A DNA stretch of 64,000 nt from Schmidtea polychroa. Its lineage: Eukaryota. The stretch lies in the NCBI GenBank assembly GCA_044892525.1, contig CM097885.1, positions 30,134,001-30,198,000 on the forward strand, read 5' to 3'. The notes beneath the pieces are model-generated. The model was not told where the DNA came from, ran no database searches, and was given only the letters and a program-made list of their open reading frames with translations. Positions 1 to 64,000 of this stretch are shown one piece after another. Made by a program: the position numbers and the translations under genes. Each line of letters opens with the position of its first letter. Positions within the stretch are counted from its first letter, which is position 1.

Positions 1-970
1 TTTACACATTTTCCTACGCTCAAATGTATTACTGATGCCTTTCAATCGACTATGTTTCTGAAGTCTCTCCAATTGCACTTATAACATGAAAACTTATACA
101 CTAGATTTATTTCAAAACATATTGAATGATTTTAAAAATTTTGATACTATTTTAAATAAATTGGAATTGCTTTGTGTTTTCATGACTAAAACACTTAAAA
201 TTTTTAAGCGTTCCGAATATGAAATAACTAAAACATGAGATTGTAAAGGTTCAACATCAAAAAATGATCTGTAATGTTCCTTGTTTCTATTAGCGGTAAT
301 CAAAAGACAATCAATGGTTTACTTTGAATAGCCTTTTTTTCAAAAGAGAAGATATATTTTTCAAACGTAGAAGATACTAACCATGATCTAAAAATCAAAC
401 TCTTAATTATAATTTTATGATATCTAAAATCACAAAAGCTATTAGAAGTAGTGTATAGGCATTTATCCGTTGGAATTCTAATATTTCTGTTTCAAAACCA
501 TTTCTCTAACAAATCTTAAAGGGTAGAAAATAATTAACTTCTTCCACTGCAAACTTTATATTGGAATGAACCGCGTTCATATAATTTTAAAAAGGAAGGA
601 CTTCTTCAGAACTAGAAATTAATGCAAGAATTGGAGGAAAATGTTATCTTATTGCTAAACCATGAACCTGTTGAAAAAAAATGCAACATTAGAAGTGGCA
701 AACTCAACGATTCATGAAATTCAACTTCATCTAAAGTCTGGTCATTTAACTTATTCTCTTTCCACAAATCACAGCAAATATCAATAGTTGTATTTAATGG
801 AACATTTGTAAACAAACTAGTTACATCATAAACCACCATATAGTCAGAAGAATGAGTCGCGACACTCATAATCCTTATAAATCAAAAGTTTTAACAATAA
901 GTCAAGAACCTTAGCTATCTTATACTGTGATGAACCTACCATGGAAACCACCAACCGCAATAGAACATCT
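1..970 (-). mobile_element. Degenerate Penelope-like retroelement (RT + GIY-YIG remnants)
   Basis: Minus-strand peptides LRLVVSMVGSSQYKIAKVL (~890-960), YDVTSLFTNVPL (ORF 612-869), FNAVHSNIKFAVE, and NLVYKFSCYKC...IGET near 60-110. These match PLE RT and GIY-YIG motifs in the expected order, broken by frameshifts. Confidence 0.75.
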
Positions 971-1172
971 TGACCAGGTTACTTTTAAATAATCAAGCAA
1001 ATTGTTTCCTAATGACATTACAAATTTTCATGGTAAAATACTAACTGAAGATATTAAGAAAATGATTATATTATTTGAATCATGTTGACCTAAAGGTCTT
1101 TTTATATGAGACCCATTTCAAGAAAACCACGGGTCTTCCAAGAAGTATTATATTACAAATATTAATCTATAG

Positions 1173-1545
1173 CAGTGGTTCTTAATCTGGGGTACATGGA
1201 CCCCCAGGGGGTCCGCGAACGGGTTCAAAGTGGTCCGCGGCACTATTTACAAAAAATCATAAAAAATATTTTATGTTATCTTGATATTGTAACTAAAATA
1301 ATAAGTAACATTTCTTTACTGTTTTGTAGCATCAAAATTCTAACATTTGAACTTTTATGTTAAATAATTTAAGTCTCAGTAGTAGTATTACTTTTATTTG
1401 AAGCTGAATAAACAGATTTATAAATATTTATTAAAAAGTGTGTGTGTTTTACTATCAATTTATTAATTTTTTACATATGAGGGGTCCATCGGTACCAATT
1501 ATATATTTATGGGGTCCATAAGTTTGAAAAGGTTAAGAACCCCTG
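1173..1545 (+). mobile_element. hAT-type MITE, copy 1
   Basis: TIRs CAGTGGTTCTTAA / TTAAGAACCCCTG; perfect 8-bp TSD ATCTATAG (1165-1172, 1546-1553); near-identical inverted copy at 29522-29893. Confidence 0.93.
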
Positions 1546-1834
1546 ATCTATAGAAAGAGTGTGGCTTTGCTATTTCCCGATACTCGCGGTCATGCATTCC
1601 GAGCTTTATTGGCTTTTCTCAAGGTAAAGGATAACTGGCGCTATCATAGAGTCAGAGATTGGTGTGGTTTTTCTAAAAATTAAAATTTACAAAAATAGCC
1701 GACAATTTCTATATTTGCTTGCTGTATTTATGAAAAGTGGAGACGCGATGAAACAGTTGAAGATTCCCACGGCACTCAACATATTAAAATTCAGGCTCAC
1801 ACGAATAGATTAAAAATGATATTACTGAACTTAC

Positions 1835-2581
1835 TTTTGATTTAATTCTTGCTGTTCCTGATTCAACTGATTTCAATTTGTAAGAATATTTCACAAATTG
1901 AGGCAGAGATTTTCTTTTCAAGACAATCACAATATTTCCATGGCAAAACAAAAGAATAACAAATGGAAGAGAATAAAAAATTATTAAATCTGTTAAATGA
2001 GCAAGCTCAAAATATATCTTTTCATACCGAAATGAACAATGAAATGTTATTGTTCCATCGTCGACATATGTCACTTTGATAGTTGTTAAGAATATCCATG
2101 AACCACTATAAATAAAAGTGAAAATCCAACCAACGACTATGGACTTAATTGCTGTTTGCAAGGTACCGATCCGCCTGATTTTGACACGCCAGCAAATCTG
2201 AAGCCATTTCTCGATTGATGCTTGCAAAATTGACACAATGGAGCCTGTGATTCCCAGATATTGCATGAAAACAACCAGTGAACAACCAACATAATCCAAA
2301 TTCCAATGATCGGGAATGGAAAGAATTTCTGCCATAAACGGAACTGAAACAGAACATAAAAATAGAACATTTGAAACTGCCAATGACATCAAATAGCAAT
2401 TCGTCGACGACCAAAGAGATTTCACTCGTAGAAAAAGAATAATAACTAAAACATTACTGGGAATTCCGGTCAGTAAAACCGGTAAAATCGTACTAATGGC
2501 AACAAATTTGTATAAGATGGAAAAATAGGTAATACGAAAAGTTTCTGAATTATTGACAAACGAAGGAAATGAGATATTCAT
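1835..2581 (-). CDS. Rhodopsin-family GPCR, thyrotropin-releasing hormone receptor-like; first coding exon (TM1-TM5)
   Basis: ORF 1784-2581 has five hydrophobic helices, the motifs TNCYLMSLAVSN and GCSLVVFMQYLGI, an ECL2 Cys and DLIIFYSLPF. A phase-0 GTAAGT donor follows RIKSK (ACTTAC at 1829-1834). The TM6-7 exon was not found in the window. Confidence 0.8.
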
Positions 2582-2870
2582 CAGTAAAATTTTATTTTCT
2601 AAAAATAATGAAAATCTTCTTTTATAGCTAGCTACCTAGTCTAGAGAAAATATTCAATTACTGACCAAAAATGATTTAGTTATGAGCCAGTTATTTTTCT
2701 TTCGGTAAAATATTGGGAAAGTAATTTATTTATTTAGATTGGTGAATTCAATTTAGTTTCCCCTAGAAGATTTTGATTCCTGATGATATTTTTTTAGAAA
2801 CTTTTATTCGTAAGAAAAGTGTTTATTTGAAATTTTTTTTTGGTAAAACACATTAAATAATAATAATAAT

Positions 2871-3260
<390 letters not shown>

Positions 3261-3744
3261 TCCTGGAATTTATTTTCTATTTGAAAATGCTTTTTGACCT
3301 TCTCTTTTATTTCCTCTTTCTTATTTCTCATCATGAGAAGTCTAGTGAAGTCGTATGTGAAATGGGGTATGCTGCTATTTTTCTTACAATTTATTCATAT
3401 GGGTACAGGTCGAACTAATCTCTAGGAGAAGTCAGAGAGGAAGAATTTTATTCTGCTTGACTGAGCATTGATGCTGAGACAAATATTGCTTATCAATGTT
3501 CTATAGCAGGGGTCACAAACACGAGGCCCGCAGCGTTGTATTTTGCAGCCCTCAATGAACCACACAGATATTCTAGTTTAATATCAATAGTTTAAAAGCT
3601 GGTAAAAATAAAAAGTCATCGTGAATTTCTAGTTCTTTTTCTTATCTACCAAAATCCATAAAATTTTCAAAATTCGCAATATCAGTGGATTCATTGATAC
3701 ATAATAATGAAAAAAGAGAAATATCGGAGAGTAACATATGCTTT

Positions 3745-3930
3745 GCATTATCAGATATCGATGATTCGTCGATGAATTGTATTATTTGAGAGAACACAGT
3801 CAAAAGTATGTCTTGCCTTATTGCCTATCGTTACTTCTACCATTATATTAATTTCAGGCTTGATTAAATTTTCTCGAATCGTCTCCGCTGCACTGCATTT
3901 CGCAACTATAAGCAATCGCAATATGCAATA
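3745..3930 (-). pseudogene. hAT (Buster/ZBED5-like) transposase fragment
   Basis: Peptide AETIRENLIKPEINIMVEVTIGNKA...LSNNTIHRRIIDI aligns by eye with AHTIGETLLLPVAKDIV...LSNNTVKSRIDDM of the transposase at 58396-59262. Confidence 0.65.
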
Positions 3931-4669
3931 ATTCTTCTTCTTTTCGTTCCATAGGAGCATTAACAATTCAACTCTATCCAGTAAAAAACGTTCCAATAAA
4001 GAGACCCAACTTGGTTTAGAAGTCCAACAACTACGATAAACAATTGAGTAAAAAGCCGAAGAAATTAAATAGTTATAATCAACCTGGTCAGCACCTAATA
4101 AGGCATCGGCTCCTCCAACGAATACGGTCCAAGCCACAGTTACTCCGACCTAGGAGTCTTATATCTACTTCAAGCCAAATTTGGACGACCTAAACTTCCA
4201 TGTGGACCCGCTTCCGTGAAAGAAATTTTTGAAGTTTAAGCATGTACATACGTCAATGTTTTTTTGTAATTTTATATGTGGTAATTATCAAATCTTTCAT
4301 GTCTTAATTATTTGTTATTGTAATAGTGGTAGTACTTTCAAGTAAATTGTTTCTTTTCCGTAACATAATAAGAAAGGAATTCCTGACGGTTTCGTTTCAC
4401 TCATTTCATGGTAAGAATTAGTTTATCCCCCGTAACATACAGTAAACCTAGTTCGGCATAGTAACCAATCGAACATAGGTTGGCACTATTTCGACACTTA
4501 ATGAATGATTAGCTTTCTACTTGGATCGGTAGATTCTTTTGAAAGTCATCACCAAATCGGACCTTGCTATTTGCTTTAGGCGTAAAACCTTCTATCGGCA
4601 GTCCTAATAGTTGAGACGTATATGGGTCGAGCAGTCGGATTAAGCAAGCTCACTTTCGACCATATATAC

Positions 4670-7313
4670 CAGGGCTGGCAAAAGCGTCGACCGCGGTCGA
4701 CTGGTCGACCGTGTAGCTATCGAAAGTAGCCCGCTAGCACTATGGAAAATTGCATATAAAAATCAGTTTTTTATTTATTGAATTTCTAACTTTATAAACA
4801 TATTTAAAATAAGTTTCGATTCATATGACAAAAAAATTCCAATAAGAAACATAATATTAGTCAGATAACACTCAGAGTGTAGTAAATTTTTAGTTTGAAA
4901 TTCAAATATATACAGTTAGCTAATAATCAGAATAAATTTCATGTGTTTGAACAAGTAGGCCATAAAATAAAAGCAAAACATTGACGCTACAATCTTCGAT
5001 AAGGAATAAAAAAATAAAAAACAACCAAAATAAAATACAACAAACGTGTGTTTGTCTATTTCAATTTTGAAATCAAATTGTTTTCGTTAGAAAAATTTGA
5101 AAGCTTGAAGTATTCAGTATTGAATAATACCTGCTTATAATATTAATTTCAAAATTTTTTTATTAAAAAAAATTCTTTATAAAAGTTAACATTTTTAATT
5201 TTTGAGTATGTAAGTGTGTTTAACATTAATTTTCATATTAAATTTATTTTAGCTTTTATTATTTTCTTGTTTTAGCCCCAATGACACAACCGGCCAAAAA
5301 AACTAAAACGTACCATTATAATACTGAATGGGAACAGGAATTTTTTTTCATAATGATGAAAGATAAGTGTGTTTGTCTCATTTGTAATTCAAATGTAGCA
5401 CTACCTAAAAGAGCTAACGTTGAACGACATTTTCGAACAGTGCACAAACAGTATGAAATTGACATTCCGAGGTACGAAAAGACAAAGTCAAGCAGTTAAA
5501 GTCTCAATTAGGTGCACAACAAACTTTTTTTACGAAATTTAACTCAAAATCAAAAACAGCTACCCTAGCATCATTCAAGGTAGTTAATATTTTGATGAAA
5601 CATAAAAAACCTTTTGGAGATGGCGAAATATGGAAACAGGCGTTTATTGAAGCTGGTGAAGTGTTATTCAAAGATTTTAAAAATAAATCCGAAATAATGG
5701 ATTGTATCAACAATATGTCATTGACGCGCAATACTAGCACGCAAAGAATGGTGGACATTAGCAAAAACTTGGAAGATATTTTGCGGCAAGATATTCGAAA
5801 ATGCCGCTTTTTCTCTTTGCAATTTGATGAATCTACAGATTTCACTGATACTGCGCAACTATGCATCTTCATTCGAATGGTTTTTGATGATATGTCAACC
5901 AGAGAAGAATTATTGACTATTCTTCCAATGAAAGGACAAACAAGGGGTCAAGATATTTACAATTTATTCAAGTCTTTTATAAGTCGCACCCATTTCCCGA
6001 TTCACAAGTTGGTATCAATTACCACGGATGGAGCTCCGTCTATGATCGGAAAACATGTCGGATTTGTAACACTTTGCAAAAATGATGAAGAAATTCCCAG
6101 TTTTCATTCGTATCATTGCATTATCCACCAGCAAACCTTATGCTCCAAAGTGTTGAACTCTAACTATGTAATGAATATTGCGTTTAAAATAGTAAATTCG
6201 ATACGTGCAAGAAGTCTACAACGACGTCAATTTCGAACTTTGCTTGAACAATGTGAAATTGAAAATACTGAATTATTGTTACACACGGATGTAAGATGGC
6301 TTAGCCGTGCAGCATTTTTAAAACGATTTAGAGATCTTTTGCCCGGAATAAAACAGTTTTTGACTGGAAGAGAAGAATTATATCCCGAACTGGAGGATAA
6401 AAGTTGGCTGATAAATCTTGCTTTTCTTTGCGACATTACAGAGCACCTGAATAAATTAAATTTACAGCTTCAGGGGAGACACAAATCAATTCTTGACATG
6501 ATAACGACAGTAAAGACGTTTAAAGAGAAACTGTCCTTGTTTGTGCGTCAACTAGAACGGGGTGATTTGAAACATTTTAAAAACATGGAAGAAGAATCCA
6601 AAAATGCGCCAGGAATTCTTTACGATAAATATACAAATCAAATTACTACCCTTTTAAATGAATTTAACACACGTTTCGCAGATTTATCTAAAATTGCAAA
6701 TATTGCTATGTTCATGTCATTCCCGTTTAATGATGTTATTGATACAGAGGAGATCGCTACTCAGATTAATGAATTTCTGGATTCAGATTCAGCTTGCTTA
6801 GAAGATAAGATAATAGCGTTGAAAAGCGACATTTACTTAAAATCAAGAGCTACAACCGAAGATAATTTTTGGAATCTTATTTCAGAAGAAAAATATCCAA
6901 TTTTGCGGAGAGTAGTTGGATATATGTCCGCATTTTTTGGATCCACCTATCTTTGTGAATCAGCCTTTTCTTCAATGAATGTCATTAAAACAAAACATCG
7001 ATCTTGTTTGACAGATGATCATTTGGAATCATGCTTGCGGATCGCCATAAGCTCCTATTGCCCGAAATACGAAAAACTTGCTGATAAGATGCAGTGCCAC
7101 GTATCAGGTGCAAGTAGTAGCAGTAAATAATATTATATTAAGATATGTTTACGTTCTAGTAAAGTATTATAAGTTTTTTTCAAATTTGTTTTGTATTTAA
7201 ATAGAATAAATAGAATAACTACAGGTAACAATTGAAAATAGTTTTTCTGGTAGACCGCCAGATTTAATTTAGTTAAAAGTCGCCCGCAAGACTTGAAAGT
7301 TTTGCCACCCCTG
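4670..7313 (+). mobile_element. Full-length hAT DNA transposon (Buster/SPIN/GTF2IRD2-like)
   Basis: TIRs CAGGGCTGGCAAAA / TTTTGCCACCCCTG; 8-bp TSD ATATATAC (4662-4669, 7314-7321); transposase inside. Confidence 0.95.
5281..7130 (+). pseudogene. hAT transposase, single frameshift near 5470
   Basis: N-terminal zinc finger CVCLIC...ERHF..H (5281-5470), then a second frame with SLQFDESTD, TDGAPSM, HCIIHQ, VRWLSR and FGSTYLCESAFS to the stop at 7130. Candidate 5' intron GTAAGT...TTTTAG at 5210-5276. Confidence 0.9.
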
Positions 7314-9051
7314 ATATATACCACCGCTGTATACAACATCAACGCGTCTCATCCACGCGGGTATGGAGTTGGTTCTTGTAAATAGTCGCTTTTGGCGTTG
7401 TAGACTTTACTTCCGAGGTAAACTATTCAACCCTAGCGATAACGTATTTAAAACTGATCATCTTCTGAGTCAAGTTAGGTAAATCAACCTAGAACGGCAA
7501 CATTTTCATTTGTTAGATTTTCAAAACAAAAAATGCAAAGTGAAAAAGGTACTTTTTCATCTCTGGTTCATAAAATTCAAATTTAAGATATTCTTTGTCA
7601 TACTTGCAAGTTTTCTATGCTTTTTTCTCAATATTTTCTTTCAGAATTGAAGTTGATTCACCCTCTTTAATTTCATTATTATTTGTTTGTTGATTATTAT
7701 CGCAATTACTGTTTTTTTCGATATAAAAGTGTCACATTTCAACCAACAATCCACAATCTTGAATGTTAAGGGTAAAAATTATATTTAACATAAATTATCT
7801 ATAATTACTACCAAAATCAATGAATCATATAACAAACTTTTTCTATTAGAAAAATCGAACGAACGACAAAAGTGCTCATTGGAATATTTTGTGTACCACT
7901 AGTGTCTGGGTCATGAGAAAGGATGTAATAAGTATTAGCGCCTGGCGATGCCACGACTACACATACATACAAAAGCACACATACACAATACTTATAAGTT
8001 CCGAAGTTTTTTATTATTTGTTTGTATAAACCCATGTGCTGCTTATATCCCCACCAAACGTTTCCTGTACCCCATGGTTACGCGTATCACACTTTGAAAA
8101 CACAAATCATGTTCTAAAGTAACGATACGACTATTTCGTATTTAAATTTTCAGTTCAATTTAAGTTATATTAATTTTTTGAAATATGTCTGATAAGAATC
8201 CAAAACAAACCAAATTGAAAATAAGCCCTTTTAAATTGAATCTGCTATAAGGCAAAATATGTGAATAATGCGAATAATTTGTGAATAATTAAATACACCT
8301 TGATATGATTAAATACGCTTTTTAACTCTCATCCAAAATTATTTCCAACATTCTTATCCAAACTATGTCAAACGGATGTGACTCAATTTATATTTCCATA
8401 TAGTAGATTTGATTTGGAAATGGTGTAAGGTAATCACACTTAGTCGACTGATAACAGATCATGAATACGACATGGTAAGTTATTGTAATGTCCTATGACC
8501 GTAGTCATTACCCAAAGTTAGTAATTTTTGTAATTCATTTGTAATTCATGAACTAACCACTTTTTTATTTAATATAAGATGTTTTCTGCATTCCTGTCTT
8601 TATTGCCGCTATTACTAAAATTTTATCGAAGCCCATTTTCAGTATTTTTATTAATTAAAAATGGTAAATTACATTCATGGGACTTTTTCATAATTTATAA
8701 AAATAAGTTTCTTTGAATTTCTATTTATTCCTGCCCTTTGCAGTCAGCCATTTTAGTATTATAGTTAAAATTATCAAAATAGAAATTAATAAAGTTCAGT
8801 TTCATGAAATATTTTAAAATCAATTTAAAAAAATATATCTTTAAATTTATTTTCAATTATGTTTTAATTTATTTTAACTGAATTTCATAATTTTTTTTAA
8901 GTTTTGGCTATTAAAATAATGCTAAATTAAATATGTAAAATATTTAGATAACTTATCTCGTGAAATATTAAGATTAAAGGGTTTACATGTTGTTTAAATT
9001 ATTGTGACGTTAAAGTTTATTTTTCAAATTATTATATTTCAAAACTTTGAA

Positions 9052-9408
9052 ATGACGGGATCAACTCCAAATTTATCAGTTTTAGGTATTATATCAAATT
9101 TTGCCAATGATTATGTCAAAACTACTCCTAGAAGATTGAAGTTAATTGATTCGTATATGCTATATGTATTATTAACTGGAATTGTTCAATTTCTATATTG
9201 TTGCATTGTTGGAACATTTCCTTTTAATGCATTTTTATCTGGATTTATTTCATGTGTAGCATCATTTGTTCTAGCCTCATGCTTAAGAATGCAAATCAAT
9301 CCTCAAAATAAAAATGATTTCTCTGGAATATCACCAGAAAGAGCATTTGCTGATTTTCTCTTTGCTCATGTTATTTTGCATCTTGTTGTTATGAATTTTA
9401 TTGGGTAA
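9052..9408 (+). CDS. DAD1: Oligosaccharyltransferase subunit DAD1/OST2 (defender against cell death 1)
   Basis: 118 aa from ATG 9052: [68 protein letters not shown]. Intronless CDS; AATAAA at 9416-9421. Confidence 0.97.
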
Positions 9409-9959
9409 TTGAATTAATAAAAGTTTATTTGTGGTACATTTTAATGTCTGGTTTTTTATTTGAAAACCAAAAGCTTTACGGTGCAAAATTATATTTATGG
9501 AGTTAGAATTTTATAAAAATAAAAATTTAAGTTTATTTAAAATTAAAATAGTATTTTTTTATATAGGTTATAGCAAAGAATAATTTGCAAGTTATTTAAT
9601 GTAAATTTTTGTATGATAAACAATATTAAATTGAAGTTAAGAATAAGCAAAATAAATAAGAATTGATTATTTTCTTCAAACAGCCTCATTTTCACAAAGA
9701 ATTTTGATAAAAGCGAATATGGTTTGTGCTTGATATTTGATAAATGAAGTATAAAATTCTAATCTAGAAATTTTGGTATTTTATAAAAGGAATCCTAATA
9801 AATTTCAATCACATAATTATTTCGATTTCTGACCTCATCTTATTTTTTTATTCACATTAAGAGGGCTAAATGAAAGAGACTGACTGAAACATCCACTTGT
9901 AATTTCTCATTTATGTCTGGGAAATTCATTCTCGATAAAGGTGGACAAAATCATTCAAT

Positions 9960-10745
9960 TGATTATGTTGGGCAGAAACTGATTTTAGACCCAAGTATAG
10001 ACATCGTGATGAAATGCATCGGAACGCAACATGCTGACATGGCGCTAAGTCGAATTAAATTAAAAACAAGTCAAATAAACGAAATTAATAGAATTTACAT
10101 CACACCAAAGTAATAAATTTAAATTTAAAGAAAAATCAAACAAGGCAAAAAGTATTACATGAAACTCACTCCAACACAACAGCAGAGCCTATGCAATGAT
10201 AGGCCGTTCCTCAATGAGAGTAGCCCTGGACCAAGGTCCGCGTCTGGAACAGTAGTTTCAGGATTGAGCCCGATCGAAGCAGGCATCCAGAGTCGTCAAA
10301 CACAGACATGCGCACAATCGTTGTGATCAAATTGGAGCTAACCCTGAATCCGGCTATGTTTATGTGTACACAAGCCGTGAATGAAAGACCATATCAAGGC
10401 TGGGGTGGGTCGAACGAGACATAGCAACTGGCTTCATCGAAGACATGGATGGTAAGTTTTTATGCGACCAAGGTAAAGAGTTGGCGGAACTCCAAAATCT
10501 AAATATAGTAATACCAAACTCGATCGCTTGGAGATATGAGGAACCGACAAGGAACCGTGGTCATCGCTGTAAGATGAGCAAAGAGTGATATTTCGCTTAA
10601 TAACTTGATGAGATATCTATGGAGTTAATTTATTAATTAAGAAAGAGTTGCATTAAAGTTTAACTTGGTGAATGGATGTGAGGATTTACTGTGTACTGAT
10701 GTTGCCTTGTACGTGAATCTTAACTTAATAGTTGCATAATAAGTT
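9960..10745 (+). mobile_element. Possible highly decayed gypsy pol remnant
   Basis: GC-richer island; GTQHADMALSR resembles the RNase H-end H-x-NADALSR motif and RVALD resembles an integrase start; no intact frame. Confidence 0.35.
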
Positions 10746-12199
10746 CAATTAAAAGTAGGAACACAATAATTCTAAAATAAATGGGATCATTAACAACGAT
10801 AAACAACGAGAAACGATAAACAAGCAAAACGACAACAGGCATCTAAGAAAAAAAACGCCCGGGAAAGTCGAACGAGCATGGCTCAAGATATATCTAAAAT
10901 CGATTGCAACCAAAGACCAGATTTGATGAATTCTATTGTGACATTGATTTCCTCGTAATAAATACATTCATGTGTCAGACGTTTATTTCTGTTCTTCAGT
11001 AAATGAGTAATAAGAGCCAAATTGTAGTTGAAAAATTATTATTAAAGAGTGGTCCTAAACGAAAGTTGGACACAGACCTTCTATCAGCAGTCCACGAACC
11101 CGCTCGATTACTTGCCGATTATAGTGTACAATAGTACTCTCGATTTTCGCTGGTACTCACTCACTCGTTGCAGTTCCAACGTTGATCACTTAACGGGTAT
11201 CGAGTGATACAGTGTTCTTGTATTCTGCACGAAAGGGTAAAATATGGATTACCTGTAAACCACCTATTATTTTTATTTCACCTGTGACTGACTAAGTCTA
11301 ATGTGAATTAATAAAATTTATTTACGGTTTGATCGTCCAAACACTACTCAGTGCTGCATCCAAACAGTAAGCAAAGAATTACCTTGAATTACCTTGCAAA
11401 ACACTTTAATAATGTAAAAATTTTCTTCTATGTAAATATAAAAAATTAATTTATAATACACCAACCAGTAATTGATATTCGTCTAAAGGACATTGATTTA
11501 GCTTTTTATAATATAAATATTAACTTACCTATAATACATGTGTGTGTCATAACCAGAACTGACATTGAATTAGATTTCTGACATTAAAAAGGCTCTTACA
11601 CTATAGAAAGATAGAAAAAGTCCTTGTTAAAGGAAAAATAAATAAATTCACACAATCATGGTTCACAAAATTACTATAATAAAAATACACACAATAGGAC
11701 ATTGATTAAGCTTCTGGACATTTAATAAGCTAAAAATTTCAATTTTAAATCGAAATATAAATATATATGATTATATATCGGATGCTTCTTCGGAATTAAT
11801 TATTTCCAGCTCAAGAAATCCATAGAAATGTGTAAGTTTCTCATTAAATTTTAGTTAAACCTTTCTATAAAATAACCATAAATAATAATAAATGATTATT
11901 AACGCAATGGAAAAACAGTCACGAATTTTACGAAATTGGCCATATGCTTTGAACCGGAAAGAAAACAGTGATGTGTTAAAATAAAATATAAAATCTGAAA
12001 TTTAATTAATAAATTAAATAAAAAATAACTTACCTTTTTTATCATAAATTTATCATAAAATCTAAAAGATAATTTAAAATAGTTATATTAAATGAAAGAA
12101 AATCACAATAAATCATTTAAAATATATAAAATTTAATATTAATATTATAGCCAAAGCCAAGCTCAAATTAACTTATTTAATATTTATAAAATGAATATA

Positions 12200-12780
12200 C
12201 AGTAAACCCTCCAAATGCGCGGTTTTTCATTGCACGGTTTCGCAATTGCGCAGGCAAGTTTTAAATACCAAAATTTTTATCTGCGCGGTTTTTTTGCTGT
12301 TTTTGACAAAACAAATCATGTTAATTTATATTGGCGAATCATACAATTTTTGAAACGAAAAATAGTGATTCCACGTATTTCGATGCATATATACTTTTTA
12401 TTTAAAAAAAAATATTGACAGTTTCATTTTTCTAGTGATAGCGTTAGGATGAGGATGTGAAATTACATAATTATAAGTGTTTGTTTAATTAAAAATATAT
12501 ATTTAATTATATTTAAATTATATTTAATTTTTATTTATGTTTATATTCTTTATGTATAAGTCGTTGAATTTAGACTGTTTTCTATAGTTTTTATGTTTAT
12601 ATTAATGTAAATATGTATATTAGTCGTTGAATAAAGACTTTTTATTATATTTTTTGCAATTTTTCTAATATCTGGAACCTAACTCCATAATTACATATAA
12701 AATCGGGTTCATAGTGCGCGGTTTCGGTTTGCGTGTTGTTTTTGTAGAACGTATCTGCCGCGCAGTTGGAGGGTTTACTG
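12200..12780. mobile_element. pogo/Tigger-type MITE
   Basis: TIRs CAGTAAACCCTCCAAATGCGCGG / CCGCGCAGTTGGAGGGTTTACTG, flanked by TA on both sides. Confidence 0.88.
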
Positions 12781-14439
12781 TATCTTCTTATTAAAATATC
12801 TTATTACTTTTATTTATTATAACTGTTATGTATCAATATAAGTATATATTATTACGTGTTCTATTTATACTTAAAAATAAAATGTAATTTCTTAGTACCT
12901 GTTTTATAGTTTATAATGAAAATATATTGTCGGTAAATTCATTAAAGGCGCCAAGAAAATATTTATATCAGGGCGCCATGACCCATAGGACTAGTACTGC
13001 CTCTTCTACTATTCGAACATATCTAATTTGAATCTTTTTCATTTTATCAGAAGTAATTCTCACTGGAATTTTGATCTCATGGCCAGTCAAAACGAGTTTA
13101 TAGGCTTAAAAATACTATTAATTTTATTACTTTTTATCTTTGGTAAATCAATTATTTAATAAATTTTTTAAATTATTTTTTTAATTATTTGTTCATTTAT
13201 TAATAATTATTTTTTATTTATTTAATAATTTTGATTTCTGATATTGTCATACCAGAGTCTGGTAACCAGACAATAATTGCTATTTCAAAGAGCGACCAAC
13301 GTCCACTTAAGGATTTTGCATTTGAAGCTAGTAATTTGATATTAATCATACTGATTATATTGTTAAGGACCACGATTTGTAAATGACGACCTTCTCAGTA
13401 ATAAGTATTATTCTCTAAACCTTTGTCTATAAGTATTTTTAATTACTTTTCTGAAGATTCGCAGTTTAAGAATAGATAAAGCGTAAAATAATTACTTCCA
13501 TTTCAGACAAAATTTGAAAAGTGAATTCAACTAAAAGAGTGAGGATATAATCCTTAGGGTACGCTGTTATATACATTTTGAGAATGATTCATTGTGATAA
13601 TGTCAATTATGACAAATAGACTTTCGAAGATACAGCCGGGCTTTTGGATTATATGCTGAGTGGAAATTTAATTTCTCCGATGAAACCACAAGAGGATTAA
13701 AGTGATAAAATATTGTCCATATCTTAGAATTCCTCTCTACTCATTGATATGAATTTAAGTTCAACATTTTTAGTAACTGTTCACTTCAATTAAAGTTTCC
13801 ATCTTTGATAATTATTTATATATAAACTCCAAAGGCAAAAATAAAAATTTTACTATTTGTGGGGTTCAATGAGATAAGCACAAAGACGAGGTGAAAATCA
13901 ATAAAAACATCAAATTCACAATAATATTTTAAAGTACAAAAATATTAATTTAAAAAATCAAAAAAAAGTGAATATTTTTCGGGGGAACTGATATCTACGG
14001 ATGCCGAACAATGAGACGATTTCAAATATAATAAAAATAAAGTTAATAAAATAGCTAATAAAATAAATCTTGTTCTATTTACTCTCAGCTCTATTTTATG
14101 AATATAGATCTTTGTTTGGTCGATAGATATAACTTCAATCATGTTTATAAAATGAACTGGATAAATTCATTGTGTCTGTGACATGTGAGTGTGTGTCTAT
14201 GATCTGTGTGTCTGTGACATCTGTGTGTGTGTGTCTATGATCTGTGTGTTGGTGAAAAGGGTGTTTGTTAATATAGTATTAGAGCTGTATTTACACCTAA
14301 CCGCGAAAGTTAACATTGTCTATAATATACGTTGGTGTGCACACCACCTGAGGTGAGTCACCAATTATATGACAATGTTAACTTAATTTCATTTTTTCAA
14401 TTTTTCAAAAAATTGTTTTAAGGTAAGTTTTTGAATTGA

Positions 14440-14510
14440 AGTAATTTTTAGGACTTGAATTTTGATTTTATATAATTATGAGATCATTATTCAAGTTCTT
14501 AAATATTACT
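14440..14510 (+). ncRNA. Candidate bantam-family pre-miRNA hairpin 1 (predicted 3p product 14479-14500)
   Basis: ~33-bp stem with G:U pairs and a small terminal loop; 3' arm TGAGATCATTATTCAAGTTCTT; lies in intron GTAAGT(14423)...TTTCAG(14565). Confidence 0.7.
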
Positions 14511-14682
14511 GTTAGTCATCATTTATAATTTATCATTTATAAATATATTAATAATTAAATTTCAGGTGTTTTTTTAGGAAATTTATGATATTTTATGCAT
14601 TAATATGGAATTATTTCGCTAAAATGTAAGTTAAATATTTTTATATTTATAAATAAATAAAGTAATCACCATACACATTTTA

Positions 14683-15269
14683 CGTTGCATAAAAATTGGC
14701 TTCGACAAAATCCAACAAATTATTTCCCTGTTCTTCTGAAATAATTTGTTTTCTGCCACTTCTTTTTCCTTTTGTAATTTCGGCATATTTCTTATATTTG
14801 TAAATTATTGAAATAATTGAATTTTTGGGGATTCCGAGCAATCTTCCAAATTCTTTATAATTGTCCCCATTTTCAAATGCATTAATAAGCCGAATTTTGT
14901 TTATTCCTGTAATTCTTTGAAAATATTAATTTGTTAAAATAATTTATTAAAATTTACGATTTGCGATTTTTTTCCTGCAAATTCGAAGTTGTCGAAGGAC
15001 CTTCTTCAATATTTGAAATGGTACCTTCATGCAAAGAAATATCTGTTATACTGTAAAATATTTTAATATTTTATATTTTAATGAATAAATCTTACATTGT
15101 CAGATCTTCAACTTCGCAAAAAGCCACTGTGTCCTGTGAAATATCTGTAAATCTAAAGAAATTTTATATTCCAAATTATTTTATAATTAAATCTTACGAT
15201 GTATCTTCTTTTTTTCCCTAAAGCTCAACGTAGAGCAGTCGGAGTCTGATTCAAAAGATTTTTGTACAT
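14683..15269 (-). pseudogene. Four-exon N-terminal fragment of a Tc1/IS630-type transposase
   Basis: GT-AG introns at 15197-15153, 15095-15051 and 14957-14915. The last exon reads ITGINKIRLINAFENGDNYKEFGRLLGIPKNSIISIIYKYKKYAEITKGKRSGRKQIISEEQGNNLLDFVEAN (HTH followed by a GRPR-like motif); the catalytic domain is deleted. Confidence 0.75.
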
Positions 15270-15765
15270 AATTTTTTAAATAATTTAAAAATATTGATAT
15301 GTTAATTATATGTTAATCAATCTTAATTTCGCATGAAAAACACTTTACTTAATTTTGTATGTATTTTTCATTATGTGTGCTGTGCTTGTATGATTAATTA
15401 TTTTCTCTCACTTTTTAGATTCCTATAATAAATATGTTAAATTTCGCGGCATTAAATTTCTACACACAGGTAAGTTTGTGTGTTCTTATAATATATATTT
15501 ATTGATTTTTTTTTAGATTATAGATAATGTTATATTTCGCGGTTAGGTGTATTTAGTCGAGAATTTCTTAACTATTGAGTTAAAAATATATTTGTATCTA
15601 GTTCTAGATTTCGAGGACGAAAATTATTTTTAATAGAGAGATATGTTGAGGTAATAGAATAATCAAATAAATTAATAGAAATAAAAATAAAAATTAAATT
15701 ATATTTATAATTAAATGAAGAAGAGATGTGAAAATTCGGTCAGGGATAGAATTGATAGAGTAAAG

Positions 15766-16270
15766 CAGTGATTCCAAAACATTTTTTGTTGGCGGAACCC
15801 CAACAGTTAAAAATGTCAAAAATTTGAATTTAAAATATAATTTTGTTTTAGTAGTTTTAATGAGCGGCATGACATTGACTTTCACAGCAAATATTTTCAA
15901 TTCTTGGTTCAATCGTTGACAAGCAGACACTCATTTATTGGTCAACCATCAGCAATCTTTCTCGATTTTTGGACTTGATTTCAGTCAGTGTTGAGAATCC
16001 TAGGTCACACAAATAAGAAGTTGCAAACATCAGGAAAATTTTCAGGGCTATCCAACACAATTCTGGATACGGACTGCGAAGGCTGATCCGAAATTCTGAA
16101 ATTTCAACTTGTCAAAAAGTAGTTTTTCGCAGCAAATCTTCTTTCAAATCAATCAACTGCTCTTCCTCTTTAATCGACAAATCTTTAGAAACACAATTTC
16201 CAAACGGATTCAAAATCCAATCATATTGTTCAACATCCAAAGATGGAAAATATTTTTTCATCGATTTTAT
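15766..16270 (-). mobile_element. 3' end of a Buster-type hAT element
   Basis: Terminus CAGTGATTCCAAAAC; minus-strand peptide FATSYLCDLGFSTLTEIKSKNRERL (hAT dimerisation region). Confidence 0.7.
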
Positions 16271-18129
16271 TACCCTAATTTACTTTAATTTACTTATTTT
16301 CAAATATTATCTTGTTTTCTCATAAGTCAATGAATTTTCTAAATATCAAAAATTCATGTACAAAAATCTTAGGACTTACTTTAGGGCTTAAAAATACTTA
16401 ATCTTTTAGGCAAGAGCTGGATTCTATGTAAAACAAATCCCAGAGACCTAAAATACTCAATCACCATAGTGTAATTAAAAAAAATACTATGTGGCCTTGG
16501 GACATAAAATACACCCTTGCTATAATTTGATTTTGAAAAATACCTTTTAGCACTCTGCACTCTGTGGCTCCCTGTAACACGACCATCCTGTATACCCCTA
16601 ACCACCCAAACCCGGATAAGAGTGCAGGGAGCTAAAATATACCTACTTTCGAAGTAGCATCACTGTAATTCATCCTTCAACTTCTGTAACACCTCATGCG
16701 TTTGCGACTTTAACTCCATGCTTTCAAATTTCAATGTAGAAATTTCATTCTGATCCTATTTCGTAAATCGACTATCAATCATGGAAGATAGATAAGAATT
16801 TTTTTGTTGACACCATGGCACAGCCTGTGTTTACTACATAAAGGTATAAATTAAAATATAATGTATATAAATAAAAAAGAAGCTTACCCCTGCGAACTTT
16901 TTAAAGTATGGTGTCTCCCCAATGTCAAAAACGTGAGTTTGTATCACTCGACAATATTCCCGAATGTCAAATAATTCAAGTATTTCAAAGCCTCAAAAAT
17001 AACATTTTTAATGATTTGTGAAGATACAATTCAATTAATAAAAAAAAATTATTTAAAGATTATGTGAATGTTTGGCTTTGTTTGATAAGGTTCCTTTTTA
17101 ATAAATTTCTATATTAAATGATTTTTCTGTGGAGATTTTGTTTGAATAATATCACCGAAAAGACTATTATTTTGAATTAATAAAATTTTCAACTACGGAT
17201 ACGATAAATACAAAAAGCTTTGTATGTAAACGTGATTAATCTTTTAATAATAATTTTATAACACGACTTAAATAACGACTAATAATTTTATAATAATTTA
17301 TACGACGCAGACCCGGGTCTTAGGGTATTGCGATTTGATTTAATAAACTCCAGGATTTTTTGATTATCAAATGAACTTTCTGTTTTTCACCAAACCATTT
17401 TCACTACTTTTTTATCTTTCTCGATAAATAAATAGAGATTTGTGTTACGTATTTTTAATAAAAAATGAATAATAATAACAATAATCCGAAAAAGATAAAA
17501 GATTATCTTTCTTTTGAATTCTCTAATGGATGTTATGAAATATTCACAGATTCCGGAATGTGTAAAAATATAAAATTTCCGTTTCTTGTAATTTCGGGAA
17601 ATCTGATATTCAAAAAATGAGAGTGATTTAGAGATAATTAATTTACATCAAAAATCTTAATAAAATAACAATAAGATATTTGCTTTCCAACTTCCATTCA
17701 ATTTGGATAAGTTTTAATTATTTGTAATATTTATGTTTTAGAGATTCACCATTCGATTGACATAGCGGTTTAACCGTATCAAAGATGATCAAACCATCAA
17801 AAAAGTATTAATCTTGAATTGCAAAACATCATTTTAATTTTCATATATCTAGATTTTGTGAACCGTACTTGTGTGCAGTTATTTATTTATCTTCCAACAG
17901 TAAATTTTTCATTTCGTCTATAGTGTAAGCCATTGTTTATTGTCTTGGATTTATTTATATTATTAATCTTTAAATTAATGTCCATTTAGCTATCTTCAAT
18001 TGCCCTCTGGTGTAGTAAAAAATCTGTAAATCTGTTTGCATGTAATAAAAACTTCTATAATACAAATCTATGAATGACTCATGATTTTTCATCAATTATT
18101 TTTATTCAATTTATACTAATAAACAAGAT

Positions 18130-18460
18130 GAGCAAAAGTTTACGATGGTATTGCCGTATTATGAAGGATATAAAGATTTCAAAAGAAAGATTGGTAAACA
18201 GCTGGGGACATTAAATTATAGAATTATTTCAAAATCGTGCAAAGCACGTAGTATGTTTGTCAGTAAATCTCAAACGCCGGTTGGATTGTGTTCAGATCTC
18301 GTTTATTAATTCACATCTAATGGGTGTAATGCCACATACATTGGAGAGACTTCCGTCATCTCTGTACTCGAGTTCAAGAACACTGTCCGACCGAAAGGAG
18401 TGCCCAATATTAAGGATCATAAAGTCTGTATGAGAGAATCAGGAATGTCTGATTTTGTTC
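18130..18460 (+). mobile_element. Penelope-like GIY-YIG endonuclease remnant
   Basis: VLPYYEGYKDFKRKIGKQ...SDLVY*FTSNGCNATYIGETS / HLCTRVQEH. Confidence 0.75.
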
Positions 18461-21307
18461 GATATGCTATCATAGGTCAAATTGTGTTTTGAACTTATGA
18501 TAATTTTTGTGTGCAAATCGGGTTGTGTGTGCCGAGTGAGTAATGGTATTTTGAATTCGGTTCTCGTTGGTGTGGTTTGCATTGCTCACAGTTTTTTGTG
18601 GTGGCTCGATTGATTAAATAATTTGTTTTTGAATATAATTTTTGTGATTCTTCTGGATTTATTGATTTGGAATTTAAATGAATGTTTCAGATTTTAAAAA
18701 AATGAATACAGAGAAGATAAAATCGATGAAGTGTGATATGATTTAATCATTGACTCGTTGAACGAAATTAATGTCAATCGAAATTCACCGAGAAAGAGAA
18801 TGAGAAGCAATCAACGTATACTTGATTCGAATTCCCAAAGAGTAGTTCAATTTAGTAACACAAATCTAAGAATTTGATGAATTTCGAAAGAACTTATAAA
18901 AATTTGCATTTAATAAATAAATATCAATTCATGTATGATGACTATGAATTTGGAATTAAAAGAATATCCCAGGAAATTCTTAAAATTTCTGAGAATTTTC
19001 ATTGAAGTTATAAGCAACAGGATCACACTGTTAGTTAAATCTAACAATATATTTATCGTTAATTTAGATATGTATACCAAATTCACGATATTATTTATAA
19101 AATAGAATTTGTCTGATTGTTGTATATATTGACATTGCCTAGAATATGAAAACACACTATTTAAATCTCAAGTTTTAGTTTTACAGTTTGCTGTAACAAT
19201 GATTTTTAAAAAAATCTTTTGAATATTTGAAAATAATAATTATGAATAAAAATAAGAATTTCAACAAACATTTATGGCATGCAGTCAAAAGCAAGTGAAT
19301 TATTAATCTCAATCCTTGGTTAAATAAATCCGAATATAATTAAACACGCTTATCTTCAACTTTCATTTAATTTATTTACAACTTAGCAAAAATAATTCAT
19401 CAGAATTTGACTCATATTGTATTTACATATAGTAGATTCAATTTGGAAATGGTGTATTATTCTCTGGAAACAGGTGTATTTATATATACCCGACTATACA
19501 AGTTCACACAATTAAATGAAACACCTCCAAATTTAATATGGACTCATCATTTGACTTGAGATATAATATATGCTTTGCTTTGATCTAAAATTTGCCAACC
19601 AGATAACCTTATTTATGAATGGTTATTCAGTAGATACTTAAAGAAGTAAAAAAGTGTAGAAAAGAACTGTTTACCTGGTTGAATTTGTATTATAAATTTC
19701 ATTTGTTTGGTATTAGCCACCAAATCTCTCCCACAGTAGTAGATCCAGATTTTAAATACTACAGGAACTAGAATTTTTAAATGCAAAAAGTAAAGAAAAA
19801 GTTAAACTGTCATTTATTTAAAGTAATTTAAGTGTAACACAAAACATACAGTTTCAAATTTTATATCTGTTTGAACTCTGAAAGGGGCCAACGACGGCTA
19901 CCCCAGTTAGTATACTTAAAAAAATCAAAATATGCTCATATTTATAATGTTTTTAATTTTTTGTTGTGGAAAGTGCATTACTGAAATTTCTTTGAAAATC
20001 AATTAATAATCTTTGCAAGTGTAGAATAAAATCCAATATAATTAATAGATTTCATCAAAACTTTATTGACAAATTTAATTTCCGCACTATTTAAATACAG
20101 AAAATTAGTAAATTTATAATTTTATGTTGAAAATAAAAATTAATGAATATAGGAAATATTCAATGAAAAAAAAATTACTTTTCTAATTGATAAGGCCTAT
20201 TAAAACAAAATATAATAATATATAATAATAAATATAAATAATAAATATATAAATATTTATAATAAATATTTCATGAAATATATTTTTTAATGGAAATTAT
20301 TTTTATTTTTTAAAATATTTTTTAATTTCAATTGTATAAAATATAATTTTGAGATGTTGATATTGTTGAATTACAAATATAAACGTTTTATATCAGGGTA
20401 AATTGGTATTAAACAATACTGAAAAAACTGTACTTTTAGGTTTTTATATTATGCTAATATTGTCACTTTAAACCATAGTGTACTATTTTAAAATGAAGAG
20501 TCAATCAGTCGATACATTTTTCTTTTTTACATTGAGATAGATTGTTGACAACATCTTTGACGTTTATGGTTTTTAAAGAACTGACGATGCTTTTGCCATT
20601 GTTTTAAACATTATAGAGTAGACATTTTGTACTGAGCTAAGAATTTGTATGACACTGTGATCTATTGGTTCTAACAAAGGAGTTAAGTTTGATGGAAAGG
20701 ACATAACTTAGATTGTTTGTATTTTTTGGACAGCTCAAACAATTATCTAAAAAACAAAAAAACTTTCTGTAACGTTTTTTCTTGTCGAAAAAATATTTTA
20801 ATTGAGAAATTCTTTAGTCATGCAAGTCCGGTTATGGTTTTTCTACTATAACGGAAGATTTTTGATATTTTTACCCACTTTTTCAATTTTAGACCTGTCT
20901 TTCAATAAAAACTGAAGCTAATGTCTTTCAGGTGCAGGGCATTAATATTGTGGACTGATTGAGATTCTGACTGAGACATGGGAGAAGAAATCTCGACAGT
21001 TTATTGAGAGTTAGAATCAACTGGAAATTAATAAATACCAAACTATGATAAAAATAAATCATAATAATTAATGATTATGTAAAAATAACTATAGAAACAA
21101 AGATTACAGCGATGAAAGTTTGACTGTGAAAATAAAGAAGTGAATAAAGAAGAAAACATACTCCGAAATATCTTTCAAAAATTAAACCACGAAGGAATTC
21201 AACTATTTTTGACAGTGATCAACATTGCAATCACGCAGAAATTCAACAAACGGTTTTCCGATATTGAACACTATAAACAATATTGGGTACTTGTCCAGTA
21301 TCACCCC

Positions 21308-21419
<112 letters not shown>

Positions 21420-21622
21420 AAAATTTTATTAGAAACTGCTAACACATTTTCTAAATTATTTTTTTAAATCCGGTTCAAAAGTTAACGTCAAAATTAATTT
21501 AATTTATTTATTTAATGAAATATTGTATAATTTTCAAACAAATTTTCAGCGTTGAATAAAATATTTTCAAAACCATTTATTAAAATTTCGATATTTAAAA
21601 TATACGTTTTTAAAAATTATTA

Positions 21623-21839
21623 CAGTATATTTTCGCGTATAAGTCGAGTAAATTTTAAGAGGTTTTTAAGTCTTAAATTGGAAACCCGCGTATAAGTCGA
21701 AGTAACAAAAATAAAATAAGGTTTAATGATTTCATTAAAAATTAATTTGTACGTTTTTTAACCCGCGTATAAGTCGAAGTGACTATTTTGACTTGAAAAT
21801 TTGACGTAAATTTCTCGACTTATACACGAGTATATACGG
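21623..21839. mobile_element. pogo/Tigger-type MITE
   Basis: TIRs CAGTATATTTTCGCGTATAAGTCGAG / CTCGACTTATACACGAGTATATACGG; TA flanks; two further internal CGCGTATAAGTCGA copies. Confidence 0.85.
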
Positions 21840-23827
21840 TAACTAATAAAAATTCTTTAATAAAGCTTGTTTAATTTTTCAATTTAAAAATTTCAATTAA
21901 AAATATCAATTTAAAAATTATTTTACAAGTTATTTTAATAGTCAATTATTTATAATTTAAAATGATCTTGATAAATCATTGAAATATTCAATTCTCAGCT
22001 GAAAACATCTCACAATTTTAATTATCAGTATTTTATAATATGGATAATATTGAAGAAAAATTTAAAAAAGAGAGCAAAAGAATGACTAAATTCTATCAAT
22101 GTTTTAATTGGCTCCACTCGTATTCCTGGATATCAAATCAACGAACTCGAAACTATATTTATATTTATTGATACGAAATTTACACCACAAAATATTACAT
22201 TGAGCTCAAGATTGTCAATTAACTTGAAGGAAAAGACTGATCAGGTCACGGAAATAAATCGAAATTTTTTATTTACTTTAAATTTTGTCCAAAAACAATT
22301 CGATACGTACTTTTAATTACTTTTGATCTTCAATATGTGTTTTCTTTACTTTAACGTTTTTAGGATCTTTAGTTTCTAACTTTTATAGTTTGTGTTATTT
22401 TAGTATTTTATTTCTTTTAGGTTTGTTATTTTATACAAATGCCATCCCCCTTTCATTAAAAAATTACACAAAATTAGCAGTAATTTAAATTTATTTTATC
22501 AAATTTATTTATTAATTTTTTTAGGTTAATTTGGAATTCCGAATAATACCAAAGCGAATAAATTGTCAATTTTTATTCTTGTCGATAATCATTTCTTCTT
22601 TTTCAGTGCAACGATATCGGGTACATAGGCATTCTTTGTATCGTATGGTCAAAGTGCTATAAAAAACAAAATTTTATGATATTTTTATTTTACAAAGTCT
22701 TTGACTGTAAATTAAAAAAAATGTTATTGATACGAAAACTGAAAAATATGCGGTGTGCCCAAACGTTTTACGGCGTACTCGTCTCATGATTCGTCACAAG
22801 ATTCCTTACTCTAGAAATGTGTGCAAATCGACGGAAAGCATATTCTCACACCTTTCCAATTATCCAACATTTGGAACTAGATTTTTACAGAATCTTAAGT
22901 TGGTCTTTAAGTTTTAATGTTCCTGAATCGTTGGAATAACGAATACCTGAAGAAAGAAAAGTTTAGAAAGTCTGTTCTAAAACCGCACATCCATGTTAGG
23001 TCGTGTTAACTGTGTTTTAGAGTTACAATGTAGTGAAGCTCATTAAGAAAATTTGCAGATTGGCTCGAAAACCTCGAGGATTTCACGACATTGCACTACA
23101 AGAGCCCAAACAAATCGTCCATATGATTTTCATTATTAGCTTGATATAAAAACAATTGGATTCATTTGTAAAATACACATTATTATAATTATTGTTGATA
23201 AATAAAATATATGAAATAAATTTTTAATAAAATTGAAAAATTTGATTATCATTTAAAACAAAGAATATTTGTTGACTAAAAGTGTTTATTACCAGGAAAA
23301 CAAAATGACATAAAATAAATAAAATCTGAAAAGTGTTAAACGGAAGTTAGCTAAAATTTTGAACAAATTTTATTTCTATTAGCTTTTATTTCAAAAGAAG
23401 AAAAAGAAATTTAAATATTTCAATTATTGAAAAAACATCATAAAAATCTTCAAAGAAAATCAACATTTTAATCCGGTTTTAAAAATTTGAAAATATTCAA
23501 TTGAAGTATCCAATTAGTTCACTCCAGTAAAACATTCATCTAATTCATCCTCGAAAATAGAGATGAAATTGTAAGAATAAGTTCAAATTTCAAATTTTCA
23601 TTCATAAATTATTTATGAAATGGTTTAATTAGCTTGAAATATAATACTTCTTTTTTCGGAATAAATTTGAGATGATTTTCGTGATTTTAATTTTATCTCT
23701 TTCATTTTATTTTTGGTCGAAATAAAATTTACATTAATAAAAATTTAATATGTTATAACATCTAAATTTCTAACTATGTATATTTTATTTTTTGAAATAT
23801 GAAGTTAAATTAACCAATTTCTAATAA

Positions 23828-24189
<362 letters not shown>

Positions 24190-25149
24190 ATGGCTGAAAC
24201 TGAAATTAATTCGAAAATGCTGAAAAATTATACATTAGTACCGACCTCAGAACCTAAGCAAATAAAGAAAGAATAACAGTAGGTTTATGTTCCAATTTCT
24301 GTTTTTATTTCCCGATATATATGTATCAACTATATCATTTAACTTTAGCTATTAGAATATTCAATTTTCAATTTCGACGTCCTAGAAATATTGTGTAAAA
24401 ATAAAAATATGTATTGAAAAATTAAAACAAACACAGAAATGGTTGAATGATTCTGATTTCACTCTGTTTATGCATCAGCAATTCACTTTTCTAGAGTTTA
24501 AATAAACTGTCATTTCCTTATAAAGTATGAATTTTATTAAATATTTTAAACTTTAATAAAATTTAAAAAATTTAATAGTGTTCATTTTGATTAATGACAA
24601 AATTGATAAATTGTTTGGTATATTAGGAATTTTTATTTTGTGAAAGTAATCAGATAGAATTAGTATTTAATTTCCAGTTTTAAATAGATTTAAATAATAT
24701 AATAGAAGTAGATAATAAAATTATAAATTAAAATAATAAATTAAATATGAATATCGAAGTTAATAATTGGTTTAACCAGAAATATATTTAAGAATGATTG
24801 AAAATTAAAATATAAAATAGTTATTGAATGCTTGTGTGCGAATATTCTCTATTCAATTATTAACTCATGCGTGCGAAAATATCCTCAAAGTTAAAACAGA
24901 CATTGTTTAAATAAGAGAGATTTTGTGTTGTGTTTAACAATATAGTTTTGTTTAGTTTTGAAATATTATGGATGTTATTAATTCAATAAATCAAATATCT
25001 AATATATTTATCAATGAAAATAGAAGGGAAAATCTAGACTTTGGGAAATCAATTATCTACACTAAATATTGACAGTCCATCTTATGGTGCACACTATGCC
25101 TTAAAAAGAGCACCTGTTAGTTATTTTATTACATCAAAGAAAATATACA

Positions 25150-26260
25150 CGATGTGCCCGAACTACTCCATAAAAATAATGGCAGCGTTGAAGAATAAAT
25201 TTTCAATTTATTTGTCAAATCATGCGACATCCTGTCGAGTATCGAAGTGTGATTAAATTATTTGTTTTGCGTGGTGATAATAATCCTCAAATATGGAACC
25301 AGTTGCAGATAACTTACGAGAATATATTTTCCTCTCGTGCTACAATTTAAGATTGAATTTAATTATTAAAACATGGTCGCCAGTCAGTGTTTAATGAGGA
25401 GAAAGCTTTTCGTCCTTGTAAAATGTATGCAAATTGTGAAATTGAAAAACGCTAAATCATATCAAATATATCGGAAAGCAGTTTGATGTAAGTATCGAGC
25501 TCATCTCATGTTTACTTTCCTCTGAGATGTGTTAAAACCGGAAAGAACACTGCCAGACAAATCATCTTATTTTTGATGAATATGGTGACTGATTTCTCAG
25601 AAATACCATTACTGTGGATAAATTCTTTTAATCCTGTATGTTTCTGAGGCAAAACGCGAGTTCAGTGAATGGAATTTCCATAAAAACGAGTTCCATGAAA
25701 ATGCGATCTGTAAAATGTCATCGAAAATCATTGAGGTTAAAGGTTATTTTGGATTAAAGTGGCATAATCTGTACGGATTTCGCTGAAAAGGTCTGTGAAT
25801 ATATGACATTTACTACAACAACCTCGTGGAGACATGCAGATGTGATCGTCGAAAGACACATGGTCTACCTCTATGGCTACTCCAAGACAACACCAAAATC
25901 CATAAAAGTCTGGAAACAATAGCGGTGATTGAGAAAAATGGATTTTCCGTTAGATCACCATCCATACAGTTTGGATTTTGCGACCAGTGAGTTTTATCTA
26001 TTCAGGTATATGAAGAAACATTAGCAAGAGTAATTCTACCAAATAATACAGATTTGCAAAATGTTGTGAAATATTTTTTAAAAATCAAAGCCAAATTTTC
26101 TTCAAAAATACCTTTGTGGAAATGTTGCATCGCTTAAGAACGTGGGACTTATTTTGAAAGATAAAGTCCACATACCCTGGTTGTTCTTATGTTAAAATAT
26201 AACGTCCTAATTGGTTTATTTTAGAATCTAGTCCGGGTACTTATTGGACTCACCACATAT
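25150..26260 (+). mobile_element. Decayed mariner element
   Basis: HHPYSLDFATSEFYLFRYMKKH (~25955-26020) corresponds to the mariner HPPYSPDLAPSDFYLF motif; many stops and frameshifts; ends approximate. Confidence 0.7.
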
Positions 26261-26341
26261 TTTCAGTCAATTGAGTACTTGGCCGTTTATTATTTATTAA
26301 GTTATGATTAAGCGTTTTTTATGTATAATAATTATTTATTG

Positions 26342-26472
26342 ACTATGAATCAATAAAGATATCGATGTTTTTTTGTTATTCACGAATTTTCGGCACTGTC
26401 TTTCACTTGAAAAACGCTGTGTCAAAAATTCGGGAATAACAAAAAACATCGATATCTTTATTGATCCATAGT
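26342..26472. repeat. Long palindrome (~55-bp arms, ~21-bp spacer), MITE-like
   Basis: ACTATGAATCAATAAAGATATCGATGTTTTT...GAATTTT versus AAAATTC...AAAAACATCGATATCTTTATTGATCCATAGT. Confidence 0.85.
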
Positions 26473-26562
26473 AAAAAAAATTTTTATTGTCAGTTGAAAA
26501 GAAATCAGAGATGAAAATTGAAAAAAGTTCTAAAAATAGTATAATATTTAAAAAAAATATAA

Positions 26563-26688
<126 letters not shown>

Positions 26689-27432
26689 TAGGTGTCCCAA
26701 TAACTAATATCTATTATAATATATTATATTATAAAAATTTTACCTAAAATGCTTCATATTCGATAATTACTTGTAATATCATTGTTAGTATAATGAGCAT
26801 AGCAAAACTAATAGAAAAAGTAAAAAAGAAATCAAAGTCGCCCTTTAGCTTTGTCAATAAAAATTATTTGATTTTGTATATTGTTTATTGAACTCATATA
26901 AAAATGTAGGTTGATATTTTCAAAAAATAAATTCAATTATGACCCCTTGATAAAACGGTTTGGCATCACTGATTTAGTGATATATAGTAAAACAAAAAAT
27001 GATGTATTAACTAGTGCTATTAAATAATTTTAATAATCTCAAACAACTCTTTGCTGGTTGAATATCTTATTATATGTAATAATTGTCAATGCCTCACAGT
27101 CGTTTTTTCCAAAATTTATCAAAGTTATTATATACAAATTGAAATTTATTTAAATTGGTTCCCCTTTAACAATTGTTCAAATTAAATCAAGCCCATCAAC
27201 CGTTAGAATTATCAATTATCTATTTGACCATAGAAAAATCTGTTGAAAATTCAAGTTAAATATAAAACAAAATATTGATTTATTGCTTAAAAAATAAATA
27301 CACAAATATTAAAAATACAAATCGATTGAAGTTGAAAAAGATAAAATACTGGAGATCAAAATAATTAATATAATTTAATTAAACTTAATAAAAATAAAGG
27401 AAAATTTATTAAAACAAACATTGAAAAAACAA

Positions 27433-28062
27433 TTAGAATTCTATTGTTTCAGCAATTCTATCAAGGAGGTCCTCATTATTTGAAGTGTAAACCTTCATTG
27501 AAAGGTGTCTAAAATCACTATTGGAATCTGATTTGATTGTTATATTATTTGTAAGGTGATGAAAGGACTGGATTAGATTCAATTTCAATTTTGTTTTATA
27601 TTCGTCTTTTGTTTCAGTTACTGCATTATTGTTGTCAATAAATACTGACATAAATGTTGAGTTTTCAATTGTCAAATCCAGTTGCATTGGGACAATTGTT
27701 TTGACTTGGAATATATGAACGGTAGTTCCAATGTACGCATTGTCCACGGAATGTCGGAATAAAAAGATCCTGTATTGTTTAGTAATCTTCCACTGGACAA
27801 TTGTTTGTACCACAACATTTGGCTGAATTTCATTTTCATATCTGAAGTTATTGAAAGGTGTCCTGTCTAAAGGACACTTTGAGATTCGGTTTTGAAATAT
27901 TAAAGACAGGAGACATTTGTGATGAAAGAAATGGGTTTCACAACAGGAGGGAGAAACTATTAATGATAACTCATCAAAACTCTCATAACAAATTGTGCAT
28001 AAATTGTCTTCTTTCACGATATTATTGCAATTGTGATGTATTTGACTCAGTTGACAGCTCAT
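27433..28062 (-). CDS. RING-H2 finger protein (putative E3 ubiquitin ligase), copy 1
   Basis: 209-aa intronless ORF: CTIC...CCETHFFHHKC...CPLDR (Asp as last ligand), plus an unrecognised ~140-aa C-terminal domain; AATAAA ~25 nt after the stop. Confidence 0.8.
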   Translation of the reverse strand: MSCQLSQIHHNCNNIVKEDNLCTICYESFDELSLIVSPSCCETHFFHHKCLLSLIFQNRISKCPLDRTPFNNFRYENEIQPNVVVQTIVQWKITKQYRIFLFRHSVDNAYIGTTVHIFQVKTIVPMQLDLTIENSTFMSVFIDNNNAVTETKDEYKTKLKLNLIQSFHHLTNNITIKSDSNSDFRHLSMKVYTSNNEDLLDRIAETIEF

Positions 28063-29521
28063 TGAAAATTTTAAAAATAATTATAATTAAATTTATTTAA
28101 AAATAATTTCTTATATAGATCGAGTGATGATTTAATGAAATTAAAATTCCTTTTTTTACGGAATTTTTTCATCAGAAAATTGTTTCCTTAATTTTTAAAA
28201 AAATTAATTTAATTTTTAATTTAAATGAAAATGAATTAACAATGAATTCAAATTATTTGTAAAACGACATGACAATAATTATTTTTAGGTTATGAAATAA
28301 CCCTTTTTTACATTCATAAATTTTATAAATAGAAGTTGTAGTAAAATATAAACAGAAATAAGCCTTTTTCAGTCTATTAAACAAATAAAATTTATAAAAA
28401 TATTTTCATATTTCATGAATTGAAAAGTAAAGTTTGTACAATCTTTTTACCGTTTTAATCTATTTGTAAGAAAGGCAATAAATATATTTTTATTTGTTTG
28501 AGTTGGCATAAATAAAGGTTGTTTTTATAATTCGTAAAACGGTTGTAAAAATAAAATAAACAAAAAATATTTATTTTAATGCCAGAGATATTTTGGAAGT
28601 TATTGAAAATAGATAAACACTCTTATTTCTTTTTAATAATTTAGCTTTTGTTGTATTGAGGATTCAAATTTTTTTTTGATTTTGCTTGAAAATATATTAT
28701 AAAAAGTTATGAAAATTTACTTCCAAAGATATGATACTTATGTTAGAGGGTAGACTCATCGACACATTAGTCCTATCTAAATACTGTAGTACAAGGTCAA
28801 ATAGATATCGAGTTAATATACTAGGAATAACCATCAAAGTGCATGTCAGCTCCACCCCAAAATCTCAACATCAAACATTCACAATATATCTATCATCTTA
28901 TAGTATTTTTTAAGGATATAATCAAATCAATCATTCAACTTTTTTAATTCAACATCAATCCAATCCAAACCCAACATCATTTATATGACATTTATTATGA
29001 TAGACAATTTATTGATGTGATTTGACATTCTAATAATTTATTTAGTGAGACAGTCAATTTATTATATTTTAGTATTAATTAAAAATTATATATTTATGAT
29101 CAATTTATTATTTTTATTTATTATTATAAAACAATTTATTATTAACAAATATGGTTAAATTTATTAACATTGAAATCAACAGAAATGAAAAATTAAAGTG
29201 TTTTAAAATGACAAAACAAATATAAGAAAAATCAATTTAAGTGTTTTTTGTTTGACATATGGGTAAAATAAATAAATAATTTGTATAAAAGCTGAAACAA
29301 AATTAGAAAAATTGCCACAAAATATTTTGGACCTTGGCGTTAAAAACATATATCATAGATTGACTCAAGGTAATCTTGTTCAGTCTCTAAAACTAAAATA
29401 AGAAACACAAAGATTTACAAAAAATCCTTGCATTATGAACATAACATGCACACAATAAGGTATTCAAATACATTGATATTTATATAACACATCTGAACAT
29501 TGAATTTTTATCTGTTTAAAG

Positions 29522-29893
29522 CAAGGGTTCTTAACCTTTTCAAACTTATGGACCACATAAATATATAATTGGTACCGATGGACCCCTGATATGTAAAAAA
29601 TTAATAAATTGATAGTAAAACACGTACATTTTTTAATAAATATTTATAAATCTGTTTATTCAGCTTCAAACAAAAGTAATACTACTACTGAGACTTAAAT
29701 TATTTAGTATAAAAGTTCAAATGTTAGAATTTTAATGCTACAAAACAGTAAAGAAATGTTACTTATTACTTTAGTTACAATATCAAGATAACATAAAATA
29801 TTTTTTATGATTTTTTGTAAATAGTGCCGCGGACCACTTTGAACCCGTTCGCGGACCCCCTGGGGTCCATGTACCCCAGGTTAATAACCACTG
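29522..29893 (-). mobile_element. hAT-type MITE, copy 2
   Basis: Reverse complement of 1173-1545 with its own 8-bp TSD GTTTAAAG (29514-29521, 29894-29901). Confidence 0.93.
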
Positions 29894-30476
29894 GTTTAAA
29901 GACATTCAGCATATTTAAAGATTGTGATTATCTATTGTGATTCGATCAGTGGAGATTTGTATTATGAAGTAAATATTTGTTATTTTAATAAAATTTTAAA
30001 GACTTCAAGCCTTATTTATTATCTATTTAAGAATCACCCCCAAGTTGGGATTTCAAGTAATAATATTTGAGACATCAACACTTACTATATGTAATCATTT
30101 GGGTAAAGATGATCCAGATAGTCTGGATATTTATTATGATCGTTTTAGTAATTTTTATAGGATGTCAAAATATTAAACTTTAATTAGTTTTTTAATTGAT
30201 TTTGTAAGTTCTAACATCACTGCAATTGAAAATGTCGTATTTTTTGATTGTTTTAATAAGTATAATTAATTTTACATAATTAAACAGGCATATTGAGAAC
30301 AAACATTTCAAATTTGAAAATGTTAAATAATGATTTCATAATTTATTAGGAACGTATTACTGTAAGGTTTTGACAAGGCCGTAACAAGGCATTATTGCGC
30401 CCTGTGCGGTTCATATATCTGGCGCCCCCAACACGCGAATTCAAAACAGTCAACTATAATCATTATAATGTTCATG

Positions 30477-33400
30477 GAGTGTTGTAACTAGGGTGGGGCA
30501 GCTGGGGCGGCCGCCCCGGGCGACAGCTCCGGGGGCGCAAAATCGATAAAATATTTAATTTTTATACTTAATATTATTTAAATATAAAATAAACTAATAA
30601 CTGATATATACATACATTAGCCTTATGTGATTAAAATTGTTTGCACAATAAAAAAGTAACAAAATTTATACACCTCTAAAAATTATTATATAAAATAGAG
30701 CTCTAAGGAAATTTTTTTGTTTTGTCAAATGATTTTTATAATAAATATTTAAAGAAAATAAAACAATTTTATTTTTTTTATAAATTTATAAGATTTGAAG
30801 TTCAAATTTTGAACCTTATGGTGGACACGGAAAAAATTTTTTACCGACATCTGTCGAATTTTATCGACATTTGTCGAAACTATTGTATTTTTTGGCGCGC
30901 TTTATATTTTCTATTGTTCTTTTTTGAATTTTAACGGATTTCTTGCCTTGTCCACTCTATGATTTGAACCTTAAAATTTGAATTTACGCATGAATTTTTT
31001 CTTTCATTAAAAATATTCGTTGCATAAGAAATTCAAACTTCTAATAAAAATATTATTATAATCAAAAATAAATGAGAATTAATTTATTTTTATCTTCAAG
31101 AGTGATAAATTCTTAAAAAGTGGTAAATTTTATCATATTTTTAATTCATTACTGTAAGTGTGATTAAATATTTGTAAATTTATTAGTGAAAATATAATTA
31201 TGAGTGAAAATTGAATATTTATTAAGAATTTTTATTAATTATTTTTAATTAGTGTTTAAATTAATAAAAGTTTTAACAAAGCAAAATGTCAGAAAATGAA
31301 CCCAGTGGATTTCAACGTCGTTAAAGACAAAAAGTTTTGGAGGAAGAGGCAAGAAAATTAAGTCAACTGATGAAAACTTTTCTTAAAAAGACTAATATGA
31401 ATGATAATAATTTTAATACAATTCAAAATGAATCAGATGATGAAATGCTTGATATTGATGAAACTGACTTGATATTGATGATTCTGACATGAAAAGTGAA
31501 AAAGATAGTGATATAAATAGTGTGAAAGATATTGAGATAGTCGAGTATATTGAAAGTTCAAAGTCTCAAAATATTGATATACTCAACGTATTAAAACATC
31601 ATGATATGGGATTTATTGATTATGATTCAATTCAGCCAAAAATCTCTCACAATGTTTTCAAAGAAATTGTATCGCGTGGTTCAGCATTATTTCAAAATTC
31701 CAATTCTGAATTTGATTTAAGTGGTGGACGATCTATGAATGCTGCATGGTTTAAGCGAATTTTGCTAATGGAACTGAAGTAAATTGAACTTGGCTTGTCT
31801 ATTCTCCTCATAAAAAAGCAGCTTTTTGTTTTTGCTGTGTATTATTTTATAACTCCAATTGCAAATCCTCATTTTCATCACTAAATGGTTTTAACAGCTG
31901 GAGACACACTGAGAGAGTTCAAGATCATGAAAATAGTGCAGTACATCGTAAGTTATTTTCAATTTCTGGTCTTCAAAAGAGAATTTGTAATTTGAATCAT
32001 CGAGCTTTATTTATAAATTGCGACAATCATAGTCTTAATCTGGCTGGACTACACTCAGCTGCAACTGATTCAATTGTAATGACATTTTTTGGCTCAATTA
32101 AGAAAATATTTGCTTTTTTTCACGTTCTACTTTACGATGGCAAAAATTAAAAGATGCTGTACAATTAACTTTGAAATGTGAAACAACCACAAGATGGAGT
32201 GCAAGATCTGAAGCTGTAAAAGTATTTTTTTTGCAACTCAATGAAATTATAGATCTTCTTGAAGAACTTTCTGAAGACTCCAATCAAACAACACAAAATT
32301 TTCTTGGTTTGATTCATTTTTGGCATAATGTTTTGAACAAAATTGATCTAGTTCAAAAAAGATTACAAGATCCGAAAATGAATTTTTTGACGCAGCACTT
32401 GATTTAGATGGACTTAACCCTTTTATACGGAGTGTACAATATATTGTACACAGTTTTGTGTGCTGAATATCTGTTGTACATTTTCGAAAATATAATGTGA
32501 GAAGTACTTTTTAAGAAAATTGAAATTTGTTCTAGTACATTTTAATAATTTTGGCGCCAAATAGTGACATTTTCAGTATTTTTCAGTTGATTTTGTGAAG
32601 AGCACACGCAAAAAGAAAAATTAATTCCCGAATGAAAGGGTTAAAGAAACTTTAATTGAAACGCGTGAATATTTATGTGCAGCTGCTATAGAATTTGCTC
32701 AAGGAAAATGTACAGAATGGGACATTCAAATTTTGAGAAGAATTCGTCGAGCAAAAAAAGGATAGGAGAAAAAGCTTTTGATAGTGGTCTAACGGTAATT
32801 TAAGAGCTCGATCGTGTGTTAAAAAGCATCATTGACAAATTAATACAAGAAATGAACAGTCGATTTGAAGCTCTTAACAATTTAAATTCAAAATTTGGAT
32901 TTTTATTAGATGTCAAAAATCTTTTACGTAATGAGAGTGTTGAGGGCTTAAAAAGAAAGTTGCACATATTTTAGTAACTTCTATAAAACTGATGTTAGTG
33001 GTGAAGAGTTGTTTAATGACATTATAGATTACAGAATGCTTTTAATGAGCCGAAAAGATGCACAACCAACAAATTCATTGGATCTTTTAAAATTTATTGT
33101 GTCTTATGGAGATGATAGTTTCCCCAGTTTGAGAACATCTCTTCAATTTCTACTTACAATTGGAATCTCGATTGCCAGTTGTGAACGTTCATTCAGTAAG
33201 CTTAAATTAATTTTATCATATTTAAGAGCATTAATGGGACAAGATAGGCTAAGTGATCTCGCATTATTAAGTATAGAACGTAAGGCAACAGAAAAAAATT
33301 AATTTTGATGAAGTAATTGATAAATTTGCATCAGTAAAATCAAGGAAAATTAACTTGTAATATAAATAAGATGAAATATAATAAAATTTAAAAGAAATTT

Positions 33401-33584
33401 TTCTTTAATGTATATTTCTCAATATTTTATTTAATTTTTAATGAAGTTATTATGTCTTTCTGATATCTTCAGTAATCACAACCAACTATTAATATTTTCT
33501 TTATTTAAAAAATCTAATTAATTGAGGTTGGGGGCGAAATATTTTGACTCGCATCGGGCGCCACAGACCCTAGTTACTCCACTG
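30477..33584 (+). mobile_element. hAT element with decayed Tip100/ZMYM1-like transposase
   Basis: TIRs GAGTGTTGTAACTAGGGT / ACCCTAGTTACTCCACTG; TSD TGTTCATG / TGTTCAAG. Peptides WLVYSPHKKAAFCFCC, CDNHSLNL, TTRWSAR and SCERSFSKLKLILSYLR...RLSDLALLSIE. Internal deletion near 31960. Confidence 0.88.
32418..32640. mobile_element. piggyBac-type MITE
   Basis: TTAA on both sides; TIRs CCCTTTTATACGG / CCGAATGAAAGGG; excision restores the host frame DLDGLKETLIETRE. Confidence 0.9.
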
Positions 33585-34733
33585 TGTTCAAGTTAAGATT
33601 GTTGACTATGTATTCATCTCCAGCTATTATATAATAGGTTACTAATGCTCTTAAAATTCTGTTGCTAATTGAAAAAATGACAGGAACCTATTTTGTGGAC
33701 TAAAATTTTATAAATTACACACCTACGAAGGCACGCTAATGGACCAGTCCAACCAGTAATGTTAAAGATAGGCTAGCTAGGATGTCGTTTTTTTTCGTTC
33801 ATGTCATTTATTATTTTTTATTTATATTTTTTCATTTTTTAGTGACATTCAAAAATTGGTACATCCCAATTTTGCGCTCCTTTCAGATGTGCGCCCTGTG
33901 CAACTTTACCGCTCCCACCACTCTTGTTACGGCCCTGGGTTTTAATGATAAATCACTTAACCAAAATTTTAACATAAAAAATGCATTAACAATGTGTATT
34001 TCAACAGTGTTGAAATAGTTTTATTGAATTCTGCACATGTAATATGTAATTACTTATGAACATACAATCATAATTGTTATTATTGAAGCTGTTTAGTGTC
34101 TAATGATGACAACCGAGATGTCGAAATATAAAATATTTTTTTAAAATTATTCTTTCTATAAAAAAACAATTAGCATTGTTATTTAATATTTTATTTGAAA
34201 AATATATTAATTCTTATTAAAATTGAGTCCCGAGCAACAAATTTGTTGAGGTTGTCGTCAACTTCGGGATCACGCAATAACTAGATAAATATTCACTAAA
34301 GACATCAAGGAAATTAAACTAGAAAATAGTTTATTTTGAAATATTTATTTTTGATTTCATGGCTTCAGAAATTTATAGAAATAATTTTGATTTTTTAAGT
34401 TAATTTGATAAAAATTTTATTTCGATATTAAATTAACAATTTTTGTTGTTCGATATGCGTTATACTCCAACGCACAATTAACTCAAAACGGTGAACAGAA
34501 GTGCCTTACAATAACGGTGTAATTGGGACCAGGCGCTCACCATCAAGTACAAAACGCCTACAATTAAATTAAGGCTTTTATGTAACTCGCAAGTACGTCT
34601 AAGAAAAACTACGTACTAATATATATCAAGTATGCAATATCTTCCTTGATGGCCATTTCTAAAATTCATGTATTACTATAAATTTCAGCAAAATTAATAA
34701 TCGTGAAGTTGATTTGGGCACCAATTTATATTA

Positions 34734-34843
34734 CGCCTAATTCCGAAATATAAAAATTTCTATAATCTAAAAATCGATTAAGTTATAATATAGGAACACA
34801 CAAATTTGTGTGTAAAAATTTAATGTTTCAAAACTTAAGTTTT
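34734..34843 (+). mobile_element. Orphan end of the CACC-family transposon
   Basis: TA-CGCCTAATTCCGAAA followed by the same subterminal sequence (TAGGAACACACAAA) as the copy that starts at 34846. Confidence 0.7.
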
Positions 34844-34845
34844 TA

Positions 34846-35931
34846 CACCTAATTCCGAAAGTTAAAAGTTTCTATAATCTAAAAAAATCGTAAAAATTAT
34901 AATATAGGAACACACAAACTTACCTGTGTGTAAAGATTTAATGTTCCGAAAGTTAGAAGTTTTATTACAGGAATTCAGAAAGTGACAGAAAAATAATTTT
35001 ACATACAAACACAGCACACATAAAATAAAATACATGCAAATTTATTATAGCTTTTTTTATTCCGAAAGTTAAAAGTAATTAACATTTTGTAAACAAATCA
35101 TTATTTTTAATATATTAAAATTCATGGCAGAAAAAATTTTTGATTTTCAATCGGACAACTCTACTTTGAGTTTTCGATAAAAGGACGACAAAACACCGTA
35201 AAATCTATTTATAAAATATTTTTGAAGTTATTATTTCTTTAGATATTTAGATATTTCTCTGGAAACGCTAGTTTTTAAGAAGGTGAAGAATTGACAATGT
35301 AAGAATTTTTTCATTTAATTACAAATAATTAAAATATTTTAAAGTATATCAGATATTTCTTGTCAAACGACTTTGTGTGAAGGTAGCATTTCTAATATTC
35401 AACAAGGTCCATCGGAAAACGTAAATTTTAATAACTTGTATAAAAAAATAATAATTTCATAGAATTACATAAAAAGACAAAATTCACCATACCAATGACC
35501 TGGAGAAAGAAGATTACAAAAACTTAACAAAGTTCTCCGCTTCTTCCTTAAATGTCTTAAAAAAATAAATGTGTTTGATGATTTCTTTATTTATTTATAG
35601 TTAAAATTATTAATCAAACTTACATTTTATCGAAATAATTCCAAATAAATTCATAGTCATACAAATCCTAAAGAAACCCTGAAAATGAATTAAAAATAAT
35701 TTATAATCAAAATGTTGACTACAAGTAACATTTAAGAGCTTGAATAGTGATCTCATAATTTTATAAAATCAAAATTCAAACCTTAAAAGTTACTTAAATT
35801 AAAAAAACTTACTTGTAAAATTGAATAAATGAAATGAAGTAAATAACTTCACATTCTCATAAATGGTGAGTCATCGACTGATGAACAGGCCAACGTGTAT
35901 TATAGAGACTTTAAACTTTTGGAATTAGGTG
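34846..35931 (+). mobile_element. CACC-ended Tc1/IS630-like transposon (copy A2)
   Basis: TIRs CACCTAATTCCGAAAG / CTTTTGGAATTAGGTG; TA flanks; spliced exons beginning ATGGCAGAAAAA at ~35124; C-terminal-like KVLRFFLKCLKK. Confidence 0.88.
35724..35794 (-). ncRNA. Candidate bantam-family pre-miRNA hairpin 2 (variant UGAGAUCACUAUUCAAGCUCUU, 35755-35734)
   Basis: Same stem as hairpin 1 with compensatory pairs; intron donor at 35812 and acceptor at 35679 conserved. Confidence 0.68.
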
Positions 35932-36560
35932 TACACCAAACACCATTGAGAACCGTTTACTATATTATAACAAAAAAATCAATAATCTTAAATTATAGAA
36001 ACATACATACTTACTTTGATTTCACATTGATGTTCTCATTTATAGCTCAGTGAGATACATCTTATATTATAGAAATCTGAAAAGTGGAAGAAAAATTTAA
36101 AACTGCACACAAACGCAACACATATTAAAAAACACATACAAACTTTTGATTCGTAGAAATGTAACGATGAGATACGTTTCTATAATAATTCTATTTTAGA
36201 CAATTTTTAGAAAAAAAAGATCGTTGAAAATTTTTTAAATTATATTTTTAATGAAAATATCAAGAACAGATGAATTTGGTTCAATATCTTTTTACTCCAG
36301 ATTTGATTTCCTTTAAGAATCCCTTCATATTGATCTCAGAAAAAAATTTACAAAAATTAAAAAAATTATTCTAATCAGCGATTTTTCCCAAAATGTTTTA
36401 AAAAAATACATTGATTGATATATTTATTTAATTAATTATAATTAAAATAATATATCGAACTCACATTTTTTTGAAATAATTCCATGATAAATGTCATAAA
36501 ATTCCTAAAAAAACCATGAAAATTAATTAAAAATAATTTATAATTATATTGTTGATTAAA

Positions 36561-36630
36561 AGTAATATTTAAGAACTTGAATAATGATCTCATATCTATA
36601 TGGATCAAAATTCAAGTCTTAAAATTTACT
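36561..36630 (-). ncRNA. Candidate bantam-family pre-miRNA hairpin 3 (3p product 36592-36571)
   Basis: Identical 22-mer; different apical stem (TGATCCATAT-AG-ATATGAGATCA) that still pairs; flanking splice sites appear degenerate in this copy. Confidence 0.66.
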
Positions 36631-36819
36631 TAAAATTCAAAAACTTATCTGAAAACGATTTTTGAAAAATTGAAAAAATAAAATTAAGTAAACATTGTCA
36701 CACAAAATAAATCTGCCTTACATTATATCGAAATAATTCGAAATTATTCTAAAATAAATTTATTAAAATTTCATAAAATTCCCTAAAAATTTAATTTATG
36801 ATACAAATGTTGACTAAAG

Positions 36820-36888
36820 GTAATATTTAAGAACTTGAATAATGATCTCATAATTATATAAAATCAAAACTCAAGCCTTAAAATTTAC
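36820..36888 (-). ncRNA. Candidate bantam-family pre-miRNA hairpin 4 (3p product 36850-36829)
   Basis: Identical 22-mer; complementary 5' arm; GTAAGT donor upstream on the same strand (ACTTAC 36904-36910). Confidence 0.66.
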
Positions 36889-37753
36889 TTAAAATTAAAA
36901 AAAACTTACTTTAAAGCAATTTCTAAAATTGAATAAATGAGGTTACAAACTTCATTTTCTCATAAATGGTGAGTTACCTAGAACTGGTGTACACACTAAC
37001 GTGCATTATAGAAACTTTTATATTTCGAGACAAGGTGTATAGAAGTTGTTACTCATTCAAACAAATTGCAGTGAGTTTCATGGAAGGAGATTTAAAAGCG
37101 TCTTTAAATTAGTAAACATTATTGTTAAAAGCTATTGTAGTAATTTTTAAGTTTGATGCGTATTAATACATTATACTTATAGCAATACTTATAGCATATT
37201 GAATTTAGAAATGGTGTGTTTATTAGCTAGTGTATCTAGTTCCTAATAATAAAATATCAATTCCAACGTGTTAAACAAAATTATTAGGTTATTAGTATAA
37301 ATACTTGTAATTAGACGGCATTATTGGAACCTCGAAAAATAATAATTTAATATAAACGAAGATATGGCTCTGAAAGTGCTTTTTTTACTTAGCTTAATGA
37401 AGTTTTATCTAGTTAGTCATTTTGTTATTTTTTGATATTTTCCACAATTTTTAATTATTTATTTTCCCTAATATTCATATTTATATTTTTTTTGCATGCT
37501 CGGAAAATTTTCTTACGCTCGAATGACATAAATCTTGTTGAATGTTATAAATTATATATGTTGCTTGTCACTGCTTTTTGTATGATGTTTCCTATAGAAA
37601 AATGATTGTGTTTTATTTTTTCTTTATTTTGGGTTCTTCATTACTGGAAATAGAGTCTTTTCTTGATACTTTATCTGTGTTAAAAATATAAGTTTGATAA
37701 TTTCAAAATCTAATCACTCAAAATCAAAATATTTAATAAAATGTAATTATACT

Positions 37754-37996
37754 TGTAAGATGATATAATAATTTCCAAAGAATTACTTACATAACTATTG
37801 AATGATGCATGAATGCTTGTATAACTAAATTAAGTAAGTATGTTTGTCTTCTGTGTCAACAGTATCACTTAAACTAATAATTCTCCCTTTTGTAGATTAT
37901 GCAATTCAATGTACTATAAATAGTATAACGATTGTGTGTTCCGTTTAGATTTTGTAGTGAATAAATATTTCTGTGAAACTATGTCTTTTTCTAACA
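37754..37996 (+). repeat. 5' LTR (243 bp)
   Basis: Matches the 3' LTR by eye except for a 22-bp indel. Confidence 0.95.
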
Positions 37997-39069
37997 TGGC
38001 GACCACGCCAGGACTCCAGAACTATATCAAGCCACCTAATCAATTGCTGCCAAATGGTGATTTAGAAATTTTTATTTTGGAATTGAAGAGATTTTTCGAA
38101 TTCACTCAACAACCGCAAGAAACTCAAGAAATTTTTACCAAGGCCTTTCTGTCGGTAGAGTTGATCCAGAAATATGAAGAAGTACAGAGCGATTATTCAG
38201 GCTATGAAGAAAGATTAAGAAAAGCGTTCGAGCCAAGGAAAAATCTAGCCATGGATCTAGACGCAGCTTTAAGATATCGAAAGGAAATGACTCGTGCACC
38301 GAATTTTTCAATAAAGTGGAAAAGCTCGTCGACAATGTTCTTCGACACAAATTAACAAAACCGGCATTAATGTTATTTTTAATGCAGAATGCAATGGAAG
38401 ATATGGAAACAAAAAAAAGAATTGAAATTAAGAGAAGTTAAATCAGTAGATAAGGCCAAGGAAGTGATATCAAGAATGGAAGAAATTCAAAAAGAGCTTT
38501 CAAGTGAGCAATCATTAGCATCTCTACATGAAAATAAATCATATGCGGAGACAGTCAAAAGTCCGAGAAAAACTCAGTTGTACCAACAGAATAAGACGCC
38601 AATATTTTCTAACTCTAGAACCAATGAGGCCGCGAACTTCAATATGCCAAATAAAAGTGACTGGAAGAACGGGACCAGGCGATTTAAACTGCAGAGATGT
38701 TGGGCGTGTGGAGAGCAAGGACATATTCGAGCAGAATGCCCAAACGTAAAATGCTCTCAATGTTCCAAAAATGGTCATTTCAAGCATCAATGTTGGGACA
38801 TCAGAAGAAATTCAGTTAAAACAGAAGCATATTACAACGGAAGAAATTATGATAGAAACCAAAAACAATTTGGATCCAGAGGACAATATCAAAGCACAAA
38901 CCAATCTTCAGACAGAGGACCACATCGAAGACAATGCAATGCGATATACGACTACGAATACGAGGAAGGAGAGCTGATTCAACAGGATGACATGCAAAAA
39001 GATTGCGAACAGCTAAAAGGGGAGGCTCCAGTTTCAAGGGAGTTGCTAGGAGCCATAAATTTGGTTTAA
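37996..39069 (+). pseudogene. gag, two frameshifts
   Basis: MATTPGLQ... with shifts near 38280 and 38415 in A-runs; two CCHC knuckles, CWACGEQGHIRAEC and CSQCSKNGHFKHQC. Confidence 0.85.
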
Positions 39070-42000
39070 GTAAGTATATTGTTGACACAGAATGTTTGAA
39101 TTTGAATGCTTGTGATTTCAAGATTTCCGTAATGAATGAATTTAAAAATGATTTAAAAATTAATGATGTAATTATGAATGATTGTGAATGTTTTGACTTT
39201 GAAAATTATTTTGAATATAGTTTTTATGAAATTAATAACAAAATTGATAAGATTATGAGTATCGATATAATTAATAATAAAGTTAATGAAAATAAAGAAA
39301 GACCTTTTGCACCTAAATTCGTTTACGAAAGAATGAATGGCAGACCTAGTGTAGGTATTTGGCTGGAAAATAAAATAAAAGTTGATTGTCTTTTGGATAC
39401 CGGGGCTAGAATAAACGTGATTAGCGAAGATGTTGTTAGTAAATTAAAGATGCGTGATAAAATAGGGGAATCCAATATTATGGTTACATGTGCAAACGAG
39501 AGCACACTTAAAATCATAGGAACAATATTACTAAAAGTGAGAATTTCGGGATTGGAATTGGTAATAAGATTCTTTGTGGCAAATAAGATTAACCCGAGCG
39601 TAATTGCAGGCGTAGAAATGATGAATTGTTTTGATATTAAATTACAGGCAGTAACTAAAGTAAAATTAAAAAATCAATTAATGAATTTAGAGGAAAACAA
39701 TTTGAAAGGAATTATCGACCCAACGATTAATAAATTACTTAAAGAATTTTCGGATATATTCATGAAAAATAAATGGGATGTAGGAAAAACACAGTTAATT
39801 AAACATAAGATAGTTACTAGAGGTAGCCCAGTGACAATTAATCCTAGACGTCAGCCGATTCATATTGCTCACAAAATACAAGACATGCTAAAAGACATGG
39901 AAGAAGCAGGAATTATAAAAAAAAATGTGACTCGGTGTGGAATAGCCCATTGGTATGTGTGTTAAAAAAGAATAAATCAGATATTAGAATATGTTTGGAT
40001 TTTCGGGCACTAAATGCAATTACGGAGAGACCTCGATTTCCAATACCAAATATTGAAGAGATGATGGATATCCTAAATGGAGCACAGATATTTAGCACTA
40101 TCGATCTTGGTAATGCTTATTATCAAGTGGAATTAGAAGAGGAATCAAAAATAAAGACTGCATTTTCAACAAAAGATGGTCAATATTGTTTTAACCGAAT
40201 GCCTTTTGGAATTGCAGCTGCTCCAGCAACTTTTCAAAAATTAATGACTCAAGTTTTGGGTGATCTTAATTGGAGAGAAGCAATTGTTTATTTAGACGAT
40301 ATCCTTATATTTGCAGATAATGAAATCGAACATAAAAAAAGACTAGAAAGAGTTTTTCGAAAGATTCAAGAAGCTGGTTTGAAAATAAGCTTAGAAAAAT
40401 GTTGTTTTAACAAACTAGAAATAAAATTTTTGGGACACATTATAAATAAAAATGGTATTAAGACAGATTATGAAAAGATAAAAGCAATGCAAGAATATGA
40501 AAAACCAAAATGTATTAAACGTTTAAGAAGCTTTCTAGGCTTAACAAATTATTATCGAAAATTTGTTAAAGATTACGCCAAGTATGCAAGACCATTAGAA
40601 AGGTTATGTGGGTCTAACAAAGATAAACTTATATGGACTGAAGAATGTGAAACAAATTTCAACACGCTAAAGAAAGCGTTAACGTCTACCCCAGTACTAG
40701 GATTTCCGGATTTACGAAAAACCTTTATTTTAGATACAGATGCTAGTTTCGATACGATTGGGGGAGTGCTTTCGCAGTTGAGTAGTAATGGACAAGAACA
40801 AGTTATTGCATATGGATCAAAGACAATGAATAAGCACGAAATCGGTTACTGCATTACGCGAAAGGAATTGCTTGCAATCTATCATTTTACTCAGCATTTC
40901 AAACACTATCTATATGGAAAAAGATTTACTTTAAGAACCGATCATAAAGCTATAACCTTTATGATAAATACAAAAAAGCCAATTACAGCACAATTCCAGA
41001 CATGGATTAACTATTTAAGTGGGCTAGATATCAAATTAGAATACAGAAAAGGAGAATTGCATGCTAACGCAGATGCCCTATCAAGGAAAGACTGTACTTC
41101 ATGTAGTCAGTGCCAAACAGTTCATGAAAACGCCAAGGTAGATAAAAATAAAACTAAAATATTGGCCATAGAAAATATGGACCAAGAAATAAAAGTAAAT
41201 AATGAAGGTGTAATTTTTAATATACATAAAGACTTATGTCACGCAGGGGTAAAAAAAATTTACGAATATGCACGGAAAAATATGAAAATGAAAATTAGTG
41301 AAAATGAAGTTAGAAGAGTGATTGAAAATTGTGAACAGTGTCAGAAACGGAAGACGTGGACAAGACGAACAAAAGAACCGCTGATTAAACAGAGTACAGA
41401 TGAAGTTTTCAAAGAGATATTTATTGATTTCTGTGGACCATTTAAGAAAACAATTCATGGAAAACAATATATTTTAGCTATAATTGATCAATTCAGTAGG
41501 TATATATCATTGACGGCAGTTGCTCATCAGGATGAAAAGACGACGGCAAAGATTTTAAGAGAAAATTGGATTTTGAAATTTGGTGCCCCTAAAATAATTC
41601 ACTCCGATAGAGGAAAAACATTTGAATCTCAACTCCTTTTAGAAGTGTTGAAAACGCATCATATTACAATAATATATTCAAGCCCATATCATCATAGTAC
41701 AAACGGTTTAGTTGAGAGGCAATTTAGAACTATAAGGGATGCAATTGCAATTACGTTAAAAGACAAACGGCATAAAGATTGGGCAGAAATATTGCCAGAT
41801 GTTAAATGCTACGATACAGCAGACAACCGGATTTTCGCCCTCTGAAATAATATTTGGGCGGAATATTTGTAGACAATGGATGGAAAAAGAGAATTTGGAT
41901 ATACAAAATAATGATGCTAATAATCAGAGAAGGGAGATCGTGGAGGGAATTAAACATAAACAAAACATAGAAAAGAATTTAATTACACAAAATTATAGGA

Positions 42001-42188
42001 ATTTTGAAGTTGGAGACCAAGTATTGGTTAAAAAAGAAAATACTAGAAAGATGGATGAACGTTATGAAGGGCCTTATGAAATAACTGGAAAACGACATGA
42101 CAGAATCTATGTTCTAAAGAATAAGCAAGGCAAAGAAATAATTCGAAATGTAGAATGGATCAAAAGTTTTAAATGGAGGGGGATGTAA
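39003..42188 (+). pseudogene. pol (protease, RT, RNase H, integrase), frameshifted near 39920 and 41800
   Basis: LLDTGA, YLDDILI, DTDAS, NADALSR, HKDLCH...CEQC, IDFCGP, HSDRG, NGLVER, YEGPY. Confidence 0.93.
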
Positions 42189-42448
42189 GATGATATAATA
42201 ATTTCCAAAGAATTACTTACATAACCAGGTCACTAGACCTTTATATCTATTGAATGATGCATGAATGCTTGTATAACTAAATTAAGTAAGTATGTTTGTC
42301 TTCTGTGTCAACAGTATCACTTAAACTAATAATTCTCCCTTTTGTAGATTATGCAATTCAATGTACTATAAATAGTATAACGATTGTGTGTTCCGTTTAG
42401 ATTTTGTAGTGAATAAATATTTCTGTGAAACTATGTCTTTTTCTAACA
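42184..42448 (+). repeat. 3' LTR (265 bp)
   Basis: Follows the PPT; carries an extra CAGGTCACTAGACCTTTATATC. Confidence 0.95.
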
Positions 42449-42501
42449 ATACTTAATAAAAATAAAGGAAAATATATTAAAACAATCATTGAAAAAAACA
42501 A

Positions 42502-42623
42502 TTAGAATTCTATTGTTTCAGAAATTCTATCAAGGAGGTCCTCATTATTTGAAGTGTAAACCTTCATTAAAAGGTGTCTAAAATCACTATTGGCATCTGA
42601 TTTGATTGTTATATTATTTGTAA
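42502..42623 (-). pseudogene. 3' fragment (last ~40 codons) of the RING gene
   Basis: Matches 27433-27554 and 44448-44569 with a few substitutions; its 3' flank continues on the far side of the gypsy (37690-37753). Confidence 0.88.
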
Positions 42624-43045
42624 TGTTTCAAGAAGAGATAAAAAATTATAAAATTTTACAAAATAAAACTGTTCCCAAATAAACTTTATTTACATTTACT
42701 GTTTGAAAATGTTGTTCCATTTTGTAAAATTGTTCTTCGGAAAGCTTCAGCAATTTTCTGAATATCATTTGAAACTTTGAAAATAGCTGATTCTGATTGA
42801 TTGGCAGAAATTTCAACATTCATATATGATATTATGCTATTATAGTTTTTTCCACATATAACTCACGGTAGTGACGGCTTGTAATCAAAGATTTTGTGAA
42901 AGCAATAAAAAAATTCAAAAAAAGAATTTTATTTATATAAAAACTCAATTCTTCTTATTTTTCTACAAAATTCTTTAATTACTAAATCATAAAAATTGTC
43001 TTTAGTAGCCAAAAGTACTGTTTAAAAGATTAAAAATTTAAAATA

Positions 43046-44009
43046 CACCTAATTCCGAAAGTTAACATTGTTTATAATGCACGTTGGTGTGCACACCAGT
43101 TATGGTGACTCACCATTTGTGTGACATTTGTGTGTAATTTCATTTTTTCAATTTTTCAAAAAACGTTTTCAGGTAAGTTTTTGAATTTTAAGTAACTTTT
43201 AAGATTTGAATTTTGATTTTATATAATTATGAGATCATTATTCAAGTTCTTAAATATTACCTTTAGCCAACATTTAAAAAACAACATTAAAAAAAACAAC
43301 ATTTATAATATAAAATATTGATAATTAAATTTCAGGTGTTTTTTAGGAATTTTATGAATTTATTTGGAATTATTTCTATAAAATGTAAGATAGATATATT
43401 TTTAACTAAAAATACATAAAGTAATTACCGAAGACATTAATATTTTTAATACAAATAGGAAAGAAGCAACGTACATGGATAAAATAGTTATTTTAAATTT
43501 AAGCCGAATTTTGTCTTTTTCTGTAATTCTATGAATTGATTAATTTCTTTTTAATTTAATATTTTGTATTTTAATGAATTAATCTTACATTGTCAGATCT
43601 TCACCTTGGCAAAAAGGTAGCATTTCCAGAGAAATATATGAAAATCTAAAGAAATATTAACTTCAAAAATATTTTATAAATAGATCTTACAATGTTTTAT
43701 CGTCTCTTTTTCTACAGACCAAAGTAGAGTTGTCCGATTCTAGATAAAAGAAATTTTCCCCCATCATTTTAAAATTTATTAAAATTAATAACATATTAAC
43801 AATATGTTAATCAATGTTTAATTTCGGAAAAAAACACTATATTAATTTTGTATGCTTAATTATTTTTCTCTCTTTTTTAGATTCCTATAATAAATATGTT
43901 AACTTTCGAGGCATTAAATCTTTACACACAGGTAAGTTTGTGTGTTCCTATAATATAAATTTATTGATTTTTTAAGATTATAGGCTATGTTAACTTTCGG
44001 AATTAGGTG
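43046..44009 (-). mobile_element. CACC-ended Tc1/IS630-like transposon (copy A3)
   Basis: Perfect 23-bp TIRs CACCTAATTCCGAAAGTTAACAT / ATGTTAACTTTCGGAATTAGGTG; TA flanks; homologous exons. Confidence 0.9.
43191..43260 (+). ncRNA. Candidate bantam-family pre-miRNA hairpin 5 (3p product 43230-43251)
   Basis: Identical 22-mer; intron GTAAGT(43173)...TTTCAG(43335). Confidence 0.68.
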
Positions 44010-44447
44010 TATATAATTTCTCAAAATTGAAGTGCAAGCAATACTTGCATTGCTTATATGGGTGGGCCGCCACTGACTCACGGGCTATTCTAGCACCTTT
44101 TCCTGTCCACTATATATATATATATATTTCAAATTTTTCCACCGAATTTAACTTACCGTATATCAAATGTTTTTTACCGGTTTGATTAGAATTCGTGGTT
44201 TAAATGAAGGTGTGACAGATACCAACCTGCAAGGTATTTACGGGAAAAATACAGTAGTTGACAAAAAAGATTAAATTGTAAGTATAATAAAAAACTTAAT
44301 CCAAAACTTAAGACCAGAACAATAATGAAAAATAATACGTTTGATAATTTCAAAATCTACTCACTCAAAATCAAAACATTTAATAAAATGTAATCAAACT
44401 TAATCAAAATAAAGGAAAATTTATTAAAACAAACATTGAAAAAACAA

Positions 44448-45077
44448 TTAGAATTCTATTGTTTCAGCAATTCTATCAAGGAGGTCCTCATTATTTGAAG
44501 TGTAAACCTTCATTGAAAGGTGTCTAAAATCACTATTGGAATCTGATTTGATTGTTATATTATTTGTAAGGTGATGAAAGGACTGGATTAGATTTAATTT
44601 CAATTTTGTTTTATATTCGTCTTTTGTTTCAGTTACTGCATTATTGTTGTCAATAAATACTGACATAAATGTTGAGTTTTCAATTGTCAAATCCAGTTGC
44701 ATTGGGACAATTGTTTTGACTTGGAATATATGAACGGTAGTTCCAATGTACGCATTGTCCACGGAATGTCGGAATAAAAAGATCCTGTATTGTTTAGTAA
44801 TCTTCCACTGGACAATTGTTTGTACCACAACATTTGGCTGAATTTCATTTTCATATCTGAAGTTATTGAAAGGTGTCCTGTCTAAAGGACACTTTGAGAT
44901 TCGGTTTTGAAATATTAAAGACAGGAGACATTTGTGATGAAAGAAATGGGTTTCACAACAGGAGGGAGAAACTATTAATGATAACTCATCAAAACTCTCA
45001 TAACAAATTGTGCATAAATTGTCTTCTTTCACGATATTATTGCAATTGTGATGTATTTGACTCAGTTGACAGCTCAT
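44448..45077 (-). CDS. RING-H2 finger protein, copy 2
   Basis: Protein identical to 27433-28062; I see one synonymous difference. Confidence 0.8.
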   Translation of the reverse strand: MSCQLSQIHHNCNNIVKEDNLCTICYESFDELSLIVSPSCCETHFFHHKCLLSLIFQNRISKCPLDRTPFNNFRYENEIQPNVVVQTIVQWKITKQYRIFLFRHSVDNAYIGTTVHIFQVKTIVPMQLDLTIENSTFMSVFIDNNNAVTETKDEYKTKLKLNLIQSFHHLTNNITIKSDSNSDFRHLSMKVYTSNNEDLLDRIAETIEF

Positions 45078-45274
45078 TGAAAATTTTAAAAATAATTATA
45101 ATTAAATTTATTTAAAAATAATTTCTTATATAGATCGAGTGATGATTTAATGAAATTAAAATTCCTTTTTTTACGGAATTTTTTCATCAGAAAATTGTTT
45201 CCTTAATTTTTAAAAATAAAAAAATTAATAAATTAATAATTTTATATATATATATATATATAGATAGTATTGTT

Positions 45275-47458
45275 TAGAGTTGGGTTTCGAGAATTTCCCA
45301 ATGGGAATTCTCGAGAAATTTTCGAGATTTTCCATCCCGAATCTCGAGAATTTAAATTCTTAACATTTCGGGAATTTATTTTTTCAATAGTTCTATAATT
45401 ACGTCTTAAACAAATCATAGCAAAATTGGCGGCAAAAGAAGGGAATTTCAATCAACGCTATAACAAAAAGTGAGTTCATGCATCGGTTCTTTGGAATTCC
45501 GTCTTCCAAAATGTCACAAAGCTGTTCTTCGTTTGGTCATGAACTACTGTGGACCATCAAATGTGATTTGAGGAATAAAATTGCAAATTTAAAATCGGAA
45601 CAACGTAAGTTTAGCTTGAGCATAGACGAGTGGACAAGCGTTCGAAACCGACGTTACATGAACGTTCATATCTATTATGACGACGGAGAATCTGACAACC
45701 TTAGGCTTGTGCGAATTCAGGGATCATGTCCCTCAGAAAAAGTATATGAGCTCTTAGATGCAAATCTTTCAGACTTCAATTTGAACTTCCAGTCGGACAT
45801 CGTCTCTATTACAAGTGATGGTACCAATGTGATGATCAAATTCGGGAAACTATCACCAGCGCATCAACAGTTATGCTAAATTCACGACATACACTTGGCA
45901 GTTATGGAGGTAATGTATCAGAAACGAAAACGTACAAACAGGATATACGAAAGTGATGTAAGCGATGGAACCACCAATGTTGAAAATAATAATCAAAACG
46001 ATTTAGATTGAGGTGAGGATTCGGATGAGGAAGGCAGTCGAAGCGATGAAGATGAAGACAATTCAGCCAATACGCCTCCTTCCTGGGAAAACGATTCTAA
46101 TAGCATGGATGATGATGTCATATTCGTTTCTGATAAGACGGTCACTTTAAAGTCGGATTTTGAAATCGTATGCATAGTCCGAAAGATTGTTTTGAAATTC
46201 AAGAACTCGCCGGTACGAAATGCTCTATTGCAGAGTTATGTTAAAGAAGTTGAGAAGAGCTTTTCTTGCTATTGGATTATAAGACACGTTAGAACAGCTT
46301 TGAATTGATGCTGATGAGGTACACTCGCATCAGCAAGCACGTTCGTAGGGCACTTGACACGCTCAATTTAACGGTTATGGCAACTACTGATGCAGAAGAA
46401 AAGCATTGTGAGAATATCATTAATGCTCTAAAACCTATTCGTTTTGCTGTCGAAGCTCTCAGCCGCCAAAATGTGAACTTACTTGCAGCGGATTTTATTC
46501 TTAAAGATTTGTTCACAAAATTGGAGAATCAGCACACCGAATTATGCAACGAGTTTCTATCCAGCCTTAAAAGAAAACTAGCAGATCATAGATCTAGCCT
46601 TTTATTATCTGTCTTTAAATATTTGCAAGATCCGGTAAACAGCGGTTGCGATCGTGATAAATCTGCATTCTTCCAGATGTGTTCCAAAATAGAATTAATT
46701 AAAGAAGCCAAAGCGTACCTGGTTCATCTTTTTTCTACAAGCATTAAAGAAGAGCAAGCAGTTTCTGATTCTGCCAATGATGCCGTGATTGTGAACAACA
46801 GCGTTGAAGAAGAAGATATGGCGAAACAACTTGAAAACTATGTCCAGCAATGCTCAAAACCAAAAGAAAACATTGCATAACATGCGTCAAACGAACTTTT
46901 TCCGTCGTTTAAAAACGAACTAAATATATATGAAAAAAGTGGACAGAAAACACAAAACGTTCCAAAGACTGATCTGGGCTTTTAATACAATTAAGCCAAC
47001 TTCGACTCAAAATGAGCGCAATTTTTCTACGTCGGGGAATTTTGTTTCGCAAAAGCGTACGCGATTTTGTCAGACGCAGCTATTGACAGTCTGTGTTTTC
47101 TGAAATTTTATTTTAGTAAATAATATTTTTGAATTATTTTTGTTTTTGTGCTATATTCTATTTTGTTTTTATAAGTATGTTTTGAATTATTTTTGTTTTA
47201 ATACTTTATTCTATTTTAATAATAATGTTTTGAACTATTTTTGTTTGACTACTTCTATTTTGTTTACAACCTTTTACGACTTTAATTACTTTAATTTATT
47301 GTTTACTACTTCTTATTTAAATAAAAAACATATTTTTTCGAATTTCTTTTTTTTACAGGTTTTCTAAATTTTCTCGATTTCTCGAGAATTCTATAGAATT
47401 TGTTTCGGGAAATCCCGAATCTCGAGAATGTGATTTTCTTGGGAAATACCTAACTCTA
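45275..47458 (+). mobile_element. hAT element (Ac/hobo-like) with decayed transposase
   Basis: TIRs TAGAGTTGGGT / ACCTAACTCTA; 8-bp TSD GTATTGTT; subterminal CTCGAGAA repeats; peptides FSLSIDEWTSVRNRRYMNV, ITSDG and IKPTSTQNERNFS. Confidence 0.92.
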
Positions 47459-48166
47459 GTATTGTTTCTGACTCTTCGTGATCTTGCACATTTCTATATA
47501 AATTCAATAATGTAAGTAACCCGATTTGAGACCGCCTTTTTATAAGATTTTGAATATAATAGTAATGTATTATATATTTTTTAATTTTTGAATTTTAATT
47601 AGGGTTTGTGATATACTGTTATTTTTACCATTATGTACGTTACAAAAAAGTAAAAATTATATAGTGTAATTTACTATAGTAAATTATCACTATAGAAAAA
47701 TTACAAAATACAAATAAAAAGTCGATAAAAAATTACAATACTATAAAACTATAGAATTTTAATATTTTACTGAACAACCGAAGAATTAGAAGATTTTTAT
47801 ATTTTCTGAACAATCGAAAAGAATAATTAAAAACAAAGAAGACAGATAGACTAATAAAAGGATAAATACTAAAACAATCAACATCAATCAATAAAATCTT
47901 CCGAAAATTAATCATAAAATTTATTTAAAATATCTTTTGTATTCAGAGACAATTGATATACTATTTTATCCAAATCCTGATAATCAGTGTCGTCTAATAC
48001 TTATAGAACTAATTACAAGATATCAAAGTTCAGTTCAAGTTCTACAATAATAACTTAAAACTCGCTCAATTACAACCAAACCAATTTCAATTATAACTTA
48101 TAAATTTCCTGATTAAATAACTGGAGAAAGTACAACGAAGAATTCCCAATTTTTGTTAATAAAATT

Positions 48167-48441
48167 GTAATAATTATTATTTGTGATTTTATATCTTTGT
48201 CAATATACATACAAGCACTCCGACTGTTCCGTCACATTTATTTTACTGGAGACGCTGTCGGGCTCTACAGACTTTCCTTACACATCAAATTACAAGTACT
48301 CACAATCACAACTGATAACAAGATCACAATAAATAACTAATAAATAGCTAATAACTACAAGACTATAACTATAATATAATTGGTGTCAGAAACAAACACA
48401 ACAACACTCACATTCAAAATTATTATTATTAATATTATCAA

Positions 48442-48516
<75 letters not shown>

Positions 48517-49400
48517 CTGACATTTTTTTAATCTACAACAGTACAAATTTTATTGGTGAGCTTCATCTCTTCTTATATTCATGTTTCTCTTTATTTCAAA
48601 GAGACGAGTAAAGGATTCAGTAGGGTTGCAGGCGTTAAGAATTTCGGAAGGGTGATTTTATGTAAAAATTTGTAAAAAATTATAAAAATGATATCATATA
48701 ATGTGACAATGGTGAACTTATATAAAAATTTATAAATGAATACAAATGTAAATAATATAAATAAATATAAAAATTATGTAATATATATAAAATACGACTC
48801 CCCTGTTAATCTCGACTTTTTTCCGGCTTGATGTTGATTTCTTTGCTTTTCGTTATTCTAAAGTTTTTGGCAATTCTTGTGGTCCATAGTGCTGTACAAT
48901 AGCCTCTAACACTAATGTTTCGAGATCTATTGTTTTTGAGAGTTAAATTGGCAGCAATTTATTTGTCTTATCGAATTCGTTTGGTTGAGAATTATTTGTC
49001 CATGAATCGTCGGGATTCAGAATGCAAACATCGATACAAATGCCATGATCTGTGCTGTTGACACTCCATTCATCATTGACATGAAATACGAACTGTCCGG
49101 CATTCCAGTACGAACTACAATAAATTGTCCAGAAAATTCCAAAGACTATTATTCAATGAACTATTTATTTTAAACATACGTTTAAAGTAGCAAAGCGATT
49201 TAATGAAACCGCCAGACAATTTGACACAGTTTACGAGAGAATTACTTCCATTGATCAATTTCTATATATTTTCATGAATTTTCGTCTTGAAAAAATACTG
49301 TAGGTAGCCATATTTAGACGAAAAAATTGATGATGGAATATCGAAATTCATATCGGTTGTGTAAATGTATTCCTTTTTCAGCACTTCTGACACCAATTAT
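48167..49400. mobile_element. Two facing LTR-retrotransposon relics
   Basis: Plus-strand LTR-like segment ending in PBS-like TGGTGTCAGAA (~48381); minus-strand TGGTGTCAGAAGTG (~49382-49395) followed by GC-richer decayed sequence; a (TTA)n tract lies between. Confidence 0.45.
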
Positions 49401-50699
49401 CGTAACTATGAAAACTTTATAATTAATAACTCCAAAAATTTATTAATTATAAAATTGTGATGTCGATATCTGAATCCCATCTGAAGCTGTAGTCAATCCA
49501 TTTTTATTCTGTGTGTTAAAAGTTATTTCTCTTAATTGAGTTTTTGTTCATTTGAACCTTTCAATAAAAATCTTTTCCTTAACATCCAGTGTGTTTTTAA
49601 AGATTAAAATAAAAATTGTCCGAAATTTTATCACTTTGTAAAATTTATTTTCATTTATATTTCAACCTGTAAAAATATTTATTAAATATGCAAAATTTAC
49701 TTCTAAATTTATAATTTTAATTAAAATATTTATTAATGAGTATTTCTAAATTTAAATTGGAATTGATAATGATGTTTCTAATTATTAAAACTTTAAAATA
49801 AAATATTTTCTAAATTTATTCATAATAAATTTATTAATTAATAAATATTGTAATTATTGACATCTAATACTTTTTGGGGGTTTGAGTCAATTATCGGATT
49901 CAAATTTTAAAGTAAATTTATTTTTGTGGATTAATTGCATATTAATTTATATGACATCCAATGGATCTGTAGAAATATTGTTTAAAATATCTCAAGAGGA
50001 AATAAACAAACAATTAAAAATTCTTTCTTCATTTCATCTTTCCAATTAATGATAAAAAGGAAATTATTAGTTTGTTTTTATATTTTTACTATTTTCCAAT
50101 ATTTAGAATTAAATAATATTTTAAATAAATAAAAGCAGACATTAAACTTGAATTTCTAAATAAATATTCCATTAGAACTTTGATTTCAAACGATTTCAAG
50201 TCATTTTTAATCATACAGTTGATAGAGAATTTTGAGATTTTTCAGTGGTTAATTATAAATTAAATTGTAATTTAATTATAAAAATAAATTTATTTATTTG
50301 GTATTATTATTTTCTAGATAAATTTAAAAATTTAATTGTTAGTAGATGAAATCATTTTTTGAGACAATTTTGAAGGGCAAAAAGGTGTTATTATATTATA
50401 ATAGTGATGGGAACATATGACATGCCTAAACATTTTTGGTGACACGCTTTCTTCATGGACAGTCATCGCCCAAGAACAGGATTTACAGAATTAAATGATT
50501 TGCTGTCAGTTGTAACAAAAATAGTGAATTTAATAACTGATCGACCCATTCGCATGTGCGAATTTTCTGTAATGATAATTACGGTGCATTTAATATTGTT
50601 GAACCTTTTAAATCTCATGTTTTAGCTATTTTTTATTCGAAAGTATTTTAAGATCTTAAGTTTTTGGTCGTGAAATTATTAATTTATTCTAACATGTTT

Positions 50700-50864
50700 C
50701 AAATAATAACAAAATCTTTAAAATCACATAAATGTGTAAAGGAATAAATCTCAAACCTCAATAAGTTTAGTGTCTGGTTTAATGTATAAGATCTCATGTA
50801 ATGAGTGCAATGTCGCATACAATGGAGAGATTTCCTGTCATCTTCACACACGGGTTTAGGAACA
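50700..50864 (+). mobile_element. Penelope-like GIY-YIG remnant
   Basis: SGLMYKISCNECNVAYNGEISCHLHTRV*EH, cut by the TA insertion at 50865. Confidence 0.65.
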
Positions 50865-50927
50865 TACACCAAACACCACTGAAAACCATTTCCTATAATA
50901 TAACAAAAAAATCAATAATCTTACATT

Positions 50928-51276
50928 CAGTGGCGTACCAAGGATTTCTGGGGCCCTTGTGCGGATTTTGGGACGCACAAAATATTTGTCGAACGAAGTG
51001 ATCCGAGGAACCAAACCATAGGCATAATTTAATAGATGAATGGGTGTGACATATGTGGTTTACAACTATATCCAATATAGATTCCTAATAATATTAAATG
51101 TATAAACCGTCCAAACTGTGGTTGCTGTCTTAATAAAAACAAAACAAACGCCAAAGCGATGCTTGGTTTGATGACAATCGGGGAATTTATAATGCTCGAA
51201 CGTATAAATTTTACTAATTTTTCGTCCTGGGCCCTTGTGCCGTGCACAACCTGCACAACCTATTGCTACGCCACTG
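50928..51276. mobile_element. hAT-type MITE
   Basis: TIRs CAGTGGCGTA / TACGCCACTG; TSD CTTACATT; the empty site is visible in the paralog at ~35987. Confidence 0.92.
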
Positions 51277-51414
51277 CTTACATTATAGAAACATACATAC
51301 TTACTTTGATTTCACGTTGATGTTCTCATTTATAGCTCAATGAGATACATCTTATATTATAGAAATCTGAAAAGTGGAAGAAAAATTAAAAACTGCACAC
51401 AAACGCAACACATA

Positions 51415-52359
51415 CACCCGTTTGCGAAAGTTAACATTGTCTATAATATACGTTGGTGTGCACACCAGCTGAGGTGTGTCACCAATTATATGACAACGTT
51501 AACTTAATTTCATTTATTCTATTTTTTAAAAATCGTTTTAAGGTAAGTTTTTGATTTAAAGTAATTTTTAGGACTTGAATTTTGATTTTATATAATTATG
51601 AGATCATTATTCAAGTTCTTAAATATTACTGTTAGTCATCATTTATAATATAACATATTGATAATTAAATTTCAGGTGTTTTTAGGAATTTTATGATATT
51701 TTATTTGGATTTATTTCGAAAAATGTAAGTTAGATATTTTTATAATTATAAATAAATAAAGTATTCACAAAACATTTATTTTTTTAAGACATTTAGTAAA
51801 GAATGGATAAAATATTTTTTAAGTTTTTGTAATCTTCTTTTGTCTTTTTCTGTAATTCTATGAAAATATTAATTTGTTAAAATAATTTATTAAAATTTAC
51901 GATTTGCGATTTTTTTCCTGCAAATTCAAAAATGTCGAAGAACCTTCTTCAATATCTGTAAATCTAAAGAAATTTTATATTCTAAATTATTTTATAATTA
52001 AATCTTACGATGTATTTTCTTCTTTTTCTCTAAAGCTCAAGGTAGAGCAGTCGGAATCTGATTTAAAATTTTTTTGTGCATAACTTTTTAAATAATTTGA
52101 AAATATTAATATGTTAATTATATGTTAATCAATGTTAATTTCGCAAAAAAACACTTTACTTAATTTTGTATGTATTTTTCATTATGTGTGCTGTGTTTGT
52201 ATGCTTAATTATTTTCTCTCACTTTTTAGATTCCTATAATAAATATGTTAAATTTCGCAGCATTAAATTTCTACACACAGGTAAGTTTGTGTGTTCCTAT
52301 AATATATATTTATTGATTTTTTTTAGATTATAGATAATTTTATATTTTGCAAACGGGTG
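51415..52359 (-). mobile_element. CACC-ended Tc1/IS630-like transposon (copy A4) nested in the B-type copy
   Basis: TIRs CACCCGTTTGCGAAA / TTTTGCAAACGGGTG; the empty site CATATTAAAAAAC at 36121 confirms a TA duplication. Confidence 0.92.
51560..51630 (+). ncRNA. Candidate bantam-family pre-miRNA hairpin 6 (3p product 51599-51620)
   Basis: Identical to hairpin 1; intron GTAAGT(51543)...TTTCAG(51675). Confidence 0.7.
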
Positions 52360-52801
52360 TATTAAAAAACACATACAAACTTTTGATTAGTAGAAATGAA
52401 ACTATGAGATACGTTTCTATAATAATTCTATTTTAGACAATTTTTAGAAAAAAAAGATCGTTGAAAATTTTTAAAATTATATTTTTAATGAAAATATCAA
52501 GAGCAGATGAATTTGGTTCAATATCCTTTTACTCCAGATTTGATTTCCTTAAAGAATCCCCTCATATTGAGCTCAGAAAAAAAATTACAAAAATTAAAAA
52601 AAATAGTTTAATCAGAGATTTTTCCCAAAATGTTTTAAAAAAATACACATTTTTGGTGATTTATTTATTTATTAATTAATTATAATTAAAAATATATCGG
52701 ACTCACGTTTTTTCGAAGTAATTCCAAGATAAATATCATAGAATTCCTTAAAAACCCTGAAAATTAATTAAAATTAATTTATAATTATATTGTTGATTAA
52801 A

Positions 52802-52870
52802 AGTAATATTTAAGAACTTGAATAATGATCTCATATCCATATGGATCAAAATTCAAGTCTTAAAATTTAC
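52802..52870 (-). ncRNA. Candidate bantam-family pre-miRNA hairpin 7 (3p product 52833-52812)
   Basis: Identical 22-mer in the divergent B-type element; donor (CTTACC ~52885) and acceptor (CTGAAAA ~52757) retained. Confidence 0.68.
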
Positions 52871-53080
52871 TTTAAATTTAATATCTTACCAGAAAACTAT
52901 TTCTAAAATGGCTGAAATAAATTTCATGATGAGCAATTCATACGTAAAAAAAATTACTGACAACTTTGCTTTATTTATCATCAACATCAGATGAAAATTC
53001 ATCAGTAAATTGGTGAGTGAGCAATCGCTCTACACGCAAACCACCACTATAGAGAATGTATCTCAGTGGTGTTTGGTGTA

Positions 53081-53490
53081 CACCTAAATCCAGAATATAA
53101 AAGTTTCTATAATCTAAAACAAAAATCGATAAAATTATATTATAGGAACACACAAACTTACCTGTGTGCAAAAGTTTAATGTTCCGAATGTTAAAATTTT
53201 ATTATAGGAATTGAGAAAGTGACAGAAAAATAATTTTACATACAAACACAACACACATAATATAAAATACACGCTTATTTAATGTAGATTTTTTTATTCC
53301 GAAAGTAGAAAGTAATTAACATACTGTTAACATATCATTAATTTAAAATTATTAAAATTCATGGCTGAAAAAAAATTGGATTTTGAATCTGACAACTCAA
53401 CTTTGAGTTTTCGAGAAAAGGATGACAAAACATCGTAAGATCTATTTATAAAATATTTTTGAAGTTAATATTTCTTTAGATTTTCAGATA
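53081..53490 (+). mobile_element. Truncated CACC-family copy (transposase 5' end)
   Basis: TA-CACCTAAATCCAG; exon MAEKKLDFESDNSTLSFREKDDKT from ATG 53361, then an intron GTAAGA...TTTAG. Confidence 0.8.
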
Positions 53491-55299
53491 TTATCTTTAT
53501 TCCATTTTTGTTGGCTTTTTTTTATTTCAGCTACCTGTTTTTTTGTGGTGTTTCTCTGGCTGAAGGATACAAAGTAAATCTAATAGTTAATGGATTCAAA
53601 ACCATACATTGATAGAATATAACCTTTACTTTTTAATGCTGCAAATACTCAAACCTTATTTCTAACCTTCTCTCTTTCGTTTCGTTTTCAACTATCGGCT
53701 TTTACTTTTTATTATGATTTTTTGCTCGCTCACTTTTTTCATCCCATTTTAATCTATTTGGTTATTCCATACCATATTTTTCTCTCTTTTTTATTTTGTT
53801 ATAGATATTTTTACATTTTTTCATTCTAATTTTCGCTTAATTCTGTTCTTTTTTCTCCACTTTCTCTAGACCAATGATAGCTTTTTCTTCATATCTTTTT
53901 TGTTTCATGTGAGATTAAACCAAAATAAAGAAATAAACATGGTAATAATTTTACTATTGAATATACATTATTATGTTTGATTGAATAAATTTATAATCAA
54001 TTTTCATTGAACTGACTTAAATGAAAAATAAATATTAAAAACATTATATACAGTTAAAAAAAATAACATAAATTAAATTAAATTTTGTTTTAATGAAATC
54101 AATACGAATTATCTAAAATTTATTTAAAATGTTAAAAAAATTGAGGGAAACACCTCAATATTGTAAAGTCCTAAGATAATTATAATCTCGAAGATTAGAT
54201 TGACAATTAAGGAGTTGAAAGCTCCAAAAAAAATTGAAAATCAATTTAAGATTCAAGAAAAAATTCAAGTAAAAAATCTTTTGAATTTAAATATTTCAAC
54301 TTAAGTTACAAATCACTAAAATTTAATTTCAACGAATAAAACAATTTTATATATTGAAATGTGATACAAAAATACAAAAATACACTAGTAAAGTTTATTA
54401 AAAATATTAAGGAATAACAAAATCTAGAAATTAATATATTTGGAGGAGGGAGCAGAAACTGGTTGTAAATGTTGAAAAAGACATTGCTAAAACAGGGGAT
54501 CTATACCTATGTTGGGTTATTGGGTTGGTTGAAGTATTTAAAAGTTACCAATCAAATTTCTGACTCCAAAGCGTGTTTTATCTGATTCACAAAATAACAA
54601 TTCTTAGACAAGAAAAAACTTTATTGATTATCACAATTGATAACACGAATTATAACAACACGATCAATTCAACACTCAAATAGATAATCATCCAGAGTTT
54701 ATTACAACATTACACCAGGAAAAGGTCTTAAAATAGCTCTCGTAATTCCCAAATACTTAACAATCACCAGCCACTAATCTGACTTAATAATTTGGTAAAT
54801 TGAATTGAATTCTCCTTTGCTTTGACTTGAATTTATTCAGTATATTTAAACCTTTCTTATTAAACTCAATTTTATCGCACCATTTAGTTACAATATTTTT
54901 TCTTCTTTCCAATTTCTAACTTCTTACTTCTAATTTCTCTAATTTCCAATTTTTTTAATTTTCCTCTACTGTTTAATTCCGAAATATTTTCTCGACTATC
55001 TTTTTAATTTTTTCCTCGATCACTAACTTTTGATTCCATTAACAAGACTTTTGCTTTTTAGCACTTGTCCGACACTTGTGAGAATTAATTTTTTTCATTC
55101 CTGTCACTTCATAATCTATAGAATTCCTGTGTTATCACTGACGGTTCCAAAATATGACATATTTCGCACTTTTTTGTTGTTCTGTCTTTTCCTGCACTCC
55201 TGATATCTATGACAGGCTGTCAAGACATAAATATTTCTCTTGTCTTATTTTTTTATAGTGTTGGGTTAGAACTGATTTCTAGAACCCAAATTTAGGAAT

Positions 55300-56008
55300 G
55301 GGACGAAATGTGTCAGTACACAACACGCATACCCAGCATTAAGTTTACTTAAATAAAAATATATAAAACACCAAGTAAACAATGATAATAGAGAGATAAT
55401 ATACCCAAAAATAAAACATCTGAATTAAAAATAAAATAAAACACGAGCAAGAAGTATTACACGAAAACTTACTCAAATAGAACCAAAAGACATAAAACAA
55501 CAAAAAACAAATTCGAATAAAGGCGATTAGTAAAAATTAAAAAAAGAAAATTAAAGAAAATCTTCATAAAATCTTACGTAAAGAAAATTATATATCGATA
55601 TTTTGAATAAAAATCCATAACAATTCATAAAAATGGCGAAATCCATCATGACCGCCAAACGACCCAATAAAATTTATAAAAAATAAATATTTTAGTTTAA
55701 AAAATAAAGATTTTAGAAAAGAAATCATGAAAAACAATTTAAAAATAAGAAATAGATTAAATTTAGCATGGAATATTCTAGAAATGCTGAAATCCATCAT
55801 GGAGGCAAATTTAATAAAAAATAATTCAAAAACAAAATTCCAAAAATAAAAACAAAAATTCTTACTGAAAAATCGCCATCAAAATCGATAAAAATTAAAA
55901 ATCGAATGTTCGAGAATTAAAATAATCCGAATTTGTTTTACTGCATAAATGCACGCATGTATACTTACACGTCAAACAGAGGCTATATAAACTAACACAT
56001 TTCGTCCC
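55300..56008. mobile_element. Non-autonomous TIR element, superfamily unclear
   Basis: GGGACGAAATGTGTCAG / CTAACACATTTCGTCCC (17 bp, one mismatch); no clean TSD. Confidence 0.55.
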
Positions 56009-56799
56009 TTTTCAAGGAAAAAAATGCAAATGAATATTTTTACTCTTATGCCAAATTTTTGGTTTTGATTTTTCTGAGATTGTAGGTAAGGACAATTTCA
56101 TTGTGAATTATAAATTATTATTATTGAAACCTTGTTTTCATTATTTCTTTTTAACTATAGAAATGTAGGTTTGAGTGAGATCGTCGGTTATCATTGATTT
56201 TGAAGCGAGATCCCAGCCAACCCTGCACCTATGCACTTTATCATCGATGAGTAAAAAGCGCACAATGATTGCAGGCCACTGCCTGGCACGCACTTATCAA
56301 TATTATTGGTTTCTTTTTGTTCGATCATCGGAGGTCGTCCACTTCATGGTTCTGCCATGGAGTTGAGTCGATAAAATCCCTCCGTTATTATAGGTCGACA
56401 GTAGAATGTCGACTCCATACAACATTAAGGCTTGCCGTAGCGGACACAGTGTGGCCGTGTAAACAAGCACTCTTCCCGACTTTCAATACATGAATAACTT
56501 ACATAGTTAAAATCTACATCCAAAATCATCACAATACAATACACTAAGGTTAATAAACGGAGTAAATCTCAGACCTAAATTAATCACAACTCTACAATTC
56601 ACAATTAATGTAGACGGTTAAATATCATCAAGAACCAACTCTACCTATACGTTTGTCGAATCTAGATTTATAAAAGTTTTAAATCAATTTTCTAGTAATA
56701 GTGTAAAGTAAAGATTTTTTAAAATGATTGATTTAGTAGTGATAGTATTCATAAAGGTGTTCGACATGCGTATCAGCAAGACTTGCATTTTAAATTGAA

Positions 56800-58200
56800 T
56801 AGACTCTAAACTAACTATAAAAATACAAATCGTAAACCCATAAAAGTATAAATTATCCTCTCAATTTCATAAAAATATGAATTATACTTATAGATTTAAT
56901 TTCTTCAAAATATAAATTATGATTAGTTATAAAGGTATAAATTATAAATTTAACTTCTTAAAATTATAAATTACAAATTTATATTGACGATAAAAATTAT
57001 AAATTATAACTCTAAGTTAATTATAAAAGTACAAATTATAATCTTAACTTCATAAAAGTATAAATTATAAAATTATATTAGCTTTAGAAATATAAACTAT
57101 AAATTGAACTTCACCAAATATAAATTATAAACGTAAAAATATAAATTATAAAATTATATTAGCTTTAAAATATAAACTATAAATTTAACTTAACTTCATA
57201 AAATATAAATTATAAACTCAAAAGTATAAATTATAAAATTATAATAGCTTTAAAAACATAAACTATAAATTTAATTTCATAAAAATATAAATTATAAACT
57301 TATATTAGCTGACAGACTATAAATTATAATCTTAATTTGGTCACAAAAGTATAAAATATAAACTACGTTAGCGACAAAAATATAATCTATAATAAGTTGT
57401 AAATATTTTATAAATACCCCCCCCCCCCCACCCAAGTTACGTAATCGTCGAAACAAATTCATAATCTAACTTATATATGTATATTTGAAACTTATAAAAG
57501 TATAACTTACCTTGTTTCATAAGTACCCCCCTCAAACTATACATTAGTCGAAACCAATACATATATATAGATATAGTAATAAATTAACTTATATATGTAC
57601 AGACATCAAATTTTAAAAATATAATTCATAGATTTTCATAAATAATCCCTCAGAGTACATAACTATTAATTATTATCTAAATGCATTAATTTAGACTATT
57701 TTATATATATACTTAACTTAGATTACCTTTAAAATCATAGTTGAAAATTTTTCATCAAAGACCACCTAATAAACCATATCGTCATCAACTACTACCTAAA
57801 TATACATTTAACTTATATAATATTTAAAAATATAAATTGTAAATTTTCATGAATGACTCCCCTCAAAATTATACATTTAACTTATATTATATTTAAAAAT
57901 ATAAATTGTAAATTTTTATGAATGACCCCCTTCAAAATTATACAGTCTTTATCCATTACCTAAGTATACTAAATTAGCTTATCTTAATATATATTTAACT
58001 TATATTATATTTAAAACTATAAATTGTACATTTTCATAAATGACCCCCCTCAGATCATATAGTCATTAATGATTACCCAAAAGTACTAATTTAATTTGTT
58101 TTCAGATATATTCAACTTATATTACCTTTAAAAATATAACTTGTGTTTTTTATTTAACCGATCCCTCTCAAATCATGTAGCCATTGACTATTACGTAGGT
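56800..58200. repeat. Degenerate tandem repeats (TATAAATTATAA units, then ~60/120-bp units with ATGACCCCC)
   Basis: Directly visible; one more unit resumes after the hAT at ~59700-59800. Confidence 0.8.
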
Positions 58201-58227
58201 ATACTAAATTATATCACATTCATAGAC

Positions 58228-59695
58228 CAGCGGTTCCCAACCTTTTTTGGGTTTCGTACCACTAAAAATAAAAATAATTTTTGAGTACCACGTAAAAAAT
58301 TTGGGGGGCTTATTTTAAATCTAGCATTTTATATATAAAAAATTTCTTTTGTGGTTAAGAAAAAAAATCAAACAAAAAAACTAAAAATTTTTTGCTCATA
58401 ATAAGCTTCCAATCATGGCTTGAGCACCATCTGTGCAAATCCCTACACATTTATTCCAGTCTATTTCATTTTCAGCAAAGTAACCAGTAAGTATGTTAAA
58501 AATTTCATTAGACGTTGTTCTCATTTTCAAAGGTTTACAAAAAAGCATTTCTTCGTGTATTTCGTTCATAAAATCAAATCGAACATAGACAAGTAATTGA
58601 GCCAAATTTGAAACGTCGGTACTTTCGTCAAGCTGCAAAGAAAAAAACCAACAGTCTTTTAATCTGCAGATTAAAATATTTTCTATCTGATTTGCCATAT
58701 CGTCTATTCGTGACTTTACCGTGTTGTTCGACAATGAGATTTTTTCGATTTCCTTCGCTGAATTTTCGCCAAATACTGATCTTACGATATCTTTAGCAAC
58801 AGGCAGCAATAAAGTTTCACCAATTGTATGTGCCTTTCCACATCTTGCTATATGTAAGCTCGCTAAATATGAAGCCCGAACATAATTTGTGTTTAAATTG
58901 CTGAAAGATGTCATAAAAGCTTTTTGAAGGCCCAGTTCCGCAACCCTCCTTTGAAAATATTCCGAAGGCCTATCTTTTAGTTCCGGATGCGTAGTTGAGA
59001 AATGCCTTTTTAAAAGTGATGGTTTCATGAATCCATTTGATAAAGTTTCGAAACAGATAACACACTGCGGAATCGGAAAAGACTCTGAGCCAGATTTAAT
59101 TGAAAATCCATAGCTTAAGTATTCTGGATTATAAAGCCTGGCTACTTTCTCTTTCTTTTTATGCTTTTTTTTCTGCACACAATTTGTCTTTTCAAAGATT
59201 TCCTCTTCTTCGCTATATGAACCTAAATTTTCATTGTTATCGGCAAAATTTTTCATTATCAATGGGTAAAAAAATTTGGTAAGACCTTAACTTCGGGGGC
59301 TGGTTCGAATCCGGATAGAAATATTTTTTTCTTTTTGAAAAATCTAAAAAATAATAATTTACTTATGGACTATTTCTTAATAAGATGGATACAAATTTAT
59401 CACACCCCAGCTGGCTTTGTAAATTAAAATAAAAACTAAACCTAATCGTATATTTCTGGATTTGTTCGAACGTGTTAGTACTAAAAATATTTTTCTTTTA
59501 ACTACGCATATTTTTCTGAATATGTTGGGTATGTATCGTTCTATCAGAAGAATATACGAATTTATAGCTTGATTAATTTTTTTGTTATCTTAGCATAAAA
59601 TATAAGTTTTTTAAAAGTACAAAACTCTTGGCGTACCACCAAAATTATCAATTCGTACCACTAGTGGTACGCGTACCACAGGTTGGGAACCTATG
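58228..59695 (-). mobile_element. Internally deleted Buster-type hAT element
   Basis: TIRs CAGCGGTTCCCAACC / GGTTGGGAACCTATG; 8-bp TSD TCATAGAC. Confidence 0.93.
58396..59262 (-). pseudogene. N-terminal half of a ZBED5/SCAND3-like transposase
   Basis: PQCVIC...MKPSLLKRH, AHTIGE, LSNNTV, SLQLDESTD, CTDGA, then truncation. Confidence 0.9.
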
Positions 59696-59838
59696 TCATA
59701 GACAGTTAAATTACATTTCATTTAAAATTATAAATTCATAATTTTTCGTAAATGACCCCTCCCCCCATATGTGGTAATCTTATAAAAATATAAATTTACA
59801 TTTGTTGTTATTGTTATTATTATTATTATTATTATTAC

Positions 59839-59888
<50 letters not shown>

Positions 59889-60443
59889 GTATTGTTACCA
59901 GTAACATTATCACTCTTATTATTATTATTATTATTATATTATTAAAATAATTATCTTTATTTCATGAAAATAAAATTATAAAAAAAAATTATTGATTTTG
60001 GGATTCCCCTATCTCTAAATTTAGCTTCAATGGCCTTATCTTCCAATAAAATTACCGAAAACCACTAAAATCTATTTTTAGTAACACCCCCCCCCCCGGA
60101 AGACGACCTCAATATTATTAATTTAAATTATATACATATATAGGTATGTGTGCGTGTATGTGTATATATGTGTGGGTGTATATGTATATATATATATATA
60201 TGTGGATGTGTGTATGTATATATAGATTTATAAAATAACCTTATAAAAATACAATAACCTTCCCCCTCAAGACCCCCATGTTGTATAATGGCCACAAAGT
60301 AGGTAGATAGTGGCCTACGGGAACAATTACCCCCCCCCCCCCCGGGGGGGGGGGGGGTTTGTTCCCAAATTTTTATTACGCAATTGTTCCCAACTCATTT
60401 TTTTGCTTTCAGGGATTTTTGGTCCAAATTTTTTTTTATCACG

Positions 60444-60860
60444 CTATAGTGAAGGGGTCTCGATGGTCCTGGGATTTTCAATACAAAAAATTTTTTCTAT
60501 ACAAAAATCCGACTACCACTAAAAAAGCCAAGGAATTTTCAGACTATAGTGAGGGGGTCTCGATGGTCCTGGGATTTTCAATACAAAAAATTTTTTTCAA
60601 TACAAAAATCCGACTATCAATAAAAAAGTCAAGGATTATTCACACTATAGTGAGGGGGTCTCGATGGTCCTGGGATTTTCAATACAAAAAATTTTTTTCA
60701 ATACAAAAATCCGACTACCACTAAAAAAGCCAAGGATTATTCACACTATAGTGAGGGGGTCTCGATGGTCCTGGGATTTTCAATACGAAAAATTTTTTTC
60801 TATACAAAAATCCTACTATCAATAAAAAAGCCAAGGATTTATCACGCTATAGTGAGGTGA
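60444..60860. repeat. ~101-bp tandem repeat, four units plus a partial
   Basis: CTATAGTGAGGGGGTCTCGATGGTCCTGGGATTTTCAATAC... units start at 60444, 60544, 60645, 60746 and 60847. Confidence 0.95.
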
Positions 60861-60899
60861 GTCTCCTTGGTCCTGAGAAATAGGTGGTCTACACTAAAA

Positions 60900-61660
60900 A
60901 ACGTGGTAAATTTTTCAATTACAGTAAATTACGGTCCAAATTTTTCAATTAAAGTAAATAATGGTCAAAATTTTTCAATTAAAGTAAATAATGGTTCTAA
61001 AAAATTTAATTACAGTAAATAATGGTAAAAAATTTTCAATTAAAGTAAATTATGACTCAAATTTTTTAATTAAAGTAAATTATGGGTCTAAAAAAATTAA
61101 ATTAAAGTAAATAATGGTTCTTAAAAATTAAATTACAGTAAGTATTGGTCCAAATTTTTCAATTACAGTAAATTATGGTTCTAAAAAATTAAATTAAAGT
61201 AAATTAAGGTCCTAAAAATTAAATTATAGTAAATTATGGCTCAAATTTTTAAATTACAGTAAATTATGGTCCTAAAAAATTAAATTACAGTAAATTATGG
61301 TCAAACATTTTAAATTAAAAAAAACAATGGTTCAAATTTTTCAAATACAGTAAATTATGGGTCTAAAAATTAAATTACAGTAAATAATGGTTCTAAAAAT
61401 TAAATTAAAGTAAATTATGGTTCTAAAATATTAAATTACAGTAAATTATGGTCCAGATTTTTCAATTAAAGTAAATAATGGTCCAAATTTTTAAATTAAA
61501 GTAAATTTAAGTTCTTAAAAATTAAATTACAGTAAATAATGGTCCAAATTTTTAAATTAAGTAATCAATGGTAAAAAATTTTAAATAAGTAAATTAAAGT
61601 ACTAATTTTTAAATTAAGTAATCAATGGTAAAAAATTTTAAATAAGTAAATTAAAGTAAG
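60900..61660. repeat. ~27-28-bp minisatellite
   Basis: Unit approximately AATTA(C/A)AGTAAAT(T/A)ATGGT(C/T)CAAATTTTT, more than 20 copies. Confidence 0.92.
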
Positions 61661-61949
61661 ATTTTAAAATTTAATTACAAAATAATAGAAGGTGTTTGAG
61701 AATTGAAATTTTTTAATGAAAATTTTTATGAAATAATTTTTAAGTAATTTTTAATAGAAATTTTAATGAAATATTTTTCAATGGTAATTTTTAATGGAAA
61801 TTTTTATGGAATAATTTTTTAAGTAATTTTTAATGTAAATTTTTATGAAATATTTTTCAATGATAATTTTAGATGGAAATTTTTAAGATAATTTTTAATG
61901 AAAATTTTTATGACATATTTATCAAAGACAAATTTTAATAATAATTCAA

Positions 61950-63480
61950 CAACAAACCAACAACTTAGTACCAACAACCAGTAACTTACGAACATATATT
62001 AACAACCAGATACCTACAACTAGTTACTAACAACTAGTTACATGATACTAAGTAAATACAACCACCTAACAAGTACTAACAACCAAAAACAAGCAACCAA
62101 CCAGGTACCAGTTACCAACTACTAAGTACCTACAACCAACTAGTTACCTGATACCAAGTACTTACAACTAAATACTAACAACCAGTTACCTGATACCTAG
62201 TACTTAAAACTAGTTACTAACAACCAAAAACAAGCAACCAACTAGCTACCAAGTACTAACAATCAAAAACAACTAGCTAACAACTAGATACCAAGTACCT
62301 ACAACCACCTACCTATTAACTAGCTACCAAGTACTAACAACTAACAACAACCAGGTACTAGATACCAAGTACTAACAACCTACAACAACTAGGTACTAAG
62401 CATTATCAACCAAGTACCTAAAACCACCTAACAAGTACATACAACCAACATCAACCAGGTACCTACAACTAGATACTAACAAACAGTTACGAAGTACCTA
62501 CAACCACCTACCCATTAACTAACTACAACCAGCTAACAACTAACAACCAGATACCTACTACTTACAACCAACTACTAAGTACTAACAACCACCTAACAAG
62601 TACATACAACCAACATCAACCAAGTACCTAAAACCACCTAACAAGTACATACAACCAACATCAACCAGGTACCTACAACTAGATACTAACAAACAGTTAC
62701 GAAGTACCTACAACCATCTACCCATTAACCACCTAACAAGTACCTACAACCAACTACTAAGTACTAACAACCAAAAACAACCAACTAGGTACTAGATACC
62801 AAGTACTTACAACAAACATCAACCAAGTACTTACTACCAACTACCAAGTACTTACAACTAGTTACTAACAACTAGTTACCTGCTACCAAGTACTTACAAT
62901 TAGTTACTAACAACCAGTTACCTGATACCAAGTACCTACAACCAACTACTAAGCATTAATTACCTACAACTAGTTACTAACAACTAGATACCAAGTACTT
63001 ACAACCAACATCAACCAGGTACCAGTTACCAACTACTAAGTACCTACAACCAACTAGTTACCTGATACCAAGTACTTACAACCAACATCAACCAGGTACT
63101 AAGCATCATCAACTAACTACTAAGTACCTACAACCTACAACTAGATACTAAAAACCAGTTACCTGCTACCAAGTACTTACAACTAGTTACTAACAACCAA
63201 CCAACTAGGTACTAGATACCAAGTACTAACAACCAACAACAACCAGGTACTAAGCATTATCAACCAACTACTAAGTACCTACAACCAACTAACAACCACC
63301 TACCAAGTACTAACAACCAGTTACCAACTACTAAGCATTAATTACATACAACTAGTTACTAACAACTAGATACCAAGTACATATAACCAACAACTAAGCA
63401 TTATCAACCAAGTACTAACAACCAAGTAACTTACCTAGTACTAAGCACTGTCAACTAGATACCAAACACTTACAACCAGA
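61950..63480. repeat. A/C-skewed modular satellite
   Basis: Shuffled modules CAAGTAC, TA(A)CAAC, TAGTTAC, GATAC; G-poor top strand. Confidence 0.92.
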
Positions 63481-63751
63481 TGACCACATGAAATTATTGG
63501 TTAAATATGAAAATAAGGATTATATTTAGTTGTTTAGTAAATTATGGTGTAAAATTAAGAAATAAAGAATAATTAGGTAAATTAAGGATAAGTAAATTAA
63601 AGTTAAAAATTTTAAATTAAAGAAAACAATGGTTCAAAATTTAAATTAAAGCTAAAGTAAGATTTTTAAATTTATTATCAAAAGATTGAATAACCACCAA
63701 CTTTTTTGAGAAATGTAATTTATAATGAAAATTTAAATGGAAATTTAAATG

Positions 63752-63793
<42 letters not shown>

Positions 63794-64000
63794 TACTAAT
63801 AATTCAACAGTTACCAACAATCGGTTACTGATTATTTTTTAACTAGGTGCTAACAAATACTTACACCATGATACCACGTACTAACTAACTCTCAAACAAC
63901 CAGATACTTACAACTAACTACTAAATATTCTTTATTGTATTTTATGAAATGCTTTTTAAATTAATTTTTTATCTATCTTCAAAAATATATTTAATTACAA

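Follow-up and report, generated by a model that had tools for sequence, protein, structure and literature searches.

Introduction

MicroRNAs can be derived from MITEs or other terminal inverted repeats (TIRs), such as mir-548 from MADE1, and viral microRNAs can mimic host seeds, as KSHV miR-K12-11 does with miR-155. The flatworm elements described here resemble the former in having a transposon-borne hairpin and the latter in being a parasite with a host seed, but their hairpin is not formed from the TIRs and looks inherited from a host gene rather than convergent. In rice, the miR820 gene lies inside a CACTA family of DNA transposons and has been proposed to serve the element (passages on miR820 in PMC3459959 and PMC6719617). 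It is a rice-specific plant microRNA with a demonstrated target, OsDRM2 (same passages of PMC3459959), whereas the flatworm carrier is an IS630-like transposon of an animal, its cargo is apparently copied from a host microRNA that is deeply conserved, and its repression of host genes is putative. A 2019 review, in its part on anti-silencing by transposable elements (TEs), gives three known cases, all from plants (PMC6719617).

Two microRNA families and one transposon group are also relevant. The mir-753 family (Rfam RF04089; miR-753a-e of Schmidtea mediterranea) has the same hairpin as our elements, and both of its arms were sequenced in that species according to the tables of PMC5671611. It has been catalogued as a few microRNA genes, whereas here it is carried by a transposon family that numbers thousands of copies. 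The host bantam genes (RF00727; dja-bantam-c, sme-bantam) share with the element hairpin the 3p seed GAGAUCA, G:U pairs in the star arm and a donor-hairpin-acceptor layout. In contrast to host bantam, the element guide is changed at positions 13-14 and often at 18 and 20, its loop is shorter, and the hairpin is mobile, multicopy and far below the RF00727 cut-off. The carrier has the TA target duplication, short TIRs, HTH and DDE_3 of the IS630/Tc1/mariner group (ITm; PF13358, NF033545) and differs from it in the DD28E motif, three small 5' introns, antisense splice signals and the microRNA cargo.

The first-pass annotation of this DNA had taken the RNA to be undescribed. The RNA itself is known as mir-753 (RF04089) and has been sequenced in S. 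mediterranea, whereas its transposon context is apparently new. A literature search, which covered few subscription papers, found no animal DNA transposon with a captured conserved microRNA. It also found no report of mir-753 as transposon cargo or as a bantam descendant; the planarian small-RNA discovery papers (Palakodeti 2006, Lu 2009, Friedlander 2009), which may note a repeat origin, were outside its reach. A term search of the main texts of PMC3854530, PMC11701709 and PMC10435380 returned no relevant mention. The RNA has been described before, there is a precedent in plants, and what appears to be new is the probable capture of a host bantam gene by a cut-and-paste transposon that spread it intact to thousands of sites.

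Results

Elements in the window

The window, i.e., the whole 64-kb stretch of Schmidtea polychroa DNA analysed here, had been annotated with six CACC...GGTG elements that keep both termini and carry a hairpin. All six were recovered with their hairpins, and each was found to be flanked by TA on both sides (6/6). All are deletion derivatives without the DDE domain. The element at 14294..15549, when compared with the full-length copy L067, has lost about 740 nt of the transposase core, including the DDE domain, at 14680/14684. Applying the splice pattern of its remaining transposase part to L067 gave a 408-aa frame with three small introns. The features of this element and the positions of the others are listed in Table 1.

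Table 1. Transposon features in the 64-kb window; predicted features are marked as such
Feature	Position	Strand	Remarks
Deletion derivative (non-autonomous; subfamily A) of an IS630-like DD28E transposon of ~1.99 kb	14294..15549		TA on both sides; 98% identity to full-length L067 over two blocks
TIR, hairpin end	14294..14329	+	36 nt, 89% match to 15514-15549
AP-1-like TGA(G/C)TCA motif, candidate part of an inward antisense promoter	14354..14360	+	Motif in 46/79 distinct upstream segments
Predicted 143-nt intron GTAAGT...TTTCAG with hairpin	14423..14565	+	Alignable with intron-like segment around host bantam gene L082
Pri-miRNA stem and basal stem	14440..14510	+	-31.3 kcal/mol, z -7.8; mir-753 match 14445-14505, 61.8 bits
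Predicted star (5p) arm	14452..14472	+	Derived from the fold, assuming 2-nt 3' overhangs; loop left ~6 nt
Mature 3p arm, miR-753-3p-like, bantam seed GAGAUCA	14479..14500	+	From 22-mer, Rfam and conservation
Predicted non-coding antisense exon, then GT(A/G)AGT donor	14566..14625	+	Donor kept in all hairpin-bearing lineages
Transposase gene, 5' part (HTH), DDE domain deleted	14684..15269	-	Predicted exons 15269-15198, 15152-15096, 15050-14958, 14914-14684
Predicted second antisense exon, near far end	15419..15469	+	GTAAGT donor kept in A, B, C, E and hairpin-less F
TIR, transposase-start end	15514..15549	-	Paired with 14294-14329
Family element	34846..35931		Hairpin on - strand; mature arm 35734-35755, 2 substitutions
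Chimeric element, unlike ends, two hairpins	35934..37037		Hairpins on - strand, 36571-36592 and 36829-36850; one TA common with 34846..35931
Family element	43046..44009		Hairpin on + strand, mature arm 43230-43251
B-type element	50867..53078		Hairpin on - strand, 52812-52833; encloses nested family element and MITE
Nested A-like element	51415..52359		Hairpin on + strand, 51599-51620

The hairpins resemble microRNA precursors

The 22-mer of the 3' arm, annotated as exact in six of seven copies, was recounted: the window has seven occurrences, of which six are exact and one (35734-35755) has two mismatches, and the chance expectation from 100 shuffles was 0. Folding of the seven loci gave pre-miRNA-like stems throughout (-25.1 to -33.6 kcal/mol, z -6.8 to -8.7), each with a basal stem extension. 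A stable hairpin of at least 16 paired nucleotides with a basal stem, as in canonical microRNAs, was thus found. MicroRNA curation rules ask for a loop of at least 8 nt; with the 5' end at UGAGAUCA, the loop between the predicted arms is about 6 nt, which is under this minimum. The annotated dependence of the stem on G:U pairs on this strand was seen in five of the seven hairpins, whose opposite-strand fold is weaker (-12 to -18 kcal/mol) with these pairs lost, but not in the B-type hairpins 36592 and 52833, where the other strand is nearly as stable (-26.2 and -27.5 kcal/mol).

As had been annotated, the TIRs do not form the hairpin. Measured from the element end distal to the transposase start, the first nucleotide of the mature arm is at 176-245 nt (445 nt in the extra composite copy); for the hairpin, ~140-210 bp had been given earlier. 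A GTAAG...TTCAG intron, previously noted around most copies, has both predicted splice sites intact in 5/7; hairpin 36592 has lost donor and acceptor, and hairpin 36850 the acceptor.

Among microRNA databases, Rfam identified the RNA. Its mir-753 model (RF04089) matched 7/7 window hairpins on the annotated strand with 54.8-65.2 bits; the gathering score of 62 was reached by three, with two further hairpins at 61.8, and was passed by all 71 genome copies scored (maximum 82 bits). The bantam model RF00727 matched one of the seven window hairpins, at 35.1 bits, below its cut-off of 61. The bantam seed claimed for the hairpin, GAGAUCA, is nevertheless present at positions 2-8 of the 3p arm in 7/7 window copies, where the 5' end of the hairpin product, and hence the seed position, is assumed from homology. 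In MirGeneDB 2.1, the table of 107 S. mediterranea genes contains no Mir-753, while Sme-Bantam occurs six times, probably in three rows.

The carrier is an IS630-like DD28E transposon

The transposase matched PF13358 (DDE_3) with 68.6 bits and NF033545 (IS630) with 118.6 bits (cut-off 100), and HTH_SB weakly, which bears out the earlier assignment to the IS630/Tc1-mariner type. Tc1 proper is DD34E, with 34 residues between the second D and E. The spacing was 28 residues in 8/8 aligned elements (DD28E), which places the family outside Tc1 proper; the TA target duplication, TIRs and HTH plus DDE of the wider IS630/Tc1/mariner group were all found. The nearest database relatives of the transposase are unnamed proteins with at most 48% identity, and a PDB sequence search gave a weak match to the Sleeping Beauty HTH and nothing more. 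The catalytic triad is intact in full-length copies. Searching the genome with the HTH remnant yielded 2,260 candidates, 150 of which were scored. All 20 loci chosen for long open frames had a 330-341-residue HTH-DDE frame, and in 19 of them the antisense hairpin lies about 130-150 nt beyond the transposase stop, with an altered seed in two of those 19.

On the hairpin strand, conserved donors and acceptors predict a spliced non-coding RNA in which the transposase antisense is an intron; both the antisense transcript and its splicing are deduced from these signals. The TGA(G/C)TCA motif, which we take to be AP-1-like, occurs about 60 nt inside the hairpin-end TIR in 46/79 distinct segments versus 1.5% background, the copies being related and not independent. 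Contigs of four runs on the full-length copy L062 contained no GT-AG among the joints listed; they are silent on splicing and expression.

Distribution of the hairpin over subfamilies

Copies of the family were collected genome-wide. The 17-nt core of the arm has 4,528 exact occurrences in the 781-Mb genome (control 0). When ten of these were inspected with the hairpin masked (taken at intervals of ten from the first 100 listed and located at a single chromosome end), all ten were inside IS630-like DD28E element sequence, one of them without its 5' side. Subfamilies A, B, C, D and E carry the hairpin, and their transposases are 61-88% identical and form one clade (support 0.976). In subfamily E, copy L090 lacks the hairpin through a deletion; in eight extra E copies, the arm was recognisable in six and left remnants in two.

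No hairpin was found in the two copies read of family F (56% protein identity), and a bantam-like string in the F end proved to be a subterminal repeat with no stem. The short 3' end of family F aligns in one piece in the best 40 of 1,059 candidates, 13 of which are identical. Family F has expanded recently without the hairpin, and the hairpin is therefore dispensable for transposition. In subfamily G, the 3' end of the single copy read seems truncated. As judged from this distribution, the hairpin was gained in the ancestor of A-E, or earlier and then lost in F.

The hairpin resembles one host bantam gene

The three best matches to the bantam model in the genome are element-free host genes, with 50-58.5 bits and thus below the RF00727 cut-off of 61. 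One of them, L082, has the mature sequence given for sme-bantam in PMC3840308 and is near-identical to the Dugesia japonica bantam-c precursor as listed in PMC7722302. The transposon arm is identical to L082 at 18-20 of 22 nt, versus 14-18 of 22 for the two other host genes. A profile of the element 3' module scored 24.2 bits on L082 and 5.2 and 2.1 bits on the other two. With the mature arm masked, the score on L082 was 2.3 bits, and nhmmer with the host hairpin masked found no match of the L082 flanks alone to the element profile. A 501-nt L082 query recovered four other genomic places, namely two element copies and two element-free relics, and its best match was a TE copy aligned over 123 nt. 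In both L082 and the element, the arm is preceded at about 60 nt by a GTAAG donor, the seed faces the same G:U pairs, and an acceptor follows 75-85 nt past the arm start. Against 1,500 null windows, the 5' half of their alignment scored higher than 1,478-1,500, and the part beyond the hairpin on its 3' side higher than 1,438-1,497 (3-62 score as high).

The first-pass annotation had proposed that the hairpin was captured from, or mimics, a conserved microRNA. Because the hairpin most resembles one transposon-free host bantam gene in the same small-intron setting, capture is favoured over mimicry. The alignments support descent of the hairpin from a bantam gene, specifically an L082-like one, with the flanks alone giving moderate support; capture of the intron accordingly reads as well supported for the hairpin part and moderately supported for the flanks. 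Since a Dugesia orthologue (bantam-c) exists, with mir-753b at 1-2 reads in D. japonica, the host gene is the older partner, and the direction of transfer was presumably from host to transposon.

Conservation between lineages and within family A

In six lineage consensuses, invariant positions made up 8/8 of the seed, 19/22 of the mature arm, 16/22 of the star, 5/13 of the loop, 9/11 and 10/15 of the basal stem, and 74/212 of the flanks (mature arm versus flanks p=3e-6). The difference persisted when the poorly aligned 5' flank was left out (70/149 versus 19/22, p=5e-4), and mature and star arms did not differ significantly (p=0.46). Between A and B, the mature arm is identical at 22/22 positions and four-fold-degenerate transposase sites at 39% (n=62), a level at which such sites are saturated. 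Pairing was kept in 96.8% of cells across 14 hairpins, mostly through one-sided changes. Covariation was weak, with double changes in one pair and a score reached by 15/500 shuffles.

Within family A, 36 copies were chosen by their transposase regardless of the hairpin (39 examined, 3 dropped); in these, the arms varied no less than the flanks did (4/44 vs 33/212 alleles, p=0.35). Hairpin conservation within the family that seemed present in L001-L030 was an artefact, as those copies had been chosen by hairpin identity, and the unbiased set shows none. The variation within family A lends selection no support. Neutral decay within one genome would be expected for any trans-acting transposon cargo after insertion. 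The expectation that the 22-mer and stem are more conserved than the neighbouring sequence thus held between lineages but not within family A. The flanks of the hairpin module are much more alike between lineages than four-fold sites, and chimeras exist; module exchange between subfamilies has therefore occurred, and such swapping may inflate the likeness between lineages.

Small RNAs in other planarians

The tables of PMC5671611 concern S. mediterranea, not the species of this genome. They contain mature and star reads for miR-753b/d/e; miR-753d and e have 2,600-3,200 normalised 3p counts each (possibly shared reads), and 5p was also counted. In intact sexual worms, the same tables give 216,000 normalised counts for bantam-a and 771 for bantam-c-3p. 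By these counts the level of miR-753-3p in whole worms is about 1-2.5% that of bantam-a, and miR-753-3p therefore adds little to the seed pool; because of this low share, any effect of miR-753 must be cell-type-specific or rely on its changed 3' half. After HDAC1 RNAi or irradiation, miR-753-3p is tabulated at about 1,800-4,100 normalised counts and bantam-a falls (PMC5671611). The direction of change is unreliable, as a single control, with more 5p than 3p, serves all three asexual comparisons in these tables. MiR-753 is not confined to stem cells. In D. japonica, the mir-753b row has 1-2 reads, among the rows listed in PMC7722302.

These data lend no support to the earlier proposal of a pro-survival function in stem or germ cells, as miR-753-3p is so small a fraction of bantam-a and persists after stem-cell depletion. 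The idea that it keeps stem cells alive is weak.

Discussion

Origin of the hairpin by capture together with a selected microRNA function, taken as one claim, is in our view probable. The best overall explanation, which we hold with slightly better than even confidence, is that a captured host bantam intron has been kept as a selected microRNA acting on host targets. An ancestor of the IS630-like clade would have taken about 140 nt, comprising the intron and pre-miRNA, from a host bantam gene, the source being L082 or a now-decayed duplicate of L082. The captured piece would lie within an antisense unit, spliced and non-coding, whose start is close to one TIR. From the hairpin, Drosha and Dicer would release miR-753, a guide with the bantam seed and a changed 3' half, and purifying selection would keep this guide through several subfamily radiations, as it does the transposase. 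In cells with an active element, the guide would repress in trans host mRNAs with bantam-seed sites (TGATCTCA). The targets could be genes of cell death or DNA damage or, as in the case of rice miR820, of silencing.

In Drosophila, bantam holds back apoptosis, a role that is not established for planarians. The most likely benefit to the element would be this trans repression of host bantam-seed mRNAs, which, considered on its own, we would put at somewhat less than an even chance. More tentative still is the complete scenario, in which a transposon with captured bantam and its intron, a retuned guide 3' half and its own, possibly stress-responsive, antisense promoter would repress host cell-death, DNA-damage or silencing genes where it jumps. 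The mir-753 loci of S. mediterranea presumably also lie inside such elements.

Other explanations of the hairpin were considered. The captured microRNA, or abundant host bantam, might silence the sense RNA of the element itself. On the transposase strand, about 130-150 nt after the stop, there is a perfect complement of the guide (duplex -31.6 kcal/mol), which also pairs with positions 1-12 of host bantam L082 (-18.6 kcal/mol), the near-invariance of this site makes every subfamily a target, and strategies of TE self-control are discussed in passages of PMC6719617. However, in A, C and D the site is preceded at 174-191 nt by AATAAA-type signals, so the transposase mRNA probably ends before it, and mutants of the site would be expected to escape a shared guide, predicting divergence and not conservation. 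We therefore regard such self-restraint as unlikely. Rather less likely is a function in cis, in which the Microprocessor cut and the antisense splice sites would dispose of antisense or read-through RNA and the guide would be a by-product. The gain, equally doubtful, would be less dsRNA and piRNA production or less harm to host genes. On the antisense strand the hairpin occupies the 5' end and precedes the transposase antisense, which is consistent with this idea, as are the conserved basal stem (9/11 and 10/15 invariant), the antisense donors kept in all lineages including hairpin-less F, and the indistinct conservation of mature and star arms (p=0.46). However, an invariant bantam seed (8/8) beside a variable loop (5/13) is not what cis processing predicts, and intronic cropping generally does not terminate transcription.

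The hairpin might also be a neutral passenger, carried along by its place near the TIR and kept uniform through recombination between subfamilies, with incidental reads. Variants are not depleted within family A, chimeric elements occur in the window, miR-753 expression is low, and the S. mediterranea table of MirGeneDB 2.1 lists no Mir-753, all of which agree with this view. It nonetheless seems improbable, since within the same 300-nt module 19/22 positions of the mature arm are invariant versus 70/149 in the adjoining sequence (p=5e-4), and since star and loop diverge between lineages with pairing kept, which is not expected from recent copying of whole hairpins. A palindrome or protein-binding site required at the DNA level for transposition could account for the retention of the hairpin in six non-autonomous window copies and for B-type hairpins that fold on both strands. 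We give it very little weight, because the G:U pairs are strand-specific in 5/7 copies, the hairpin is absent from family F (13 identical 3' ends among the 40 scored), and the RNA has been sequenced as a microRNA in the congener S. mediterranea.

The capture of a host bantam intron as a selected microRNA thus remains the explanation that we prefer, and it suggests that a transposon makes use of a host gene regulator, with a putative gain. If the complete scenario holds, the element would parallel, in an animal, viral microRNA mimicry and rice miR820, with a captured host gene as the raw material. Because the 3' halves of the guide and host bantam are unlike, the guide would be selectively blockable, so that its effect could be tested in a tractable regeneration model. 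A microRNA family catalogued as 'planarian-specific' would be re-read as transposon cargo of bantam descent. The thousands of perfectly complementary bantam/miR-753 sites spread in the genome would also bear on microRNA annotation and on the origin of target sites.

End-to-end placement and tandem arrangement of the elements

Adjoining elements of the IS630-like DD28E transposon that carries the mir-753 hairpin were found to have a single common TA between them, forming GGTG-TA-CACC junctions (window 35928-35937 and 53075-53084, and also genome-wide). When one 16-nt junction pattern was searched genome-wide, it occurred at 52 sites, two of them within the window, compared with one for the control, which suggests that the element prefers to insert next to the end of another copy. 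Elsewhere in the genome, six tandem units (L005-L010), each with a hairpin, are repeated with a period of 566 nt. This array is a predicted local microRNA cluster built from an element fragment.

Relics and old copies resembling bantam

Two element-free relics, L112 and L114, have flanks or a loop resembling host bantam (the transposon-free gene L082) and arm letters resembling miR-753. One is a 5' half and the other a 3' half, located on separate chromosomes, and they may be leftovers of the captured host bantam duplicate. In three old element copies (L084, L085 and L086), the arm is nearer to that of host bantam (up to 20/22), and these copies are possibly nearer to the captured state.

Other repeats and frames in the window

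The MITE inserted in the B-type element at 50867 is one which we take to be hAT-like. The other long frames, in six intervals, were identified by eye as one group: some are probably fragments of hAT-type transposases, a RING-like frame is present in duplicate, and another frame is hydrophobic and resembles a receptor.

Positions of relics, old copies, repeats and frames
Feature	Position	Strand	Remarks
Relic L112	G000:C2:128714933-128714985		Element-free
Relic L114	G000:C1:187306942-187307020		Element-free
Old copy L086	G000:C1:9398463-9398536
Tandem L005-L010	G000:C2:23442979-23445899
MITE	Window 50927-51276		Ends CAGTGGCGTA; 8-bp target duplication
LTR retrotransposon gag-pol-like frames	Window 38383-41842	+	Reverse-transcriptase-like motifs, by eye
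Further long frames	Window 5463-7127, 45421-46877	+	By eye
Further long frames	Window 58399-59286, 27436-28080 with 44451-45095, 1787-2635	-	By eye
Satellite arrays, several	Window 60485-63700		Periods about 101, 30, 13-14 and 7-21 nt

Antisense splice signals

Family F (L091 and L092) is a more distant DD28E relative without the hairpin, with intact frames and a recent expansion; at one place at least (L034), an A-subfamily element adjoins or lies inside a family F copy. An antisense splice donor is located 72-92 nt from the transposase-start end (window 15419-15516 and its equivalents in A, B, C, E and F). Because this donor is retained even in the hairpin-less family F, the antisense splice signals appear to be older than the microRNA in the element. 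Such signals may allow the element to be removed from host transcripts by splicing.

Follow-up and report, generated by a model that had tools for sequence, protein, structure and literature searches.

The window, a 64-kb stretch of Schmidtea polychroa DNA analysed at its full length, contained a non-autonomous transposable element with a microRNA-precursor-like hairpin close to one of its ends. The parts of this element were placed as follows, with the basis of each assignment in brackets.

34844..35933, no strand assigned: 1,090-bp non-autonomous element of the Tc1/IS630 type, subfamily C, both terminal TAs counted (homology limits among copies)
34844..34878, plus: terminal inverted repeat (TIR) of the far end, beginning TA-CACC (matches the reverse-complemented opposite end at 32 of 35 positions)
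34879..34923, minus: small GT-AG intron by the far TIR, on the hairpin strand (one contig of sequencing run X1 lacks the homologous 47-nt intron of L079, an autonomous copy)
35624..35678, minus: predicted exon 2 of a non-coding antisense transcript, with a second GTAAGT donor after it (sequence and alignment)
35679..35812, minus: captured host intron of 134 nt, GTAAGT ... TTTCAG, enclosing the hairpin, with splicing predicted (homology to the intron of the host bantam locus L062)
35724..35794, minus: pre-miRNA-like hairpin of the mir-753 family, C-subfamily form (Rfam and folding)
35734..35755, minus: predicted mature 3p arm, UGAGAUCACUAUUCAAGCUCUU (register set by comparison with the mir-753 consensus of Rfam and with the host bantam loci)
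35748..35754, minus: bantam seed GAGAUCA, nt 2-8 (0 lineage-level versus 34-38 single-copy changes)
35762..35782, minus: predicted star arm, inferred from the 2-nt overhang rule (predicted structure; the run -24..-18 is free of lineage-level change)
35899..35933, minus: TIR of the hairpin end, its TA common to the TIR of an adjoining B-type element (sequence)

Six further hairpins of the same kind were found in the window, one of them opposite a transposase remnant.

14445..14505, plus: hairpin 1, subfamily A1, inside the element at 14292-15551 (Rfam, 61.8 bits)
14683..14925, minus: N-terminal helix-turn-helix (HTH) remnant of a transposase, on the strand opposite hairpin 1 (PF25787 HTH_SB, E 1e-7)
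36566..36626, minus: B-type hairpin (Rfam, 65.2 bits)
36824..36885, minus: hairpin with an intermediate G:U at -26/18 (Rfam, 64.3 bits)
43195..43256, plus: E-type hairpin with an intermediate C-A mismatch at -34/27, in the element at 43044-44011 (Rfam, 54.8 bits)
51565..51625, plus: A1-type hairpin (Rfam, 61.8 bits)
52807..52867, minus: B-type hairpin (Rfam, 62.0 bits)

Similarity between copies of the focal element stopped at 34844 and 35933, and contigs from the sequencing run left the element at 34844 into many differing flanks. Its TIRs of 35 bp with TA at both ends are those of an IS630-Tc1-mariner element. Autonomous copies of approximately 2 kb were found by searching with the HTH remnant of the hairpin-1 element, which showed 98% identity to complete open frames of 341 codons at other places in the genome. 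These frames encode an HTH-DDE transposase (PF13358, E 7e-19; PF25787, E 9e-8), as expected for the superfamily. In Tc1 proper (DD34E) the second Asp and the Glu are separated by 34 residues, whereas this spacer was 28 residues long both in the carrier family and in a hairpin-less sister family. The closest database relatives of the transposase (L079:1501-2523) were unnamed metagenome proteins, 41-48% identical, and the enzyme possibly belongs to an undescribed IS630-Tc1-mariner clade. Over 156 codons, the transposases of A1, A2 and D gave a dN/dS of 0.10-0.15 at a dS of up to 0.47; the codons came from long open frames, so that intact copies are over-represented. Among the loci collected, autonomous copies were lacking for subfamilies B and C. 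The transposase family of loci L098 and L159 was considered as the partner of the B-type copies and rejected: it is without the hairpin, and the B remnants are nearer to A1. The hairpin lay approximately 180-250 nt inside the TIR at the transposase 3' end, antisense to the transposase, flanked by a GTAAG donor and a TTTCAG acceptor. Some elements were nested or abutting, with a shared TA between TIRs at 35930-35937 and an inverted pair at 51413-53492 (51.4-53.5 kb); a preference for inserting at neighbouring TIRs was not apparent, such insertions being 4 of 154 cases.

The focal hairpin matched the mir-753 family of Schmidtea mediterranea (RF04089; miR-753a-e) over the full length of the model, with a score just below gathering (58.9 bits, E 8e-11; gathering score 62). 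All seven hairpins of the window matched this model (54.8-65.2 bits), three of them at or above the gathering score, and the 3p consensus of the model was the D-subfamily mature form. The match of the focal hairpin to bantam (RF00727) was weak, with 35.1 bits against a gathering score of 61. Since the three bantam-like host loci themselves scored only 50-58.5 bits, this cut-off is too strict for the S. polychroa genome. The minus strand of the focal hairpin folded with -28.9 kcal/mol (z -8.4), a value equalled by none of 200 shuffles (mean -8.2), and the plus strand with -16.1 kcal/mol. The bantam seed GAGAUCA occupied nt 2-8 of the 3p arm, and the plus (transposase) strand at 35748-35755 therefore reads as an 8-mer site complementary to it. 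Stable folding combined with the structure-preserving evolution described below is what a miRNA gene would display. The exact focal mature form was a minority form, found in 28 of the 100 listed among 127 exact C-type copies and in 6 of 60 C copies defined by their flanks; it is one of several variants.

Across the genome (781 Mb, with four large contigs), the mature 22-mer with two degenerate positions had 4,039 matches, and a control had 0; the C-type mature forms accounted for 127. A 141-bp query returned 1,426 candidate matches, and the 40 that were scored were all 99-100% identical. The density of seven hairpins per 64 kb far exceeded the genome mean of approximately 5 exact copies per Mb. 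Large tandem segmental duplications (C1:23.89-24.19 Mb and C4:42.9-43.9 Mb) further multiplied hairpin-bearing copies. One exact match in metagenome contigs, a candidate relative in another species, had neither hairpin nor element and was dismissed as chance. Between B1 and A1 the mature arms differed at 0 of 22 positions, the flanks at 48 of 179, and the transposase remnants were approximately 55% identical. The apical stem that the original prediction had described as rebuilt in B-type copies, GATCCATAT-AG/GG-ATATGAGATC, was present at 36566-36626 and 52807-52867; it folded with a 4-nt loop and a bulged A3, and not with the 2-nt loop proposed.

Compared position by position, the focal hairpin and hairpin 1 (14440-14510) differed at 8 of 71 nt. 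The basal pair -34/+27 was U:A in hairpin 1 and C:G in the focal copy (AGTAAT/ATTACT versus AGTAAC/GTTACT), the pair -26/+18 was A:U versus G:C, and its neighbour -25/+17 was C:G versus U:G. The remaining differences were at -28 (G versus A), loop position -6 and mature position 9 (U versus C). All three pair changes that had been claimed for the focal copy were thus present; the direction claimed at mature position 18 was reversed once the host gene was taken into account. The Rfam bantam search of the genome returned three host loci (L061, L062 and L063), each with the AAAGCU behind the earlier statement that AAGCU is typical of bantam 3' halves, which holds for them. Only L062 matched the element beyond the hairpin, from donor through acceptor, with 72-73% identity to C copies over approximately 148 nt (E to 2.5e-12; subfamily C scored best) and 70.5% identity to the focal copy over 139 nt. 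The comparison with host precursors that had been proposed as a means of finding the donor thus identified the L062 intron, and shared descent with a host bantam precursor follows from intron-wide homology to this locus only. L061 and L063, suggested as donors by their C at mature position 9, had no flank homology, and C9 arose within subfamily C.

L062 carries G:C at -26/18 and C:G at -25/17. The G:C pair at 18 is therefore ancestral and retained in C, D and F, and A:U is derived in A and B; G:U, as in the copy at 36824, is the intermediate. Two changes belong to the C lineage, namely U:G at 17 and C:G at the basal pair. The two paired changes in the focal copy are inherited subfamily states and by themselves no proof of selection. 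Element and host share the seed, the intronic position with donor and acceptor, the G:C at -26/18 and the U:G pairs opposite G2 and G4. They differ in two adjacent, fully compensated pairs at mature positions 13-14, where the element has UC instead of GA with star partners altered to match, and the element form has a shorter apical stem and is mobile and multi-copy. In the sister transposase family (approximately 54% amino acid identity), the hairpin was absent from 69 of 69 loci examined, so that the capture postdates the split from this family. A representative of the sister family (L159:310-1890) was approximately 1.58 kb long with a 339-codon frame, and intact copies that differ very little from one another were numerous. 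Inspection by eye also showed splice donor and acceptor motifs in antisense near both of its ends, and the antisense unit may therefore predate the capture.

For a test of selection, loci were collected through transposase matches (90 of 150, one of them the window itself, and 70 of 150) and through exon anchors outside the hairpin (70 of 109 and 30 of 1,396), together with bystander copies. The 368 profile matches contained 312 that spanned the module and 272 distinct insertions; after dropping 37 found through the hairpin, 235 remained. Changes were placed by parsimony on two trees, one built from the whole module and one from the flanks only. Terminal branches represent mutation after insertion, and internal branches, defined as those above at least 4 insertions, represent lineages that were still transposing.

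On terminal branches the seed changed 4.9 times per site, the loop 3.4 times and the flanks 3.6-5.5 times; split by base class, seed and invariant flank sites were alike. The seed was intact in 200 of 235 copies overall and in 44 of 60 in subfamily C. As single copies lose the seed at the flank rate, they decay neutrally. The ratio of internal to terminal changes in the seed was 0:34 on the whole-module tree and 0:38 on the flank-only tree, compared with 69:324 in the anchor-free intron flanks (p 0.003; 0.001 on the flank tree). The deficit was robust to clade thresholds of 3-10 on the two trees (p 0.0003-0.014). In 260 columns, all runs of at least 6 sites without lineage-level change fell in the star arm, the seed, mature positions 11-17, the stem base, a branch-point-like TAATTAA preceding the acceptor, and the acceptor itself. 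The run containing the seed was the longest (10 nt), and 0 of 133 flank 7-mers was unchanged. The splice acceptor region had 1 lineage-level and 58 single-copy changes (p 0.0004). Relative to mature positions 9-22 the seed was marginally more conserved (p 0.05-0.08), and relative to the opposing star bases p was 0.03-0.12. We relied on the intron-only comparison because the flank alignments are rich in indels, which may inflate internal counts. In 41 near-full-length copies, the hairpin had 9:22 internal to terminal changes and 4-fold sites had 60:69, a difference that was not significant (p 0.11), and the seed had 0:2. Internal changes per site in the same set were 0.13 for the hairpin, 0.58 for 4-fold sites and 0.22-0.23 for the non-coding flanks; the low value of the flanks relative to 4-fold sites hints at an exchange of modules between subfamilies.

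The structure gave a parallel result. Mean ddG was +0.17 kcal/mol for internal substitutions (n 40) versus +1.95 kcal/mol for terminal ones (n 301; p 1.5e-7). Among 12 representatives, 93% of cells paired, against 35-46% in slid structures. Six pairs were changed on both sides; the shuffle control disregards relatedness, and the result is hence descriptive. The basal pair -34/27 was U:A, C:G and A:U in three subfamilies, yet it was mismatched in 8 of 12 representatives and is therefore weak evidence by itself. At seed positions G2 and G4, resolution of the G:U pairs went through the star arm in four cases and through the seed in none (p 0.03-0.08). The original prediction had placed selection on RNA structure and the seed, with the seed expected to mutate less often than the loop. 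For the branches of multiplying lineages this was borne out, with no seed change and a fold cost near zero; for single copies it was not, the seed having mutated there at least as often as the loop. A seed that is free in single copies and fixed on multiplied lineages argues for selection on transposing lineages and not on each copy.

Contigs from a single run, X1, compared with an A1 copy, skipped a 47-nt intron on the hairpin strand and a 43-nt intron on the transposase strand, both GT-AG; the joined forms of both were absent from loci L001-L323 and from the window. On the contigs of this run, both strands of the element are transcribed and spliced. A junction across the hairpin intron was not among the 15 of 98 joints listed on the focal element, nor among the 7 listed on the autonomous copy, which we regard as neutral. 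The hairpin strand bears further GT-AG introns up to the far TIR (L079:908-954; window 34879-34923, minus), so that the transposase gene may sit inside an intron of an element-spanning, spliced antisense non-coding RNA. The tables of PMC5671611, where mir-753 is by its naming a Schmidtea miRNA family, contain reads for 3p and 5p entries of miR-753 (miR-753b, d and e; supplement 1, rows with names and no sequences). According to these supplement tables, miR-753 is expressed and its level shifts with condition. In sheet 1 of supplement 1, the entries named miR-753d-3p and e-3p stand at approximately 2,600-3,200 and bantam-a at 180,000-216,000, in the units of the table; at such levels the element would add only a few percent to the whole-animal bantam pool, which counts against the mimicry proposed below. 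The same source has bantam-a dropping upon depletion of planarian stem cells.

The interpretation builds on the following: the element shares an intron with the host by homology, its sister family is without the hairpin, copies number in the thousands, single copies decay neutrally, and seed, stem and acceptor are constrained in multiplied branches. A Tc1/IS630-type transposon took up the host bantam intron antisense to its transposase, and we lean, by a small margin of confidence, towards the view that it likely makes from this intron a bantam-seed miR-753 that would act on host targets to the benefit of the element. Bantam has a growth and anti-apoptotic role in Drosophila. An inward-facing promoter at the hairpin-end TIR would give rise to a spliced non-coding RNA, from which Drosha and Dicer would free the 3p arm; the miRNA would then help stem or germ cells with ongoing DNA cutting by the element to survive or proliferate, as viral mimics of host miRNAs do. 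Since a miRNA acts in trans, we place the filter at the founding or low-copy phase of each subfamily, and it would be the same filter that held the transposase at its low dN/dS. That selection in cis can maintain an RNA acting in trans is a matter of argument. The stronger form, in which the transposon uses the captured miRNA as an accessory gene under element-level selection, so that bantam activity lets jumping cells survive and outgrow their neighbours, is a serious possibility that we rate slightly below even.

The constraint could have a different object and be directed chiefly at the element, as the conserved sequence is also a bantam target site on the transposase strand, approximately 150 nt past the stop. 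Silencing of the transposase mRNA by host bantam, and by the miRNA that the element itself makes with perfect complementarity, would then keep the element tolerable to its host. The site AATAATGATCTCA indeed lies downstream of the transposase stop in L079, host bantam-a is highly abundant in the PMC5671611 table, and transcription and splicing of both strands in run X1 agree with it; such a site would be selected in cis, so that the problem of a trans-acting product vanishes. However, a self-made guide is complementary whatever its seed, and the invariance of the seed thus requires host bantam as the guide. A pure target site also leaves the conserved star arm, the stem and the antisense acceptor unexplained, and a transposase 3' UTR extending to the site is an assumption. 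We regard this self-restraint as rather unlikely to be the explanation; it can coexist with the mimicry of host bantam that we favour.

Two further readings were considered. If the hairpin merely hitchhiked, its conservation would stem from gene conversion between subfamilies or from quasi-palindrome repair copying one arm to the other. Exchange of the module is indeed likely, since the A1 and A2 flanks, which differ at 10 of 178 sites, are closer than their transposases (dS 0.24). In addition, lineage-level changes spared the fold of the opposite strand as well (p 3e-5 to 3e-3), and the 4-fold benchmark in the 41 near-full-length copies fell short of significance. Conversion is, however, not erasing changes now, as the seed of single copies mutates at the flank rate, and adjacent intron sites of the same module change freely where seed and acceptor do not. 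Folding energies of the common forms were between -27 and -33 kcal/mol for the hairpin strand and between -13 and -26 kcal/mol for its opposite, as G:U pairs in RNA predict, and the one-sided resolution of the seed G:U pairs likewise speaks against this reading. Conversion and hitchhiking are thus largely refuted, and we give an account without miRNA selection very little weight. Domestication, with a small number of copies acting as additional bantam genes of the animal under host-level selection, would fit the condition-dependent expression of miR-753 in the PMC5671611 tables. It appears just as improbable, as the constraint was seen on branches that yielded many dispersed insertions, that is, on source elements, and individual insertions decay. 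The comparison of internal with terminal branches is what distinguishes element-level from host-level selection.

Among parasites, viruses are known to encode miRNAs with the same seed as a host miRNA for growth or survival (KSHV miR-K12-11 and miR-155; BLV miR-B4 and miR-29). These are seed look-alikes, whereas here a cut-and-paste transposon captured the intron of the host gene itself. MITE-derived miRNAs, for example mir-548 from Made1, were likewise spread as many hairpin copies by a Tc1/mariner-type element; there the hairpin is the element's own palindrome, whereas the planarian hairpin is carried as cargo in the interior, bears no relation to the TIRs and predates the element. Both the mir-753 family and a transposon-borne miRNA in rice are already known. 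Rice miR820 resides in CACTA DNA transposons, so that a DNA transposon spreads a miRNA gene there as well, and compensatory evolution was taken as functional evidence (PMC3459959, PMC6719617). It is rice-specific and targets the silencing enzyme OsDRM2, whereas the planarian case concerns a deeply conserved animal miRNA captured in a host intron. The 2019 review (PMC6719617), in the part considered here, describes TE-encoded anti-silencing factors and host-gene regulators from plants only. The mir-753 family has been catalogued as a few miRNA genes; here it is the cargo of a DNA transposon, in at least 4,039 copies, with a copied host bantam intron, so that a catalogued planarian-specific family can be re-read as mobile bantam copies. 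If the stronger form of the favoured reading is true, miR-753 would be a growth-miRNA mimic encoded by a transposon in an animal, and the viral strategy of miRNA mimicry would extend to animal transposons, with element-level selection on a captured bantam in a stem-cell model organism for which RNAi and small-RNA data exist. We found no literature linking mir-753 or bantam to a planarian transposon, with PMC3840308, PMC3854530, PMC8728216 and bioRxiv 10.64898/2026.01.28.702291 covered by term search, although the primary planarian miRNA papers, their supplements, miRBase or MirGeneDB may already record a repeat origin. A term search of the main texts gave no mention of 753 or bantam in PMC3854530 and none of 753 in PMC5671611.

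Other features of the window included a Ty3/gypsy-like LTR element (37754-42448) with gag, protease and pol frames at 37924-42188 and terminal repeats of approximately 265 bp that were 92% alike; the element was identified by eye. A duplication of 860 bp (27355-28213 and 44370-45229, 98.7%), part of which also matched 42451-42626, carried an identical 215-codon frame with a motif resembling a RING finger by eye. Frames or fragments of hAT-type transposases were recognized by eye at 5463-7130, 31468-33302, 45421-46880 and 58396-59286. Judged by eye, the intronless frame at 8998-9408 (plus) is presumably DAD1/OST2-like, and we take the frame at 1784-2635 (minus) to be similar to rhodopsin-type GPCRs. 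Dense tandem arrays of 101-bp, 30/61-bp and degenerate 14/21-bp CA-rich units filled 56927-63486, with a strong strand skew at the end of the window.
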